Shown piece after piece: positions 1 through 64,000 of a stretch of DNA of 64,000 nt. Numbering within the stretch: position 1 is the stretch's first letter; each line of letters begins with the position of its first letter. The DNA is from Giardia intestinalis (Eukaryota), in NCBI GenBank assembly GCA_000002435.2, contig CM018793.1; one strand, given 5' to 3'. The position numbers and the translations under genes are program-made. The notes beneath the pieces were generated by a model. It saw nothing but the letters and a program-made list of their open reading frames with translations. It made no database searches and had not been told where the DNA came from.

Positions 1-631
1 AATAGGAAGGAATCTGGCAATCATCTTTGGACCGCGGTGAACTGTGCGAGCTGGCTACGTTAATATGTTCCTTGCTGTCATCAGCTTCCCGAATAGGCAA
101 GGTCAATGGGAGCTGTGGAGCGGAAGCCGACCCTAGATTGGCTGATTCGTAGTCACTTATGTCCTCTTCTGGCCAGGACATCATAAGGGAGTCTTCCACG
201 TTATGAATTGCTTGGATCAATGTTGGATGCTGGTGTAAACGCGCAACGTCAAGTACGAGCCGCAGAGAGTCCCTAGCGCTCCTGAGTGTGGACACTATCT
301 TGAGGAATCGCCTCTTGTATATGTTCTTACGCGCCAGGGTCTCATTATATCGCCTTGTTACCCTTTCAACTTCCTCCTCTACTATCCGAGTCACCTTACT
401 GGATAGAGCATCAACTTTAGATATGCGAGACAGTGCAAACTGCTTCTCCATAGTGCTAGTCAGCGCTTCTATCTTAGCTCGGAGGCCAGAGTTCTCACGT
501 TCTAAGGCCTGCATCTGTAGATAAAGAGGGTAGCTCTCATGGGAATGGGTAAAGAGCGAATAAGAGTTAACACCAGTGGCAGCACCAGACACATTATAAT
601 TCACACCCGCGACTCGGCTCGGATCCTGCAT
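1..631 (-). CDS. Partial CDS running off the left edge of the window. The start ATG is on the minus strand at 629-631. It encodes >=210 aa of a coiled-coil-like hypothetical protein (MQDPSRVAGVNYNVSGAATGVN...QMQALERENSGLRAKIEALTSTMEK...) and no stop is reached before position 1.
   Basis: Manual translation of the reverse strand gives an uninterrupted frame from the ATG at 631 to the window edge. It is absent from the ORF table because no stop codon falls inside the window. The small plus-strand ORF at 288-524 lies antisense to it. Confidence 0.45.
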   Translation of the reverse strand, partial: MQDPSRVAGVNYNVSGAATGVNSYSLFTHSHESYPLYLQMQALERENSGLRAKIEALTSTMEKQFALSRISKVDALSSKVTRIVEEEVERVTRRYNETLARKNIYKRRFLKIVSTLRSARDSLRLVLDVARLHQHPTLIQAIHNVEDSLMMSWPEEDISDYESANLGSASAPQLPLTLPIREADDSKEHINVASSHSSPRSKDDCQIPSY

Positions 632-645
632 AAGCTGTCCTACGC

Positions 646-1806
646 TCACAGAGTGGAGACGCGAGGTATTTTTTCAGAGTCAGCTTTCCGGATTTGAAGC
701 AGTTTCTTCGTTTCGGGGACAAAGGATACTCCCGCCTGCGTCTTTACTTTGACGCCCTTCGGCTTAATAAACCCTATGCCAACTTCTCCGAATTTCATCA
801 GCTCTAGATTAGGGGGGAAGGAGGGCGCAGGGTTATCCCTTGGCTCTAAAACAGCAGGGCAATTAGGACACGGGGCTTTGCCAACACCTTCGCTAATCAT
901 GTGTTGCCGCGGAGCCTTGGTAGGGTCATGAATGCAGACTTGCCGAAGGATCGTCACGGCCTTTGAAGGAACCTCCTCTCTCTTCTGACACGTTGATAGT
1001 AAGATGTTATAGGCAAGACTCAGATTATAGTATTCCGTCATTGCTTTATTATACATCTCCTGAAGCCTAGACTTCTCACAATTTATAGTATCAATCGTCC
1101 TCGTGAGAGCATCGATCTTCTCGGAGTAGAAGGTTTCGCGCAGGGTCTTCTCCATCATCAGCTGCGTCTTCTCATCGCTTAATCTTTGGACTTGCCTAGC
1201 CAGATCGGCTAGTTCTTCTGAGGTGGCGCGAAGTTTGGTCTCAAGCTCCTTATTCAGAACGTTCAGGACCATTAGATCCTCCTTGAGCTCCTTCATCGAG
1301 AGGCCGCGACAGTGCTCACTGGAAGATGCTTCCTTTTCGTCCTTCTCGTTAGAGGAGGCCCGATCGACCCCTTCAAAATGGTGTTGCTGCTGTTGTAGTA
1401 GATGTACTTGGCGCTCATAGTTAGCCATCTTTCCTGCTAGCTCATCTATCTTCTGTGTGTAAGAAGCCTGGGTGACCTTGAGCTGCTCTTGCAAGAGGAC
1501 GACCTCCATGTGTTTCGCCTTTGCATCGGAGAGTGCTGTGATATGCTCCTGCTCCTTGACAGAAAGCTGGCTCTGGAGCTGATGAACCACAGCGTGCAGC
1601 TCTGCCATCCGCTGCTCCGAGGCCCCATGTATTTGCTTGCACTCAACTCGCAAAATTTCGGCCTCGCTACATTTTTCCGCATAGTTCAGTTGTAGCTGGG
1701 CAATAAATCGTTGTGCCTCCAGTAGCTCCTCTTTGAGCTGCGCCGCCTCGATTTTCTGCGTCAGGCTACTGGGCATTTTTATTGCCAAATGCGGGGGTGC
1801 AGACAA
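646..1806 (-). CDS. Hypothetical coiled-coil protein, 386 aa.
   Basis: Long ORF with heptad-like Q/E/L/K-rich segments. Its stop lies 15 nt upstream of the next minus-strand start, as is typical in Giardia. Confidence 0.6.
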   Translation of the reverse strand: MSAPPHLAIKMPSSLTQKIEAAQLKEELLEAQRFIAQLQLNYAEKCSEAEILRVECKQIHGASEQRMAELHAVVHQLQSQLSVKEQEHITALSDAKAKHMEVVLLQEQLKVTQASYTQKIDELAGKMANYERQVHLLQQQQHHFEGVDRASSNEKDEKEASSSEHCRGLSMKELKEDLMVLNVLNKELETKLRATSEELADLARQVQRLSDEKTQLMMEKTLRETFYSEKIDALTRTIDTINCEKSRLQEMYNKAMTEYYNLSLAYNILLSTCQKREEVPSKAVTILRQVCIHDPTKAPRQHMISEGVGKAPCPNCPAVLEPRDNPAPSFPPNLELMKFGEVGIGFIKPKGVKVKTQAGVSFVPETKKLLQIRKADSEKIPRVSTL

Positions 1807-2603
1807 GACGGGCCTATCTGGAGCTTAACGTTACGAGAGGAGATCTGCTGCTTCTTAAGAGAAAGAAATTCATCTATATCTGTGAAAATATGGTAGGTGA
1901 CGAGCCTGTCGCCTCCTTTCACAACATACAAAAGTGTCTCACTATCTGGAGGCAGCAAACGCTCATCGAAGAGGATGTCTCCATTGATATCCCTCAGCAC
2001 AAACTCTGTAGGACCAAAGGGAAGCGTCTGTGATGTGGAAGGAGCACCAGTCCCTCCCTCTGAAGTCTGCTTTAGTTGCGCACGTAGGTCCTCTTCGACG
2101 GCCATAAGTCTCTGCTTCTCTAATGCTAGTTGATAGATTGTCCGTGCATGCTTGTCTATTTCTGTCTGCATTTCGACAATGCGGCGAAGAAACTCCTCAT
2201 TCTGTTCCTTCAGTACATCCACGTCATAGCTTAACTTTATAGGATCTAGCGCTGGCTCTACAGTGTCACAGTAAAAAGTTCTGTCATACCTATATGCATC
2301 CTTTGCAATGGACTTAGCATACTGTTTAATGATGGGAATATATATCTGGCATTGACTCTTAGTGTGCAACGCAATTTCGGTCTGTACTACAGCAGTTGTT
2401 CCTCGCAGAAACGGTAAACGATCGAGTTCCCCCGTGGAAGTTGCCTTATCAACTGTTGAACCGCAGTGCAAAGAAACAGCAATGCTGGGGTCAATAACAC
2501 ATGTAGAACCATCCATGATGTCATTGGTTTCCGTAACAGCAGAATAATTTTCTTCTACACGTGTTGCCTCCTCAGGCATAGTAGCATTCGTAAGGTTCTC
2601 CAT
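1779..2603 (-). CDS. Hypothetical protein, 274 aa, with a coiled-coil segment.
   Basis: Complete ORF. Its 3' end overlaps the start region of the downstream same-strand gene by 28 nt in a different frame. Confidence 0.55.
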   Translation of the reverse strand: MENLTNATMPEEATRVEENYSAVTETNDIMDGSTCVIDPSIAVSLHCGSTVDKATSTGELDRLPFLRGTTAVVQTEIALHTKSQCQIYIPIIKQYAKSIAKDAYRYDRTFYCDTVEPALDPIKLSYDVDVLKEQNEEFLRRIVEMQTEIDKHARTIYQLALEKQRLMAVEEDLRAQLKQTSEGGTGAPSTSQTLPFGPTEFVLRDINGDILFDERLLPPDSETLLYVVKGGDRLVTYHIFTDIDEFLSLKKQQISSRNVKLQIGPSCLHPRIWQ

Positions 2604-2690
2604 GATGAATTTTAAATTTCCTCTCGGTAGTTTTAGATGGTAACGGCAGGAGCTCCAGTGTACGCCACTAAGCTCAAAAGCAAGCGCGCC

Positions 2691-3425
2691 CTATGTGTAT
2701 CCTTCCTCAATAGAACGATATTGCCCATGCTCTGTGAGAAAGTGTTGAAAGGCATCCGTCTGAACGACGCTTAGTGTGGAACTAAGAAGCTGAAGGTATT
2801 CTGCTAGGCGCTTTCGCCTATCTTCTATGAAAAGGGGGTCATACAGGCTCTGAAATACGGATCTTTGAGGTGGTAGAGAGGGCAAGGGTCCCACCTTAAG
2901 ATCCAGCAAGGTGGCAGCTAGCCGCTTTACATCGTTGAAGCGTCGATAGACCATGTAGTAGCGCTTGTTCGCAGGTAGTTCCGACTTGAAAATCATCCTG
3001 TACTGTGTGTATGGATGGTTCCTGTCCATCATGGTGTGGGGTTGGTCTACAATAACCGCCGTAATGTGGGTGATAGGATTCTGTGGATCGTAGACGGTGG
3101 GCTTGCCCCAAGGAGGAAAGGCACTGGGGATAGCAGATAGCGCCCCCGTCTCTTCGGCCAGTGCATTGGCCCGGACCTTAGCTGCAGACAAAGCTGCATC
3201 GACAGACGCATAGGTTTTTATGTGGTGCAGCGCATGATAAAGAGTGCTTACAATGCTTTCGGCCTCTCGCGAGGTGGCCGTGCCCGCAGAGACCATGCCA
3301 CTGAGCTGATCCACCATGCTCGCAAGCTCTTCATACTCCTCCGGGTGCGACTGTGATATGGCCTCAATATCCGCCCTTAGCGCTTCAAGGGACCCTGCTG
3401 CAAACATGAGTACGTTTTTTATCAT
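2691..3425 (-). CDS. PX (phox-homology) domain protein, 244 aa, a putative phosphoinositide-binding protein.
   Basis: The C-terminal half carries the PX signature: RRFNDVKRL...LPSLPP...FIEDRRKRLAEYLQLL, matching R[RY]xDFxxL / P..LP / RR..Le.YLq. Confidence 0.55.
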   Translation of the reverse strand: MIKNVLMFAAGSLEALRADIEAISQSHPEEYEELASMVDQLSGMVSAGTATSREAESIVSTLYHALHHIKTYASVDAALSAAKVRANALAEETGALSAIPSAFPPWGKPTVYDPQNPITHITAVIVDQPHTMMDRNHPYTQYRMIFKSELPANKRYYMVYRRFNDVKRLAATLLDLKVGPLPSLPPQRSVFQSLYDPLFIEDRRKRLAEYLQLLSSTLSVVQTDAFQHFLTEHGQYRSIEEGYT

Positions 3426-3487
3426 TCACACCAAGAAACCTAGACCCCCACAGACTTCGCAGCGTGGAGAGTGGAGCACCAAAGAAG

Positions 3488-5536
3488 CTAGTCCTTATCT
3501 GGCATGCCGCTTCCGCCGATAAACTCTCTTAATAGGCTGAATTTAGGAACAAACTCGCTATTAATGGAAGCAACTTTTTCTAGGAGGGCGATAAGTTGTC
3601 GTGCCTCCTTGTATGCAGAGCTGTCGGGCTTGATCTCACAAAGCAATGGGTAGGCATGCGTGTTAAGGACACATAGCTCATAGTCCAACGCCGTATTGAA
3701 CATGATATCGGCCCTGTGCTGATGGGGATAGATCCACCTATCTTCTCCTACACGCAAATTCTTCAGTAGCTCGATTGTCTTTTCAGCCGTGAAACCGCGG
3801 AAATTGTTGTCGCGCACAATGCGTCTGATAAGGCGACAATCCCTGGAGGAGATCCGCATGCGGTCGTCCATGTTGATGGCAGTGAAGGGAGCAATAAAGA
3901 CCAAGATCTTGTTAGGCAGAGGGATTCTCCTGCTGAGGAGAGGATTGAGAGCGTGGATGCCCTCGATGATGATGATCCCCCTGAAAGGCATTATCATTTC
4001 TATGGTGGATTGCTTTCTTGTACCTGTCCTGAAATCAAAGATTGGGCTGAGAATCTTCTTTCCGCTGATAAGTGCCTCGAGATGATCGTTAAAGAGATCA
4101 AGATCCAGGGCGTTAACATGTTCGAAGTCATAGCTCCCATCCTCTGCCAGTGGGGTCTTCTCCCGGTCAACGAAATAGTTGTCAAGCGAAATGATAAGAG
4201 GTTCGCGGCCCATAACCTTGAGATTATATGCGAGCTTCTTGGCGAAGGTCGTCTTGCCGCTAGAGCTTGGACCTGATATGAATACAACCTTGATCTCCTT
4301 GTCCTCAATGTTAGAGACGGGTGCATAGCAATTAGACACTTCGGCAGAGGTCAGCATACCGGGCTCCACTTCAGAATCCGATGTGCCAGTAGAGCTAGTA
4401 GACACCCTTGCGTCCACTAGCTCCTGTGACATCGTTTTAGAGTCTACCTTGATGCTACGGGAGTTCACACCACTGTCTCCGTCGATTCGGAGACTCATCC
4501 CGAGAGTGTAGTTGGCGGCTCGCGTAGCCTTCTGGTATTGCTGAAGATACTCTCTATTGTTGGCAATTACGTCACAAAGCTCAGCAAGCTTCTTGTTCTG
4601 CATGGTTTCGCAGATTTGGATGAAACTCTTAATCATGCCCTTGTAGCACAAATTGTTCAAGTGCCCGATAGTCCGAACTTTCAAGACGCGGATCCACTGC
4701 GTGTATTCGCTATATACGTCGTGTAACAGTTCATTGGGCTTGAAGGGAATGAGCTCAGTAGGGGAGCGTTTAGATGGGAAGCTTATGACAAACCCATCTT
4801 TGTAAGTATGAAGATCGTAGTACTTAAGAAGACCTGTGACAGGTGCCAGAGGAGTGTGATAAATTTGCACATAGTCGTCGCACCTTACGGTCATCACACG
4901 AACCTCATTGAGGGACTTGAGGAGGGCGACAGAGTTATAGTCCGAGACGCTCTCCAAGGCTGTCTCCAAGTCATTAGCATTCATGGGAATGTTGCTAGAG
5001 ATAGGGCGGTTAGCCTTGATCAACAAGTTCAGCTCCTGTCGCAAATTGGTAACGATCTCTTCCGTAATATGTTTGTCATTGCTGAAAAACATCGATGAAG
5101 CATTTGTTATGCAGACGTCGTGATTAGCATCTTCCTTTGGGCCATGTGCACAGATGTCCGTGGTCTTTATATCCTCCATCTGAAGATTCTTGGAGCTATT
5201 ATCAACGTATAGATAGTAGGAGTGGCCCTGCGAGTGAGAAATCTGAAGTGAGTCTTGGGGGAACAACTCAGACCAGACCTTGCCCAAAGCGAAGATCAGC
5301 GACCTGCGATAGCACTCCGCGCCATCCGTTGTGGCCACAGAGTATGGGACAAGGGTGCAATTAACGCCCACCTTTTCGGAAAGCGAGGTAAGTTCGTTGT
5401 TGACCGTGCAGACGATGAACGGATGCCCATCACTAGGGAATTCGTCTGGGTACATGCGTATGATGTCGTAGATATGCATGCGCGCAAGGACCGTAATGGT
5501 ATGCCCGGTGGGAGTGGTGACCTGAACCGTGCGCAT
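3488..5536 (-). CDS. N-terminal TGS-like domain fused to a C-terminal uridine kinase / phosphoribulokinase-family P-loop nucleoside kinase domain, 682 aa.
   Basis: The P-loop motif VVFISGPSSSGKTTFAKKL followed by IIIIEGIHALNP is uridine-kinase-like. The N-terminus (TVQVTTPTGHTITV...FIVCTVNNELTSLSEKVGVNCTLVPYS...YRRSLIFAL) resembles the ThrRS-type TGS domain. Confidence 0.65.
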   Translation of the reverse strand: MRTVQVTTPTGHTITVLARMHIYDIIRMYPDEFPSDGHPFIVCTVNNELTSLSEKVGVNCTLVPYSVATTDGAECYRRSLIFALGKVWSELFPQDSLQISHSQGHSYYLYVDNSSKNLQMEDIKTTDICAHGPKEDANHDVCITNASSMFFSNDKHITEEIVTNLRQELNLLIKANRPISSNIPMNANDLETALESVSDYNSVALLKSLNEVRVMTVRCDDYVQIYHTPLAPVTGLLKYYDLHTYKDGFVISFPSKRSPTELIPFKPNELLHDVYSEYTQWIRVLKVRTIGHLNNLCYKGMIKSFIQICETMQNKKLAELCDVIANNREYLQQYQKATRAANYTLGMSLRIDGDSGVNSRSIKVDSKTMSQELVDARVSTSSTGTSDSEVEPGMLTSAEVSNCYAPVSNIEDKEIKVVFISGPSSSGKTTFAKKLAYNLKVMGREPLIISLDNYFVDREKTPLAEDGSYDFEHVNALDLDLFNDHLEALISGKKILSPIFDFRTGTRKQSTIEMIMPFRGIIIIEGIHALNPLLSRRIPLPNKILVFIAPFTAINMDDRMRISSRDCRLIRRIVRDNNFRGFTAEKTIELLKNLRVGEDRWIYPHQHRADIMFNTALDYELCVLNTHAYPLLCEIKPDSSAYKEARQLIALLEKVASINSEFVPKFSLLREFIGGSGMPDKD

Positions 5537-5618
5537 TCAGCTTTTTCTGCGGTTCTGTGCAAATTATTTTAAAACAAATCTTCCTGGCAGGTTAAAATGA
5601 TGAAAAAGAGCATACAGT

Positions 5619-7562
5619 GTGCAAGGCAAAAATGAAACCTCAACATTAAAAAGGCAAGGTGCAGTGTCCCCGATGTCTGATCAGGAGATAATAGGTGATT
5701 ATCTGCTTGGAAGACAGCTTGGAACGGGTACCTTTGGAAAGGTGAGGGTTGCAACACATATCCCAACAAACTGCACTGTTGCAATCAAGATCCTTTCCAA
5801 GTCCAAGATCACTCAAATGAACATGTGGAGCAAGGTCGAGCGGGAGATCATGATCATGAAGATGGCTCGGCACCCGCACATCATCAATCTCTACGAGGTT
5901 ATTTACCGCGAGGACGACATCTACTTGGTTATGGAGTACGCAGAAGGAGGCGAGCTTTTTTCTTATATTGTGAAGCACAAGCGACTAGACTCTACTACGG
6001 CACGCAAGTTTTTCCAGCAGATCATCTCTGCCCTTAGCTATCTTCACATTAAGGTCTCAGTGACTCACCGGGACTTAAAGCCCGAAAACATTTTACTGAC
6101 TAAGAACAAGCTTATCAAACTCTCTGACTTCGGCCTCTCCAATGTCATGAGCGAGGGGGAGTTTCTCAAGACCTCGTGTGGCAGTCCTAACTATGCGTCT
6201 CCTGAAGTGGTCGCTGGGACCCTATACATTGGCCCTGCAACGGATATTTGGAGTGCTGGGTGTGTGCTCTACACGCTTTTGGTCGGCAGACTCCCGTTCG
6301 ACGACCACTATATGCCTGCGCTATTCCGAAAGATTAAAACAGGAGAATATGTTATACCAGATTATGTGGACTCGGGCGCAGCAGATATGCTTCGAGGGAT
6401 GATGACTGTGGATGTCGATAAGCGCTTTACGATAGACATTATCCGCGCACACCCGTGGTTTACCGTTAACCTCCCAAAGCACTTGCTGATCAGCTTCGAT
6501 AGCGATCCCAGCGACCGAGAGGAGGAGCTCCGGACCACAGATCAGGGGCAGCGCATAGTAGACATGTACAACGCCCTAAATCGGCAGTCCACCATTGACG
6601 ATATAAAGCGCAAATTCAAAGCGGGCCAAACAGACAGTGACACCGTTTGTTATCAGCTCATTCACGACCACATTTTCGATGAGATTATTGCGAGAAGCTT
6701 TGGCATTATCGGCGAACCCGAGAGCAACCCAGCAGGCGCAAACAGATCCATCTTCGACTCATCGTCCCTCTCTGCCCTCGGTAACGTGGCGTCTGGGGGC
6801 TCCGGAGATCACGAGGAGGACGCTATGGATCCTTCTGGTCCAGTGATATCCCAAAATCCGTTTGCTCCTCCTGAGGCAGTTGCACCTGCCAAGGGGCCTC
6901 TTCTACCCTCCCAGGAGCATGAGTTTTCCGGCCTGGTCTTTAACACATACGTTAGAACCCTGCCACCGACGCTTAATCCCGAGGCATCTCTGAGCCCAAA
7001 CGCCCGCAAAGTTGACGGCGCTGAAGCCGTTTCTTCTAATACCGATGATGGGTGCTATAACGATCAAACAAAGGTCGCCAGTGGTGGTTTGACCCTCGCC
7101 CAATTTCGCGACGGTCTCAACGGTTCACTAAGATCTGAAAAGGTTGACAAGAAGAGCATGTTTTATTTTGGCGTCACTGGGTGCAATATAGCAGTCATGC
7201 CTCCGCCGGATATGATGTGTCTCATACTGGAGACGATGCGTGAACTGGGATTCAAGTGGCGCATAGGGGGCTTGAATGCCTCCAAGTACTACGACTCAAA
7301 TATCGGACGTGACACAGTAGTGCTGAAAACAGATACGTCAAAAAAAAGGAACAACTTCTGTGTAGCATTTAAGCTTGTGAACCCTGCGTCTGCCATACAA
7401 AACGACCTGATAATAGGGCTGACACTTTATATTGCAATAGATCAGAGTAATCATGCCAATTATGTCGTTGATCTGCGAATGATAACCGGAGAGCTGAATC
7501 TATTCCTCCACTATGCACAAAGGATCGGGCAGGCCATCACAGAGCACTTTCGGGCGGGGTAG
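5619..7562 (+). CDS. Ser/Thr protein kinase of the CAMK-like group, AMPK/SNF1 alpha-subunit-like, 647 aa. The true start may be the internal Met at 5673 (MSDQEIIGDY...).
   Basis: Motifs LGTGTFGKV, VAIK, HRDLKPENILL, KLSDFGLS, SCGSPNYASPEV and LPFDD are near-identical to AMPK alpha catalytic-domain motifs. A long C-terminal regulatory region follows. Confidence 0.75.
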   Translation: MQGKNETSTLKRQGAVSPMSDQEIIGDYLLGRQLGTGTFGKVRVATHIPTNCTVAIKILSKSKITQMNMWSKVEREIMIMKMARHPHIINLYEVIYREDDIYLVMEYAEGGELFSYIVKHKRLDSTTARKFFQQIISALSYLHIKVSVTHRDLKPENILLTKNKLIKLSDFGLSNVMSEGEFLKTSCGSPNYASPEVVAGTLYIGPATDIWSAGCVLYTLLVGRLPFDDHYMPALFRKIKTGEYVIPDYVDSGAADMLRGMMTVDVDKRFTIDIIRAHPWFTVNLPKHLLISFDSDPSDREEELRTTDQGQRIVDMYNALNRQSTIDDIKRKFKAGQTDSDTVCYQLIHDHIFDEIIARSFGIIGEPESNPAGANRSIFDSSSLSALGNVASGGSGDHEEDAMDPSGPVISQNPFAPPEAVAPAKGPLLPSQEHEFSGLVFNTYVRTLPPTLNPEASLSPNARKVDGAEAVSSNTDDGCYNDQTKVASGGLTLAQFRDGLNGSLRSEKVDKKSMFYFGVTGCNIAVMPPPDMMCLILETMRELGFKWRIGGLNASKYYDSNIGRDTVVLKTDTSKKRNNFCVAFKLVNPASAIQNDLIIGLTLYIAIDQSNHANYVVDLRMITGELNLFLHYAQRIGQAITEHFRAG

Positions 7563-7724
7563 GAAACAGTATGAGGCGCACGCATCCTGCTTCCTGCTTG
7601 AGCGTAAAAGCAATCTTAGTAAATTAACTCCTATGCGAACGACAAGATCTGCGCCTCTCCCAGCTGGCAGTGTTTCTGCATCTGTCTAGCCTAGGTCACT
7701 CGACCACCATTAGCCTGCCTGCAG

Positions 7725-8753
7725 CTATTTCCGAAGCGTCTTGGTACCGCAACTCTTTGGGGTCTTCGCCCGGTCCTTCTTCGGGGTCTTTGCTTGTTCT
7801 TTTTTAGAGAGCCTTGGAGTCCTCGGACAGCTCTCTACTTCGGGGACCACCTCAGCGTGTGCAGTTTCTTCAGCGAGCTCTAGCAATGGCAAAGAGTTTC
7901 TCAAATGGTTAGGCGTTGAGCCATCAAAGGGGGTCAGCTGAGCCAGGTAATCTTTACCGTCTATTCTCACTGCGATGTAGTTCTGAGAATACTCAGCCGA
8001 TATATTTTGGCCCCCCGTGCCTCCATCAACGCGATCAGAGTTTGTCCAAGTATCAGGGTGTATCCTGCGACTGTATACGATTGTATCTGCGATCCCTCCC
8101 TTGGCAGGGGGGATGTAGTCAATGAGATAGGTGGACTCACCGTGACCCGGGTGAACAAACGATTTCGGTACAGTAGGTCGTCGATTCGGAGATGCTCCCT
8201 CATTCAGCTCATCAACGCTACTAGAGCGGGGAGCATACGGATTGTCACTTAGGTAGTCCTTGGATGTAACCTGTCTAGAGCCTGTACTGGTTTTAGTCGT
8301 TGCCTCGGTATTGTTGATGAAAGAACTTTGAGCAGCCTTTATAGAGGTTGGCTGGATGGGCAAGGAAGGGCTAGAATTGAAAACGGCAGGATTAGACGAT
8401 ATCTCGACGGGCTTCGACACAGATGAATTCTTCAACGAGGTTGACGCACAGTTTGATTTGTATTCCTCGTCATATTTAGAGCCATGCACACTTGATGCAT
8501 TAAGGACGGCAAGTCCCGATGCAGGGCGGCCGTAGCGGCTTCTCTCACTCTGGTAGGTCGAATAGTAGCTTGCGCTATAGTTCGAATGCAATCTTGACGG
8601 GTCTGATAGGGGCACAACGATGGAGTCTTGACTGTACTTAAGGGTGTACTCTGGCACTGCGCCCTTTACTGCTTCTTTTTTCACTTTAGCGGGGTAACTG
8701 CGAACCGTACTAACGTGGGCAGGTTGTTGTGGTTCTACCTGACTCGAGTACAT
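7725..8753 (-). CDS. Hypothetical Ser/Thr-rich protein with a basic lysine-rich C-terminus, 342 aa.
   Basis: Complete ORF with a 190-bp divergent spacer to the next gene. No recognisable domain. Confidence 0.5.
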   Translation of the reverse strand: MYSSQVEPQQPAHVSTVRSYPAKVKKEAVKGAVPEYTLKYSQDSIVVPLSDPSRLHSNYSASYYSTYQSERSRYGRPASGLAVLNASSVHGSKYDEEYKSNCASTSLKNSSVSKPVEISSNPAVFNSSPSLPIQPTSIKAAQSSFINNTEATTKTSTGSRQVTSKDYLSDNPYAPRSSSVDELNEGASPNRRPTVPKSFVHPGHGESTYLIDYIPPAKGGIADTIVYSRRIHPDTWTNSDRVDGGTGGQNISAEYSQNYIAVRIDGKDYLAQLTPFDGSTPNHLRNSLPLLELAEETAHAEVVPEVESCPRTPRLSKKEQAKTPKKDRAKTPKSCGTKTLRK

Positions 8754-8944
8754 AATTTAATTTTAAACACCAAGGCGCAATTTGCACGCGTTCAACTCCA
8801 TCTTCAAGATAGGAATAAGTGCAGTTACAAGCGCAGCTACTAAGACCAGACACCACGCTGGAGGCTTTCTGAAAATGTTTAGAGGGTGGGTCTGTAACAC
8901 TCTCAACTGGGTGGCTGTTTGAGATAGATTCATGGATAAGGTAT

Positions 8945-11095
8945 ATGCACTATGGCAGGATGGGATGCTTCAGTTTCACCTGTGAGTGCCTGGGAGCCGT
9001 TTTGAGCCAAAATCTAACATTTACACAAAAGAAGTACCCTCTGCTTATGGCCGATTCTAGTATTCGAGAAGCCGTGGCCGAGATTGCTACTAGCAGTGCC
9101 TTAGATGCTGCCACCAGGAAGATTTTAGCTCAGTTTTTGCGTGACTATGACTCTGCTATGGCTGATAATCAGAAACTACGAACATCTCTGCTTTCACAAA
9201 AGAAAGAATGCAAGCACCATGAAGAATATATCGATTCTCTTAAGCACGCCCTATCAATTAGGGTTCATGACTTTGGGTTTGACTCTGAAGCCGGTGTAGA
9301 CGGCTTGATGCTAATAGGTACCCTGAAGAAAAACCTAAAGCAGGAGGTTGATGCACATCAGGATCTCCTCGAGGTTAACAAGGGCCTTGAGGAAAGACTC
9401 GCCAGTTGCAAGCAGACCCTTTCAGAGCTTCTGAAATCGTCTCAGGCTGCTGCAAAGAAGTTGAAGCAGGCACACGAAAAGTTGGACCTTTACGATACTA
9501 AGCTTAATATCTGGGCATCAGACCTGGCTACAGACGCTGACATAGAAAAAATAACGGCCAAGGTCCGTGAGTCTCGTGAGCTCCGAGAAGCCGTGGAAGA
9601 CATTTCTCTGGAGCTTAACATTATTCCAGAGCAGCCAATTTCCAAGCTCAAGAATGATTTGATGAAGACCATCACAGCTATGAAGTTAGCTATGCAGATA
9701 ATGGATAACGAACTGGAGCAAACCAAAGCAGAAAACCAAGATATGACTGCAATCCAGGAGCAGCTTACGAACACTGTTGCAGAGCAGGAGCAGATAATTG
9801 AAGCATCGCGACCAAGCCATGACTCCTCCTATGCTGAGGAGAAGGCCCGGCTCGAATTGATAATAGAAGACCTTAGAAAGGAGATCTCCAGGCTCCAAGT
9901 GGCCAATGAGCAAGTTTCTGGGCAACTTAAGGAGGCTGAGATCCTACTACAACGTCAAACCATTAGTAGCGTAGCAGGGAGAGACTCCTTTGCTGCAGAG
10001 AACGCCACAGATGCCTTGATAAATCACAGCACAAAAAGCGCTTCTAGCTGCTCTTATGGATTAGAGGTCACTGGCTCTGTTGTTAACACATTGGCATCTG
10101 AGTCAGCACCTGCAGCTTGCGCAATGAAGCTATCTGACCTTCAGCCCCGCCAAGAGGAGGATCAGTCGTCAAGGCTTCTCCAGAGTGAGGTGAGGGAATT
10201 TGCTGGACAGATAGATGCTTTGATACAAGAGAATAACTATCTCAGAGAGGACAAGCGTGAGCTAGAGCGACAAGTCGACGATCTACGTCAGATTATTGAG
10301 CACAAAGACATGAGTATTCAGCTCCTGAACGTCAAGGAAGCCAACAGCAAGTCACAGTTAGACGACTTGATCTTGGAGAATGTCCATTTAACGGAGGAGG
10401 TTCAACGAATCAAGCAGACAAGTGCTGCACCGCCCGCCTCAGTGGTAGATGAGCTCCTCAAGGACGAGGTTGCTGACCTTCGAACGCAGATTTCCCTTCT
10501 TGACAGACGGCTTCGCGAAAGTGAAGCTAGGAATAGCACGCTTCTCAGCGCGGTTTCGGGGTACGAGGACGTTCTACAGCAATCTCTTAACACAGTGGAG
10601 AAGCTTGCGAAGGGAGCAGCTCACGACCTAAATCAGGAGTTGGCACATACTAATAAATCGTCATCTGTACTCCCACAGACACTGAGCCAGACACCAGTAG
10701 AAGAGCCGCACCCTCTCTCCATCACAGATATAGCCTCAACAAAACTGTCAGCTATCAATGCAGCTCCAACTGGCGATGATGGACTGGTTGTTAATTATGA
10801 GCTTGGACCGGGAGATCAAATAGACTTACAGGCAACAGAAACAGGTCACAAGCTGAGCGGAGTCATTGGAGGCAATCACATATGCATCACTACCGCTCCG
10901 CTTCACTCAAGCACCAAGGATAGCTCGTTGGTGCACTCCAAGCACGTCTGTGCAAGCATAGCTGAGTCGACAGGGGATGATAGTAGGGGCCAGTCGATCA
11001 AGATGACTGTCGAAAAGATTATTAGCACATATCGCCAATTTGGTATTGACCTTCCCACTTCGATGATGGAACTGGAGGCCGAACTAGGTCTGTAA
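8945..11095 (+). CDS. Hypothetical coiled-coil protein, 716 aa. An alternative start at 9047 (MADSSIREAV...) sits behind an A-rich initiator-like sequence.
   Basis: Long ORF dominated by predicted coiled coil (LKQEVDAHQDLLEVNKGLEERL... and similar). There is no enzymatic motif. Confidence 0.6.
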   Translation: MHYGRMGCFSFTCECLGAVLSQNLTFTQKKYPLLMADSSIREAVAEIATSSALDAATRKILAQFLRDYDSAMADNQKLRTSLLSQKKECKHHEEYIDSLKHALSIRVHDFGFDSEAGVDGLMLIGTLKKNLKQEVDAHQDLLEVNKGLEERLASCKQTLSELLKSSQAAAKKLKQAHEKLDLYDTKLNIWASDLATDADIEKITAKVRESRELREAVEDISLELNIIPEQPISKLKNDLMKTITAMKLAMQIMDNELEQTKAENQDMTAIQEQLTNTVAEQEQIIEASRPSHDSSYAEEKARLELIIEDLRKEISRLQVANEQVSGQLKEAEILLQRQTISSVAGRDSFAAENATDALINHSTKSASSCSYGLEVTGSVVNTLASESAPAACAMKLSDLQPRQEEDQSSRLLQSEVREFAGQIDALIQENNYLREDKRELERQVDDLRQIIEHKDMSIQLLNVKEANSKSQLDDLILENVHLTEEVQRIKQTSAAPPASVVDELLKDEVADLRTQISLLDRRLRESEARNSTLLSAVSGYEDVLQQSLNTVEKLAKGAAHDLNQELAHTNKSSSVLPQTLSQTPVEEPHPLSITDIASTKLSAINAAPTGDDGLVVNYELGPGDQIDLQATETGHKLSGVIGGNHICITTAPLHSSTKDSSLVHSKHVCASIAESTGDDSRGQSIKMTVEKIISTYRQFGIDLPTSMMELEAELGL

Positions 11096-11139
11096 ATGGA
11101 GTTAGAGAAAAAATTGAGAATTGAGCAAGGTCCGGGCAA

Positions 11140-11724
11140 ATGTTTTCTACAGCGGATGCCCTCGATATGGGGACCGACACTCAGCTGTCAGGTATCCGCA
11201 CAGACCTAATTAACGCCATGAATGCAAAGCCTCGGTATATCTTGAAGACGAATGCAAATATGGTTTCTTTCAAAGACATCCTCAGCGCCAGTGAGCAGGA
11301 CGGAAGCTACATGTATGCAGGTATTACGAAACCCGCAGACCGACTACTTGTCAGCCGTCTCCAACTTCATGACCAAGCTCTTTTGATTCACTCGGCCCCT
11401 GCACGCATGGCCGGGGCACATGCCATCGTGGAAGTTGCCGGACGGCCGCAAACATATTTCGATCTCAGTCTTCGACGGCAGGCCCATCGGGTTCCGCTCC
11501 GTTATATTCGAGCCTTACGACGAGTAATTCCACTCAAGCTCCTCGTTCAGGTTGGTCGAGAACTTGAGATAGAGCTATTCAGCGAAAAAAGACGACTGAC
11601 GATCGATCAAATTACGGAGGCTCAGTTTATAACATTGCTCAAGTTGGAGGAGAGCAGGGAAGAGGCAGATGGCGAGGCCACTAGACCGAGCGATAGCTCC
11701 TCACATAGCGATCTCAATTGTTAG
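11140..11724 (+). CDS. Hypothetical protein, 194 aa.
   Basis: Complete ORF whose 3' end overlaps the convergent GHMP-kinase gene by 24 nt. Confidence 0.45.
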   Translation: MFSTADALDMGTDTQLSGIRTDLINAMNAKPRYILKTNANMVSFKDILSASEQDGSYMYAGITKPADRLLVSRLQLHDQALLIHSAPARMAGAHAIVEVAGRPQTYFDLSLRRQAHRVPLRYIRALRRVIPLKLLVQVGRELEIELFSEKRRLTIDQITEAQFITLLKLEESREEADGEATRPSDSSSHSDLNC

Positions 11725-12780
11725 GTATCCATCGAAGGTATTGTCTGTAACAGCGGATGCTGTTATGCAAAGGAATGCATCATATCCTCCTGCTCCGACA
11801 CACATAGCACCCACAACCCTATCCTTGGCCATCAGCAGCTCGATAAGATCTGATATCTCCTTGGGCTCTATCTCTACTCCGTTCTCTGTAGAGAAGGACT
11901 TTTGAGCCTGCCGGTACTCTTGCAGCTGTTTCCGAATATCCTCGACTGAGCTCTTCTGGGCAACGAGGGCATTTATCAGGATCTCCGATGCCTTTATTAA
12001 ATGCTCATATGACTGTGTACTCCCATACGTTGATGTAAGCTTTTGCAGCTGCTTTGTCGTGGAGGTACCTCTATCGAGTTTGTGTTGGGGCTTGAGTAGG
12101 TAGAAGTGGAACTGTGGAAGCGACACTGACAGCGCCTTGGGAAGCTCATCTCCATGGGTTAGTATCTGCAACTGGGGCATGAGAGCAGACAGACACGAGC
12201 CTGACCGTGCAGCGTGGGCCAATTCACACACTTTTGAGTGATATTGACCGTTTTGCCTGTAAACTATTGGCACTTGACTTAGTACAGAAGCAACGTCGTA
12301 CCCGCTTGACTGACCCTGGACCAATAGGCAGCTGAAGTGGGCCAGGACAAAGGTCTCTGCTCCCCTGAGCTCGGCACCGATGCAGCTAGCGAGCTCCACA
12401 ATTGTACCAACAGTTACCATCGCTGATGATCCTATTCCCAGCTTTGCGCCAGGTGGCCTTGACTCCGATGTCCTCACTGTGATTTCCAATCTATCATGTT
12501 TTGTGCGTAGGTATGCTAGGAGTACAAGACAGGCTGTGCGGACAAAAGCGGTCTCGGGGTCCGATGCGGTATAAAGATCGGTCTTCTCAGCAGGAATCTC
12601 GACTGTGATAGACGACGCAGCCCGGGGGAGAACAAGTGTGATGAATCCGCGGCGCCCGGGGCCCACAGACACGATAACGTCCATGGTGGCAGACCTCACG
12701 GGCAGGGCGAGGCCGCAGCCCGCGGGGGCAAGCACTGCGTAGCCGCCGACGGCGAGGGTCTTCCCATGGAGACGCATCAC
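11701..12780 (-). CDS. GHMP-family kinase, most like an ERG8-type phosphomevalonate kinase, 359 aa.
   Basis: The N-terminal HGKTLAVGGYAVL resembles ERG8 GKxLLAGGYLVL. KLGIGSSAMVTVGTI matches the GHMP ATP-binding motif PxGSGLGSSAA. Confidence 0.6.
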   Translation of the reverse strand: MMRLHGKTLAVGGYAVLAPAGCGLALPVRSATMDVIVSVGPGRRGFITLVLPRAASSITVEIPAEKTDLYTASDPETAFVRTACLVLLAYLRTKHDRLEITVRTSESRPPGAKLGIGSSAMVTVGTIVELASCIGAELRGAETFVLAHFSCLLVQGQSSGYDVASVLSQVPIVYRQNGQYHSKVCELAHAARSGSCLSALMPQLQILTHGDELPKALSVSLPQFHFYLLKPQHKLDRGTSTTKQLQKLTSTYGSTQSYEHLIKASEILINALVAQKSSVEDIRKQLQEYRQAQKSFSTENGVEIEPKEISDLIELLMAKDRVVGAMCVGAGGYDAFLCITASAVTDNTFDGYLTIEIAM

Positions 12781-12839
12781 CTAATGCCACAATTCGGAAT
12801 GAGATATCACACCTGTCCCTTTTCTTGGGCTCAGGGCGC

Positions 12840-12922
12840 GCAACTTTGGCCGAGTGGTTAAGGCGCTGCGTTCAGGTCGCAGTGGGAGTCATCCCGCGTG
12901 GGTTCGAGCCCCACAGGTTGCA
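12840..12922 (+). tRNA. tRNA-Leu (anticodon CAG), type II with a long variable arm.
   Basis: Hand-folded. Acceptor stem GCAACTT/AGGTTGC, D-arm GCCGAGTGGTTAAGGC, anticodon stem CTGCG/CGCAG with loop TTCAGGT, a 15-nt variable arm, T-arm GTGGG-TTCGAGC-CCCAC and discriminator A. Confidence 0.8.
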
Positions 12923-12940
12923 CTTTGTCGCGCGCCACTT

Positions 12941-13375
12941 ACCATTACCTACCATTACCTACCATTACCTACCATTACCTACCATTACCTACCATTACCT
13001 ACCATTACCTACCATTACCTACCATACCTACCATTACCTACCATTACCTACCATTACCTACCATTACCTACCATTACCTACCATTACCTACCACCTACCA
13101 TTCCCTACCATTACCTACCATTACCTACCATTACCTACCATTACCTACCATTACCTACCATTACCTACCATTACCTACCATTACCTACCATTACCTACCA
13201 TTACCTACCATTACCTACCATTACCTACCATTACCTACCATTACCTACCATTACCTACCATTACCTACCATTACCTACCATTACCTACCATTACCTACCA
13301 TTACCTACCATTACCTACCATTACCTACCATTACCTACCATTACCTACCATTACCTACCATTACCTACCATTACC
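12941..13375. repeat. Decameric minisatellite (ACCATTACCT)n, about 43.5 copies over 435 bp, with two degenerate units near 13021 and 13091.
   Basis: The period-10 tandem array can be read directly in the sequence. The table ORFs covering it (HYLPLPTITY... in three frames) are translation artefacts of the repeat. Confidence 0.95.
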
Positions 13376-13383
13376 GAAAAAAG

Positions 13384-13456
13384 TGCCTGTGGTGAGGCTT
13401 GAACTCACGACCTATAGCTTATGAGACTATCGCTCTGCCGACTGAGCTACACAGAC
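13384..13456 (-). tRNA. tRNA-Met (anticodon CAT), elongator type.
   Basis: The reverse complement folds as acceptor GTCTGTG/CACAGGC, D-arm GCTC-AGTCGGCA-GAGC, anticodon stem ATAGT/GCTAT with loop CTCATAA, T-arm GTGAG-TTCAAGC-CTCAC and discriminator A. A T6 Pol III terminator follows immediately downstream on the coding strand (plus-strand A-run 13377-13382). Confidence 0.8.
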
Positions 13457-13514
13457 GTGTCGATCTCACAAAAGAAATAACCTGCGTGCTCTTTCCTGTT
13501 GGATTATTCATTCG

Positions 13515-14096
13515 ATGCAGATGCAAGGGGCCGTCCGTGACGCACAGGCCAAGCCCTGCCGGTTCCACGAGTGCACGGGCTATTGCCGACACGGGACGGA
13601 GTGCCGGAATAGGCACGCGCTCTTCACAGACGGGCGAATGCTCATGCTCCGGAACATCATACCCCGGATCCAGCACAAGGACAAGGCCGAGCTCTACAAG
13701 TTCTACGACCATTGCTTCGAGGACATCTTCCTCCGCCTGGCGCAGCTCGGCCCCATGCAGGACTTCCTGGTAGCGGAGAACACGAACCATCTGGCAGGGA
13801 CGGTCTACGCACAGTATGCAAGCCAGGTGGCCGCGCAAGACGTGGCTTCTAAGCTATCTAATACATACTATGCTGGATTTCCGGTCAAAGCAGAGGTGAT
13901 AGGGGTGGAGAGCATCCATAAGACGCTCTGCAGGGACGAATATGCGTCGGGGAAGTCTGGGAGCAAGTGTGCCCATGGGCTCTCCTGCAGCTTTGTGCAC
14001 AAGTTCTTGCCCCAGCAGAAGATGTGGGAAGACATGAAGCTCCTCCTGGCCCCCAGCCAAAGGCAAGCGGGCTGTAGTCGTACCATTAAGAAGTGA
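13515..14096 (+). CDS. U2AF small-subunit (U2AF35)-like splicing factor with a C3H zinc finger, a UHM/RRM-like core and a second C3H zinc finger, 193 aa.
   Basis: CRFHECTGYCRHGTECRNRH resembles the U2AF35 N-terminal zinc finger. The central region shows spacing similar to the U2AF35 UHM. CRDEYASGKSGSKCAHGLSCSFVHK resembles the U2AF35 C-terminal zinc finger. Confidence 0.55.
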   Translation: MQMQGAVRDAQAKPCRFHECTGYCRHGTECRNRHALFTDGRMLMLRNIIPRIQHKDKAELYKFYDHCFEDIFLRLAQLGPMQDFLVAENTNHLAGTVYAQYASQVAAQDVASKLSNTYYAGFPVKAEVIGVESIHKTLCRDEYASGKSGSKCAHGLSCSFVHKFLPQQKMWEDMKLLLAPSQRQAGCSRTIKK

Positions 14097-14156
14097 AGGG
14101 ATGAAGGGAAAGTAAAGTGTAAAGCAAAATACAAAAAATAACAGCTCTTCTTAAAA

Positions 14157-17100
14157 TTGGAAACAATTGGCTGCGCTGAGATGCACCACCGCTCTGATTG
14201 CTTTTCCAACGGCGAGTCTTCCATTCATTTTGCGCGCGACGATGGCACTGTAATGAAGTACTCTGCGGAGTACCCCTTTCGGCCACTCGGACTTCTCAAG
14301 ACAGAAACCAGTTCTGGTGATCAGCAGCTCTGTGACATGCGCACTGTTGGAGACACTCTCTTCCTCATTTACATTAAAAAGACAGAACAGCAAGCAACAA
14401 CTATGACTATTGCCAATGATGTTAGTACTAAAATATCAACAATCACCATCATCACTCCTCATCCCGCATCGTCATTCACCATTTCACTTGATGATATGCT
14501 GAATCTACGGATAACCTTTATTAACGTTGACTCCAACGAAGATCGTGTTCTGGCATCCCACCGTGTCCAGATTGACTTACGAGAGCCGCTACTTGAATAT
14601 AATCTCGGGTTTGCGTTTTCCTCAGACTCTGCAGACTTCCATGTTGCACTCCCAGACTTTTATATATGTGATGTTTTAGCAACCAAAGACACCCTGGCTA
14701 TATTGTCGTCGTCATTTGTGATACTTTACAGTCTTGTTGACGGGTCACAAGACCCGATTCAGCTCTTTATTCCGGAAACAGACGTGTCTCGGGTGGATTC
14801 AGGTTATACTACCTTTGGAGGGATACAACATCCGTTGCTTCAGGCCTACAGGCTTTTCTATGTTGGGACGATAATACTTGTCCTCACGCCCAGTTGCCTT
14901 TATCAGATTGAGCACTTCTCTGACAATACAGTCAGTCTCACTGTGGTCTCTAAGATCTCAAATAGGATCTTAGCGTACACGGCAACAGATAGCTTATTTG
15001 CTCTTTGCACTTCTAGCTACACGGTCATGTTGCTGTTCATGCCTCCCGGAGCTGACTACTTGAGCATCAGTGTCTATAACATAGCTAATGATGTCAACAA
15101 TCGCCTTTTTAGTCTTTCTATGGACTACCTCGTCCAGGCTAGTCAGGCAAGTGAAGCAAGCTACCTAGAAAAACTCCCGTCCACCTGGCCAGCCACGCCT
15201 AATCCCCTAGGTCTGGCAATGGACAGGTATATGGACGGGCTTGTGACCAAAAGGTGTGTCAGAAGTGGGACAACTAACATCTTGTCTACATTTCCTTCAC
15301 GGCCTTCTCACAGTAACATCCGCATCTTGCTTGTTCCGCTGCAAGGAAAGGATTCTGTTCTTGTTACATTTGTTCATCTTGCTCCACCGTCTTCTCTTAC
15401 TAGCTCGTCTTCTGACTTTACGGTTGTCGGGTCCTTTATTCATGATCTATCCAGTGAGTCTGAGGGAGCTCGCTTGCAGCGCGTGGAGTCTCTCTCAAAG
15501 GCTGAAGCATCAGCATTTTCTGGTAAAAAGGATTCATTCTTCAAAGATTTATATGGCGGATTTTCCCCCTATGTGAAAATAAAAACCGGACCCGATGCTG
15601 TGGCAGCAATATCTGAGGGGTTATTTATCAATCCTTCTTACTTAAAAACCAAGCCGATTGCTTACTATCTCCACCTCCTTGTTAATATAAATGTTGCTAT
15701 CTGCATCGCGCTATCGAAGTTTCTTGTCACTAATTCTCATTTCAATAACATCAAGATGGTCAAGCATGCTAAGATGAGCATTCTTTACGACATCCTAACA
15801 TTACGGGATGACATGCTGCACCACCTTACTTCGGAATGGAACCACACCGTTGCTTTATCTACTCCTGCAGAGGACCCTCAGACACGCCTCCTGCTTTCTG
15901 CATATGGAAGCCAGGATGTGATGGGCCTCTATAGCCATTTGTATTATAGCCCAACCTCTGATCTTGGCCTTAACCCGCCATCGATTCACTCTGGGAATCG
16001 CTTGTTGACTGTATTTACGGTGGGGTTCACGAGTGGTCTGTCCATCTATGACTTGACGAAAGCACTATTACTTAAAGCAAGCCCTCGGCACTACACCAAT
16101 GCATTTACTACTATCGATACACTATCCCTTGCCGAATACACTTCCTCTTTTAGGCATAACGTCTTCTATGCGGAGTTTCGACTGGTTGCATGGTCGTTGT
16201 CGTCTTCCTACCGCACTACTTTGGGCGGAAGATGTTCTGAAAATATGCCTTGTCTGTCAGATAACTTTTTATTTGACAAGGGACCCCATTCAAAACTGGA
16301 CAAGAAACTGAATTGGCTACCTCTGACCTCGAACTCTGCTGTTCCACACGAGAGCGTTTACCTGGCTGGTGGCACATTACATCACACCATGTTTTTGAGC
16401 TCGTGTCATGTGCCCATGGAGACATCCATTCTCACGCCTTGCCCAGACTCGGTGGTAAGCGACATCAACCAATATGTCGTGAAGCTCCTCTCTGCCAACA
16501 TTAACGCTAGAAACTTTTATCTACCAAGGTTTTTCTATACTGGAATTACTACATCATCCGATGAGGCATCTAAGCGAAGCGTCGAAGAAGGGCAAGCTCA
16601 AACGAGCGCACCCAATGGACCTTCTGTTGATCAGAAGACCGTAAATAAGAATGCCCCTACTCAGAAACTCTATTGCAAGTTTGACCCCATCATTACACTT
16701 CGTGAGTTCACCAGGCGTTTCCTCCCCGACTTTGATCTTCTTATGTCCATTCTCTCATCTCTATTTGGCATTCTTCTAGACGTGGTTCGCACCCAAGGCA
16801 GCAGGGCTAAGTACATACTCCGCATGATTAGTTTGGATACGGTGTTCTTGGAGCTTACGTCTCTGAATGGATTTGGCGGCATGTATTACTTTGGAAAGGA
16901 TCTGGAAGCATCTCCGTACAGACTTAAGCTGCCCTTTTACACGCTAGGACCAGAAGCGTCCGCACTTTTTCCTAGCCGAGGAACTCTTCCTCCTCTATTA
17001 TCAGATTCGGCGCATATCAGCACTGAATATTATCCCTCCCTCTTGCTGACTGGGCTGGTGGCCCAGCTCTTCTTTGAGCTACTGCAGATCTACACGTCTG

Positions 17101-19208
17101 GCATGCTGGCCAGTAACGATTTACTTAACGTTGAAAAGCTAGCAAATGTTACTGAGCACGTCAATCAGGACGCAACGGTAACGTATGCTCTCGGTCCCCT
17201 GGTGCTGAAACAAAATACCCAATCTACGCTTTACACGCCAGCCATGTGCGATGTCGGCACGGCATTCGATGTTCTTTTCAGTGCAACAGCACGGCCATAT
17301 CAAAGGCTCCTCTATTTGAACAACATTCTTCTGAATATCCACTTGCTGGCCAAACTAGACATAGCCCTGGTGGTGAGGACCCTTTACCAGCATTGTAGCA
17401 GAATTGCTGGACACCAGTTCACGATCATCAACCTTCTTAAGATGTACGACTTCTTCTGCCACGCTGCAGAGAGCATAATTGAAAATCCTATGGAGCTCCA
17501 GATAACGCTCAAGGTGCTTCAGGAGAGGTTTGGCACACACATGCAATACTATGATAGCATCTTTGAATCTAATTTGTCCATAAATCAGTCAGATTTCTCG
17601 GAATACATAGCATTTTGCAAAGAAAAGATCCCGCCCTTCTTGCTCCACCTGTATGACAAATCACCAACGAGAGATTATACGATCGTTGTTGAGAGCTTAC
17701 TGTACTCTAATGAAGACCTAATGTATCGGCAGCAAATAGTGGATAGCTATAGGTCCGATCCAGTGTATCAAGCCAAGCTGAAAGAAGACCCTAGTCACCC
17801 CATTGTGCAGCTGAAGGATGCAATTTTGGAGCTCCGGCTGTATCGCAAGTATCGCCTCTCCTGCAACATCACCAAGAATAAGATCCTTTACGGTATGTTG
17901 GAGGCGTGCATGAACGCTACTCCAACTACGCAGACAGTATGCATAACATATGAGAACGACCCTGGCATTGACGGCGGGGGTATCTTTCGATCAATGATTT
18001 CCCAGTGCTTTATGGAACTACTAAATGAGGAGGAGATCCGTGGCTCACCTATTCTTAACATGGTAGAGCATAAGTTGATTCCAGCGTTCCTTGGGTACAT
18101 ACCCCTTGCTAGTTCAGAGGTTGTTCCTCGACTGTCCCAAAAGAGGTCTGCGCTCTACTATCTGGGTAGATTGTTTGCCTTTGCCGTTGTTTATAATGTA
18201 AGATTTCCAAAGGTTTTTGATTCCAGGTTGATCTCATGCCTCATAGGAGGGAGACTCTATCTTGACAACGAGATCAACAACAAATACAAGGCTGAGCGCG
18301 AAAACGATCCCATGTTCAACGTTAACGGAACCCCAGTCGATCTTCTGTATCCAATTAACTCGCAGTTTTACAAAAAGTACTATGGCTCTGCAGACAAACT
18401 CTTTAAGTTTACCCTAGGCAAGCTATATACAGAAGGGCGGGCCAAGGGCTACATCACTGGTCCTCCTGGCAACATGGACGACCTCACCCATCTTGTTTCG
18501 GCCCTTAAAGATATCCCTGACTACAAGGTTCCAGAAATTTTTGATGATATGGCAACCCCAGACTTTGTGGTGTCGACACGGAAGCTGACCGAGACAAAGA
18601 ATTGCGTTCTGAAGTGGGTTATTTCGCTGTTCAATGGAATCAAATCTGGAGACGCCTTTAAAAAGCATCTTTCCGAATTCAGAAACGGATTTAGACAGCC
18701 ATTTGGCAATGCAATGTCACAAAAGTCAGACGAGAGGGTGCAAAAGATATGTCAGCGAATTGATAAGGCGCTTTCAGAGATATCCCTCAATGACTTTGAG
18801 GCTCTCTTTATGGCAGATCTGGAGATAGACCGAGCCACAATTGCAAATATCATCCAGCCATACACTAAGTCAGATCCGTTGGAGAATCTGGGAGAGTCTA
18901 AGCCGAACATTAGAGATCGCAAGAAGGTTCTAGACAATCTGATTTCTTGCCTAAAGCAGGTTATCCTAAACCCCAAATTAATGAACTCAACAAGCCTAGG
19001 AGACTTTATGTATGCAGCCACGGGCAGCAGATACACCATTGGCATAACACTGTATGTCAAGGCACACAACGAAGGGCCCCTTGTCATCTTCCACACATGC
19101 AACAATCTCATTGAGCTGCCGTCCAGTGTCAAGAGCATAGAAGAAATGCACAGAGTTCTGTTATTCAGCATGTATGAAGCAGTTCACGGTGGATTTGGCA
19201 TTGCATAA
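14157..19208 (+). CDS. HECT-domain E3 ubiquitin-protein ligase, 1,683 aa.
   Basis: The C-terminal ~350 aa carry HECT hallmarks, including the catalytic-Cys motif IFHTCNNLIELP about 35 aa from the C-terminus and a terminal ...EAVHGGFGIA. Confidence 0.85.
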   Translation: METIGCAEMHHRSDCFSNGESSIHFARDDGTVMKYSAEYPFRPLGLLKTETSSGDQQLCDMRTVGDTLFLIYIKKTEQQATTMTIANDVSTKISTITIITPHPASSFTISLDDMLNLRITFINVDSNEDRVLASHRVQIDLREPLLEYNLGFAFSSDSADFHVALPDFYICDVLATKDTLAILSSSFVILYSLVDGSQDPIQLFIPETDVSRVDSGYTTFGGIQHPLLQAYRLFYVGTIILVLTPSCLYQIEHFSDNTVSLTVVSKISNRILAYTATDSLFALCTSSYTVMLLFMPPGADYLSISVYNIANDVNNRLFSLSMDYLVQASQASEASYLEKLPSTWPATPNPLGLAMDRYMDGLVTKRCVRSGTTNILSTFPSRPSHSNIRILLVPLQGKDSVLVTFVHLAPPSSLTSSSSDFTVVGSFIHDLSSESEGARLQRVESLSKAEASAFSGKKDSFFKDLYGGFSPYVKIKTGPDAVAAISEGLFINPSYLKTKPIAYYLHLLVNINVAICIALSKFLVTNSHFNNIKMVKHAKMSILYDILTLRDDMLHHLTSEWNHTVALSTPAEDPQTRLLLSAYGSQDVMGLYSHLYYSPTSDLGLNPPSIHSGNRLLTVFTVGFTSGLSIYDLTKALLLKASPRHYTNAFTTIDTLSLAEYTSSFRHNVFYAEFRLVAWSLSSSYRTTLGGRCSENMPCLSDNFLFDKGPHSKLDKKLNWLPLTSNSAVPHESVYLAGGTLHHTMFLSSCHVPMETSILTPCPDSVVSDINQYVVKLLSANINARNFYLPRFFYTGITTSSDEASKRSVEEGQAQTSAPNGPSVDQKTVNKNAPTQKLYCKFDPIITLREFTRRFLPDFDLLMSILSSLFGILLDVVRTQGSRAKYILRMISLDTVFLELTSLNGFGGMYYFGKDLEASPYRLKLPFYTLGPEASALFPSRGTLPPLLSDSAHISTEYYPSLLLTGLVAQLFFELLQIYTSGMLASNDLLNVEKLANVTEHVNQDATVTYALGPLVLKQNTQSTLYTPAMCDVGTAFDVLFSATARPYQRLLYLNNILLNIHLLAKLDIALVVRTLYQHCSRIAGHQFTIINLLKMYDFFCHAAESIIENPMELQITLKVLQERFGTHMQYYDSIFESNLSINQSDFSEYIAFCKEKIPPFLLHLYDKSPTRDYTIVVESLLYSNEDLMYRQQIVDSYRSDPVYQAKLKEDPSHPIVQLKDAILELRLYRKYRLSCNITKNKILYGMLEACMNATPTTQTVCITYENDPGIDGGGIFRSMISQCFMELLNEEEIRGSPILNMVEHKLIPAFLGYIPLASSEVVPRLSQKRSALYYLGRLFAFAVVYNVRFPKVFDSRLISCLIGGRLYLDNEINNKYKAERENDPMFNVNGTPVDLLYPINSQFYKKYYGSADKLFKFTLGKLYTEGRAKGYITGPPGNMDDLTHLVSALKDIPDYKVPEIFDDMATPDFVVSTRKLTETKNCVLKWVISLFNGIKSGDAFKKHLSEFRNGFRQPFGNAMSQKSDERVQKICQRIDKALSEISLNDFEALFMADLEIDRATIANIIQPYTKSDPLENLGESKPNIRDRKKVLDNLISCLKQVILNPKLMNSTSLGDFMYAATGSRYTIGITLYVKAHNEGPLVIFHTCNNLIELPSSVKSIEEMHRVLLFSMYEAVHGGFGIA

Positions 19209-19215
19209 AGTAAAT
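19209..19215 (+). promoter_or_regulatory. Putative Giardia polyadenylation signal AGTAAAT (AGTRAAY) immediately after the HECT gene stop.
   Basis: The heptamer begins 1 nt after the TAA stop at 19206-19208. Confidence 0.4.
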
Positions 19216-19238
19216 TTTCTATCTCCATCCAAAAAAGG

Positions 19239-22200
19239 ATGCATCAGGTAGGCGATCCTTTGCAAATCAACGAGGAGCACAATCACGCTGATGGTATATT
19301 GGCAGAGAAAAAGTTACCATCTCTAGCCTCTTTTCCCGAAGGAATTCCGTCTCTTGGTCAAACCTCGAAGGTACACATAATTTTTCCCGGGTCTCAGCAG
19401 TTCACGGGCTTCATATCTTCTGCGACTATGGATGGTCTTGGATCCTTTGACCTTTCTTCGGAAGCCGTATATCATGGGTTTTTAAAGGACTCTATCCCAC
19501 ACGGTCCCTTTGGCCTTGTTACCATGTCTCAAGGACTGACATATGCGGGCGAGTTTGTCGATGGTAACCTAACTGGCCAATCACTTATCCTCTTCTCCGA
19601 TGGGTCTGCGTTCAGAGGTCAGTTTTCCGAAAACAATGCAAACGGCTATGGAGCAATACGAGTGGTGAGTGCAGGGGTAGACTTTGCTGGCTCGTTTATT
19701 GCCTCTGTCCCCACTGGGTTTGGAGCAATTGGAACGGGGCACTGGCGAAGATACATAGGCAGCATAGGTAGCGCAGAGAAAGAGGCTTGCAGTGTTTACA
19801 TAGGAGACTTTTGTGATGGTGAGCCGGATGGCATTGGGATGTCTATCGTGGCAGGAGCAGATGATCTAACAGGTGCACGCAGATATAACAGATTTTTCGG
19901 GTCGTTTTACGGAGGTGTAAGATCCGGCCCTGGAGTTCTCTATACAGGCAACAATGACATGCTTATTGGCACATTTATCAATGATAAAAAGTCAGGACTC
20001 TTCATGCACATTGAAGGCGCAAGCAAGCAATGCGAATTCAGACTTTATGAAAGTGACGTCTGTCTAAATTCTCACATGCTTAGAGGGGTGTATTTCAAGC
20101 AGCCGTGGATGTTAATGAATATATACTTAGATCTACAAACGATGTGTCCAGAATTAGTGGATATTCGTGCTGCATTTGATGACTTTTTATCTGAGATGGA
20201 CTACTGTCTTTCGTCAGGCCTCGACTCCATCTTCAATGGTCGTAACAATTACAAGAAATCGAAAAAGTATCCTATAATAGACGTGATTCTGGCCCAGAGT
20301 ACGCGGCAGTCTGTCCCCTGTAACACACGGCTAATTACCGACTGTCGTGTGTCCTACCCATGGATCACAGACGCTTTAGCTAGGCATGTTCGCTATTGTA
20401 CGGACACATGGACTACTGTCCATTATGATGCGTATTCTGACCATGATGTAGCCAAAGATAGGCCACAGGATTGCTTAGGCCCTTCAAACAAAGTGCGCTC
20501 ATCGACCCCTACGTCACGGACGGCCAAGAATAACATGGCTCTCAGTGGAGTGACCTCTCGGGCCAGTGAGAGAACTAACGCTTCTCTAGTAAGTTCAAAG
20601 CTTTCTGTCCAACAGTCTGTTTTCATGGACAAGGTGGATAGCCTCAAGTCTTCCTTACTATCCTGCTATGATATCCTTCACTTTATCTTCTGCATTTACC
20701 GGGCCCAGGAAGTGCTACTTCTTAACGAGCATACAAAGATGTTTTCCGATCAGAAGACAGTATTCAGCATTGATGTAATGGCTGAGGAATTGGATAATAA
20801 GGACTCCAAGCCCAGATATCCGATGTCTTCAGAAAGCTGTTCCTGGAAAGTAGGTGCATGTGCAGTTTTTAATCCGCAGCATTGTAAAGGTCTTTTAGAT
20901 AGTGTCCCAGGCCCTTACAAAGACCCAACATCGCCGTTTCTTCTAGGACATGCGGTCAACGAAATGTTTAGCAGTACCGATGAAGGACAGAACTCCACTG
21001 AGTCGAATGAGAAGCGTGAAACAAGCACCCCAGGAGAGGACGCTGAGCACGTCTCAGAGTCCAAGCAGATTAAACAAGGAAAAGAGCAAGAACCGACAAG
21101 GGTTACTCCGGCTCGATGCTTTGGAGTGGATGGTAATTATCGCGCAGGTGCCCTTCTTTCAGATATTGTAGACGTTGACATGTCACGAGCTGCCAAAACA
21201 GTTGCAGGAGCCTCGAGCTATGACAATGAACTCGTCCTGGCTATAATCAAGATTGTAGAGACAAACGAGACTGTTTCCCTATTCACTCTAGAGCGTTTAC
21301 TCTTAGAGTTATTTTGTTCTAACCGCGTGCTTGCAACATACTTCCTTCCCAACTATAAGGAAATACAGAGGATTGTACGAAATATATGCAAGCCGTCAGA
21401 TGAATACTTGATGGCTCGAACACTTGGAATAGACACTGACAAGTATATCTCCAAAAAGCACGATACCGATTTTGAAGGTTTTGTAGAGATAATTATTACC
21501 TTGGCAACGCTGTTAGGTCCACAAGTTTTGGCTTCTGTTAAGACAGATGTTCTGGCCTCTCCAACGAGTCTCTTCAATGTACTAAACACAGGTTCTAAAA
21601 TGACAAGTAACGTTCTTGCAAAAGGCAATGAATCATCGGCGCCGCTGGACAATCTACTGAGGTATATTGTCGTACCATTTGGCAACATGCTATTAAAACA
21701 GCTTACTATTGTCACGCAGAGCAGCGAGAAAGCTCAGTCCATCCTCGAACCTCTGTTTTCTTTCATGCAAAAGGAGGATAAAACAACCAGAGAATGTCTT
21801 AAAATGGTTCTATCAAAGCTAGGCAACCACGATGGACTGATGACAACTGGGGGTCTTGACACAGGCATGACAGACTCCGTACGGATAGGCGCGCTTTCAC
21901 TCACAGCCAAGGGGTCCTCTATGAATCTGCTGAAGTCCACATCGAGCTTGAGTCAATCTAGACTGCAACACAATCCCGACGCAAACATCAAGCGTATGGT
22001 GACACCAATAGCCAGGCTCCGCGATCCATCACGCTCACTGAATCCCTTTGAAAGTGCATTACTAGGAAGTCTCGCCCTAGCCAATCATCTAGTGGACCTT
22101 TTTGTAGCAGAACCGCGAGTCCTGGCGCAGATATACGATGCTCCATTCTATGCAATTAATTCCAAGTTGTGGAGCACAATCATCTCTAGTCCATTCATCG

Positions 22201-23057
22201 TATATCAATACAATCGGCTGTTTTCTACGTTAGAACTAGATAGCAGATCCTACTATACGTACAATACAAATGTAAGCCTCTTGGATGTATTTAAACACAT
22301 TAATGAGGTCTTTCAGACGATATTTGTCCGTAAATTGGACCACGTTGTGGCCGATACCACTGAGAATGACGACGATGATCGATTGTTTTCAGAACAGAAT
22401 AGTACGACAGAGGATGTAGATCACGGTGCGCAAATGTTGGCAGATACACTTGAAGAAGTGGTAGATGGCGAGGTTGTTGAGGAAGATAAGATTGAAAGCA
22501 AATTGTTCGTAGAGAGAGCTGCCCAATGCCTTCTAACGCAATTCTCCAATTACAATATATATACCAGCTCGTTGAGCGACACAGAAAGTAGTGGGCGGGA
22601 AATCCGGTTTGCAGTGCAATCCACAGCTGATGCAGTCAAGGACAGTCTTGATGAAGTTTCTGCATCTTCTAAAGAACAACCATACGTAATTTCATACTCT
22701 GGTACAGATGATCAAATGTATGAAATCGTATCCCAACTGATTGAACACGATGCTACGCCTTTATTATACCTAGTAGCTGTTGTTTCACACTGCTATTGCT
22801 CTGACGCATGCTTTGAGCGAATCATAAAAAGAAGTAGTAAAGAAGGTAGTAGTGAGGGAAGTTTTAACCTCCCCTCGACAGCGGAGTCCAGTGCTCTAAC
22901 TAACTCGATGCTTCTAGCAACAGAAACCTTGAGAGACGAAATCTACGAAGCGGTCGCTGGGACTTTTTTCGCAGATGAAGCAATGCGGTGCCTGATTGAG
23001 TGCATCCAAGGAGCGCATGCCCTCTTAAGGAGATCCAAGGAAGAAGCCAGTGAGTAA
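19239..23057 (+). CDS. Large hypothetical protein, 1,272 aa, with glycine-rich MORN-like repeats at the N-terminus.
   Basis: Residues ~90-260 show a repeated YxGxFxxGxxxGxG pattern resembling MORN repeats. The remainder has no recognisable domain. Only a 30-bp spacer separates it from the upstream gene. Confidence 0.55.
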   Translation: MHQVGDPLQINEEHNHADGILAEKKLPSLASFPEGIPSLGQTSKVHIIFPGSQQFTGFISSATMDGLGSFDLSSEAVYHGFLKDSIPHGPFGLVTMSQGLTYAGEFVDGNLTGQSLILFSDGSAFRGQFSENNANGYGAIRVVSAGVDFAGSFIASVPTGFGAIGTGHWRRYIGSIGSAEKEACSVYIGDFCDGEPDGIGMSIVAGADDLTGARRYNRFFGSFYGGVRSGPGVLYTGNNDMLIGTFINDKKSGLFMHIEGASKQCEFRLYESDVCLNSHMLRGVYFKQPWMLMNIYLDLQTMCPELVDIRAAFDDFLSEMDYCLSSGLDSIFNGRNNYKKSKKYPIIDVILAQSTRQSVPCNTRLITDCRVSYPWITDALARHVRYCTDTWTTVHYDAYSDHDVAKDRPQDCLGPSNKVRSSTPTSRTAKNNMALSGVTSRASERTNASLVSSKLSVQQSVFMDKVDSLKSSLLSCYDILHFIFCIYRAQEVLLLNEHTKMFSDQKTVFSIDVMAEELDNKDSKPRYPMSSESCSWKVGACAVFNPQHCKGLLDSVPGPYKDPTSPFLLGHAVNEMFSSTDEGQNSTESNEKRETSTPGEDAEHVSESKQIKQGKEQEPTRVTPARCFGVDGNYRAGALLSDIVDVDMSRAAKTVAGASSYDNELVLAIIKIVETNETVSLFTLERLLLELFCSNRVLATYFLPNYKEIQRIVRNICKPSDEYLMARTLGIDTDKYISKKHDTDFEGFVEIIITLATLLGPQVLASVKTDVLASPTSLFNVLNTGSKMTSNVLAKGNESSAPLDNLLRYIVVPFGNMLLKQLTIVTQSSEKAQSILEPLFSFMQKEDKTTRECLKMVLSKLGNHDGLMTTGGLDTGMTDSVRIGALSLTAKGSSMNLLKSTSSLSQSRLQHNPDANIKRMVTPIARLRDPSRSLNPFESALLGSLALANHLVDLFVAEPRVLAQIYDAPFYAINSKLWSTIISSPFIVYQYNRLFSTLELDSRSYYTYNTNVSLLDVFKHINEVFQTIFVRKLDHVVADTTENDDDDRLFSEQNSTTEDVDHGAQMLADTLEEVVDGEVVEEDKIESKLFVERAAQCLLTQFSNYNIYTSSLSDTESSGREIRFAVQSTADAVKDSLDEVSASSKEQPYVISYSGTDDQMYEIVSQLIEHDATPLLYLVAVVSHCYCSDACFERIIKRSSKEGSSEGSFNLPSTAESSALTNSMLLATETLRDEIYEAVAGTFFADEAMRCLIECIQGAHALLRRSKEEASE

Positions 23058-23287
23058 AAAATTAGTAAGAGCCGAGTATGTCGGAAGGGCTTTACAAGAC
23101 TCTACAGAGAGACCATCGGGCATGTATGCTCTCTCTGGAAGAAGAGGCTAAGGAAAGAAGAGCAGAGTCCATCAAGGAGACCTCCAGTATGCAAAGAGAA
23201 GAGGTGTATGTTCCCTTGGGAAGGCATTTCATCGCTGTCTCTTCTCAGGAGGCAACACAGATATTGAGGACAGTGGACAGGACCCAC

Positions 23288-26200
23288 TCATTCCTCTGCA
23301 AGGATATCGTCTGACTGCTCGCCTAGCCTGTAAACTATGTGTCCCTCTTCTTCTTCGATGATGTATTGCGACTCGTCCGAGAGTGCAGCAAAACTGGAAA
23401 CTACAGAAGCAGGACTATCAAGTGTTACTACTGTTGTTATTTGTGCCTTGCAGAAAGGACAAGCGCTTATGGAAGCGACCATGCACGAGTGACACATAAG
23501 TGCGTGACCGCATGGAACCCCAATAAAGGAGGGCGGTCGAGCCATGCAAACACAGCAAAGTCCCCTGCCTTCAACCAAAAACTCGATGAGCTTTTCATCG
23601 GTATCAATCTCATATATATTGATGCGTTGTGCCTGCGCCTGCACAACGGAATTGTTAGAGTCACTAGGAGAGGTGTCATCCTCCAAAAGGAGATCCAGCA
23701 TGGATTCTAGCAGATCATCTAAAACTAAAATGTCAGCCTGGGCTTCTGCATCTGTCACAAAATCCAGTTGATAAAGATCTAATAAGTCTGTGTTTCTGGC
23801 AACACAATTCTCGTCGTTAACATCTCTACGTCGTTGAGAGTCTATGCGCTGCTGATAGAATGTACGAACACATTCTCTAATCTTTTCATAAAGAATTTTG
23901 ACAGCAACACTCAAAGTGGCCGGACTAGCAACATTAAAAGGAAGCATAGCATGTTCCGTTATTGGATCTACAAACTCATACAGCTCCTGTTCTAACGCAT
24001 ATTCCAATGGTGTCTTACCGTGAAAGTCAATGAGCCAGGCTTCTCTCAGCAAAAATGGAATGACACGACGATTACGGCACTCAATAGCATATATCAGCGC
24101 TGTTCTTCCGCACTTGTCTCTGAGTCCGCTCTCATGGGGAATCAGCTTCTTGGCAGCTCTTACTTGGTCATGTTGCGCGGCATACATTAAAGCCGTGCGA
24201 CCCAACATATCGCACTCTCTACTCTTGCTATGCTTTAATAAAAACTCGATGATTTCTTCGTGACCATTACCTGCCGCCGACATGAGTGGAGTCTGGCCAT
24301 ATGCATTTGGAAGAAGTGGCTCAAATCTGGATAAAAGAAGCACGCTGTCAATAGCTCCTGCCTTTACTGCAATGTGCAACGCATTAAAGTGATCTTCTGT
24401 GAGCTTGTTTATCTCGCGTGGGCAATTAAGAAGTATCTCTACGCAATTGACGTGATTATTCTTAGCTGCACACATCAATGCAGTGCGTCCCTCTAAGTCT
24501 CTAGACCCTGCCTCAGCAAGGGCCAGCACACGAACAACGTTAACGTAGCCTAATGTGGCAGCAATCATTAATGCGGTTGTGTCATCGTATGTTCGAAGCT
24601 CAGCCTCATGCTTCGCCAGTATTGACGCTGCTTCAATTTGATTGTGCTCGGCTGCAAGCATCAGAGCTGTCTTACCATCGTAATTAGTCATCCTTAGCTC
24701 CATTCTCGATGACACTATTCTTGCGACGGTTCTTGCATGGCCATGTTTGGAGGCAAACATAAGTGCAGTCATTCCTTCATTGTTTTGATTCCCTGCTTCG
24801 CGGTCCAATAAGAGATCCACGATGCCATCAAATCCAAAGCGAGCCGCCATCATGAGTGCAGTTTCGCCAGCTAAATTGTACATCCTACTTTCGTGTGGAA
24901 GAAGGATTCTAGTGATATCTAGGTAGCCCCGTTGAGCGGCATGCATCAGTGCAGTCGTTTGATTCCTATCGCAAGCACATGCCTGATGTTCGAGAAGAGC
25001 AGTTACCACGGGACCATGTTTGGCAAGTGCCGCCAGCATGAGTGGTGTTGTGCCATTGGTGTCTGCAATGGATCCTTCCTTTGGTAGCAAAAGCTTTACA
25101 ATCTCAAGATGGCCCCTTTGCGCTGCATAGTGTAAAGCTGTTTGACCCTGTACGTCCGTCAAACCTACCTCAAAAGGAACAAGATCTTCTGCAGCCTCAA
25201 TATTATTAGAGTACGATGCGTGCATTAGTGCGGTTCTACCTCGTGAATCACGCAATGTCGCTTCGTACGGACAAAGCGCCTTAAACCACTCACTATTTCT
25301 GGCTATGACTGCACGCATGAGCAAAGTATAAGATACATCAGCTACAAACGTGAGACTGCCTGGCAAAGCAACCCGGGGTGGTCTCATGAGTTTTCGGCGG
25401 CGACGCACAATGCATGGCCGTATAACTAATCGAGAATTGCTGTGGGCATTACTATGCTGTGAGTCTATATCCGTTTGCATAGTGTGTTGAACATCAGTCT
25501 CTTGCTGAACCAGTGGAATAGCAACATGCTGTGTAAGATATTCCTCGGACGTACCACTTGACGGTGGCTCAATAGACAGTTCGTCAATATCTACAATGTT
25601 AGCCGCTTCTCCCGGATAAATAGTGAAGGAACTATCAGCCAAGTTCTGAGAAGAAGGATTGCTGTCCATCAAAACATCGACCAATAAGGAGCTGATAGTA
25701 TCATTTATTACATCTGTATCATCAGAGGATCTTGTCCTTGGTGATTGTTGGTGATCAACGGCTGCTTGTTGGGGAGAGACTGTTGGGAGCGGAGTTGATT
25801 GTACGACTGGGACTGGAGGACTCATTAGTAGCTCGCTTTCCGGATTCAATCTTTTTGCATTCAAAGATGCATGCTTACATCTAGTTTCAAAACAAGGCGA
25901 TTCTTCATATGATTGGAGCAACTCGACGATATGGTTGTGTCCACGTTCCATTGCAATAGAAAGTGCAGTATCGCCAAATTGCGAAGTAAAACCAGCTTCA
26001 TAGGGAATGAGTTCCTGTGCAGCTAGGGTAAGTCCAGTGAAGGCTGCATACATGAGTGCTGTTCGTCCAAGGTTGTCGCGGAGCCCCGTAGCATATGGGG
26101 CCAAGGAAGAAATTGCTTGATGATTATTCATCACAACAGCGAGCATAAGCGCAGTTTGGCCCGTCCTGGTAGAAATAGTGTATTCATATTCACAAAGGAT

Positions 26201-26467
26201 CTCAACTGCCTGTTGGTTACCGCCAATGACTGCTATCATTAGTGCAGTGAAGTCCTCGTGATTCATGCATGAATGCTCATAGGGAACAAGGTGTTGAATG
26301 GCTAAAAGCTGATTATGACGAACCGCTGTCATGAGCGCCGTTTCGCCTATTTCATTCCGTGACCGTTTGTGTGTGTTAATCATCCTGCAGAGAGATGTAA
26401 GATTCCCTGAAGACGCGGCAATGAACCATGCCGATTCATCTCTCCGCGCCATCTTTTTTTTGACCAC
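23288..26467 (-). CDS. Ankyrin-repeat protein (Giardia protein 21.1-like) with a C-terminal C3HC4 RING finger, 1,059 aa.
   Basis: Two blocks of many 33-aa ankyrin repeats (GxTALMxAAxxGHxxxVxxLL). The C-terminal CCVCMARPPSFIGVPCGHALMCHSCMVASISACPFCKAQI is a RING finger. Confidence 0.75.
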   Translation of the reverse strand: MVKKKMARRDESAWFIAASSGNLTSLCRMINTHKRSRNEIGETALMTAVRHNQLLAIQHLVPYEHSCMNHEDFTALMIAVIGGNQQAVEILCEYEYTISTRTGQTALMLAVVMNNHQAISSLAPYATGLRDNLGRTALMYAAFTGLTLAAQELIPYEAGFTSQFGDTALSIAMERGHNHIVELLQSYEESPCFETRCKHASLNAKRLNPESELLMSPPVPVVQSTPLPTVSPQQAAVDHQQSPRTRSSDDTDVINDTISSLLVDVLMDSNPSSQNLADSSFTIYPGEAANIVDIDELSIEPPSSGTSEEYLTQHVAIPLVQQETDVQHTMQTDIDSQHSNAHSNSRLVIRPCIVRRRRKLMRPPRVALPGSLTFVADVSYTLLMRAVIARNSEWFKALCPYEATLRDSRGRTALMHASYSNNIEAAEDLVPFEVGLTDVQGQTALHYAAQRGHLEIVKLLLPKEGSIADTNGTTPLMLAALAKHGPVVTALLEHQACACDRNQTTALMHAAQRGYLDITRILLPHESRMYNLAGETALMMAARFGFDGIVDLLLDREAGNQNNEGMTALMFASKHGHARTVARIVSSRMELRMTNYDGKTALMLAAEHNQIEAASILAKHEAELRTYDDTTALMIAATLGYVNVVRVLALAEAGSRDLEGRTALMCAAKNNHVNCVEILLNCPREINKLTEDHFNALHIAVKAGAIDSVLLLSRFEPLLPNAYGQTPLMSAAGNGHEEIIEFLLKHSKSRECDMLGRTALMYAAQHDQVRAAKKLIPHESGLRDKCGRTALIYAIECRNRRVIPFLLREAWLIDFHGKTPLEYALEQELYEFVDPITEHAMLPFNVASPATLSVAVKILYEKIRECVRTFYQQRIDSQRRRDVNDENCVARNTDLLDLYQLDFVTDAEAQADILVLDDLLESMLDLLLEDDTSPSDSNNSVVQAQAQRINIYEIDTDEKLIEFLVEGRGLCCVCMARPPSFIGVPCGHALMCHSCMVASISACPFCKAQITTVVTLDSPASVVSSFAALSDESQYIIEEEEGHIVYRLGEQSDDILAEE

Positions 26468-26587
26468 AGGTGATCGTAGAAAAGATAATACGAGTAGAGC
26501 GCAGCACTCAGACGTACCACGGAGGATTGCCAGTAACCTACAAAGGGATTTCGTGGACCTTAATGTGTGAGGTAAACACTTGGATTA

Positions 26588-29500
26588 CTAGTTTACAACA
26601 ATGACTTTTGGCAAGCTAGATACCGTATTTAGATTCAAGTGTTGTAGTAGGAAACTGCTACTCTTTGTAGAAGTGAACTCTTGCATCAGCGAGGCACGGC
26701 TTGGTGTGTGTACAGAAAACGACCTACATAATGGACTGACCATTTCATCCGTAAGGGATCTCAACCCAAAGCAGCCCGACGATTGCGCGTTCGCTTCTCC
26801 ATCTCTTGTTTTGGGTGGCGAGCTACTTTTACTGCGTATCCTGTTCAGATGTCTGCGGGGACCAGAAAGGAACACTATTTTCTTGTCTAGAAGTGTGTTG
26901 AGATTGGTTCTGGGTGAGACTCTAACTTGCTCAATTCCTGAGATAGTCGCAAGTGTGTCTGTATCACCTTTAGTACCTGCCTCTTTGGCACGCAGTATTG
27001 CAACTATCCCGTCGGGATCCTTCAGATTGAAGAGATGCTTCAACTGCTCAAACTTCTCAGCGGTGGCTATCTTATTCTGCATAATCAATCTGTACCAGCA
27101 CAGCTTCTTCCTGTCTTCGTCTGCATTCTTTGCATCTGCCAATTGCTTACGGATAGATTGAGCACTTATAGAGGGCATTAGTGTTATCTTGCGTAGGTCT
27201 GTGGCACGGAATTCGTGCGCGGTTCCTGTTTCAAGTAAGCAGTAGTAGCTCAATATGAACGTATCGTATGCCTTTGCATAGGACTGTGTCAGTCCCAGAA
27301 GTCCTTTGTATGGCCCTATCGCAACAACAAATACATCGCCTAGCTGAGGATATTTTGAATGCTTCTTGTGAGGTTCTTTAGAAAACAGTGCATCATTTGC
27401 TGAAACACAGGATTTGGCGCTCTTACTTCCTGCGATAGAAGCAGAGAAGACTCTGTATTTTTGTCGATGAGTGGGGAGTTTCAAGAGCTCTTCGCCGTCA
27501 TAGAAATACGGTCTGAGCTTGGTAACCCGCGTGCCTTCTATAAATGGCATGTGGATATCTGTGTCAATATCTGTGTCAGTTTTCCTTAGTAGCGAAGGAG
27601 CAGATTCCTGACGCCTCAGAACGGGAGGTTCACTGGTTATAGCTTGCTTTATCTTATCAGAATCAATAGAGATTCCTTGCTCGGCTATTTCTGCTGTAGA
27701 CAGATATGCAATCGGAGACCATTGGCTTTGAGTGTCCAGATCAATAGCGCGTGTATTAGTAAAGAGTACATTGTTCTCAAGGTCTTCTCTACTCAAATGC
27801 GCGGGTGCAGATTTGGTGCGACATAATGATGAAGTCTCGACGGGTTGTGCTGCACAGCAGTCTGGTAAAATTGGTTGCTTGAGTGAGACATTATTAGGTT
27901 CAGTAGGATTTCTCTTCGCCAGCACAGTGGGTTGATCATCAAGGTGGAGTAGTGAGACATAGTCATTTTGCAAACTGCCTCTAGGGGACATGACAAGCTT
28001 TTCAGCGTGGGGAGTATCTCGATCGTGTTGCTGACAATCAAAAACAGTACTCGGATGAGACAACGGTGCAAGTTGATGGTTGGATCTGCCCGATTGAGAT
28101 AGGGTCATGGTTCGATCGAAAAGCAAGACTTCAGCTGATGATGCTGCCGGGGAACCCAGAACTGAAAGGGGCATCTCATTATAACTAGGATCATTGTTCT
28201 GGAATCTCTTTCTGGGGGCATCGATCGGATCTTCGTCTTGATGATGCATATCTGATGGCACTGGCAAAGAAAGAAACATGGTGCCATCAGTTGTGGAAGA
28301 TGACATACCAGATATTGGTTGATGCGTATTGCGAGAAAGGGGTGTCGATGCACTCTTTGACCTTCCCGAAGAGGTCATGCCACTGGTCGTTGTGCTAACA
28401 GAATATATTGTGCCAAGAAGTGCAAGTGTTTTTGAATCTGCGGGCTCGCTTAGTAGCATATCTTTAAGAGTTTCTGTGGTAGGTTTTGAGATACCGTGTG
28501 CTTCAATAACTGAAGAACCAAGAGTACCATTGTCCTCTTGTGCTTTTGTTATATGTGACGAAGTGTGCTGTTCGATAGTATTGGGCGCTTTTGATGTCTC
28601 ATTCAATGCTTGAAGGATTGTTGGCTGACTTTTAAAGAATGACTCCAGAGGATGATGAAACGAAGATTGCCTCATGTTTTTAGCAATAAGCCTCTGGGGG
28701 TGGTCACCAAGGACCTGCTCAAGATCCAGGGTCTTCCAGTCTGGTTCTAAAATAACGAGATTCGCGCACCTGCAAAGCTTGATGGCACCGAAAAAGGCGA
28801 CGTAAGCATAGTGCATTCCCTGTAAGTAAGCCAGGCCTACAACCATTCCCGTGTTTGAGGAATCTGTGGACTTAACAATAACTCCCACATCGTACTTTGG
28901 ACTATAAAACATGTGGTTAACTGCATGTATTATCTGGTTTTCTAAATCTACCTCATATCGCACTTTGCTTATATCCGTAACTGCAACCCCACATGCTAGA
29001 CATGGGATTTCCGAGGCCAAATGTATGCATGCGCACGTCCTGCAGACAATGTGATCGCAGACAAGACGAACTGGTCTCCGTAGTACACAATGGCACGATG
29101 AACAAAGAAAGCTTAGTGTTGGGAATCGGCGGCAAGTATCACAGAGTGATCGCACCACATATTGATTCCTCTCCTCTTCCTTGATGAGTCGTTCAGCCTG
29201 GGTGTCAATATGAGGGGTAGAGTCATATTTTTGCATTTTTCTTTCTACTTGGAGACTGTACATCTTGGTAGAGTTGCCTGTTGGCCTTATCGCGCTTTCG
29301 CCGAATGCAAAGGAAATAGGAGAGTTGTTGGGATGCATTTCTGGTTGATCAAAATACCATTTAATGAAATCTTTTCTATATTTCAGGATCTTCTCATCTT
29401 GCATGACAAGTTTGTTTCTATAGTTTGGATTAATAAGCGGGTGCGTTGAACAGTATGCCGTGGCTGTTGGTGCTTGTTTAGGCCGCAATCTGTGATGATA

Positions 29501-32500
29501 CTGAAAAGTTAGCACGGATGTTTGTGGATTATAAGTTCTGTGGCGAGGTTCTGCAGCTTTGGGGTACTCAGAGGGACCACCTGAGTGGCAGCCAGTGACC
29601 TGCAGAGGGAGTGCATCATTAGATGCCTGGAAAGAGAGAGGTGAGGACTGCTCTGTCAAATCCTTACATCGTCGTCGCCTAATGAAGTTACTGGCACCGA
29701 GAGGAAGTGGCGGAGAAGACGGCGGGCTTTCACTCTCAAGGAAGCTAGGCTTTTGATGAGAGCTAGGATTTCCGTGCACGTGCCCATACACAAGCATATC
29801 GTACTGCTGCTTTGCTATGTTCCGCTCGTATTGACACCAGTTCCATACGTATACGAAGTCCTTTTGCTCTTCGTCCTTCTGCTTCCTGAGACCCTCTCTA
29901 CGGGCAATAGTAAACTGTGGCTCTAGATCCTTCACCAAGCGTAAGGTTTTATGTGCCATGACACTCATGTTCAGGCCCATCATAAAGAGCTCAGAAGAGT
30001 ATCTTGTTGCACAAAATATGGTACTATCTGTATAGAGATACGACGAAGTTATGTTGCAGATTCCAAAGTTGAAGAACGGACTGCGATGAGATTGAGTCAA
30101 GGAGAGCCCCTCGCCATATCTAAGTGCTGGCCGGAGATCAAAGACGTTGATAGCGGAAATGGTAGCAACATTGTGTACCTCTATATGCTTATTCCCCAAC
30201 AAAATGTGGCAAAACACCTTGGATGGATCATCTAGGAGAATACCGATCTTTGTTTGCGAATACCCTCGCACAACGCACGGAAACCCATAATCTATGAGGC
30301 AATTGAACCATGAAATCTGTTTTCGCATTACATAAACCTTTTCCCAATCTATTGGCGGCATTTGTTTTCTGTTAATATAAGTGGACTGACCAGGTATTCC
30401 TTTGAATTCTCCGTTGCATTGGTTTGACGGCTCATCAAACGGAACAATATGCTCCATAATCTTGCCACAGTCAAAGCAAACCCAATTATTTTCACGACAA
30501 TCCATGTAGCAATTGTAACAGTAATAGTGGCCGCAGAGAGTCCTAACTGGAAAGCGTAGGAGACCGCGGCAGCCAGAGCAGCAAAAGTCTCTGTAGGAGT
30601 ACCACATTGTAAAATCCGTTATAATCCTGAGGAATTTGCGGAGATGAGACGGATAACAGTAGGTTAGGTTGGATGAGAGAAGAGTTGGTCTGTTCTCAGT
30701 ATACGGAAATGAGTAGGCCTGGTCATATAAATTTGTACTGAATTCAGCTGGCGCTGCCTGAGAACCCTTCTCCCCCGTGGAAGAGAGTCCAAGGCTAGAA
30801 TTTCCTCGTCGTGCGGCCGCCTCTATCAGTTTATTTTGAGTTGCAAGTGCCTCTGGCCAGCGTTGGGCTTTTGCTCTTCGGGACGGCATGGCAATTTTGG
30901 ATGATATATCACAAGTAGTGGCTACCTTGCCGGACTGCCCAAGTTCCTCGACCATTTGAGCATGCTGCATGTGAGAGTCAACCTGAAGAGAGAAGGTGCC
31001 AATATTTTCAGAATGTGATGCACGAACATTATATATAGGTGAGCCTTTAAGGTCAGTAGACACCTCATCACAGCAACTAAGCTTCTGCCTAAAAGCCTCG
31101 CTGAAGAAAGGGGCAGGATCTTCGTTAGGTTCAGGAAACCGGAACGAGGAAGCAAGTTGTGCGGTATATGACTTTTCAGCCACGTTAGTGGAATAGGTAA
31201 CCATTTGCGACCCTGTTGTCTTGGGAATAGTAGAGGAACGGGGCTGTGAAGTATGGTTAGGCAACTGTTGCATGCACGCTGCACTATTGGATAAGCCAGT
31301 CTGATTGCTTGAGGTAAATCCCAATAAAGGATCGTTGTCAAAAGAAATAAGATCGTGCTTAACCAAATATACTTCAATTGGCAGACTAGTAACGGGATTC
31401 ATGACAAGTGATGCCACATCAAATGAGAAGTGAGCAGTGCTAACATCAGGCACCTCTTGCTGGGTAGTCAAATTAACAATATGAGTTAATGCTTCAGATG
31501 ACGGTTTTCGTTGCTTGACCTCCTTAAGCTTTAGCTTATAGCGATACAGGACATCTACATTATTATATATGTGTGTCTTTACAGTCAAGGAAAGCGGAAC
31601 AAACTTAGGCCAATGCGGGTGATAGGGGACCTCAATATTCCACTTCTTCTGACGGTGGCAGAAAAGCGCAAACTCCCTGGATGCGGTGTCTGAGACGGTG
31701 CTGGGATCGGTCTTTTCGGCTAAATAATCAAGTGCCTCTTTGACAATACCAGTTAACGAGGAGTGGTTCTGAGTTGAAGACCGACTTTTTTCTATAAACA
31801 ACTCTCTCTCCTGTACAGAGAAATCCCGGATAGGATAGATGCTAGCTAGGGTATGAGTAATATTATCAGGAAGCTTGACTGTTTCGATAGCAGGTGAGCC
31901 GTAGATAACCCTTGTACCTAGAACAAAGGTATTGGGGCGGAATGGTTCTAGCTCACAGAGTCTTCCAATCCAGAGTATTCCGTAGCAGTTGACGCGGACA
32001 ACTTTACAAGGATGCAGAGCATTTATCTTATAGCGCTCGTTGATGCTCATACCCTCCACAGTCTCGCGGTCTAAAATACGGACTAAATCGTCACTGATAA
32101 CTCCATCGGTGATGTCCTGAACCACGCCACAATATGACTGGATCATTTTAAATTGGCAAAGCTCGCGCGGGGCTAATATTCGCACAATATCCCCAGGAAC
32201 CGGCACATCTGGCGCAATCCCCATAAGGGCGTGCAACTGTGTATCCAGTTGTTCGTCGATGTATAGAATAAACGGATTGTACTGAATGTAGCGTGGACCT
32301 GGAAACATCGTCTGATAGTCATAAATAATGGAGCGTTCATTGCAGATAGGACACGTTCTTTCCCAGAGGGCAAATAGATAGTGAACACAATCAGCGCAAA
32401 AGACGTGCATACAATGAGAAAAGCGTACTGGCTTACGCATTGGCTCCAAGCATATTCGACAAATATACTCTGATGGAAAGCTGACGTACTTAAAATGGGA

Positions 32501-32809
32501 GCCATCGGTATATACCTTGAGGGCATAGGGATCGCAGGAGTCACAGACAGACGTCGAGAATTCGGAGTCGCAGGGAGCAGATTGACTGGTAATAGGGATG
32601 GAAACATCGGGGTGAGTGGTCTCTGTAATAAAGGTCTGTGGGCTCAGTTTCTTAGCTGACCGCTTCCATAGGTTGGAAGCAGTAGTCAAGCTCGAGTTAG
32701 ATTGAAAAAGTTGAGACAATCGTTGAGCTGCTGAGAGATCGTCTATGGTATAGCTACACATGACCTCTAAGTTCTGCACTTCTCCCTCTGCATACTCATC
32801 AGAAAGCAT
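26588..32809 (-). CDS. Very large hypothetical protein, 2,073 aa, containing three RING-type zinc fingers.
   Basis: RING-like motifs: CRICLEPMRKPVRFSHCMHVFCADCV...CPICN; CSGCRGLLRFPVRTLCGHYYCYNCY...CFDCG; CDTCRRFP...CSSCHCVLRRPVRLVCDHIVCRTCA...CLACG. Confidence 0.7.
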   Translation of the reverse strand: MLSDEYAEGEVQNLEVMCSYTIDDLSAAQRLSQLFQSNSSLTTASNLWKRSAKKLSPQTFITETTHPDVSIPITSQSAPCDSEFSTSVCDSCDPYALKVYTDGSHFKYVSFPSEYICRICLEPMRKPVRFSHCMHVFCADCVHYLFALWERTCPICNERSIIYDYQTMFPGPRYIQYNPFILYIDEQLDTQLHALMGIAPDVPVPGDIVRILAPRELCQFKMIQSYCGVVQDITDGVISDDLVRILDRETVEGMSINERYKINALHPCKVVRVNCYGILWIGRLCELEPFRPNTFVLGTRVIYGSPAIETVKLPDNITHTLASIYPIRDFSVQERELFIEKSRSSTQNHSSLTGIVKEALDYLAEKTDPSTVSDTASREFALFCHRQKKWNIEVPYHPHWPKFVPLSLTVKTHIYNNVDVLYRYKLKLKEVKQRKPSSEALTHIVNLTTQQEVPDVSTAHFSFDVASLVMNPVTSLPIEVYLVKHDLISFDNDPLLGFTSSNQTGLSNSAACMQQLPNHTSQPRSSTIPKTTGSQMVTYSTNVAEKSYTAQLASSFRFPEPNEDPAPFFSEAFRQKLSCCDEVSTDLKGSPIYNVRASHSENIGTFSLQVDSHMQHAQMVEELGQSGKVATTCDISSKIAMPSRRAKAQRWPEALATQNKLIEAAARRGNSSLGLSSTGEKGSQAAPAEFSTNLYDQAYSFPYTENRPTLLSSNLTYCYPSHLRKFLRIITDFTMWYSYRDFCCSGCRGLLRFPVRTLCGHYYCYNCYMDCRENNWVCFDCGKIMEHIVPFDEPSNQCNGEFKGIPGQSTYINRKQMPPIDWEKVYVMRKQISWFNCLIDYGFPCVVRGYSQTKIGILLDDPSKVFCHILLGNKHIEVHNVATISAINVFDLRPALRYGEGLSLTQSHRSPFFNFGICNITSSYLYTDSTIFCATRYSSELFMMGLNMSVMAHKTLRLVKDLEPQFTIARREGLRKQKDEEQKDFVYVWNWCQYERNIAKQQYDMLVYGHVHGNPSSHQKPSFLESESPPSSPPLPLGASNFIRRRRCKDLTEQSSPLSFQASNDALPLQVTGCHSGGPSEYPKAAEPRHRTYNPQTSVLTFQYHHRLRPKQAPTATAYCSTHPLINPNYRNKLVMQDEKILKYRKDFIKWYFDQPEMHPNNSPISFAFGESAIRPTGNSTKMYSLQVERKMQKYDSTPHIDTQAERLIKEEERNQYVVRSLCDTCRRFPTLSFLCSSCHCVLRRPVRLVCDHIVCRTCACIHLASEIPCLACGVAVTDISKVRYEVDLENQIIHAVNHMFYSPKYDVGVIVKSTDSSNTGMVVGLAYLQGMHYAYVAFFGAIKLCRCANLVILEPDWKTLDLEQVLGDHPQRLIAKNMRQSSFHHPLESFFKSQPTILQALNETSKAPNTIEQHTSSHITKAQEDNGTLGSSVIEAHGISKPTTETLKDMLLSEPADSKTLALLGTIYSVSTTTSGMTSSGRSKSASTPLSRNTHQPISGMSSSTTDGTMFLSLPVPSDMHHQDEDPIDAPRKRFQNNDPSYNEMPLSVLGSPAASSAEVLLFDRTMTLSQSGRSNHQLAPLSHPSTVFDCQQHDRDTPHAEKLVMSPRGSLQNDYVSLLHLDDQPTVLAKRNPTEPNNVSLKQPILPDCCAAQPVETSSLCRTKSAPAHLSREDLENNVLFTNTRAIDLDTQSQWSPIAYLSTAEIAEQGISIDSDKIKQAITSEPPVLRRQESAPSLLRKTDTDIDTDIHMPFIEGTRVTKLRPYFYDGEELLKLPTHRQKYRVFSASIAGSKSAKSCVSANDALFSKEPHKKHSKYPQLGDVFVVAIGPYKGLLGLTQSYAKAYDTFILSYYCLLETGTAHEFRATDLRKITLMPSISAQSIRKQLADAKNADEDRKKLCWYRLIMQNKIATAEKFEQLKHLFNLKDPDGIVAILRAKEAGTKGDTDTLATISGIEQVRVSPRTNLNTLLDKKIVFLSGPRRHLNRIRSKSSSPPKTRDGEANAQSSGCFGLRSLTDEMVSPLCRSFSVHTPSRASLMQEFTSTKSSSFLLQHLNLNTVSSLPKVIVVN

Positions 32810-33030
32810 ATGACCTTCTCAGCGATTCACAGGAAACACTTAGAGCTGTTTGTACAATTATTCAAAAAATACGTTTTCTACAGCTGTTGCTTGGTTGTCC
32901 TTCAGCCTTGATTCTACTCTCGTTCAGCTGTATGTCACCCTACGTGCTGATTACCACGTCTGTATCGCAGTAAAGTATTTAAGAGTAAATTCGAGCACTT
33001 TACTTTTCAATATTTCACCATTTACCTGCT

Positions 33031-33388
33031 CTGCTGTCCGAGTAAATCTCCCTGCAACGCCACCGCCCTGGGCAGGGCTCCCGCTCGCCGTCCGGGGTCC
33101 AGCCCCAGCGTCCGAAGATCAGGCGCCCTCGATCCGGGCGGGAGAACTCCTATGCCCCAGCTCCCCCGGAAGCCGCTGCTCCTCACGTTACCTCTAGGGT
33201 TCCTCCCTTCCTCTGGCCCATCGGAGTCAACTATCGTCTGGCACTGGTGGGCACCTGCTATTCAGGGTCTTGCGTCTGTTGCGGCGATCTGGCCTCCACG
33301 TGGCCCGGGGCCCTGGTGCTCTGTGACGAGGATCACACGCCACGACCTCGAGTGTCTACCCCGTTCCTCGGGGTGCCTCTTCGTCTCC
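33031..33388. repeat. Left arm (IR-A) of an inverted-repeat pair. The 358-bp core is ~99% identical to the reverse complement of 41535-41893. Weaker (~75-80%) homology continues inward to about 33700.
   Basis: Direct nucleotide comparison against the reverse complement of 41535-41893 finds one C/T mismatch and one 1-nt indel across the core. Diverged but clearly homologous sequence continues beyond it. Confidence 0.85.
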
Positions 33389-33399
33389 TCGTGGATTGC

Positions 33400-35350
33400 A
33401 CCATCAGTCCCGAGCATGATCGGAGGATGCGATCCCCGTACTCCTCTATCTTGGGGTTGTGGTACGCATTCGTGGATGCCGGCGGAGTACTCATATGCGT
33501 TGTGTTGGGGAGGAGGCCCGGCAGGTGTTCCAGACCACTACTCCTCGGTGTGGGCAGGATCAATCCACTTCTGTCAGCCAGACACTCCAAGGATCCCGAC
33601 TTGCCTGTCGAGGGATTCACATGGGTCACGTGTGGGTCCGTCTCGACAAGCGTGGCGAGTGATTGGTGCCATCACTGGCTTCAGGCCCTCCGTTGCCTTG
33701 AGGGGTCCTTCGAGACCGGCCAGGAAGGAGGCCTCCTGCTCCTCTGTGCTCCTACACCCAATGGTGACCGTCGAACCATAGCACTTCCTAGGCCTGTCGC
33801 CTCTGTGACTATCCTCGCCGCGTCACTGTTGTCGGCATGGGCACTGAGTGGGGTATCTCCTCAGCTCCCGATGAGCAGGTTCTGTCCCCCGCAGCACAGA
33901 AGCATGCTCAGGGTCCCGAGGGACCGAGTCCAGGAGTGCAGCGTGGCGCAGCCGGAGGAAGGCCTCGACGCAGCTCCTTGGAACTGTCTTGTGGAGCAAA
34001 TCATGATCGTCCGCTGATCGTGGTTGTCCTGTCCCATTCTTGGAGAAGGGCCAGGCGGAACCGTACAGAGCACGCATCCCATCCTATGGATCGCGCCGAG
34101 GATCTCGCTGAAGGCCTGCACCTGGATGGACTCGCCAGCGCAGGTCCAGGCCGTCCTGATCCGGCCCTCTGGATAGCAAGGTGCTGGTCGTCGATGGCGC
34201 TGTTAGGGGGCAGCTCCCCTTCGAGGCGAGGCTGAGGATGCAGGCCGGGCAGCGGACCGGTGAATGCCACTCCTCCGGTTCCCCGCTGCTCCACTCAGTA
34301 GCACCCTGCATCCGGTGTCTGTTCTGCATGCGTCTGGACGGCCTCGCTGTGGAGAGTCTTCATGCAGGACAGGCACGTGCTCTTCCGCTCCTACTAGTTC
34401 AACGTTCACCCGGTGCCGCTCAGCGTAGGATGCTCCGTTTCAGTGGGCTCCTGAGGCCCGGGTCGGACCTGGAGCACCGGAAGCGCGCTCATGAGTGCTT
34501 CACACGCTCGCACGAGAGGCGCGGCCTTTCCGCCGTCTCATCAGGCGCCCACTGCACCCGCGGCCCTCGTTCTCCTGGCGTCGGAGCGCATCCCCGGCGA
34601 GGGGCGGCGCTTCGCAGTGCCCTGGACGAGCTGGGCGCTCTGGTGCTGTCGTCCGCTCAACCCCGCGGCCTCGGTCGTGCTACTGGGCGGCAGGAGTCGC
34701 ACCTTAGCCCCTTGGCTGGTCTGGAGGGCGTTCCGGTTGATGCCAGAGCTGGCGTGCACGGCCTGGCTCTTCTCCCCCGGACTCGGCCGACGTTCTGACC
34801 CGAATCCCGGACTCTGGGCTTGGGGCGGCGAACGGGCGGGGTCCGCCTGCCGCGGGGAGGACTTGCACGGGGTACGGATTGCTCGGCCGGCAGGTGGCAG
34901 ACCAGCTTCGATGAGGCGGAAGGTGAGCTGCGTGGCCCTGGAGTAGCGGGTGCCCACCGGGTGTGGGGAGCAGCTGGCCCAGGTTGACTAGAGGAACGCA
35001 CCGCGGGGCAACAACGGCCCCCTAGGGAGGAAGCACAAGGCTCTTCTCCAGAGGTGGGCGACCCCCGAGCTCGAGTTCTTGTCTCAGATGCCGGGTGGTG
35101 AACGAACAAGAGACCTGCCTTCATTTGTTGTCAACTACTATTACACCCTCATCTTGTTCAACGCATCAAAGCAAAAATAAGGTTGTCTGAGTAGCTCCCA
35201 CGAGCCACCAAGCGTCCTCAGAAGCAGGCAAGCCGTGGAGACACGTTCGCTCTATATGGTTAGTTCTGGTGGTGCGCTACTTAGACTGCTCTATAGGGGA
35301 GCGGCGGCACTTTTCCGTCTCTCGGTGGTCGGTGCTGTTGAGCACTGGTG
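33400..35350. other. GC-rich (~65% GC) block of about 2 kb with no credible ORF. It is densely tiled by short overlapping Arg/Pro/Ala-rich ORFs on both strands, which is typical of GC-rich non-coding or decayed sequence.
   Basis: The composition contrasts with the flanking ~47% GC. None of the table ORFs here shows a domain signature, and all have low-complexity R/P/A/G-rich translations. Confidence 0.5.
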
Positions 35351-35375
35351 CTTCACTCTACCGGCCTTAGAGCGT

Positions 35376-36839
35376 TTACTCTGAGAGGAGGGCGACTATC
35401 TCATGGCGTCTCCATAACTTAGCCATGTCAAGGGCAGTCCCCCCATTATAACCCTTCAAGTCCTTCTCTCTCATGAGGAGCCTGACACAGTCTGTGTGAT
35501 CGTTCTTCACAGCCCACATGAGGGCCGTCCACCCGTTGCTATCTTTCAGTCCCTTCTCTTTCTCCGCGAGCAGCTCCACGATCCCTGCGTGTCCGTATAC
35601 CGCCGCTCTCATCAGGGCAGTTCCCTCGTATATCTTCCAGTCACCTACAAGTGCGCATCCCTTCATCTTCATGCCCCCCTGGAGTGGTATGAGGGCCTTC
35701 ACAGCCTCCACGTCGTTTCTGTCGACAGCCCTCATGAGGTCGGTGGAGTCGTCCTCCTCTATTAGGTGCTTCTCTGGTTCTTCTGACTCCTCCATTTCGT
35801 CTGTCTTATCCGTCTCTGTTTTAATCTCCTGCATCTCTTCAAATAGCTTGGCAGCAACAGCATAGTGTCTCCTAATGGAGTCCACTTTTGCGGCGCTATT
35901 AGTGGGATCCTTTTCGAGAGTTACTGTTTTGTTGTTGGCCCTATTCAAGGCTTCTACAAAGGCTGCACGCACCTCCTTTAGCCTTGTGTCTTGGGCCTCT
36001 TGTTCATCAGCAGAGATGCCAGGCCTCCGAAGTAGACGGACGAGCCCCCTGGCAGTCGGCCTCTCGGCGGGATCGAGGACGAGCATCCTCTCAAGGACGT
36101 TCCTTGCGAGGTCGTCTGCGACACCGCTCAGGTTCGACCTCCATCCATCGACGAAGACATCCTCTGGTTCTCTGCCCCCCAGGAAGTCCGGCTTCCTCAG
36201 GGTGGCGAGCTCGTATGCGACGGCCCCAAGGCTCCAGACGTCGGATGCGGCGGTCGTGTCACCGCTGAGGAGTGTCTCGGGGGCCATGTACGCGGGGTCG
36301 CCAGCCTTCGCAGCTCCGCTCGATATGCCCTCGCAGAACCCGAAGTCTGCAAGAACAACACGCCGCCCGTCCCCAGCGAACATGACGTTGTCGGGCTCGA
36401 GGACAACGCTAGAGGGCAGGCCGTTGTGGGCACCTCTGCTGAGCCCGTGGAGGTGGGCAAGGGCGCCAGCCAGCTGCCCCAGAAGGGAGAGCATCAGCTC
36501 GCTGGGAATAGGTTCGTGAATGTCTTTGTAGTCGGTGATGAACTGCCGGAGGTCTCCACAGCAGCGGTCTGTGACAACAAGGATCGTGTTGCCATCTGTA
36601 AGCACCTGGTGGTATTTGAGAACGTCTGGGTGAAGGGTGCCTAGAAGAGCGGTCAGCCTACGCCGAATGGCATCTACACTGTGCTGATCCAGACCATCAA
36701 GCCGGATCTCTCTCACGGCGAGGTAGGGGCATCCCCTGAGAGAGTAGACGGCACCGTGGGCATCCTTGCTGAGCATGTTACCTAGGCGTCTATGCAACTT
36801 TTTGGGGCTGAACACGGGAACGCCACCAGCGCCCATCGG
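35376..36839 (-). CDS. NEK-family protein kinase-like protein, a predicted pseudokinase, with C-terminal ankyrin repeats. The longest ORF extends to 36998; the likely start is the Met at 36839 (MGAGGVPVFSPKK...).
   Basis: A kinase-fold protein with DFG (LADFGFC), APE (YMAPETL) and DVWSLG motifs. It lacks the GxGxxG loop, has VREI in place of VAIK, and has a degenerate catalytic loop (LEPDNVMF in place of HRDxKPxN). The C-terminus carries ~4 ankyrin repeats (TALMRAAVYGHAGIVELL and similar). This is the Giardia NEK+ankyrin architecture. Confidence 0.75.
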   Translation of the reverse strand, partial: PMGAGGVPVFSPKKLHRRLGNMLSKDAHGAVYSLRGCPYLAVREIRLDGLDQHSVDAIRRRLTALLGTLHPDVLKYHQVLTDGNTILVVTDRCCGDLRQFITDYKDIHEPIPSELMLSLLGQLAGALAHLHGLSRGAHNGLPSSVVLEPDNVMFAGDGRRVVLADFGFCEGISSGAAKAGDPAYMAPETLLSGDTTAASDVWSLGAVAYELATLRKPDFLGGREPEDVFVDGWRSNLSGVADDLARNVLERMLVLDPAERPTARGLVRLLRRPGISADEQEAQDTRLKEVRAAFVEALNRANNKTVTLEKDPTNSAAKVDSIRRHYAVAAKLFEEMQEIKTETDKTDEMEESEEPEKHLIEEDDSTDLMRAVDRNDVEAVKALIPLQGGMKMKGCALVGDWKIYEGTALMRAAVYGHAGIVELLAEKEKGLKDSNGWTALMWAVKNDHTDCVRLLMREKDLKGYNGGTALDMAKLWRRHEIVALLSE

Positions 36840-37216
36840 CCCTGCAAAGCCGCTAGCTGCACTGTTACTAGCGTCTCTCAGGACACCCTCTGCGGTGGCT
36901 GGGAAGTGGGCGCGGCTTGCCCGTGGGGCCTCTGAGCGCACCTGCAGGCGGGGCCAGCGATACAGTGACAGCAATGTACAGGAGTGCACCCCGAACAATC
37001 ACTCCACAAGAGAGGTGCGATCTGAGTCCGGCCCTCACTGGTCCTGTTCCTACTGAAGTCAGGGAAAACTACACTATCAGCTGGCCTCCGGTGGGTGTGC
37101 TCCTATCTTGTCCTTCTCCAGTCCAACTGATCGAGAAGAGCAAGAGCGGCTGTCTCTCACTGCTCGCGGCAACACACCAGCCTGACGGAAGAGCAGTGGC
37201 ACGTGTGCTCCGGCTA

Positions 37217-40200
37217 ATGTTGATAGGATTTCTCCTAGTTTGTGTGGTAACACGGGCAGAATGCGCCCAAAACCTGAAGGACGCGGGCTGCGAGACCTGC
37301 ACAGAGGCGGGCCCCAGCCAGACGTGCCTCACCTGTAGCGGTGGCCAGAAGGTGCTCCTCGACGGGAAGAGCTGCGGGGCCAATTGCCCGCCGAACTCTG
37401 TGGCCAGCCCGAACGTCTGCGAGTGCGACCAGGGATTCAGCCTGAACAGCGGGAAGGACGGCTGCGTGGCGGCCTCTAACACGGAATGCGCCCAAAACCT
37501 GAAGGACGCGGGCTGCGAGACCTGCACAGAGGCGGGCCCCAGCCAGACGTGCCTCACCTGTAGCGGTGGCCAGAAGGTGCTCCTCGACGGGAAGAGCTGC
37601 GGGGCCAATTGCCCGCCGAACTCTGCGGCCAGCCCGAACGTCTGCGAGTGCGACCAGGGATTCAGCCTGAACAGCGGGAAGGACGGCTGCGTGGCGGCCT
37701 CTAACACGGAATGCGCCCAAAACCTGAAGGACGCGGGCTGCGAGACCTGCACAGAGGCGGGCCCCAGCCAGACGTGCCTCACCTGTAGCGGTGGCCAGAA
37801 GGTGCTCCTCGACGGGAAGAGCTGCGGGGCCAATTGCCCGCCGAACTCTGCGGCCAGCCCGAACGTCTGCGAGTGCGACCAGGGATTCAGCCTGAACAGC
37901 GGGAAGGACGGCTGCGTGGCGGCCTCTAACACGGAATGCGCCCAAAACCTGAAGGACGCGGGCTGCGAGACCTGCACAGAGGCGGGCCCCAGCCAGACGT
38001 GCCTCACCTGTAGCGGTGGCCAGAAGGTGCTCCTCGACGGGAAGAGCTGCGGGGCCAATTGCCCGCCGAACTCTGCGGCCAGCCCGAACGTCTGCGAGTG
38101 CGACCAGGGATTCAGCCTGAACAGCGGGAAGGACGGCTGCGTGGCGGCCTCTAACACGGAATGCGCCCAAAACCTGAAGGACGCGGGCTGCGAGACCTGC
38201 ACAGAGGCGGGCCCCAGCCAGACGTGCCTCACCTGTAGCGGTGGCCAGAAGGTGCTCCTCGACGGGAAGAGCTGCGGGGCCAATTGCCCGCCGAACTCTG
38301 CGGCCAGCCCGAACGTCTGCGAGTGCGACCAGGGATTCAGCCTGAACAGCGGGAAGGACGGCTGCGTGGCGGCCTCTAACACGGAATGCGCCCAAAACCT
38401 GAAGGACGCGGGCTGCGAGACCTGCACAGAGGCGGGCCCCAGCCAGACGTGCCTCACCTGTAGCGGTGGCCAGAAGGTGCTCCTCGACGGGAAGAGCTGC
38501 GGGGCCAATTGCCCGCCGAACTCTGCGGCCAGCCCGAACGTCTGCGAGTGCGACCAGGGATTCAGCCTGAACAGCGGGAAGGACGGCTGCGTGGCGGCCT
38601 CTAACACGGAATGCGCCCAAAACCTGAAGGACGCGGGCTGCGAGACCTGCACAGAGGCGGGCCCCAGCCAGACGTGCCTCACCTGTAGCGGTGGCCAGAA
38701 GGTGCTCCTCGACGGGAAGAGCTGCGGGGCCAATTGCCCGCCGAACTCTGCGGCCAGCCCGAACGTCTGCGAGTGCGACCAGGGATTCAGCCTGAACAGC
38801 GGGAAGGACGGCTGCGTGGCGGCCTCTAACACGGAATGCGCCCAAAACCTGAAGGACGCGGGCTGCGAGACCTGCACAGAGGCGGGCCCCAGCCAGACGT
38901 GCCTCACCTGTAGCGGTGGCCAGAAGGTGCTCCTCGACGGGAAGAGCTGCGGGGCCAATTGCCCGCCGAACTCTGCGGCCAGCCCGAACGTCTGCGAGTG
39001 CGACCAGGGATTCAGCCTGAACAGCGGGAAGGACGGCTGCGTGGCGGCCTCTAACACGGAATGCGCCCAAAACCTGAAGGACGCGGGCTGCGAGACCTGC
39101 ACAGAGGCGGGCCCCAGCCAGACGTGCCTCACCTGTAGCGGTGGCCAGAAGGTGCTCCTCGACGGGAAGAGCTGCGGGGCCAATTGCCCGCCGAACTCTG
39201 CGGCCAGCCCGAACGTCTGCGAGTGCGACCAGGGATTCAGCCTGAACAGCGGGAAGGACGGCTGCGTGGCGGCCTCTAACACGGAATGCGCCCAAAACCT
39301 GAAGGACGCGGGCTGCGAGACCTGCACAGAGGCGGGCCCCAGCCAGACGTGCCTCACCTGTAGCGGTGGCCAGAAGGTGCTCCTCGACGGGAAGAGCTGC
39401 GGGGCCAATTGCCCGCCGAACTCTGCGGCCAGCCCGAACGTCTGCGAGTGCGACCAGGGATTCAGCCTGAACAGCGGGAAGGACGGCTGCGTGGCGGCCT
39501 CTAACACGGAATGCGCCCAAAACCTGAAGGACGCGGGCTGCGAGACCTGCACAGAGGCGGGCCCCAGCCAGACGTGCCTCACCTGTAGCGGTGGCCAGAA
39601 GGTGCTCCTCGACGGGAAGAGCTGCGGGGCCAATTGCCCGCCGAACTCTGCGGCCAGCCCGAACGTCTGCGAGTGCGACCAGGGATTCAGCCTGAACAGC
39701 GGGAAGGACGGCTGCGTGGCGGCCTCTAACACGGAATGCGCCCAAAACCTGAAGGACGCGGGCTGCGAGACCTGCACAGAGGCGGGCCCCAGCCAGACGT
39801 GCCTCACCTGTAGCGGTGGCCAGAAGGTGCTCCTCGACGGGAAGAGCTGCGGGGCCAATTGCCCGCCGAACTCTGCGGCCAGCCCGAACGTCTGCGAGTG
39901 CGACCAGGGATACACGCTCAACGCCGGAAAGACCGCGTGCGAGAAGGCCTCTAACACACAGTGTAATACTCCCAACTGCAAGATCTGTGATAACCCCAAA
40001 ACAGACAACGAAATCTGCACTGAATGTAATGATAACAATTACCTCACCCCGACAAAGCAGTGCACGCAGAGCTGCGGAGCAATAGGAAGCTACTACAACG
40101 GAGACAAAGTGTGCGAGCCTTGTGATTCTAGCTGTGCTGCGTGCACCACAACGGGACCAGCGAAGTGCACGCTGTGTCCTCCCGGGAAGAGGCTCCAGTA

Positions 40201-40906
40201 CACCAATGATGATCCTAGTCAAGGTGGATCCTGCGTAGATGAGTGCAAGCCCCAGAGTGGAGCTAGCGGATGCGAGACCTGCGGAGCCACCATCGGAGGG
40301 ACAAAGTATTGCTCGAAGTGCAGCACATCCACGGAGGTCCCCGTCAACGGAGTCTGTACAGCAGACAATGCCCGCGCGCCCGTATGCTCGAAAAAGGACA
40401 ATCAGGGAGGGTGCACTACGTGTGCCAGTGGGTACTTCCTCCAAGACGGCGGTTGCTATAAGACTGACAGACAGCCCGGTGAGCAGATATGCACACTAGC
40501 TGATAGCAATGGTGGATGTCAGACGTGCGCCAATAGTCTTCAGCCTAATAATGGAGCATGCCCTTCGTGTCACTCGACATGCAAGACATGTCGTGATGCT
40601 AATTCTGCAAATACTTGTACAACGTGTGCAACTGGGTACTACATGGTTGGATTAAATGCTGGGCCATGCACTTCGTGTGACAGCAACAGTGGAAGTGTCA
40701 AGGGAGTTGCTGGCTGCATGAGCTGCGCTCCTCCATCTAGCAATACTGGCTCCGTCCTCTGCTATCTCATAAAGGATACCGGTAGCACGAACAAGAGCGG
40801 CCTTTCTACCGGCGCCATCGCGGGGATCTCCGTGGCTGTCATCGTCGTTGTGGGGGGCCTTGTGGGCTTCCTCTGCTGGTGGTTCCTGTGTAGGGGGAAG
40901 GCGTGA
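37217..40906 (+). CDS. Variant-specific surface protein (VSP), 1,229 aa from the signal-peptide Met. It has a cysteine-rich ectodomain with many CXXC motifs, 12 tandem 75-aa repeats, a GGCY motif, a C-terminal transmembrane helix and the invariant CRGKA tail. The longest ORF begins upstream at 36917.
   Basis: The C-terminus reads ...GAIAGISVAVIVVVGGLVGFLCWWFLCRGKA*. GGCY is present (FLQDGGCYKTD), as are abundant CXXC motifs. The N-terminus MLIGFLLVCVVTRA is a signal peptide. AGTAAAC lies 8 nt after the stop. Confidence 0.9.
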   Translation: MLIGFLLVCVVTRAECAQNLKDAGCETCTEAGPSQTCLTCSGGQKVLLDGKSCGANCPPNSVASPNVCECDQGFSLNSGKDGCVAASNTECAQNLKDAGCETCTEAGPSQTCLTCSGGQKVLLDGKSCGANCPPNSAASPNVCECDQGFSLNSGKDGCVAASNTECAQNLKDAGCETCTEAGPSQTCLTCSGGQKVLLDGKSCGANCPPNSAASPNVCECDQGFSLNSGKDGCVAASNTECAQNLKDAGCETCTEAGPSQTCLTCSGGQKVLLDGKSCGANCPPNSAASPNVCECDQGFSLNSGKDGCVAASNTECAQNLKDAGCETCTEAGPSQTCLTCSGGQKVLLDGKSCGANCPPNSAASPNVCECDQGFSLNSGKDGCVAASNTECAQNLKDAGCETCTEAGPSQTCLTCSGGQKVLLDGKSCGANCPPNSAASPNVCECDQGFSLNSGKDGCVAASNTECAQNLKDAGCETCTEAGPSQTCLTCSGGQKVLLDGKSCGANCPPNSAASPNVCECDQGFSLNSGKDGCVAASNTECAQNLKDAGCETCTEAGPSQTCLTCSGGQKVLLDGKSCGANCPPNSAASPNVCECDQGFSLNSGKDGCVAASNTECAQNLKDAGCETCTEAGPSQTCLTCSGGQKVLLDGKSCGANCPPNSAASPNVCECDQGFSLNSGKDGCVAASNTECAQNLKDAGCETCTEAGPSQTCLTCSGGQKVLLDGKSCGANCPPNSAASPNVCECDQGFSLNSGKDGCVAASNTECAQNLKDAGCETCTEAGPSQTCLTCSGGQKVLLDGKSCGANCPPNSAASPNVCECDQGFSLNSGKDGCVAASNTECAQNLKDAGCETCTEAGPSQTCLTCSGGQKVLLDGKSCGANCPPNSAASPNVCECDQGYTLNAGKTACEKASNTQCNTPNCKICDNPKTDNEICTECNDNNYLTPTKQCTQSCGAIGSYYNGDKVCEPCDSSCAACTTTGPAKCTLCPPGKRLQYTNDDPSQGGSCVDECKPQSGASGCETCGATIGGTKYCSKCSTSTEVPVNGVCTADNARAPVCSKKDNQGGCTTCASGYFLQDGGCYKTDRQPGEQICTLADSNGGCQTCANSLQPNNGACPSCHSTCKTCRDANSANTCTTCATGYYMVGLNAGPCTSCDSNSGSVKGVAGCMSCAPPSSNTGSVLCYLIKDTGSTNKSGLSTGAIAGISVAVIVVVGGLVGFLCWWFLCRGKA
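37259..39958 (+). repeat. Intragenic tandem array of 12 copies of a 225-bp unit, each encoding a 75-aa, 10-Cys module (ECAQNLKDAGCETCTEAGPSQTCLTCSGGQKVLLDGKSCGANCPPNSAASPNVCECDQGFSLNSGKDGCVAASNT).
   Basis: Unit starts recur at 37259, 37484, 37709, ... 39734, an exact 225-nt period. Copies are identical apart from one substitution in copy 1 (GTG vs GCG, V/A) and divergence in the last ~60 nt of copy 12. Confidence 0.95.
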
Positions 40907-40913
40907 CTTAGGT

Positions 40914-40920
40914 AGTAAAC
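40914..40920 (+). promoter_or_regulatory. Giardia polyadenylation signal AGTAAAC (AGTRAAY) for the VSP gene.
   Basis: Located 8 nt downstream of the TGA stop at 40904-40906. Confidence 0.6.
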
Positions 40921-41534
40921 GCGTCATTGTGTGTGGCTTATTACGCTGTGCTACTGGGGCTATCTGAGGATCGCCCAGAGGTCGTGCGGGTAATCATCGC
41001 TCCTTCCTGGCCAGTTCAGAGACGAGGGTTGGCTGTGGATGATATAATAGGGATCTCCCTTCACTTGTATACCAGGAGTCTTTTGCGTCCCTCAGTTGTT
41101 CCGCAGAGGTGTGCTCAGTTCGAGTGTGCACGTCGGTCTGTCTAGGATTCAACTTACTTGCCCATCTGCGTCGTCCACCATTGGTGCCACTTCTTGGTCT
41201 ACCGCTCTGATGGCGGAGGGTCCCAGCAGTTAATGATCCTGGACCGACGCCTCGACAGACCGAAGCATCACCCCCAAGTGTGTTGTGCAGATGGACCAGC
41301 CCACACGTCACTGAGCCAGACACACTGCACAGAATGAGCGTCGACATGATCTCGTACTGGCTGACGGACCATCCACAAGAGCGCACTGCGATCATGAGCA
41401 GAGGGATGGGCCTCTCCCCTGATACCACCGCATGGGAGTACTCCATCGGCATCCACGAACGCGTACTATGACTCCAGGATAGAGGCGCACGGGGAGCGCA
41501 CCCCCGACAGCAGGGTCGATGGTCCACGTCATGG

Positions 41535-41893
41535 GGAGACGAAGAGGCACCCCGAGGAACGGGGTAGACACTCGAGGTCGTGGCGTGTGATCCTCGTCAC
41601 AGAGCACCAGGGCCCGGGCCACGTGGAGACCAGATCGCCGCAACAGACGCAAGACCCTGAATAGCAGGTGCCCACCAGTGCCAGACGATAGTTGACTCCG
41701 ATGGGCCAGAGGAAGGGAGGAACCCTAGAGGTAACGTGAGGAGCAGCGGCTTCCGGGGGAGCTGGGGCATAGGAGTTCTCCCGCCCGGATCGAGGGCGCC
41801 TGATCTTCGGACGCTGGGGCTGGACCCCGGACGGCGAGCGGGAGCCCTGCCCAGGGCGGTGGCGTTGCAGGGAGATTTACTCGGACAGCAGCT
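41535..41893. repeat. Right arm (IR-B) of the inverted-repeat pair. The 359-bp core is the reverse complement of 33031-33388. Weaker homology continues inward to about 41180.
   Basis: See IR-A. The reverse complement of this segment aligns base-for-base with 33031-33388. Confidence 0.85.
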
Positions 41894-41929
41894 GCAAACT
41901 AACCTTGGTAAACAGAGTAAATTATTTGC

Positions 41930-44521
41930 TTATATAAATATTCCCTCATACATTCCTGCATCCCGGCCTGTGTGTCCTGCCCCCTTAACAGATGCCCTGT
42001 ATGGATCTCTGAGAGCGTCATTTCGATCCCTCATAAGCTCCCATTCTTTTTGTGTTCTGTGCAGATCCGCTTTCCGCTTTGCAGTCTTCGCAGCTTCATC
42101 TGCGGTGATTCTCTTTTGCTGCTCCAGGTCAGCTTGTTGCTTCCTCTTACATTCAGATCGTTCCTCCGCTTGTCTATGTTTAGTTAACTGTATGTTTTCC
42201 AATCGTTTTTGCTTGACCTCGCTTGCTATTTGCGCTTTCTCTGGCCCTGGATATGCTGCCTTTGTGTAGAACATATCCGTTGTTTTTGTGTAGGTATTGG
42301 TTAAGATATTCTCAGTAAATATCTTGACAGTACTTTTCTCTTTGGCCCGCGCGTTTAGTTTTTGCCGTAAAGCATTTGCGGCAGCTCGTGCAACCTCCCC
42401 TTGCTCTATCTGCTCGCGACTTTGCTCCTCACGTGTCTTAATACGCTTACCTAACTCTTTCTCATAGCTATCAATTATTTCCTTGGTAGACTCCTGAACG
42501 GCATCTATATACTTTTGATAGATGGAGAAATCAACACGTACATCTGCGGTTAGCTTCATTTGCTCTCTATCGGCGCGAATAGCTTCTCTTACCCGTGCTA
42601 CCTGCTCACATTTTCGTTGCAGCTCAGCCTGTTCATTCTCTTTCGCTTCCAAAATAGCTTTACGACGATCCTCTAGAATCTGAAGATTAACCTCTTTCAT
42701 GAGAAGGAGCCGCTGCCGTAGCTCTGTAAGAGACATTTCATCTAATAAGCCGTGACCTGCCGTAGTAGAGGAGTCATACTTTTCAAGTAATTTCTTTTCG
42801 CGCTCTGCTCCAACTATTTCCAGCATAGCCTTAATTTGCTTCACTAGCTCTATCCTTTCGATGCTCTCAGCAAGCTTTAAGTCTGCCATATACTCCACGT
42901 TTTGAAGATGCTCTTGTCTTCGCTCGTCCGCGAGCCTCTGCTTCTCTCTCGCTAAATCTTTTTTAGCTTCATCCACCTTTAATTGTAACATGTCGTGCTG
43001 TTCCTTAGCATGCCGCTGAGCCTCTTGGAGTCGTTTATCATCTCTTTCAAAGTACTCAAGGAGCTGCTGAAAATGCTCTTTATTTTCCTCACTTACCTTA
43101 GCTGTTTTCAACTTTAGCGCCACTTCCCGCGCATGTTTTGCATCTTCGAAAGCTAGCTTCGCATCACGCTTATGAAGCTCTATTTCGGCAAGGCGCTTCT
43201 GTTTGTCGAGCTCAAGCATGGCTGCTCGCCACATATCAAACTCCGAACTATCCCGCAAGCCAGCCATATACATATTAAGCTCTTGGGCCTCCACATCCAA
43301 CGCCTTTTCTATAATTGCGTTAGCTCGCAAAATAGTCGCTTTTGTCTCTCTTGGCGGTGGAACCTGGACATATCTCTTGCGTGCCATGGCTTGCTTTCGT
43401 TCAATAGATGCAGCAGCCTCCCGGGCGGCCTCCTCCTGCTTCTTATCGTCCAGTTTCTTTTTGGCCTCGGCGTGCCGACGCTTATCCTCGCTGTACCATT
43501 CAGCTGTGCGCTTATCTGGTTTAGTCAGTTGAGGGAGGAATTGTTTGCGCTCCTCCTCTGCTTTCTTTAGCACCTCGTTCATTGGCTTATTAAGCATAGC
43601 AAGTGGGGCTTTCTTTGCCGTATAGCAGTATTCAGCCTGCACCTCTTCTGGAGTAATATCTGTAATTTTCTTTGATAAAGAAACACTGGTCACAGGAGCA
43701 CTAAACTTTGTGCCAAGTGCTGGTGCTATCGGAGGTGGTGTTCGCCCTTTTTGCCAGGCGCTTTTAGCTTCTGACTTTTGGGATAGCATGGCTATTAGAT
43801 CTGTCGCTTCCTGGTAACAATTATGAACAATCGCATGTGTCAAAGGTCCACGAACATATGTCTCATCAAAGTGTGACTCTAAGATACGTCTTAGATGAAT
43901 AGATAGCCGCGCGTCTTGAACTACGGGCTGTATTGCCTGTTGCATTAATGAATCCTCGGTAGCTTTGTACCTATCGTTTTCCGAGCTACTTTCGTCACCA
44001 GAGCCCTTTTCCGCGATATCTACCGATCCCTTAGTTATTTTGGAAGGTGAGGCGTCGCCCCAAACCAGTCGCAAAAATGGCAGAATAACAGAGGCTTGCT
44101 GAGACACCAGGATGGCTCGTAGCTTGGAAAACGGTTGGCGCAAAAGCTCAAAAATGGTATAGTAAAACAATACATAATAGAGGTTCTTAGCAGATGGAAG
44201 GAGCTGGGGATTTTGCGCGTAAAGTAGGTCAGTACAGCTTTTAAGAACAGGCCTGTTGCTAGCAACCCCGCAACACACATCACTAATGAATTGTCGCTGC
44301 TGTATAGTCATTTGGTCAGTCATATTCTTCAGTGGAGCAGAGGTAGAGACGCCCACAGCAGAGCAGTCGATCCTCACACTGCCTGTTTCATCATCAGTTT
44401 GAGGAATGTACACGGTGTAGTTTTGGAGTACTCCTTCAACGTACTGATAGATATCCTCTCTTGCAGGGCTGTAGTTCGTTAGGCAGCCGCATATTATATC
44501 GACAATAGAGCGAATTTTCAT
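41930..44521 (-). CDS. Hypothetical K/E/R-rich coiled-coil protein, 863 aa.
   Basis: Long ORF whose central ~500 aa are a charged coiled coil (KKLDDKKQEEAAREAAASIERKQAMARKRY... and similar). Its 3' end lies 36 bp from IR-B. Confidence 0.6.
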   Translation of the reverse strand: MKIRSIVDIICGCLTNYSPAREDIYQYVEGVLQNYTVYIPQTDDETGSVRIDCSAVGVSTSAPLKNMTDQMTIQQRQFISDVCCGVASNRPVLKSCTDLLYAQNPQLLPSAKNLYYVLFYYTIFELLRQPFSKLRAILVSQQASVILPFLRLVWGDASPSKITKGSVDIAEKGSGDESSSENDRYKATEDSLMQQAIQPVVQDARLSIHLRRILESHFDETYVRGPLTHAIVHNCYQEATDLIAMLSQKSEAKSAWQKGRTPPPIAPALGTKFSAPVTSVSLSKKITDITPEEVQAEYCYTAKKAPLAMLNKPMNEVLKKAEEERKQFLPQLTKPDKRTAEWYSEDKRRHAEAKKKLDDKKQEEAAREAAASIERKQAMARKRYVQVPPPRETKATILRANAIIEKALDVEAQELNMYMAGLRDSSEFDMWRAAMLELDKQKRLAEIELHKRDAKLAFEDAKHAREVALKLKTAKVSEENKEHFQQLLEYFERDDKRLQEAQRHAKEQHDMLQLKVDEAKKDLAREKQRLADERRQEHLQNVEYMADLKLAESIERIELVKQIKAMLEIVGAEREKKLLEKYDSSTTAGHGLLDEMSLTELRQRLLLMKEVNLQILEDRRKAILEAKENEQAELQRKCEQVARVREAIRADREQMKLTADVRVDFSIYQKYIDAVQESTKEIIDSYEKELGKRIKTREEQSREQIEQGEVARAAANALRQKLNARAKEKSTVKIFTENILTNTYTKTTDMFYTKAAYPGPEKAQIASEVKQKRLENIQLTKHRQAEERSECKRKQQADLEQQKRITADEAAKTAKRKADLHRTQKEWELMRDRNDALRDPYRASVKGAGHTGRDAGMYEGIFI

Positions 44522-44550
44522 TTTTAGTTTTTTGTGTAGTGGCTGATGCC

Positions 44551-45615
44551 TTATTTTTGCCCGCGGACCCCCGTTAGTACGACCTTTATAGGCTCCTTAC
44601 TAACCTCTCTTGTTCTTTTACTATGCAAAAAGTACTGTCCGGAAGGCCTACTGTCACCTTGTCGAGGTTCCTGGCGATGGCTATGCCCCTGGATATGGGC
44701 ACCAGTAACAGGTCCTGAAGTAGCGTGAGCTCCTGGAGAATTGGCATGGGCACCAGAGAAAGTTGAGTTATGTGCATTGCAATTTCCATGGCCGCTGTGA
44801 CTAGTGTTTCCAGACGCAGCAGAGCTCGATACTGGCGTCTGCGCACTTTCGCGAAGCTTTGTGGGGCAGAGGAAAGACTTGGGGTAGCCCATCACTTTAT
44901 CCCAAAGCTCTGCTATATTGCTTGTTGTCTTCTCCTTATCGTCTTCGTCTTCATCTTGCTCTTCTTCAGCAGCTTGGTTCTTTGAAAACGTCTGATGTAT
45001 GCGGTTGGCTTGCCCGATGAGGAACTGCTGGCCCTCGCGAGTCGTGGGTGGGGCGTTATCCACATTGAATTGCCCTATTATGTCTGTTCTTGTATTTTTT
45101 CCTATTGTCATGGTTAGATTGTTGTCAATCTCACTTAAAAGGGTGGTAAGTAGATCTTTAGTAAGCTCTGTGATACCTTGTCTGTTGGCGTCTATTAGAC
45201 TATCACTATCGCGAGCTGAGAGCCTATCTGCAACCATATCAGAATGAATAATATCATGAAGGGTGGGAGCCAACGAGTCAAATGAGAGGTAATCGTCTTG
45301 CTTGATATCTTCGATTGTTATTGGGCGTCGTTTAACAAGTAGGCGCGTCTCAGTAAGAATATCCTCGTTACTATCAATAAGCTTATATTTGGGGTTGCCT
45401 GCGTCTGTGCTCACATTGCGGTAGAGCTCAAAAAAGCACTTGGAATCGGGACGGACCGTATGCTGAATGATAATATGTTGGCGTGCAAATTTGCAGGAGA
45501 CACGACCTTCACATGGAAGGTTGAGAGTGTATTCTCGGCTTGGGTCCGAAGCGAAGTGATAGTAAATCTTCTTCTTTTCGTTCATTTTTAATATTAGCTT
45601 CAGTACCGACATCAA
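44551..45615 (-). CDS. Hypothetical protein, 354 aa, with a possible N-terminal DWNN-like ubiquitin-like domain and a His/Ser/Gly-rich C-terminus.
   Basis: The N-terminus KIYYHFASDPSREYTLNLPCEGRVSCKFARQHIII...LIDSNEDILTETRLLVKRRP resembles the RBBP6/Mpe1 DWNN domain (IHYKFxS...FDG..IS..DLK..I...LIP.NsSViVRRIP). This is a weak call. Only 29 bp separate it from the next gene. Confidence 0.4.
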   Translation of the reverse strand: MMSVLKLILKMNEKKKIYYHFASDPSREYTLNLPCEGRVSCKFARQHIIIQHTVRPDSKCFFELYRNVSTDAGNPKYKLIDSNEDILTETRLLVKRRPITIEDIKQDDYLSFDSLAPTLHDIIHSDMVADRLSARDSDSLIDANRQGITELTKDLLTTLLSEIDNNLTMTIGKNTRTDIIGQFNVDNAPPTTREGQQFLIGQANRIHQTFSKNQAAEEEQDEDEDDKEKTTSNIAELWDKVMGYPKSFLCPTKLRESAQTPVSSSAASGNTSHSGHGNCNAHNSTFSGAHANSPGAHATSGPVTGAHIQGHSHRQEPRQGDSRPSGQYFLHSKRTREVSKEPIKVVLTGVRGQK

Positions 45616-45926
45616 TGGGGGCCTCTACTGGGGCTATCTACTAGGACTATAACCAATTCTTCTCTCTGGCTCTCAGATTTACTATCTCTAATTGATCAAG
45701 GTCTGAATGGTTAACGCAAAAGCTGTCAGCTTGTGAGTCCCCCAGTGCTACATTGCTGAATGGATTTATTATCAACAGCATGAGACAGTTGTACTTAGGT
45801 CTATCAATGACAAATGGAAAGCGTACCTACAAAATAATATATAAAGCATGCGGAAATGGAGCCAACCAATAAGTTTAGATCCCGGCTACTTGTGCTACTA
45901 CTAATATGAAAAATTGTCACTTATTG

Positions 45927-48011
45927 TCACTTCTCAAAATTGGAAAGAAACAGGGCAATTTTCTTATAATCACCTTTGCGTGCCAAGTCTATTGCACGTT
46001 CACCCTTGTTATTAGTTAGCCCTGCCTCCACATCAGCCAGCACCATCACATTGTTGATGTAGCCGGCCTGTGCTGCATACATCATTGCTGTCATTCCGAA
46101 AGAATCCTGACACCGACCCTCGTAAGGGAGTAGTATCTTGATCATGTTTGCTTTGATTTGGTTTGCTCCTATCATCATGGCCGTTTTACCGTGAATGGTC
46201 TGGAGTCGAGCCTCATAAGGAGCAAGCAAAGAAATACAATCTGTGCGTGATTTGTGTGTTGCGTTTATGAGAGCGGACCAGCCCTGAGAGTCCTGAATTT
46301 TCTGTTCTTTGTCAATCAGCAGGCTCGCTATGTCTGTATATCCATACTGAGCCGCTATGTGGAGAGCTGTGGCTCCTTTATCTGACTGAAGACAGGCCTC
46401 TACATCTCTCAGTAGGCGGACTATTTCCAAGTGCCCAAACTTAGCAGCATTCATCAGTGCTGTCCAGCCTTGATTGTTGCGCCGGCCAGCCTCACGTTCT
46501 AGCAAGATCTGAACTCCTTCAATATTGCCAACACGGGACGCATGCATCAAAGCAGTCCACAAGTTATTATCCACTAGTCCGCTTTCATGTGCGACAAGGA
46601 AACGTATACACTCATTGTGGCCCCGCAGTGCTGCGTACATCATTGCTGTCATTCCGAAAGCATCCCTGGCCCCGACCTCCTTTACGCTCTCTGTAAGAAG
46701 AGCAATGTCATTGGTATCTGCAGCTTCCATGAGAGAGGTTGCATAAACGGGCTGACCGGCAGATGCAAGAGCCTCTTTGGTTCTTTCAGCAGCCACGAGA
46801 AACCCTGCTTTTAAACAGGCAACATATGGTGGCTCCCCGGTGAAGCATGGGATGTCATATTCATATGGAGCCAGGAGAACAGCGACAGGCTCGCTTTTAA
46901 AGGCAAGCGCCATGTTAAATGCGGTTTGCTGGTCATATGATAGCATTCTAGTCTCACTCAGCAAAAGTTCTGCAATATCTGACCGACCAAGCTTCGCAGC
47001 TAACATCAAAGCCGTCCATCCAGCCTCGTTCTGATGTTTGTGTTCTAAGGAGCACTCTGCTAGTAGTCTAGCGACATCCCACTGGTGAGATTTCAGAGCA
47101 AGCACAAGCGCTGTATTTCCATGCGAATCTTGCTTTCCCGCTTCCCCAAGCAATAAGCTCACACACTTGACTGACCCTAATTTAGCAGCATACATGAGCG
47201 CTGTTTGGCCTTTGTTGTCCTGAGCAAGAAGTTCATATTCTAACAAGATCTCCACTGCACTGAGCAGGTTCAAACTAGCTGCTACCATGAGAGCGGTTTG
47301 TCCTTTCGCATTTTTCTGTTTAGCGCATGCTCGCAGCAAACCTCGTGGAAATGCTGTTTGCCCTGACTGCAAGAGGTTTATCAGTTTAGTATTTTCTTCT
47401 GCGCACTTACACCTAGAATCTAAACGTTCCTGAATAAGCTCATAGATAACCGGCGCTGCGCTTTCAGACTCTGCTGATAATTGATGCCATAACGCAGATA
47501 GGCTTTCAATGCCCCTAGGTTTCTTGAGAGCTGCAGACATTATCAGAACAAATACATCGACGTTACCGCTTACTGCAGCATAGTATAATTCAGTTCTGCC
47601 TTGTGAATCGACATGTCCCAGTTCTCGTTGTAATAGAATAGGAACAAGAGCGAAGTTATGGTGGATAAGCGCATGCATTAGTGCAGTGTGTCCTGCTTTA
47701 TCCTGAATCCCTGCCTCGTATTTAACAAGCAGTTCTGCTACAGAAGCATAGTTTAGTTTGGAAGCCACCATAAGCGCAGTCTCTCCCGAAAGCGTCTGGA
47801 GTGTCATTTCGTGAGGTAATAGGATGCTAACAAGGAGCGTATCATTGAGACGTGTGGCTTCGATCAATCCTGTCTCACCATCTCCATTCGCACAAAATCG
47901 CCTAAAGCGAGCAAAGCGATTCACATTTTGCCTAACGGTATTTCTATCTGAGCGCTCTATAGCCAAAAACCACAGTGACGGAGATAGAAGCAAAGGCTGA
48001 GAAGACGCCAT
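45927..48011 (-). CDS. Ankyrin-repeat protein (Giardia protein 21.1 family), 694 aa.
   Basis: About 18 consecutive ankyrin repeats (GxTALMxAAxxGxxxxVxLL) and no other domain. Confidence 0.8.
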   Translation of the reverse strand: MASSQPLLLSPSLWFLAIERSDRNTVRQNVNRFARFRRFCANGDGETGLIEATRLNDTLLVSILLPHEMTLQTLSGETALMVASKLNYASVAELLVKYEAGIQDKAGHTALMHALIHHNFALVPILLQRELGHVDSQGRTELYYAAVSGNVDVFVLIMSAALKKPRGIESLSALWHQLSAESESAAPVIYELIQERLDSRCKCAEENTKLINLLQSGQTAFPRGLLRACAKQKNAKGQTALMVAASLNLLSAVEILLEYELLAQDNKGQTALMYAAKLGSVKCVSLLLGEAGKQDSHGNTALVLALKSHQWDVARLLAECSLEHKHQNEAGWTALMLAAKLGRSDIAELLLSETRMLSYDQQTAFNMALAFKSEPVAVLLAPYEYDIPCFTGEPPYVACLKAGFLVAAERTKEALASAGQPVYATSLMEAADTNDIALLTESVKEVGARDAFGMTAMMYAALRGHNECIRFLVAHESGLVDNNLWTALMHASRVGNIEGVQILLEREAGRRNNQGWTALMNAAKFGHLEIVRLLRDVEACLQSDKGATALHIAAQYGYTDIASLLIDKEQKIQDSQGWSALINATHKSRTDCISLLAPYEARLQTIHGKTAMMIGANQIKANMIKILLPYEGRCQDSFGMTAMMYAAQAGYINNVMVLADVEAGLTNNKGERAIDLARKGDYKKIALFLSNFEK

Positions 48012-48095
48012 AAATCTTGAAATAAGTGGATAGGATGAGTTACAAAGGACTGCAAAGGACTAAAAACACTGGTAAACACAACAGAAGCCAGGGTT

Positions 48096-51000
48096 TTGGA
48101 GCGCGGCCCACAAGTCCCTGATTTGGATTTAAAAATGAGCACAGACGCAATTACTTCTAGCCGCTTCTATCCCTATCTAGCTGACCTGAAATCTATCGAT
48201 CCAAACATCTACACACGCGCAGCAATGGCGATTCGCATGCAAGTCGAAAAGGACAGTAGACAAATGCTTGCCGATCCTCGTACTCTTTTTATATCTGATC
48301 TTATGAGTTTTATAAGGAATCTTGCCACTTCCTCAAGCTACGAAGACAGACTCGCAAGTCTCTGGGTCATGAGGGAGCTCATCCAATCCCGTCCTACCAT
48401 TAGCATGATTCCTTTGACGTACTTTGAAGAAATCGCCCTTGAACTTGTCAACGACCCTTCTGAAGTTATTATTCTTACTAATTGCGTTTTCATTGGTCGA
48501 TTGATCAACGCTGAAGGCCACGGAATAGACTTTGTTCCAAAGTTGTTTGTAATAAGCATTGATAAAATTAAGAGCGGAGACTCAACAAAGGTCTACACTG
48601 GCATGCTGCTATTCAATGACCTAACTGAGGTGGAGACCAGTTTTGCCATAGATATCTCCAGCGAAGAGTTTCTTGAACCAATCTGGCATGTGATTACGGA
48701 AACGCGAAACAGCAATATCAAGGAAGTGGGCTTCAAGGCTATTAATAAATTCATATCCTATCAAAAGAAAGCTACAAAGCATGACGTTCTGGTACGTCTC
48801 ATAACAATGATTAGAGCTGCGCTAGATGGCAAGAACATTTCTGAGCAGCTCATTGCCCTGCATCTGCTCCTGAACATGCTTAATTTGTCAGTCAAAGACA
48901 AGTCGATAGCAGACTATTTCCAGGAAAACTACAGCAGTTTTTTTTCTCTCGTCGCCAATATCTTCCGTTCTAAGACATCCGAGGGGCGTATGCTTGTTGC
49001 ATCCATTATCTCGCTTTTTGCTAAATTAGACCCAGAGAGATTTTGCACAACTGAACGGCTACAGATGATACTGACATTTTACAAGAAAATGATACCCACA
49101 CAACAGGAGCTGTTTATTCCTCTAGGAGAGTTCGTCATAGTCATAGGGGAAAAGCACGTTAAACCAATTTTCAATGACTTAATCAATCTCATCACCTCAT
49201 CTTTTAAGTCACAGAATTTCACAAAGGCAGGGAGTATACTACCACCGGAGCCTCTCAAGTGTATCCAATACATTACAAAAGGGGCGCCGAACCTCGTCCA
49301 GAAACATGTCACTTCGATTTTGGAATGCATCTTCTCTGTGGGACTCTGTGAATCTCTCACCTCTGCTCTTCAAGACCTTTCTGCAAATTTACATAACCGG
49401 CTACTGGATATCCAAGGCCTACTTCTTTACTTGGTCGCCAATGAGCTGGGTGGAATCAACTTGTTTCTTTCCAATGCTTATGGAGTAATTGATGGGTCAG
49501 AAGATTACTATCTTGTGCTTACGGAGAATCAATCTCAAGCAGTTGCTGATGGACATGACTCAGGCGTCCTTGACTCCCAGACTTCCATTATCCCCGGGAC
49601 ACGACCCTCAACTACCCAAGCCACCACTCACGTGGAAGATACGCGCACCAATGAAGATGCGATTGAGCTGGCTCACGACTTATCTATTACTGGTCTCAAA
49701 GAGGAATCGGAGCAATGTGACTTTAAAAACTCTCTTTCTGTCTATCAAACTGTTACTACATCAGCCGGTATAACGGCGTTATATAAGCTTTCAGATCGCA
49801 TTGCAACAGCATTAGGAACCAGCAAGCTTCGTCCCCGTCGCCACTCCACAAGTGAAGCCATCCTTTTAGCATTCCAAGCGCTATACGATTTTGACTTTAG
49901 TTTATTTGATCTGACAATCTTTGCAGCTGATTACCTGACGCGCTATCTCCGGAATGACAGTAGCACACTTCGCATCAAAGCAGCTCAAACTATTCTAAAG
50001 CTAATGTCTGAGGACCACTTTGAAAAGATACGGCGTGGAAAGCACTCGCAGTACAAAAGTATGACTATAAAAGCGGAGGATTGTCACTCTTGGGCTGGGT
50101 CCACTCTTGGAGAGGCTCCGACGCCATCCGGTGGAGCCACAATTATCCCACCTGCTGTTGTTTCCAACCAATCATTCGCTACCACTATTAGCCCCAAGAC
50201 TAGACATATCAGAACACACTCTAGTTCTCACCTTGATGACATGAGCTCCACAAGCTTCTGTATTAACCAGGACTGCATTTTGTCCCAAGACATCCTTAAG
50301 TCGAGCGATCTAGGCACTGATGGCTTTTTTAATTCGGGTCCATACCGACACATGCTTATATCTGACACGCTGCGGCAAATCATTATAATAGGAACCACAG
50401 ACATCGATCCGGAGGTCCGCATGTCTATAATTCAGGCGTTAACCACTACAAATAGGTATGATATATATCTTGTGCACGAGAGCAGTCTCAGGACCCTTTT
50501 TATTGCTTTGTATGATGATAATATTGAGATACGCATCCTTGCCGTGAAGTTGATAGGCCGTCTCTGTTCGTTGAATCCTGCGCTTGTGACTCCCGAAATC
50601 AGGCATCTTATTCTCGTTCTATTGACAGAACTCCGTCTGACCACAGAAAATAATAAGAGGGCTACATCCAATGAGCTGATCGTCAAGATATTTAAGTTTT
50701 GCGGGTCCATTGTTCTCCCTTACGTGCCCATGGTATATTCAGCTGTCATGGGGCTCATTTCAAAAGACTGTGACGACGAGTACTTGCTGATTACATCTCT
50801 TACAACTCTTGCTGAGCTTTTCACTATCGGCTCCACTAGTATGGTACATTGTCTAGCAGAGGTCATTCCTCTTCTGATTACTTGCATTAAAGAAGAGACG
50901 TCAAAGACTCTGAGACTGACCACCACCCGATGCTTTGTTCGGATTGTTGAAGCAACATCATTCGTCGTCTTCCCATGGTTTATTTACCATGATCTCTTTA

Positions 51001-54000
51001 CCATAGTGTTTGGTATCCTTAAAAATGATACATCTCAGGAAATACGTCTTGAAGCAGCCAAGCTTATAACGACCATCGGCGCTATCGATCCCATATTCTA
51101 TCAGAATGGGAAGCCGGATCTATCTGCGCTTGTTCCTCCCACCAATCTGACCTGTAAGTGCCAGTCCACCGACGTCTTTTCCTTAGACTATATCATGGAC
51201 GAGTCTAACATCTGGGTATGCCACAAGGGTGAAGGAGGCGCAGCACAAGAAGCGTCTATCAAATCGCATGGAAAGGCGGTTGTCAGTCCAATAACGGGCC
51301 ACGTCGTGGAGAACGTCTATATTATGAAACTGGATAGCGGATCCGAGGTTTCTGCTAATGTCTCTGATTTTGAGTTGACTCTAAATGTGATTATGTCTAC
51401 ACTTTACTCTATCCTGTCTGAGAGCACCTTAGACATGTACCACTATGACGCCGTTGTGGTCTTTCGAACAATTATCCAGACAGAATGCACAGCGATAAGC
51501 CTCCCAATGGTGCCTAAGATAATATCTTTAATTCTTGAAAACATACAAAATTGTAAGGTATTCATGCAGGAAACAATGCTTCGCGAGCTCATTCTTATAA
51601 TATCAAGCATCGGGCACCACGCACACTCTTATGTTTCTGATATTTTTGACATAATAGAAGTGCTGTGGGCGAACCAGCAGCTCATAGAGCTTATTCTTGC
51701 GCTCCTCGAAGAGGTGAGTATTGTATTGGATTTGTCTTTAGGAAACTATGGCTCGCAATTTTTCCTAAAGTTTGTAGGTCTTTTCACTGTGCTAAAGTCA
51801 TCCCAGGAGATAAGTGACTCTGCAAAGAAGCTTCTTATAAGGGCTTGCCGGTCTGTTGTGGCCCTCTCAAGCCTATTCTCAAACCACATACATTTAATTG
51901 TGGACCTTCTTTGCTCTGGGATTCGTAAGCAGAAGCTGGGTAAAGAGCTCCGATTCGCTCTTCTGGATACTCTCTCTCGGCTTACTATTTGCACTAACCT
52001 TTCCCGCTTTGGAGCAAGCATAATCCATCCTATCCTCGAAGTCATCATGGAAGCAGATCCTTGTACGTCTGTAGAGCATAATAAGAATGCAAACCCCGAG
52101 AAGGGTCTGAATCCTATGAACATAGTTTCTTATAAAGCATTTGAGGTCCTGCACTTTATTTGCGCTCAGTTTGGCGTTTCTGTGACTCTTTATATTCCTG
52201 TCATTACCGAGTGTCTTCTGAAGGTTGGCTTTACTTCTGGTCTTTTGGACTCCATCTTTTCCTTACTACTACGACGCGAAGAAGTTGATCCAGTTACTTT
52301 TTATCGCCTGATTTGTGAGTGGAAGAAAAAGCAAGCTAAAAAATTCTCTGAGTATACTTCCTTGGCTTCCTTGTTGGCCATGTATGAGACTCCAGTTACA
52401 CAAGATACACTTCTTTATATGGAGAGCATCTCAAACAAGGTACCTGGCGACGATAAAGATGCTATGATTCTGGTCGTTAAAGATATCAACTTCGATGATA
52501 TAGGCAGTGTGATTAATTATCTTCACACATCATCTACATGGTTTGGGGACGATATGCGCCCGCTCCCGGCAGGCGCGATAGGCGTGCATAGCCTTTCTAT
52601 TCAGGAAAACGACATGCTTAATAAGCACGTCACCATTCCTCAGCAGATATGGCGCGCAGACACATGCAAGAAGAACGAAGAGTGGCGTCATTGGCTTTCA
52701 AATCTTAGCCTGACCCTTCTCCAATGTTCTCCTCTTAAATGTCTGCGGGCATGCCATAAGCTGGCCACTTCCTATCCTCGTGTAGCACGTGATTTATTTA
52801 ATTACTCCTTCCTTGCATGCCTTTCTGAGACATACCCCAGCAATAATGAGCACAGGAATTATATCGTTGAGTCTATCCGGTCTGTATTTCTATCACAGAA
52901 CTGTCCGCTAGATGTTCTACAAATTTTGCTGGATTTGGCAGAGTTCTGGGAGAACAGGTCCCGTGAGTTCAGCACCACGTTCAGCCACAATTTCTTGGGA
53001 GAGGTAGCCGAGCGATGCCATGCGTATACGCGCTCTCTGCGCTACAAGGAAACAGAGTATGCACAACACCCGATAGAGGCAGTTGGTCGTCTTATTGCAA
53101 TTAATTATAGTTTAGGGTATGAGGAGACGGCCATAGGGACTCTGAGGGTTGAGTGCAAGCGGCTTAACTTCATCTCTACAAACCTAATCTATGACATATT
53201 GCTACGTTGCCTATATACGGGGTTGGATGACGTTTTCACAATGATGCAAAGGGAAGGAGGCCTTGAGCCTGGGGCAGCTGTTAATTGTTCAGCAGAGTCA
53301 ACCTTGGAGCGTATTATCAACAAGGTTGTTTCGAAAATTGTCACAAAGGCTTTAACAGAAGCGAAGAAAATTTCCAATCTTAACCAGTCCATTCCCCAGC
53401 AACTTGTGTCTTATGGCTCGATAGGTGGCATATTTGTTGAGGGACGGCCCGTGATGTCTGGGCCAGAGGGCAGCGTTCTTCAGGTAGACTATAATGAAAT
53501 AGGTATTTATTTAAGCGCGCTGGCGCGAAGGATGCTAAAAAGCAAGCTTACCTATCAATACCCCACCTTTCTGATGTATGAGGAAAACCTCTTTCAATCA
53601 GTGCTCAAGACTCTTCGCTACAAGGCACAGGGACACATGCAAGATCTCTACGGCCCCAGTCCTAAGTGGTTTGAAAATGTGTGTCTTTGGGACAAGGCTC
53701 TTTCTGGGTACAATCGTCAGATAGATCAGCTAAAGCTAAGCCTCAAGTCTAATACATCTGAGGCACGAACTCTACTTCCGATGCTCGTTAACCTCACGAA
53801 GGATAAAATTCGTTGCTTGTTTGCGCTTGCTGATTACTCGGCCGTCCAGGAAGAAGCCGATCAGTTGCTAAATTACCTGTCCTCTGAATCTAAAGAAGAA
53901 GCAGGGCTCACAACAGTAAAACATACACTCATCAAAGGATTTCAAGCAGATATTGCAACATATGCTGCATGGAGTCTTTTGGAGCAAGACCAAGAGGACG

Positions 54001-57000
54001 TGGAAATCTGGCTGCGAGTCCTTCCAGAAGACAATATCGATGGAACAATTATACGTGCCACATCGTATATAAAGGCGAACAAGATGTTGGAGGCCCATAA
54101 GTTGCTGTGCAAGCTCCGTCTACGTATTGATCCCGATCTGATTGGATTGAGTGCGGAATCGTACACCCGTGCGTATAACCTGTGTATCCTCTTACAGACC
54201 ATTACTGAACTCCAGAACATAATCTCGTATAAACTAGCTCTCAACGGACTGAAGTTGGATGCGCCGTCGACGTTAATAAAGGAAGGAGGCAATCCTTATG
54301 AAAACATTTTTGAAACGACTTTGATTTCATTCAATCCGCCCCCGGGATTTGCTGACACAGAAAAGGAACGCTTACGGTTAATGTGGTCTCGAAAGATCTC
54401 TATGATTCGCTGGGACTGCGAGTCTTGGGAAGCTCTCCTTCGGGTCAGGCGGCTCATTATCTTTCCAATCGAAGATCAAGAAGTGTGGATTCGCTTTTCA
54501 GTTTTGTGCCTTCAGAGTGGGCGTGTGCAGCTAGCCAGAAAAACTCTCGAAACGTTCATTAACTCGTCATCCGTGCATCACATTAAAGTCTCTAAAAGCC
54601 GAGGACTCTACACTCTTCTTGGTCTTACTTCGTTCGGCACTCCTCGGCGCTACCTCAAGCACGGGTCTGGTGATGTTTCTACGGGAGGAAGCGTAACGCC
54701 TATTGGCTCTGCACTTGGGGCCGAGATGGGAGTAGTACAAGATCTCAGCGCGGTTGGCTCATCTCTTGCCAAGTACCTACTTAAGGATGGCGTTGTGAAA
54801 GACGCTTTCACTGCTCAGCAGCATGTGGCTCTACCAACTTCGGACGTTCTCAGTATTGCTTCTCACTCTGTTGCTAAGCCGACGCTTCAGATGATTGCTA
54901 ACGCTTCTACTCACCAAGGTCAAAGCATCGAGAAGGAAACTCCTCTGTCAATAGTTGGCCAGCAATGCGATGATGCTAAGCGCAATGCACAGCGTGATCT
55001 CTTCAACGCCCTCATACCGCCTCTCAATCATGTCTACCCTCATGTGCTATACGCCTATTGTAAGCACCTTTGGGTAAGCTCAAATGAGAATGTGTTAGAG
55101 AAGCTCGTTGCCTTCACGCATCTAATCCGTCTATGTAATGATGTCTCTATCCAAAAAACAGAGCCAAAACTTGTTTGTCGTATGCTTATTCGTCTTGGGG
55201 CCTGGTATTCCGACCTGCTAACGCCTCTTGATCACAAGTCATGTAGTATGATAGGGACAATATCTCCCTCAGAAGGCTATGTCAATATTCCTGTGCAGGA
55301 CACAGTAACCAGCTGCTCTGCTATATGGAACTCTATCGTGAACAACTGTGATGCCGATGCTAGCGTTTGTAGCACTACGTATGAGGCGACCGAGCATTCA
55401 GCTGAACGTCTAGAGCTATCATCTGCAAGTACACTAGATAAGGCAGTCGCCAAGTTGGTTGACAACATATTGCTGGCGTACGATGAACTATCAAATGTAT
55501 CTCTGGAGGAATGCAATCAGTACAATACTGTAGGCATGTCCCGTATAGGCCTTATCGCGCTGGAGTGGTTTCAAGTTGCTGCAGATCGCGATGAAACAAG
55601 CAATCACATTTGGAAATGCATCAGCCACACAACGTATGCTATTGTTAACAGCTTTGCGGCTTATATTGACAAGTTGAATGATCGTCCCGGTGTAGATGGC
55701 GGGCTACAGATAGTAACGCGTCGCAGCTCTGTTGACGCCACTAGTGATGCAGTTGGGAGTACATCAGAAGCACTCAGTCAGTCTGTTCAAGATAGCGACA
55801 GGCCACTAGTTTGCCCAGAGCACCTTGGCTTCGTGCAGAATCGGCAAGTTCTTTTAGAAAAGGCCAAACTGGAGTACCTTGTAGAATCTATTATCGCTCA
55901 CTTTAAGTGCATAGAGACTGGGCGCTCCATCGAAGCGCTTCCAACGACGCTTCGTCTCATGACGCTCTGGTTCCGGTATGGCAGCTATGACGAGGTAGAG
56001 ACAGAAATAATTAATGGACTTGCTGCGGTGCCAATTAATATCTGGCTAGACGTAATACCACAGCTCATTGCACGCCTTCACTCACCACAGCATAAAATAC
56101 GACTTCTTGTTCATCAATTACTTGTTCTCATAGGAACAGAGCATCCTCAAGCCCTTATCTATCCGTTAGTTGTGGCTAGTAAGAGTACGATCTTAAACCG
56201 TCGCGTGGAGTCCCTAAGCATTGTTGACCAGATCCGCCGTACTAATGAGGCAATGATCTTAGAGAGCCTTAACATAAATAAGGAGCTTCAGCGGGTGGCT
56301 ATACTGTGGCCTGAAATAGCATACGATCTCATCACTCAAGCATCTACGGCATTCTGTGAGGAGCCAAGAGATCTGGTCAAGTTCTTCAACTATGCATGTC
56401 AGCTACAGCTTCTAGCCAGCAGGACCCCAGAGACACAGTCTGAGTCTGTCTTCATACAGATGTTTAGCAGCCAGCTTCAAGCTGCGTGGGATAGCTGTCG
56501 TCAATTTCCTGTGACAAACGACCTTGTCTGTCTCAACATCGTAATGAAGCATTACAAAGAAATATACGACAGAATTCACTCTGAACTTCCGTTTCTAAAT
56601 ACGATTGATCTGCTGCAAACCTCTCCTCTTCTGTACAATATCTCCAATACCAATCTCTGTGTTCCTGGAAGCTACCATCCTGCAAGGGCTATTACCACAA
56701 TAGTCAAGTTTTATCAGAAGGTTTTTGTTATTCGATCAAAGCAGAGACCTAGAAAGGTTGGTCTGGTTGCATCTGACGGAGAGTATTATGCGTTTCTGCT
56801 GAAAGGACACGAAGATCTGCGGCAGGATGAGCGGGTTATGCAGCTCTTTACCTTAATTAACAATTTGTTAATGAATGACTCATACTGTTCTCGCCGCGGT
56901 CTGATGGTCATGAAGTATCCAATAACACCCCTGTCGCAGAATTCAGGGCTTCTGTATTGGGTACCTGGATGCGACACAATAATTTCTTTAATAAAGGAGT

Positions 57001-57818
57001 TTCGCCAGCTCAAGAGGATCCACTTGGAGACGGAAATGCAGCAGATCAAGTACCGAGCTCCTGCGTTCATGAACATGGCACTGCACTACAAAGTCGACGC
57101 ATTCAAGTACATGCTAACAACATCTGACGCAATTGATCTCTGCAGGTCGTTGTGGAATAAGGCTTCTTCGGCAGAGGATTGGCTCCTGAAGAGAATGAAT
57201 TATACACGATCCATTGCTGTGTCCTCCATTGTTGGATATATCCTTGGCCTTGGTGACCGTCACCCCGCTAACCTAATGATAGAGCGGACGACCGGAATGG
57301 TGCTGCACATCGACTATGGCGATTGCTTCGAAGTTGCCATGCACAGGGAGCAGCTACCAGAGAAGGTTCCATTCCGTTTAACTTCAATTATGATGAAGGC
57401 GTTTGAAAGCTGTGGAACGGAGGGAAGCTTCCGGATGACAGGAGAGGCGACGATGAGCATATTGAGGTCGAACAAGGACAGCTTGGTAAGTGTGCTGGAA
57501 ACGTTCATCTATGATCCGCTGATGTCCATGAAGGTTCTTAGTGGAGAAAATACAATGGGTGGAAAGGAAAATATAGATGGAAACACAGAGTTTTATGGAA
57601 CAAGGAGGCCGGTGCAAGAAAGCTATCTCGAAGGGAACGAGAGGAACCCGAAAGCAGTGAAGATTGTTCAGCGTATCTACGACAAACTAACAGGGTACGA
57701 TATAAAGTACATAGATCGTTCTTTGAGCGTCTCTGAGCAGATACAAAGCCTCATACACAGTGCAACAAATGCGGAGAACCTGTGCCAACTATATATTGGA
57801 TGGTGTCCATACTGGTGA
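48096..57818 (+). CDS. TOR: TOR (target of rapamycin) phosphatidylinositol-3-kinase-related kinase, 3,240 aa. The probable true start is the Met at 48135 (MSTDAITSS...), which follows ATTTAAAA.
   Basis: The C-terminal catalytic domain LGLGDRHPANLMIERTTGMVLHIDYGDCFEVAMHREQLPEKVPFRLTSIMMKAFESCGTEGSFRMT is near-identical to mTOR (ILGLGDRHPSNLMLDR..ILHIDFGDCFEVAM.REKFPEKIPFRLTRML). It also has long HEAT-like N-terminal and FAT regions and a FATC-like C-terminus (...LCQLYIGWCPYW). Confidence 0.9.
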   Translation: MERGPQVPDLDLKMSTDAITSSRFYPYLADLKSIDPNIYTRAAMAIRMQVEKDSRQMLADPRTLFISDLMSFIRNLATSSSYEDRLASLWVMRELIQSRPTISMIPLTYFEEIALELVNDPSEVIILTNCVFIGRLINAEGHGIDFVPKLFVISIDKIKSGDSTKVYTGMLLFNDLTEVETSFAIDISSEEFLEPIWHVITETRNSNIKEVGFKAINKFISYQKKATKHDVLVRLITMIRAALDGKNISEQLIALHLLLNMLNLSVKDKSIADYFQENYSSFFSLVANIFRSKTSEGRMLVASIISLFAKLDPERFCTTERLQMILTFYKKMIPTQQELFIPLGEFVIVIGEKHVKPIFNDLINLITSSFKSQNFTKAGSILPPEPLKCIQYITKGAPNLVQKHVTSILECIFSVGLCESLTSALQDLSANLHNRLLDIQGLLLYLVANELGGINLFLSNAYGVIDGSEDYYLVLTENQSQAVADGHDSGVLDSQTSIIPGTRPSTTQATTHVEDTRTNEDAIELAHDLSITGLKEESEQCDFKNSLSVYQTVTTSAGITALYKLSDRIATALGTSKLRPRRHSTSEAILLAFQALYDFDFSLFDLTIFAADYLTRYLRNDSSTLRIKAAQTILKLMSEDHFEKIRRGKHSQYKSMTIKAEDCHSWAGSTLGEAPTPSGGATIIPPAVVSNQSFATTISPKTRHIRTHSSSHLDDMSSTSFCINQDCILSQDILKSSDLGTDGFFNSGPYRHMLISDTLRQIIIIGTTDIDPEVRMSIIQALTTTNRYDIYLVHESSLRTLFIALYDDNIEIRILAVKLIGRLCSLNPALVTPEIRHLILVLLTELRLTTENNKRATSNELIVKIFKFCGSIVLPYVPMVYSAVMGLISKDCDDEYLLITSLTTLAELFTIGSTSMVHCLAEVIPLLITCIKEETSKTLRLTTTRCFVRIVEATSFVVFPWFIYHDLFTIVFGILKNDTSQEIRLEAAKLITTIGAIDPIFYQNGKPDLSALVPPTNLTCKCQSTDVFSLDYIMDESNIWVCHKGEGGAAQEASIKSHGKAVVSPITGHVVENVYIMKLDSGSEVSANVSDFELTLNVIMSTLYSILSESTLDMYHYDAVVVFRTIIQTECTAISLPMVPKIISLILENIQNCKVFMQETMLRELILIISSIGHHAHSYVSDIFDIIEVLWANQQLIELILALLEEVSIVLDLSLGNYGSQFFLKFVGLFTVLKSSQEISDSAKKLLIRACRSVVALSSLFSNHIHLIVDLLCSGIRKQKLGKELRFALLDTLSRLTICTNLSRFGASIIHPILEVIMEADPCTSVEHNKNANPEKGLNPMNIVSYKAFEVLHFICAQFGVSVTLYIPVITECLLKVGFTSGLLDSIFSLLLRREEVDPVTFYRLICEWKKKQAKKFSEYTSLASLLAMYETPVTQDTLLYMESISNKVPGDDKDAMILVVKDINFDDIGSVINYLHTSSTWFGDDMRPLPAGAIGVHSLSIQENDMLNKHVTIPQQIWRADTCKKNEEWRHWLSNLSLTLLQCSPLKCLRACHKLATSYPRVARDLFNYSFLACLSETYPSNNEHRNYIVESIRSVFLSQNCPLDVLQILLDLAEFWENRSREFSTTFSHNFLGEVAERCHAYTRSLRYKETEYAQHPIEAVGRLIAINYSLGYEETAIGTLRVECKRLNFISTNLIYDILLRCLYTGLDDVFTMMQREGGLEPGAAVNCSAESTLERIINKVVSKIVTKALTEAKKISNLNQSIPQQLVSYGSIGGIFVEGRPVMSGPEGSVLQVDYNEIGIYLSALARRMLKSKLTYQYPTFLMYEENLFQSVLKTLRYKAQGHMQDLYGPSPKWFENVCLWDKALSGYNRQIDQLKLSLKSNTSEARTLLPMLVNLTKDKIRCLFALADYSAVQEEADQLLNYLSSESKEEAGLTTVKHTLIKGFQADIATYAAWSLLEQDQEDVEIWLRVLPEDNIDGTIIRATSYIKANKMLEAHKLLCKLRLRIDPDLIGLSAESYTRAYNLCILLQTITELQNIISYKLALNGLKLDAPSTLIKEGGNPYENIFETTLISFNPPPGFADTEKERLRLMWSRKISMIRWDCESWEALLRVRRLIIFPIEDQEVWIRFSVLCLQSGRVQLARKTLETFINSSSVHHIKVSKSRGLYTLLGLTSFGTPRRYLKHGSGDVSTGGSVTPIGSALGAEMGVVQDLSAVGSSLAKYLLKDGVVKDAFTAQQHVALPTSDVLSIASHSVAKPTLQMIANASTHQGQSIEKETPLSIVGQQCDDAKRNAQRDLFNALIPPLNHVYPHVLYAYCKHLWVSSNENVLEKLVAFTHLIRLCNDVSIQKTEPKLVCRMLIRLGAWYSDLLTPLDHKSCSMIGTISPSEGYVNIPVQDTVTSCSAIWNSIVNNCDADASVCSTTYEATEHSAERLELSSASTLDKAVAKLVDNILLAYDELSNVSLEECNQYNTVGMSRIGLIALEWFQVAADRDETSNHIWKCISHTTYAIVNSFAAYIDKLNDRPGVDGGLQIVTRRSSVDATSDAVGSTSEALSQSVQDSDRPLVCPEHLGFVQNRQVLLEKAKLEYLVESIIAHFKCIETGRSIEALPTTLRLMTLWFRYGSYDEVETEIINGLAAVPINIWLDVIPQLIARLHSPQHKIRLLVHQLLVLIGTEHPQALIYPLVVASKSTILNRRVESLSIVDQIRRTNEAMILESLNINKELQRVAILWPEIAYDLITQASTAFCEEPRDLVKFFNYACQLQLLASRTPETQSESVFIQMFSSQLQAAWDSCRQFPVTNDLVCLNIVMKHYKEIYDRIHSELPFLNTIDLLQTSPLLYNISNTNLCVPGSYHPARAITTIVKFYQKVFVIRSKQRPRKVGLVASDGEYYAFLLKGHEDLRQDERVMQLFTLINNLLMNDSYCSRRGLMVMKYPITPLSQNSGLLYWVPGCDTIISLIKEFRQLKRIHLETEMQQIKYRAPAFMNMALHYKVDAFKYMLTTSDAIDLCRSLWNKASSAEDWLLKRMNYTRSIAVSSIVGYILGLGDRHPANLMIERTTGMVLHIDYGDCFEVAMHREQLPEKVPFRLTSIMMKAFESCGTEGSFRMTGEATMSILRSNKDSLVSVLETFIYDPLMSMKVLSGENTMGGKENIDGNTEFYGTRRPVQESYLEGNERNPKAVKIVQRIYDKLTGYDIKYIDRSLSVSEQIQSLIHSATNAENLCQLYIGWCPYW

Positions 57819-57819
57819 G

Positions 57820-59682
57820 TCACTTGAAGCAGAGGCCGTTATCTTGCTTAGTTATATGGGTATAAGCATCGTGCTCACCTACCCATTGAATTAGGACTTC
57901 TCCAGCATCTTTTAGCTCCTTTAGATACATGCTTTCACCAATCTTGTAAACCTTATCGTTAGCGTGTCCCACTATCGGTATCAAAGCTAGCCCATGTGAC
58001 CGTAGACTTCGGATTGCATCCCGGATTGATCCCTTAACCCGCAACCTATACAAACCGGCAGTCGCATCTAGTTCCTCCAGTTTTATGTTGTTGGTAATAA
58101 GGCGTGCCACAGAGTTCTTATTCTGCATCCCCTGATGAAGATATGCACGACTGGTGTTGTGATACCCGCGGAGCGGGATTGCAAAAATTGGTGACCCGTC
58201 ATTTCCAGTGCAGATTATCTTGGACTTTCGATAATACTCTTGCAAAAGCTCGGAGAATCTAACAACGTTATCAACAGCAGTATTGTGAATGAGAAAAACA
58301 GCACGAGGATTTAAAAAGTCGATGGTTTTGATGATTCCATTAAAATCAACGTGGGCATTAAATGCAAGATGGGTTGCTCTGCAGTTAATAGGAACTGCCA
58401 CCTTCATGTTGTCAAAAAGAATATGCTTTGCTGCATGTCTGATGATTCGCCAGTTGTATCCCATTAAGGGCATGTGACCAGGGTATGCCACCAGAGCCTT
58501 AGGATCCTGGACAATCTGCATGAAGCAATCTAGTGTCACACCAGTCTTAGTTTGGTTGGGTGCAGAAATAACACACCACGAGTCACTTGTGGAGGCCAAA
58601 CCGTCGGCAGATGGGCCACCCATGACCTTACTGACTGCCTCCTCGCTGGCACTTCCCGCAGGGATTATATATCGTCTGTCAAATTCACGCATGCGATGAT
58701 AGATTGGAAGTGACGTGAATGGCGTTGTATCCAACGAATAATTTCCTAAAATCCGCTGAGCATCCGTCATTTGTTTGATCATCCCTGTCGCTAGAAAAAG
58801 CTTATTCTTATTTAGACGGAACCTCTCCCAGAATGACCATACTTTGACAATAATATCTTGACAGAGGCCCATGGCCGACGTTGGAAGAAGCACGCGACCG
58901 TTCTGGCGCAGTGTTTCAGCTACGTCCGCGAGCTGAAGAGAATCTCTGTAGAGACTAGGCCGTCGAGAAATGTTGCAATAAGTCGTTTCTGTAATCAAAA
59001 TGTCTGCGCCAATGGCGCAGTTAGGGAGCGTCGCACCCGGAAGGGTGGTGCGGGCTGTTGTGTTGTAATCTCCGGTATAAACAATTTTGGCGCATCCAGC
59101 AACAGTGATCGTTGTAATGACCGCGCCGATAATATGGCCAGCATTAGAGAAGTTGATAATCGTCTCCGGAACAGGCTCTCCGGTACGAGACGGTTGACAA
59201 TCAGCTACAAAATTGGTGTTGTTTTTGTATGTTTTAAGTAAAGAAATAATCCTAGAACGAACTTCTATTGTGCGAGCCTGCTTCTCTAACTTACTCATGC
59301 TCTGATTAGTATTATCAAATACGCGGTCATAGTCAGCATACATTTGCGGCAATAAAAACTTTGTGGCCTCAGTGGTGTAAACAGGTCGATTGAAATTGGG
59401 GAAAAGGGAAAAGAGGAACGGAAGAGCCCCACTGTGATCAAAGTGCGCATGAGAGATAATGATGAAATCTAGATCACGCTCTAGTGAATACCCCATGTCC
59501 TGTAAACATTTCAACTTAAAAGAGGGGACCCTCTCTCCATCTGGAGCAGAGGTTCTTAATCCGCAGTCCAGGAGAAATGAAACTTTAGAACCAACAATAA
59601 CTAAATAGCAAGAGTTTCCAATGCGAGGGGACATTCCTAACGGAATAACCACTATGTCACAGCAGTTCTGTACTCCCGGCAT
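57820..59682 (-). CDS. Metallo-beta-lactamase / beta-CASP family RNA-processing nuclease, CPSF-73- or Integrator-11-like, 620 aa.
   Basis: Metallo-beta-lactamase motif 2 HxHxDH (IIISHAHFDHSGALPFL), an N-terminal LDCG motif, and beta-CASP motif C (LAFNAHVDFNGIIKTIDFLNPRAVFLIHN, cf. CPSF73 SFSAHADY...LKPPHVILVHGE). Confidence 0.7.
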   Translation of the reverse strand: MPGVQNCCDIVVIPLGMSPRIGNSCYLVIVGSKVSFLLDCGLRTSAPDGERVPSFKLKCLQDMGYSLERDLDFIIISHAHFDHSGALPFLFSLFPNFNRPVYTTEATKFLLPQMYADYDRVFDNTNQSMSKLEKQARTIEVRSRIISLLKTYKNNTNFVADCQPSRTGEPVPETIINFSNAGHIIGAVITTITVAGCAKIVYTGDYNTTARTTLPGATLPNCAIGADILITETTYCNISRRPSLYRDSLQLADVAETLRQNGRVLLPTSAMGLCQDIIVKVWSFWERFRLNKNKLFLATGMIKQMTDAQRILGNYSLDTTPFTSLPIYHRMREFDRRYIIPAGSASEEAVSKVMGGPSADGLASTSDSWCVISAPNQTKTGVTLDCFMQIVQDPKALVAYPGHMPLMGYNWRIIRHAAKHILFDNMKVAVPINCRATHLAFNAHVDFNGIIKTIDFLNPRAVFLIHNTAVDNVVRFSELLQEYYRKSKIICTGNDGSPIFAIPLRGYHNTSRAYLHQGMQNKNSVARLITNNIKLEELDATAGLYRLRVKGSIRDAIRSLRSHGLALIPIVGHANDKVYKIGESMYLKELKDAGEVLIQWVGEHDAYTHITKQDNGLCFK

Positions 59683-59726
59683 AAAGATGATTTTTTATTG
59701 CGTGACTTTCGATAGTCCAAACTACA

Positions 59727-61691
59727 ATGCAGAATATATCAGCATACAATGAGATCTTGTCGCTATTTGACTCTGGTAATATCGGAAACTACGACATTTC
59801 GGAGGCATGTATGAGTCCCATGAACTCGCGAACACTAACCATTACCTTTTGCTCCAGACCAGATCCCATGCCTCCTGGTGCTGATAACTCACCAGCTGAG
59901 CATAGAAGCTGGTTTAACTTTCTTGTGCATAATCCCTCCGGCCTTGATGTGGATGTTTTGATATTCCAGTGGATAAATGCTCCCTCCCCTAGAAGACAGG
60001 TTAAGACCGGCTATAGACCAGTTTATAGAACTATATCGAGAGCGTACAATTCAGCCATACAGGCCTTAAAGAAGGCTGAGGCGTCTGGGGTCCCCGACTA
60101 CTCTATCGTACTTCCAACACACAATCAACTCCCATTTAGATATACAGAAGCAGAAAGCTTCACAAATAGCATGGGTGCATTCTTAGGATTTAGTATTAGG
60201 GTCCCTCGCGGTACAACGTGTGTACAGATTGCATTCACCTTTCCCTATCCTTTAAACGAGATCTTTCTTCGCATGCGAGAGCTTAGAGCTTTATACCCTG
60301 TTACAGAAGAGCAGTTGAACGATGAGACTATACTGTACCGCATTGCACGTCACCCCGGATTGCCAATATTGTACTTTAGTGCGCGCTGCCATCCAGGCGA
60401 AACTCCAGGAAGCTACGTCTTAGAAGGGATTCTCAAAGACATAAGCAAGCTTCTTAATTGGTTTGAAATTTGGATTGTTCCAGCCATAAATGCAGAGGGA
60501 ATAAGGTGTGGACATTACAGGACTGATGCAGCAGGAAATGATCTTAATAGATGTTATATTGAAAACTCTTCATTGGTTACAGGAAAGATTCTTTCTAAAA
60601 TTAAGACCCAGGGCACGAATACCGGGATATTTCAACCTTCATCTGAACGACTCATTAAGGTCTTCCGCCGCATCTGCCATACGCCTACCTTCAGAAGCTT
60701 TGCGGAGCCCAGACCTCCTTCTGACATAAATGCTGCAATAGAGTCTTCTGACTTAAATACTCGGCAGACGTGCCTTTACCCAATGAGCTGCAATAGCCTC
60801 ACTGGATTGACAGGCTCTGCATCCCAATCAACACCTTCAGATGCTCGTGAGATGGTTAATTTACCTAAGGATTTGTCTAATAGTTATCACACAGAATCAG
60901 TGATCACTCCTGTAGGGTCCCTTCGCCTGTCCGCCACTATCAGATCCCCGCTCTCTATGAGTACTATCTCCCCTGTTTTAATGGAGGCTCCTATTCATAG
61001 TCCCAGAGAAAAGCGGGGTAACACCATACACACCATAGTTATACAGCCTAACCCCCCTGTTGAATATACGACTAAACAGTGCGTAATCTTTTGCCTAGAT
61101 TTGCATGCGCATGCGTCCATTCCAAACTGCTTTCTGTTTGGCAATTCACAGATTGGTGACGCATCACCAGAATTCGATAATATCTTAGATTGCAGCATGG
61201 CAGAGCTGAGATCTCTCCTTTTCCCTGTCATTGTGCAATCATCAATTAAGGGCTTTGACATCATGCGCTCAGACTTTAGTCCATGCTCTATGTACAAGCA
61301 GGACAAGTGTGGCAACAGTTACAAGCACACCATGCGAGTAGGGCTTCATAGCATCACAAAGCTTCCTAACATATATTGCTTCGAAACACATTACTATAGG
61401 CAAGTTAAGGCAAAGAAGACCAGCCGCATTGGTGTCCCGGGTTTCATTGCAATGGGTCAGGGACTTGTGTCTGCCATAGAAGCGTACTTTAGACTCGACC
61501 CTCCAGTCGTTCTCAGTGCTCTACGCAGACTTGAGCTATATGCAAACCGTATCAACGTTGATACCAGGTTTTATGTACTTCTAAAGGAGCTTAAAACAAG
61601 GCTCGGAAAAGATTATTTCTCACGAATATACGAGCTCATCTTCGATCAGTTTGACAACCAGTGCTGTGGCAGTATTCGCCGTAGATTGTGA
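59727..61691 (+). CDS. M14-family zinc carboxypeptidase of the cytosolic carboxypeptidase (CCP/Nna1-like) subfamily, a candidate tubulin deglutamylase, 654 aa.
   Basis: The CCP N-domain motifs FDSGNI (cf. FESGNL) and WFNF are present. The catalytic core SARCHPGETPGSYVLEGILKDI...IWIVPAINAEGIRCGHYRTDAAGNDLNRCY matches the CCP pattern ARVHPGET...P.LNPDGV..G.YR....G.DLNRNY. Confidence 0.65.
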   Translation: MQNISAYNEILSLFDSGNIGNYDISEACMSPMNSRTLTITFCSRPDPMPPGADNSPAEHRSWFNFLVHNPSGLDVDVLIFQWINAPSPRRQVKTGYRPVYRTISRAYNSAIQALKKAEASGVPDYSIVLPTHNQLPFRYTEAESFTNSMGAFLGFSIRVPRGTTCVQIAFTFPYPLNEIFLRMRELRALYPVTEEQLNDETILYRIARHPGLPILYFSARCHPGETPGSYVLEGILKDISKLLNWFEIWIVPAINAEGIRCGHYRTDAAGNDLNRCYIENSSLVTGKILSKIKTQGTNTGIFQPSSERLIKVFRRICHTPTFRSFAEPRPPSDINAAIESSDLNTRQTCLYPMSCNSLTGLTGSASQSTPSDAREMVNLPKDLSNSYHTESVITPVGSLRLSATIRSPLSMSTISPVLMEAPIHSPREKRGNTIHTIVIQPNPPVEYTTKQCVIFCLDLHAHASIPNCFLFGNSQIGDASPEFDNILDCSMAELRSLLFPVIVQSSIKGFDIMRSDFSPCSMYKQDKCGNSYKHTMRVGLHSITKLPNIYCFETHYYRQVKAKKTSRIGVPGFIAMGQGLVSAIEAYFRLDPPVVLSALRRLELYANRINVDTRFYVLLKELKTRLGKDYFSRIYELIFDQFDNQCCGSIRRRL

Positions 61692-61692
61692 T

Positions 61693-63906
61693 CTAGTACC
61701 TCGTTAGAAGGATACATAAGTAGATGTGAGAAATAAGATAAATTAAAAGGCACGCTCCGACCACTGCCATTGTACAAATAATGACTACATCCTCGGCGGC
61801 CTTTTTCGAGAAGAACAAGAGTTTTGTTTTCAAAAATTGAGGGCTGTATCCATACACATCGAGCCCGTATATCAGGTCTATACAATAGCTCTTGATTGGG
61901 TCATTGTATCCCGTCTCCGGTAGCCAAAAAGGGCTTTCAAAGTAATTGTACTCTTCCCACATAGATTTCCGTGGCTTAAAAAACCAATCAAAGTAACTTT
62001 TTATCCGGTATGTTTCCAGAGAGATGTGGTACCAATCCGTTGTTGGCATCTTCTCAACATCTAGATATTTTTCTTTATTGAGGGCTATTCGCTCCCACAA
62101 CAGCTGAGTAGATATGGTTGTTTTGAGATCCAGGCATACTAGTGTAAACAGAGATTCCATCTTCCCCATGGAACAGCTTCCAAGGAGGGTTCCGGGCATG
62201 TCGAGCTGCTTGACCTGAACGTCGTCTATAAATATGGATGGTAGTGAAAGATATAGGAAGATTTCTTCATTGTACCCTTTGCTTTCAACGAAGAATGAAT
62301 TAGTTGCTATGTTCCTTAGATCCTTCTCCCTTATTTCACTGTATACTTTAGATATGTCATCGGTCCATCGTGTATCGATGGAGCATTGTTGTACTCTATT
62401 GAGTTGCCGCTTATACTTCAATTCAGCTAGAGAAAGTACGAGATATTCAAAGTTCTTATTGTCGTAAATGGACAGGACATCGTTATGATAAAGAAGTGAG
62501 CCAATAATACGTAGCTTAGTGTTTTCATCAAGTCGCTTGAGCGTCGGGTAGCCTAAGCTCGATGATGCTATGGAAACTCCATAGTGGTTGATAACCAATG
62601 CTTCCACATCTGCAGTGATACCATCAATGTTGTTGTGGGCATTCGTGATTATCCCATTCACCCGTTCTTCAACCATGTCGACCCTTTCCAATAGAACAAC
62701 CTTAAATATCGACCTGACGCGGTAGAATGGAACGTCAATGTGTATGTTGGAGACACGTGCCAGATAAGAGAAATACTTATTGATTTGTTCCGTTGAATAG
62801 CTGGAAGTTAAAGGTATTGCAGATACGTTACGGCAAAGCTTGCTAGTTAAAATCCCGTACTTGGTCTGTAAGCTAGTCATAAGGTCTGTATACAAGAGAT
62901 CCACGTAGTGAGTAGACAAGTATATTCCCAGTGAGGGATTTAAAAGGACAATGATTTGCGGAGGTGGAAGATAGTACGCGTTGGAGAGAAGAATTTCTAA
63001 CTTATTATCTTTTATAGCTGGCAGATCCATGGTCCACGTTGCCAAAATCTTTTCTAGAATAGAGGCCATTATACGATATGAGTTCCTAGCAAACTCCCAA
63101 TACACCATTGAGAATTCCATAGCACATACCTGCATGAGCGGGAGACTGTCAAGGGTTATTTTGGAACCACAACACGGCACACCTTGAGAACTAGACTCTG
63201 TGTTACCCTCTAGAAATTGAATTAGGTATCGCTGTACTGTTATATCCATGTACCAGCTCTTGCAGATCTGTTTGTGCCGCGTGGAGGGATAGATCATAGC
63301 ATACATGAAGATCTTCTCTGGTCGAGAAACCTTGTCTGGTACAGCAGCTGGGTAAATCTTATCTGCATATGAATAAAAGTCTAAAAGGGGGCAGGCACAT
63401 CGAATGCTTGTAGCCTTGTCTGCCGTTATTGTTGGGAGTGTGATGGCGTCCAAGTATTCATTGGTGACATATGCTCTCAGCCCGAGGACAGGACAAAGTG
63501 TGCTCTTAAAGCTTTCACATGGATCGATTATGTAGGGCGTTGAGGATGGTGTACCACTAATAAGCGTGCCGATCCAAGAAAAGAGAGGTTCTCCATCCAG
63601 AGGAAGAGGGTATGCGTCAGGATCTTTATAGAAAGGGTGCTTCATTGTCTTAGAATCAAATGGGGCCAACAAACCGTGCGTTGACATGGCATACTCTTCA
63701 AGAATTATTACTTTAACTCTAAACAGTGCCCTAGGGTACTCTTCCGCCCTAAATTTTCCGTTATATATTAGAATATCGTACAACCCCACGCGTGTATCTG
63801 GCTCAGCGCAGAGGCGGCCGCGGAGACAGACATACTTAAGATCGTAGTTTTCAAATACTATCATGCTACTTGATTCGCTGTCGCTAAAAATATTTGGTAG
63901 CTTCAT
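61693..63906 (-). CDS. Hypothetical protein, 737 aa, with a C-terminal hydrophobic tail-anchor-like segment.
   Basis: Complete ORF. The C-terminal VVIICTMAVVGACLLIYLISHIYLCILL is a predicted transmembrane helix. No catalytic motif was recognised. Confidence 0.5.
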   Translation of the reverse strand: MKLPNIFSDSESSSMIVFENYDLKYVCLRGRLCAEPDTRVGLYDILIYNGKFRAEEYPRALFRVKVIILEEYAMSTHGLLAPFDSKTMKHPFYKDPDAYPLPLDGEPLFSWIGTLISGTPSSTPYIIDPCESFKSTLCPVLGLRAYVTNEYLDAITLPTITADKATSIRCACPLLDFYSYADKIYPAAVPDKVSRPEKIFMYAMIYPSTRHKQICKSWYMDITVQRYLIQFLEGNTESSSQGVPCCGSKITLDSLPLMQVCAMEFSMVYWEFARNSYRIMASILEKILATWTMDLPAIKDNKLEILLSNAYYLPPPQIIVLLNPSLGIYLSTHYVDLLYTDLMTSLQTKYGILTSKLCRNVSAIPLTSSYSTEQINKYFSYLARVSNIHIDVPFYRVRSIFKVVLLERVDMVEERVNGIITNAHNNIDGITADVEALVINHYGVSIASSSLGYPTLKRLDENTKLRIIGSLLYHNDVLSIYDNKNFEYLVLSLAELKYKRQLNRVQQCSIDTRWTDDISKVYSEIREKDLRNIATNSFFVESKGYNEEIFLYLSLPSIFIDDVQVKQLDMPGTLLGSCSMGKMESLFTLVCLDLKTTISTQLLWERIALNKEKYLDVEKMPTTDWYHISLETYRIKSYFDWFFKPRKSMWEEYNYFESPFWLPETGYNDPIKSYCIDLIYGLDVYGYSPQFLKTKLLFFSKKAAEDVVIICTMAVVGACLLIYLISHIYLCILLTRY

Positions 63907-64000
63907 GGAAGAGGTACTTAAACCTTTAATCAGTTGAAATGTCCCGTTGTAATTGAACCGATACGTTTCTGTTTGTAAATCTATTAGCTCTTTTAGCCTA

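Follow-up and report, generated by a model that had tools for sequence, protein, structure and literature searches.

The 459-bp spacer between two convergent tRNA genes of Giardia intestinalis WB, tRNA-Leu(CAG) on the plus strand and tRNA-Met(CAT) on the minus strand, is largely taken up by a minisatellite of 44 decamer units. We consider it likely that this is a young minisatellite of WB (assemblage A1) with no conserved function, placed between conserved, convergent Pol III genes, and that transcription of the tRNA-Leu gene ends at a run of three T residues (T3). The array itself is probably an ordinary tandem repeat, recently expanded and neutral. The locus is part of a contiguous stretch of 64,000 nucleotides (64 kb, hereafter the window), which is assigned to WB on the grounds that both ORFs flanking the tRNA genes are exact matches to proteins of WB/ATCC 50803. 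A previous, sequence-only reading of the window had called the two tRNA genes and the repeat, had expected Pol III to leave tRNA-Leu without terminating and to run through the array antisense into tRNA-Met, and had suggested a spacer, insulator or structural role for the repeat.

A conserved pair of convergent tRNA genes

Within the window, ARAGORN predicts only two tRNA genes, and these are the pair described here (Table 1). Both calls and the head-on orientation given previously were borne out by ARAGORN and Rfam: each gene matches the Rfam tRNA model (RF00005) over its full length with a score above the gathering score of 29, and each folds into a cloverleaf with the correct anticodon loop. 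Moreover, when compared with the established consensus, both genes contain the internal A and B boxes of Pol III type 2 genes (A-box-like TGGCCGAGTGG and B-box-like GGTTCGAGCCC in tRNA-Leu; A box TAGCTCAGTCGG and B box AGTTCAAGCC in tRNA-Met; all read from the sequence). The discriminator of tRNA-Leu is the A at 12922, to which one extra C was added by ARAGORN. By the features that separate elongator from initiator tRNA-Met, the tRNA-Met(CAT) gene is an elongator and not an initiator, since the Rfam alignment gives a G1-C72 pair, an anticodon stem with no GGG/CCC and a normal GTTCAAG T-loop.

The pair lies between two protein genes. The upstream neighbour, encoding phosphomevalonate kinase, is divergent from tRNA-Leu and is syntenic in DH, P15 and GS_B; the downstream neighbour, whose record carries the name 'Splicing factor U2AF subunit, putative' (XP_001706703.1, G. 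lamblia ATCC 50803), is divergent from tRNA-Met and is syntenic in all lineages compared. The orthologous regions were retrieved via these flanking proteins, and the gene order phosphomevalonate kinase, tRNA-Leu(CAG) (plus strand), tRNA-Met(CAT) (minus strand) and U2AF is common to all four lineages (A1, A2, E and B).

The tRNA genes themselves are nearly invariant. WB, DH and P15 carry the same tRNA-Leu(CAG) gene, from which that of GS_B departs at one position. In GS_B (contig L001, position 5782), a C stands at anticodon-loop position 33 (loop TCCAGGT), where WB, DH and P15 have U33, a residue that is near-universal in tRNA anticodon loops; the C33 may be an error of sequencing, and would otherwise mark an unusual variant of the tRNA. 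A second copy of tRNA-Met(CAT) is found on the same chromosome, adjoining Orc1/CDC6, and is identical to the first copy in P15 and one base different in DH. In the DH copy (contig L020, position 9987), the acceptor-stem A67 is changed to G, which gives a U6-G67 wobble.

Two further observations concern the surroundings. On the far side of the kinase gene, an EVE-domain gene (11140-11724, plus strand; domain identity backed by Pfam) is convergent with it, and the 3' ends of the two overlap by 24 bp (11701-11724), an arrangement that recurs in the gene calls of DH, P15 and GS_B. Elsewhere in the window, 12 near-identical tandem repeats of 225 bp (37259-39957, 99% matches) lie inside a 1,329-aa ORF (36917-40906, plus strand), which Pfam places in the Giardia variant-specific surface protein (VSP) family (E = 8e-95); it is a repeat-containing VSP gene, which is of a known kind.

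Table 1. Features of the locus in the window, further tRNA genes on other contigs, and spacers between the convergent tRNA genes in the lineages compared
Feature	Sequence	Coordinates	Strand	Basis or remarks
Phosphomevalonate kinase (GHMP kinase family)	window	11701-12777	-	ORF call; exact match KAE8304902.1, G. intestinalis WB; Pfam GHMP_kinases_N
tRNA-Leu(CAG), type II, long variable arm	window	12840-12923	+	ARAGORN; Rfam RF00005, 55.3 bits
TTT, proposed short, possibly leaky, Pol III stop	window	12924-12926	+	Starts at first base after tRNA-Leu 3' end (ARAGORN)
Unique spacer part GTCGCGCGCCACT	window	12927-12939		Alignment; common to A2, partly to E
(TACCATTACC)44 minisatellite, equivalent to (ACCATTACCT)n	window	12940-13375		Tandem Repeats Finder, pattern search, unit parsing
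T6, canonical Pol III terminator of tRNA-Met	window	13377-13382	-	A6 on plus strand, directly 3' of gene
tRNA-Met(CAT), elongator type	window	13383-13456	-	ARAGORN; Rfam RF00005, 66.2 bits
Putative U2AF small-subunit-like CCCH protein	window	13515-14096	+	ORF call; exact match XP_001706703.1
tRNA-Met(CAT) copy 2 and junction with Orc1/CDC6, DH	L020	9921-10003		
tRNA-Met(CAT) copy 2 and junction with Orc1/CDC6, P15	L023	6848-6931		
tRNA-Met(CAT) copy 2 and junction with Orc1/CDC6, WB-type	L002	5860-5942	-	
tRNA-Leu(AAG)	L024	962-1060		
tRNA-Leu(AAG)	L006	2838-2938	-	
Spacer, WB (A1)	window			459 bp; 44 units
Spacer, DH (A2)	L015			50 bp; about 3 degenerate units
Spacer, ERZ28528424 (ENA; independent assembly of A2 type)	L017			50 bp, identical to DH; about 3 degenerate units
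Spacer, P15 (E)	L016			36 bp; no units
Spacer, GS_B (B)	L001			34 bp; no units

The decamer array and its counterparts in other lineages

Tandem Repeats Finder describes the array as 436 bp with a period of 10, 44.0 copies, 97% matches and a score of 837, which confirms the repeat noticed previously and amends its figures, given then as about 43 copies over 435 bp. Parsed into units, the array consists of 41 perfect copies of TACCATTACC, in runs of 8, 6 and 27, and of three variants (TACCATACC at 13020, TACCACC at 13089 and TACCATTCCC at 13096). The 20-mer made of two units has 39 matches in the window versus 0 in 100 shuffles. The plus strand of the array is G-free, with a GC content of 40.6% versus 48.4% for the window, and GG tracts recur at regular intervals along its minus strand, 88 in all. 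No secondary structure was predicted for the array on either strand, the minimum free energy being 0 kcal/mol, the same as for shuffles. With head-to-tail units in the range of about 10-100 bp and a copy number that differs between strains (WB versus A2, E and B), the array is a minisatellite, or VNTR.

A telomeric nature was rejected on sequence, in agreement with the sequence-only reading: the telomere unit of Giardia is TAGGG, from which the present unit, TACCATTACC on one strand and GGTAATGGTA on the other, differs. That reading had also raised the question of whether arrays of this sequence occur beside tRNA genes at other places. The pattern search found no further array of TACCATTACC in the 64-kb window, and none was found in 185,579 bacterial and archaeal genomes. 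A single AT-rich metagenome, which is unrelated, yielded the only other occurrences, a pair of short arrays (5-11 units) that have no tRNA genes in their vicinity. A search of the literature for the literal repeat sequence found no mention of it.

The A2 spacer reads TTTGCCGCGCGCCACC TACCATTACC CGTTACC CACCATTGCC GAG AAAA, and with its units TACCATTACC / CGTTACC / CACCATTGCC it aligns unit for unit with the WB array trimmed to three units. We take this short A2 spacer to be real, because a collapsed assembly would not produce degenerate units and because two independent assemblies agree. Given that A2 has about three degenerate units, and E and B have none, the array would be a recent expansion in the WB lineage, which its 97% purity and the run of 27 identical units also fit. 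The same comparison argues against a conserved role as spacer, insulator or structural element, as had been suggested for the repeat, since the same convergent pair has spacers of 34-50 bp without the array elsewhere. An array serving as insulator or spacer would be conserved wherever the flanking units are, and this one is absent in E and B and vestigial in A2; in addition, neither strand folds. On sequence comparison, the absence in other lineages rules out a conserved function, and not a new effect specific to WB.

The length of the array in WB is that of a single assembly. In the Logan collection, short-read contigs of WB-type samples end or join chimerically inside the tRNA genes, and none of those recovered spans the array. 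Because the breaks fall in the multi-copy tRNA genes and not in the repeat, these contigs are uninformative on array length, either way. The chimeras join loci via tRNA-Met copies 1 and 2, or via the 5' half common to tRNA-Leu(CAG) and tRNA-Leu(AAG); such joins, and ends inside the tRNA genes, were located around 5869-5942 in L002/L003, around 2855-2938 in L006 and at the starts of L004, L005, L007, L018 and L019. Synteny near tRNA genes, when taken from Logan short-read contigs, is unreliable.

The 3' ends of the tRNA genes and the proposed course of events

The T6 directly 3' of tRNA-Met, which had been noted previously, is present as A6 on the plus strand, and this gene thus has the run of four or more T residues (T≥4) expected of a Pol III terminator. 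The run is T6 in WB only, being T4 in DH, P15 and GS_B, and the WB T6 differs from the A2 T4 by a single G-to-A change (GAGAAAAG to GAAAAAAG). The tRNA-Leu gene has T3 only. Its final C is followed by TTTGTCGCG, the TTT in that position is the only plus-strand T-run of three or more before 13492, and the first T≥4 on this strand lies at 14202, 1,278 nt away. The lack of a T≥4 that the sequence-only reading reported for tRNA-Leu therefore stands, whereas the TTT had been left unweighed there; and, as the sequences below suggest, the T≥4 criterion itself may not apply to Giardia. In the orthologues, the final C of tRNA-Leu(CAG) is followed by TTTG in A1, A2 and E and by GTTTC in B, that is, T3 stands at offset 0 or 1 in DH, P15 and GS_B too, and no alignment between A and B is possible for the remainder of the spacer.

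Two further tRNA loci, exposed by the chimeric Logan contigs and then confirmed in proper assemblies, end in a similar manner. Copy 2 of tRNA-Met(CAT) immediately precedes Orc1/CDC6 and shares its strand, the start codon coming 6-8 nt after the tRNA with only TTT between; its final C is followed by TTTGTC and then ATG in WB and DH (6 nt), and by TTTGCCC and then ATG in P15. Judging by this placement, the tRNA gene occupies the usual place of a Giardia promoter, and co-transcription of tRNA and mRNA, or promoter sharing, is possible. The tRNA-Leu(AAG) gene lies 12 nt upstream of the same-strand ATG of the ataxin-10-domain gene GL50803_16641, and its final C is followed by GTTTCCG(A/G)CCCA, in which T3 is the only T-run. 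Gene callers have extended the GL50803_16641 ORF through tRNA-Leu(AAG), which resulted in versions of 470-503 aa.

Altogether, a T-run of at least three starts 0-1 nt past the ARAGORN 3' end at four of four independent Giardia tRNA loci, and in three of the four it is T3 only; these four come from several dozen tRNA loci in the genome and are too few for a rule. With TTT at about 1.8% of the positions in the window, such a placement is far from what chance would give (as a rough product, 0.036 to the fourth power, the chance expectation is near 2e-6 for four of four). Going by position and conservation, a T3 beside the gene is probably the usual, perhaps leaky, Pol III stop of Giardia. The broader proposition, that Giardia Pol III normally stops at a bare T3 one or two bases past the tRNA, or stops inefficiently with downstream co-transcription, is a doubtful one at present. 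If the T3 stop were true, no shorter terminator would be known from any eukaryote. If the inefficient stop were true, tRNA genes would be co-transcribed with any sequence downstream, including the same-strand Orc1/CDC6 and ataxin-10-domain mRNAs, which start 6-12 nt further on. Read-through would then have a natural reporter in the WB array, 436 nt long and G-free, and antisense tRNA would arise from the convergent pair. Several Giardia tRNA genes with TTT as the sole 3' signal raise the question of how a divergent Pol III terminates, and the T3-only tRNA genes, some of them 6-12 nt before same-strand ORFs (four loci), are the only part that might be worth pursuing. A literature search on Giardia Pol III terminators or tRNA trailers found nothing relevant; the Pol III apparatus of Giardia is described as divergent, with TFIIIC and TFIIIA not identified (PMC3369914).

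For the locus as a whole, we propose the following course of events. The ancestor of assemblage A would have had about three imperfect TACCATTACC-like units in the spacer, as A2 still has, and in WB one unit would have been amplified and homogenised to 44 copies by replication slippage or unequal exchange. Speculatively, the expansion may have been helped by replication forks that met the opposed transcription complexes of the two tRNA genes head-on and stalled there. Transcription of tRNA-Leu would end at the TTT at +1 or +2, as it would in the orthologues and in at least two other Giardia tRNA genes, and cleavage by tRNase Z followed by addition of CCA would give the mature 3' end, as is established for tRNAs. 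A polymerase that escapes T3 in WB would add a G-free, unstructured 3' extension and would then collide with the tRNA-Met complex; in the other lineages, the same collision would follow after 34-50 bp. Since escape and collision would thus occur elsewhere without it, the array would be neither needed for a special arrangement nor a sign of one.

Alternative readings of the array

The reading given previously, in which tRNA-Leu has no terminator, Pol III crosses the array and enters tRNA-Met antisense, and the part played by the repeat is that of spacer, insulator or structural element, appears improbable to us. It can call on the 1,278 nt past tRNA-Leu in which no plus-strand T≥4 occurs, on the 436 bp that the array adds between the two genes, and on a sequence free of T-runs and of G that would let the polymerase through unhindered. 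In addition, Giardia may lack C53, which promotes termination in yeast (PMC3369914); the presence of the C37/C53 termination subunits in Giardia is disputed, with C53 given as absent (PMC3369914) and as present (PMC1540719), and read-through could be commoner than assumed if C37/C53 are truly absent. However, the expectation of read-through is weak in that it applies to Giardia a T≥4 rule taken from vertebrates and yeast, while each of the four lineages has a TTT after tRNA-Leu, and two ORF-abutting tRNA genes have no signal other than T3. The spacer is evidently not required, as the pair exists with 34-50 bp and no array in A2, E and B, and the array is unfolded on both strands. A more restricted version would have the array expressed with a function specific to WB, for instance as a source of small RNAs arising by read-through or by convergent transcription, or as a protein-binding or G-tract element, (GGTAATGGTA)n on the minus strand, that acts on the neighbouring genes. 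The 88 regular GG tracts on that strand, and the overlapping transcripts that convergence could give if T3 leaks, would suit it; the absence of both conservation and fold, the T6 of tRNA-Met, which should block entry from that side, and a sequence without published mention that recurs only as two short metagenome arrays without tRNA genes make it quite improbable.

It could also be asked whether the array is real. Were the 44 copies an assembly artefact and the true WB spacer short like that of A2, one would expect what is indeed the case, namely that the array is seen in one assembly only, that no recovered short-read contig spans it, and that its translation lacks a close match in the protein collection. 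Yet unique sequence continues without a break from either end of the array and shows the correct synteny, its three distinct variant units stand at fixed places, which is not expected from an assembler loop, the corresponding position in A2, the sister lineage, holds the seed sequence, and the short-read contigs break within the multi-copy tRNA genes and not in the repeat, so that an artefact is highly improbable. Finally, the repeat could encode a peptide, (LPLPTITYHY)n, as all three plus-strand frames are open, the ORF listing contains ORFs of 165-199 aa and no plus frame of the array has a single stop codon. This openness follows from a G-free strand, which excludes TAG and TGA, and from a unit with no TAA; the ORFs begin inside tRNA-Leu and finish inside tRNA-Met (12825-13424, plus strand), A2, E and B lack the repeat, and no homologue was found among 5.8 billion clusters beyond weak low-complexity matches. 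The coding potential was rejected as artefactual ORFs arising from composition, and we give it a negligible chance. On the minus strand, each frame of the array is interrupted by 28 stop codons.

A candidate marker and comparison with known systems

Taken as a young minisatellite of WB, the array may be of practical use. Sub-assemblages of Giardia are typed with a small number of genes that evolve slowly, and a literature search turned up no minisatellite that serves as a marker in this organism. The previous suggestion of a length-polymorphic marker holds between lineages, with 44 units in A1 versus about 3 in the two A2 assemblies and none in E and B. Given this great difference between A1 and A2, and the conserved flanking genes in which primers could be placed, the locus could be a simple PCR marker, and the array is a plausible candidate for the typing of A1.

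In its make-up, the array resembles ordinary minisatellites or VNTRs, which likewise show head-to-tail units (here of 10 bp), high purity, few variants, a seed in a sister lineage and large differences in copy number. It differs from them in nothing essential and is peculiar only in its siting between convergent Pol III genes and in its G-free strand. In yeast and human, tRNA genes act as chromatin insulators or replication-fork barriers, and the present locus is similar to such systems insofar as two Pol III complexes flank the array, with fork pausing as a plausible driver of repeat instability. In those systems, however, it is the tRNA gene itself that acts, and not an intervening repeat.

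With regard to termination, no T≥4 is present within 50 bp of many human tRNA genes, whose degenerate terminators allow partial read-through (Orioli et al. 2011, PMC3141230), and Pol III of yeast also gives rise to read-through products, which nuclear surveillance removes (Turowski et al. 2016, PMC4937561). Read-through is tolerated there, the 3' end being made by processing and the extended forms degraded (PMC3141230, PMC4937561). The tRNA-Leu gene is like these weak terminators in having no nearby T≥4 and in the possibility of long 3' trailers. Unlike the human non-canonical signals, which resemble degenerate forms of T≥5, the Giardia candidate is a bare T3 right after the gene, apparently a common arrangement in this organism, with three of the four loci seen.

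The closest analogue described is that of the tRNA-linked short tandem repeats of Entamoeba, on which Clark et al. reportedly published in 2006. These repeats separate neighbouring tRNA genes, differ in length from strain to strain and are widely used in genotyping (Tawari et al. 2008, PMC2652664); the unit of tRNA genes plus repeat is reiterated there in 25 kinds of large tandem arrays, which account for over 10% of the genome and for which a structural role has been proposed (PMC2652664). The Giardia locus shares with them a short tandem repeat between adjacent tRNA genes of an intestinal protist, with a length that differs between strains. It is unlike them in that no reiterated unit of tRNA genes plus repeat is seen, the window having two tRNA genes and one array, and in that the locus is single-copy between unique protein genes, with a homogeneous decamer present in one lineage only.

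What the first reader, a model, noticed from the sequence alone, without database searches (positions are those of the whole stretch)
35376..37217. Head-to-head NEK pseudokinase and VSP genes sharing a ~380-bp upstream region
The pseudokinase (likely start 36839 on the minus strand) and the VSP (signal-peptide Met at 37217 on the plus strand) are transcribed divergently from a short shared region. The longest ORFs of both genes run into one another (36917-36998). The kinase lacks the catalytic Lys, the Gly-loop and the HRD motif but keeps DFG/APE, so it is probably a scaffold rather than an enzyme. Co-inheritance of an inactive NEK with a VSP inside one IR-bounded unit suggests a functional pairing, for example trafficking or co-regulation during antigenic switching.
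Basis: partly seen in the sequence, partly recalled or inferred. Interest (0 to 1): 0.5.

Follow-up and report, generated by a model that had tools for sequence, protein, structure and literature searches.

The report
Giardia dead-NEK/VSP pair at rearrangement junction
Two already-annotated Giardia genes, a catalytically dead NEK kinase and a surface-antigen (VSP) gene, do sit head to head, but the 380 bases between them are a rearrangement scar joining a beheaded kinase gene to the VSP's own upstream module, so the pairing looks like a by-product of gene-family shuffling rather than a functional unit.

Summary
They sit in a GC-rich island bounded by about 490-bp inverted repeats. Both gene models match GenBank exactly.

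The kinase lacks the beta3 Lys, most of the Gly loop and HRD, but keeps DFG and APE. Manning et al. 2011 already list it as GK145, Nek-GL4, "Dead Nek - missing K72, D166".

The spacer is composite. Positions 36837-36904 are relic NEK N-terminal coding sequence, and this copy has lost the start codon and AT-rich promoter that its paralogs keep. Positions about 36907-37216 are a VSP 5' leader module found upstream of other VSPs.

Related NEK/VSP pairs elsewhere are arranged tail to head. The closest VSP relative has a different upstream neighbour. At the syntenic site, assemblage E has an ankyrin gene plus retrotransposon remnants and no VSP; the assemblage B contigs show only an oppositely oriented VSP-like fragment before they end. 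About 10 VSP-NEK adjacencies are expected by chance in this genome, and published genome papers already describe VSP/NEK islands at synteny breaks.

Verdict: ordinary and largely known.

The parts
35376..36836 (-). NEK pseudokinase gene (486 aa): a degenerate kinase domain, a coiled/acidic linker and about 4 ankyrin repeats. It is GenBank KAE8304910.1 and Manning 2011 entry GK145, Nek-GL4, 'Dead Nek - missing K72, D166'.
   Evidence: Pfam Pkinase E=1.2e-20 and Ank_2 E=2.6e-21. Best PDB hits are NEK2 and NEK7 (E about 1e-16 to 1e-17).
35374..35380 (-). AGTAAAC polyadenylation-type signal overlapping the NEK stop codon.
   Evidence: Sequence read. The Giardia AGTPuAAPy signal is established knowledge.
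36837..36904 (-). Relic of the ancestral NEK N-terminal coding sequence, now upstream of the annotated ATG. Paralogs read through it from a start ('MAVDCGLYP...') about 100 nt further up, which is preceded by ATTTAAAAAGT. Neither is present in this copy.
   Evidence: Homology to L001, L002 and L003 ends at 36904, 36902 and 36900. Blastx matches residues 15-47 of P0002. Manning's note reads 'Extended ORF 54 AA upstream of ATG'.
36894..36907 (.). Rearrangement junction between the NEK-derived and VSP-derived sequence. A roughly 12-nt stretch, GG(T/C)GGC(T/C)(G/A)GGAA, resembles both partners and may be microhomology.
36907..37216 (+). VSP 5' leader module, conserved at 85-89% nt upstream of other VSP or VSP-like genes. 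It is open in frame with the VSP from ATG 36974 and is annotated as coding in some paralogs.
   Evidence: L004 9717-10356, L005 9972-10319, proteins P0112-P0119. The primer of PMC10566177 starts at the ATG homologous to 36974.
37215..37221 (+). VSP initiator element TAatgTT, which contains the start codon.
   Evidence: Sequence. The consensus PyAatgTT comes from Adam et al. 2010 (PMC2996952).
37217..40906 (+). VSP gene (1229 aa): signal peptide, 161 Cys with 38 CXXC motifs, a transmembrane anchor and a CRGKA tail. It is GenBank KAE8304911.1 and is probably vsp21/GL50803_137717 (TR225, chromosome 5) of Adam 2010.
   Evidence: (Pfam VSP E=5e-95).
37259..39957 (+). 12.0 tandem copies of a 225-bp (75-aa) repeat inside the VSP, 99% identical to one another.
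40914..40920 (+). AGTAAAC polyadenylation-type signal 8 nt after the VSP stop codon.
40944..41151 (-). Inverted, diverged (76%) fragment of the far-upstream part of a VSP 5' flank, lying just downstream of the VSP.
   Evidence: matches L005 10045-9837.
33031..33519 (+). Left arm of the inverted repeat. It begins 222 bp upstream of the ATG of the 2073-aa RING-finger gene.
   Evidence: Related elements (67-82% nt identity) lie 3' of NEK paralogs or NEK fragments in L002, L003 and L005, and next to the 863-aa core gene in L006.
41408..41891 (-). Right arm of the inverted repeat. It ends 39 bp downstream of the stop codon of the 863-aa core gene. A diverged counterpart (about 66% nt identity) lies directly after that gene's stop in assemblage E.
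33650..35079 (+). Non-coding GC-rich filler with no NEK, ankyrin or VSP similarity. It is homologous to sequences that lie upstream of NEK paralogs in P15 and DH, so the NEK segment is inverted relative to it.
33031..41891 (.). The whole 8.9-kb GC-rich variable island (GC 0.53-0.66 against about 0.45 in the flanks), lying between two conserved core genes.

Best explanation
This is one of the lineage-variable, GC-rich VSP/NEK islands of the Giardia intestinalis WB genome.

A member of the fast-turnover Nek-GL4 pseudokinase subfamily and a tandem-repeat VSP were brought head to head by recombination. The breakpoint, at about 36895-36907, cut off the first roughly 14 codons, the start codon and the AT-rich core promoter of the NEK. 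It fused the rest directly to the roughly 310-bp 5' leader module that travels with this VSP subfamily.

The two genes are therefore neighbours because VSP, NEK and ankyrin genes duplicate, invert and recombine together in such islands, not because they form a regulatory or functional pair.

The VSP most likely uses its own initiator (TAatgTT) and leader (inferred). The NEK, translated from the next in-frame ATG, is at best a kinase-dead ankyrin scaffold. It would be transcribed from cryptic or divergent initiation in a spacer that has no canonical AT-rich element (inferred).

Shown: the gene identities, the motif losses, the composite spacer, the non-conserved arrangement and the variable syntenic site.
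Inferred: the order of rearrangement events and how each gene is transcribed.
For: 1. Identity. Both products are exact matches to annotated WB proteins on the 4.02-Mb chromosome.

2. The pseudokinase is already catalogued as GK145, Nek-GL4, 'Dead Nek - missing K72, D166'. GL4 is described as strain-specific, rampantly duplicated and pseudogenised. The motif losses were verified against NEK2 and NEK7.

3. Composite spacer.
- NEK homology with three paralogous loci stops at 36900-36904.
- P15 and DH paralogs carry ATTTAAAAAGT plus an ATG further upstream; this copy does not.
- VSP-leader homology with L004 and L005 starts at 36907 and 36894.
- The spacer has GC 0.605 and no 8-mer with at least 7 A/T.
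- Giardia core promoters are AT-rich elements within about 50-90 bp of the ATG (PMC1885649; PMC7000408).

4. The arrangement is not conserved.
- L001 carries the same VSP clade (87% nt) and NEK clade (88% nt) as VSP->NEK->, in different flanks.
- L005 is VSP -> NEK fragments -> arm.
- L004, the closest VSP, has a methyltransferase upstream.
- L002 and L003 NEK paralogs have no VSP.

5. Syntenic site.
- P15 is collinear at 85% up to the island, then has an ankyrin-only gene and RT remnants.
- In assemblage B, homology stops at the stop codon of the core gene. A VSP-like fragment follows in the other orientation.

6. Literature. VSP, NEK, HCMP and protein 21.1 genes cluster in high-GC insertions at synteny breaks. 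NEKs lie between head-to-head VSP pairs in WB chromosome 2 and in G. muris.

7. Chance expectation is about 10 VSP-NEK adjacencies.
Against: - The same NEK clade is found beside the same VSP clade at three loci (window, L001, L005). That is more linkage than independent random placement would give and leaves some room for selection on proximity.
- The NEK ORF is intact. Paralog dN/dS is 0.33-0.43, and Manning's table gives SAGE tags for it (R 6.32, maximum 21.8). It is therefore probably expressed despite lacking a canonical promoter, and divergent transcription from the VSP leader is one way that could happen.
- I could not examine the WB genome as a whole or any expression data for this pair.
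Confidence: 0.75

Rival explanations
1. Functional pairing. The dead NEK and the VSP are a co-regulated divergent pair driven from a shared bidirectional region, with the NEK acting as a scaffold in VSP trafficking or switching.
For: - The NEK clade and VSP clade recur together in L001 and L005.
- Giardia promoters are inherently bidirectional (PMC1885649).
- This NEK has lost its own promoter, so it may depend on the VSP leader.
- SAGE tags exist for it.
Against: - The head-to-head arrangement and the spacer are unique to this locus among those sampled. Other pairs are tail to head, with 0.4-3 kb between the genes.
- The spacer is a fusion scar.
- The closest VSP relative and two other leader-bearing VSP loci do not have a NEK upstream.
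- At the syntenic site, assemblage E has no VSP and no kinase-bearing NEK. The assemblage B contigs end within about 2 kb of the core gene and show only a VSP-like fragment in the opposite orientation.
- VSP choice is regarded as epigenetic or post-transcriptional (abstract of PMC2996952; otherwise established knowledge).
Confidence: 0.08
2. The NEK copy is a decaying, functionless gene remnant. It is effectively a pseudogene that still has an open frame, and the adjacency has no meaning at all.
For: - It has lost the ancestral start codon and AT-rich promoter.
- It carries Arg at the beta3 Lys position, whereas the DH paralog P0002 and WB GK148 keep Lys in the same dead-HRD clade.
- It lacks about 198 aa (six ankyrin repeats) relative to P0002 and P0006.
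- Manning found 29 GL4 pseudogenes and 'little purifying selection' on some copies.
Against: - The 486-aa ORF is uninterrupted and has an intact polyadenylation signal.
- The short ankyrin form is shared with P0007 and P0017, so it is an older variant and not local decay.
- dN/dS is below 0.45.
- SAGE tags are reported.
- It is annotated as a gene in the RNA-seq-guided 2020 annotation.
Confidence: 0.12
3. The inverted repeats make the 7.9-kb NEK-VSP segment an invertible cassette. Its orientation, or exchange of the cassette, would matter for VSP expression or diversification.
For: - The arms are 99% identical over their outer 282 nt.
- Relative to the core genes, the block from the filler to the NEK 3' end is inverted between WB and P15.
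- The P15 island is also bounded by inverted copies of the same element.
- Franzen 2009 reports two synteny variants arising from inversions between similar regions.
Against: - The VSP's leader and Inr lie inside the segment, so inversion would not separate the gene from its promoter.
- The WB/P15 difference is evolutionary, not shown to be somatic.
- VSP switching is not known to need DNA rearrangement (established knowledge).
- Only one orientation is seen in the sequence available here.
Confidence: 0.05

Closest known systems
Nek-GL4 subfamily of Giardia NEK kinases (Manning et al. 2011, Genome Biol 12:R66), entry GK145
   Same: It is this gene. The protein sequence is identical apart from one residue (N/D at position 235).
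   Different: Nothing differs in the protein. New here: the upstream ORF extension is a relic of a longer N-terminus, and its start and promoter were removed by the junction with the VSP leader.
GC-rich VSP/NEK/HCMP/protein 21.1 insertion islands at synteny breaks (Franzen 2009, Jerlstrom-Hultqvist 2010, Xu 2020)
   Same: GC is elevated. The surroundings are gene-poor and non-coding. The island sits between conserved core genes. Content differs between assemblages A, E and B at the same site.
   Different: This island is bounded by a roughly 490-bp inverted repeat. A diverged counterpart of the repeat also bounds the P15 island. I did not find that detail described in the papers I read.
Inverted VSP pairs with intervening NEK/ARP or RT remnants (Adam 2010; Xu 2020 Table 2; G. 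muris Table 3)
   Same: The architecture is inverted-repeat based, with a NEK lying on the 5' side of a VSP. RT remnants occupy the equivalent position in P15.
   Different: Only one VSP is present. The repeated arms are short non-coding elements, not duplicated VSP ORFs.
Tandem-repeat VSPs (vspA6/CRP170, vspC5; probably vsp21 'TR225', GL50803_137717)
   Same: The layout matches: a short leader peptide, then many near-identical tandem repeats, then a unique Cys-rich region and the conserved CRGKA end. The Inr is TAATGTT and the gene is on chromosome 5.
   Different: There are 12 repeat copies here against 3 in the 2010 assembly, consistent with the repeat collapse that paper warns about. The assignment to vsp21 is probable, not proven.

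Membership tests
NEK protein kinase family (Giardia Nek-GL4) | Protein-kinase fold whose closest characterised relatives are NEKs. | tested here: met
   Pfam Pkinase E=1.2e-20. The top PDB hits are NEK2 and NEK7, ahead of ULK, DAPK and CDK.
NEK protein kinase family (Giardia Nek-GL4) | Placement in the GL4 clade by kinase-domain similarity. | tested here: met
   The sequence is found in Manning 2011 Table S1 and Alignment S1 as GK145_WB_GL4. Its closest homologues are strain-specific Giardia NEKs.
NEK protein kinase family (Giardia Nek-GL4) | C-terminal ankyrin repeats, typical of Giardia Neks. | tested here: met
   Ank_2 E=2.6e-21 at residues 409-485.
Pseudokinase (catalytically dead) | Loss of at least one of K72, D166 and D184. 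| tested here: met
   K72 is Arg and the HRD Asp is absent (PSS-VV-LEPDN). D184 (DFG) is kept. Actual lack of activity cannot be tested with these tools.
Variant-specific surface protein (VSP) | Pfam VSP domain, CXXC-rich ectodomain, C-terminal transmembrane segment and a CRGKA tail. | tested here: met
   PF03302 E=5.2e-95. The protein is 13.1% Cys with 38 CXXC motifs and ends ...FLCRGKA.
Variant-specific surface protein (VSP) | Initiator PyAatgTT at the start codon, and an N-terminal signal peptide. | tested here: met
   TAatgTT lies at 37215-37221, and the protein starts MLIGFLLVCVVTRAEC.
Co-regulated divergent gene pair with a shared bidirectional promoter | The intergenic region and head-to-head arrangement are conserved at homologous loci. 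| tested here: not met
   L001 and L005 are tail to head. L004 has a different upstream gene. The syntenic site in P15 lacks the pair, and the short assemblage B contigs show no trace of it.
Co-regulated divergent gene pair with a shared bidirectional promoter | Core promoter elements (AT-rich Inr/TATA-like) lie between the two genes and could serve both. | tested here: not met
   No 8-mer with at least 7 A/T occurs in the 380-bp spacer. The only recognised element is the VSP Inr at the VSP ATG.
Co-regulated divergent gene pair with a shared bidirectional promoter | Correlated expression of the two genes. | not testable with these tools
   No expression data for this pair were accessible. There is only a SAGE value for the NEK.
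VSP/NEK variable GC-rich island at a synteny break | Raised GC, conserved core genes on the flanks, and different content in other assemblages. | tested here: met
Inverted VSP pair (Adam 2010) | Two identical or near-identical VSP ORFs in inverted orientation, 2-4 kb apart. | tested here: not met
   The window holds one VSP only. The inverted repeat arms are 490-bp non-coding elements.

The most novel reading that the evidence does not exclude
The site downstream of the 863-aa core gene is an old recombination hot spot bounded by inverted repeats. The same roughly 0.5-1.2-kb element bounds the island in assemblages A and E, and also follows GL4-type NEKs elsewhere. That element would promote inversion and exchange of VSP/NEK/ankyrin cassettes. 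It would explain why particular NEK and VSP clades travel together, and would provide a defined cis element for the turnover of Giardia's variable gene families.
Probability: 0.15. Interest if true: 0.5.

Novelty: already known. Interest (0 to 1): 0.17.

Why it matters
This matters little beyond housekeeping. Both genes are annotated, the kinase's dead status is published, and co-location of VSPs with NEKs in GC-rich variable islands is a textbook feature of Giardia genomes.

Three details are useful:
- The 'shared upstream region' is a fusion scar. It removed the NEK's native start and promoter, which cautions against reading regulatory meaning into divergent pairs in these islands.
- This VSP subfamily carries a conserved roughly 310-bp leader that is better conserved than the VSP body.
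- The island is IR-bounded and inverted relative to assemblage E, which bears on how variable gene families are reshuffled.

Tried and rejected
- Exact-protein look-ups for the WB paralogs P0001, P0010, P0017, P0020 and P0006 found nothing. The 2020 WB assembly is not in that index, so WB-wide neighbour cataloguing was impossible. I had to sample DH, P15, assemblage B and ENA contigs instead.
- Blastx of the 'empty' island parts (32700-35400 and 40880-42000) against all NEK, ankyrin and VSP proteins gathered so far gave no hits. They are not obvious pseudo-VSP or pseudo-NEK remnants.
- Rfam found no RNA family in 32500-42500.
- A literature search for GL50803_137717 gave nothing. Sources disagree on the 'VSPAS7' name: Adam 2010 gives 137717, PMC10566177 uses 101496. 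I therefore do not name the VSP firmly.
- I considered a simple foldback (inverted duplication) of a VSP->NEK->arm module as the origin of the island and rejected it. The arms have the opposite orientation to what that model predicts.
- I considered reading the ORF overlap at 36917-36998 as real overlapping coding sequence and rejected it. Both extensions depend on TTG starts and are explained by relic coding sequence and an open leader.

Full report
**What the window is.** The kinase ORF is a 100% match to 'Kinase, NEK [Giardia duodenalis]', KAE8304910.1. The neighbouring ORF matches 'VSP', KAE8304911.1. Both lie on a 4,018,654-bp chromosome of G. intestinalis WB (ATCC 50803). The two GenBank accessions are consecutive, so no annotated protein appears to lie between them.

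**Checking the observation.**
- The mechanical ORF list gives a minus-strand ORF at 35376..36998 and a plus-strand ORF at 36917..40906, overlapping at 36917-36998 as stated. Both outer limits are TTG 'starts' produced by the bacterial ORF rule.
- The annotated NEK begins MGAGGV... at 36836.
- The VSP begins at 37217 with MLIGFLLVCVVTRAEC, inside the VSP initiator consensus PyAatgTT (here TAatgTT, 37215-37221; Adam 2010).
- The spacer is 380 bp, shorter than the genome's mean intergenic length of 477 bp.
- Pfam gives Pkinase plus ankyrin repeats for one gene and the VSP family (E=5e-95) for the other.
- The VSP carries 12.0 copies of a 225-bp repeat and ends in CRGKA. It has 38 CXXC motifs.

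**Kinase motifs.** HMMER alignments to human NEK7 and NEK2, the best PDB matches, show four things:
- The Gly loop is reduced to GNMLSK.
- The beta3 Lys is replaced by Arg (AVRE).
- HRDLKPxN is replaced by PSS-VV-LEPDN.
- DFG and APE are retained.

This is exactly what Manning et al. [quoted passage not shown] GL4 is the subfamily they describe as strain-specific, rampantly duplicated and rich in pseudogenes. Seventy-one per cent of WB Neks are predicted dead and are proposed to act as scaffolds. The pseudokinase part of the finding is therefore correct and already published.

**The island.** GC rises from about 0.45 to 0.53-0.66 between 32 and 42 kb. An inverted repeat bounds the region: 33031-33519 against 41891-41408, 92.7% identical overall and 99% over the outer 282 nt. 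The left arm starts 222 bp upstream of a 2073-aa RING-finger gene. The right arm ends 39 bp after the stop codon of an 863-aa core gene. Apart from the NEK and the VSP, the island has no similarity to the NEK, ankyrin or VSP proteins collected and no Rfam match. The 64-kb window contains no other VSP or NEK, only conserved ankyrin-repeat genes.

**The spacer is a fusion of two modules.**
- Three paralogous NEK loci (L001 from an ENA assembly, L002 from P15, L003 from DH) align with the window NEK through the annotated ATG. They continue for another 64-68 nt and stop at 36904, 36902 and 36900.
- That stretch encodes residues about 15-47 of the longer paralogs.
- In P15 and DH the reading frame continues upstream to an ATG (MAVDCGLYP...). 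That ATG is preceded by ATTTAAAAAGT, a typical Giardia AT-rich initiator. The WB copy has unrelated GC-rich sequence there.
- From the other side, the upstream regions of two DH VSP loci align with the window from 36907 (L004, 85%) and 36894 (L005, 89%) through the VSP start.
- Eight database proteins include a translation of this leader.
- The two homologies meet within about 12 nt, and there the sequence resembles both partners.

So 36837-36904 is beheaded NEK coding sequence, and about 36907-37216 is a VSP-family leader. No sequence is left over that could be a dedicated shared element. The spacer has GC 0.605 and no 8-mer with 7 or more A/T. Giardia core promoters are AT-rich elements within some 50-90 bp of the ATG.

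The mutual ORF 'overlap' is explained in the same way. The NEK extension is relic coding sequence running on into the antisense of the leader. The VSP extension is the leader, which happens to be open in frame from ATG 36974. A published cloning primer for a related VSP starts at the homologous ATG, and its authors note the absence of a signal peptide.

**Is the pairing conserved?**
- L001 holds a VSP 87% identical (nt) and a NEK 88% identical to those of the window. They are arranged VSP->NEK->, 412 bp apart, next to an ankyrin gene and coatomer beta, so this is a different chromosomal site.
- L005 (DH) has a VSP with the same leader, then 2.3 kb of spacer, then ankyrin/kinase/ankyrin fragments in the same direction, then an arm-like element. 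All of this lies between TTL and CPSF_A genes.
- L004 (DH) carries the closest VSP relative, with the same leader and the same repeat. A small ORF and a methyltransferase lie upstream, and there is no NEK.
- The P15 and DH NEK paralogs in L002 and L003 have no VSP nearby.

The two gene clades have evidently been duplicated together more than once, but never with the head-to-head junction seen here.

**The syntenic site.**
- Assemblage E: using the 863-aa gene as an anchor, the P15 contig is collinear with the window at 85% from mTOR to just past the right arm. It then carries an ankyrin-only 460-aa gene, reverse-transcriptase remnants and no VSP.
- Relative to the core genes, the block from the non-coding filler to the NEK/ankyrin 3' end is inverted between WB and P15.
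- The P15 island is itself bounded by diverged inverted copies of the same element.
- Assemblage B: homology stops at the core gene's stop codon. A VSP-like fragment follows on the opposite relative strand before the contigs end.

The site is a variable-gene hot spot whose content is lineage-specific.

**Status of the NEK.**
- Its ORF is intact and it has an AGTAAAC signal at the stop codon.
- Pairwise dN/dS against paralogs is 0.33-0.43, similar to 0.28 for the VSP C-terminal region.
- Manning's table lists SAGE tags for it.
- It lacks six ankyrin repeats relative to the 680-aa relatives, but shares this short form with P0007 and P0017.
- No minus-strand ATG lies in the spacer, so any transcript starting there would still use ATG 36836 first.

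I consider it most likely a weakly expressed dead scaffold. A decaying remnant is the alternative.

**Comparison with what is known.**
- The genome papers for GS, P15, WB-2020 and G. muris all report that VSPs, NEKs, HCMPs and ankyrin proteins populate high-GC, gene-poor insertions at synteny breaks.
- They also report NEKs or RT remnants lying between head-to-head VSP pairs.
- With 133 VSPs, 184 NEKs and 4,963 genes, about 10 VSP-NEK adjacencies and 2-3 divergent ones are expected by chance alone.

**Verdict.** The functional-pairing interpretation is not supported. The locus is an ordinary, already annotated example of a known kind of island. The modest new points are the fusion-scar nature of the spacer, the conserved VSP leader module, and the IR-bounded island that is inverted relative to P15.

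Noticed in passing
window 33031-33519 / 41408-41891; L006 12819-14003 vs 20869-19655 and 15738-16935 vs 22144-20948: The island's inverted-repeat element also bounds the different island at the syntenic site in P15, where the arms are 66.6% identical and there is a nested 1.2-kb IR at 99.9%. The inter-arm block is inverted between WB and P15 relative to the core genes. The WB arms are 99% identical only in their outer 282 nt, which suggests gene conversion.
   Followed up: partly
L002 6354-6710 and 11809-12376; L003 6802-7227; L005 16216-17005: Sequences 69-82% identical to the IR arms lie directly 3' of GL4-type NEK paralogs, or of NEK fragments, in P15 and DH. The arm element therefore seems to be part of the NEK duplication unit. 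Small ORFs with no Pfam match are called inside it in DH.
   Followed up: partly
window 36894-37244 vs L005 9972-10319; window 37446-37691 vs L005 10338-10583: The VSP 5' leader plus signal peptide is 89% identical between the window and a DH VSP. The body of that VSP is only about 43% identical in protein and 71% in nt. The leader looks like a module that recombines onto different VSP bodies, or is separately conserved. It also heads small 'hypothetical proteins' such as GL50803_00100969 (P0115).
   Followed up: partly
window 40944-41151: Just downstream of the VSP lies an inverted, 76%-identical fragment of the far-upstream part of a VSP 5' flank (L005 10045-9837). It may be a remnant of an earlier inverted VSP arrangement.
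   Followed up: no
window 37259-39957: The VSP has 12 near-perfect 225-bp repeats. The probable equivalent in the 2010 catalogue (vsp21, GL50803_137717, TR225) is listed with 3 copies and 646 aa, consistent with repeat collapse in the old assembly. Two sources attach the name 'VSPAS7' to different gene IDs (137717 in Adam 2010, 101496 in PMC10566177).
   Followed up: partly
window 36974 and PMC10566177 primer: A published VSPAS7 expression construct starts at the ATG homologous to window 36974, 81 codons upstream of the Inr ATG. Its authors remark that the signal peptide is absent. This suggests that some functional work used a leader-extended, probably non-native, VSP N-terminus.
   Followed up: no
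L003 1225-1821: The DH contig carrying the full-length NEK paralog has a 198-aa ORF with a Schlafen AlbA_2 domain (E=2e-8) upstream of the NEK. That is an unusual domain for Giardia.
   Followed up: no
L007 13923-14567; L008 13923-14066: In assemblage B a VSP-like sequence (34-46% identical to the window VSP) lies 1.3 kb downstream of the 863-aa core gene, on the opposite relative strand to the WB VSP. Both contigs end there.
   Followed up: partly
window 36892-36906: About 12 nt at the NEK/VSP-leader junction resemble both parental sequences, GG(T/C)GGC(T/C)(G/A)GGAA. This may be microhomology used in the joining event.
   Followed up: no
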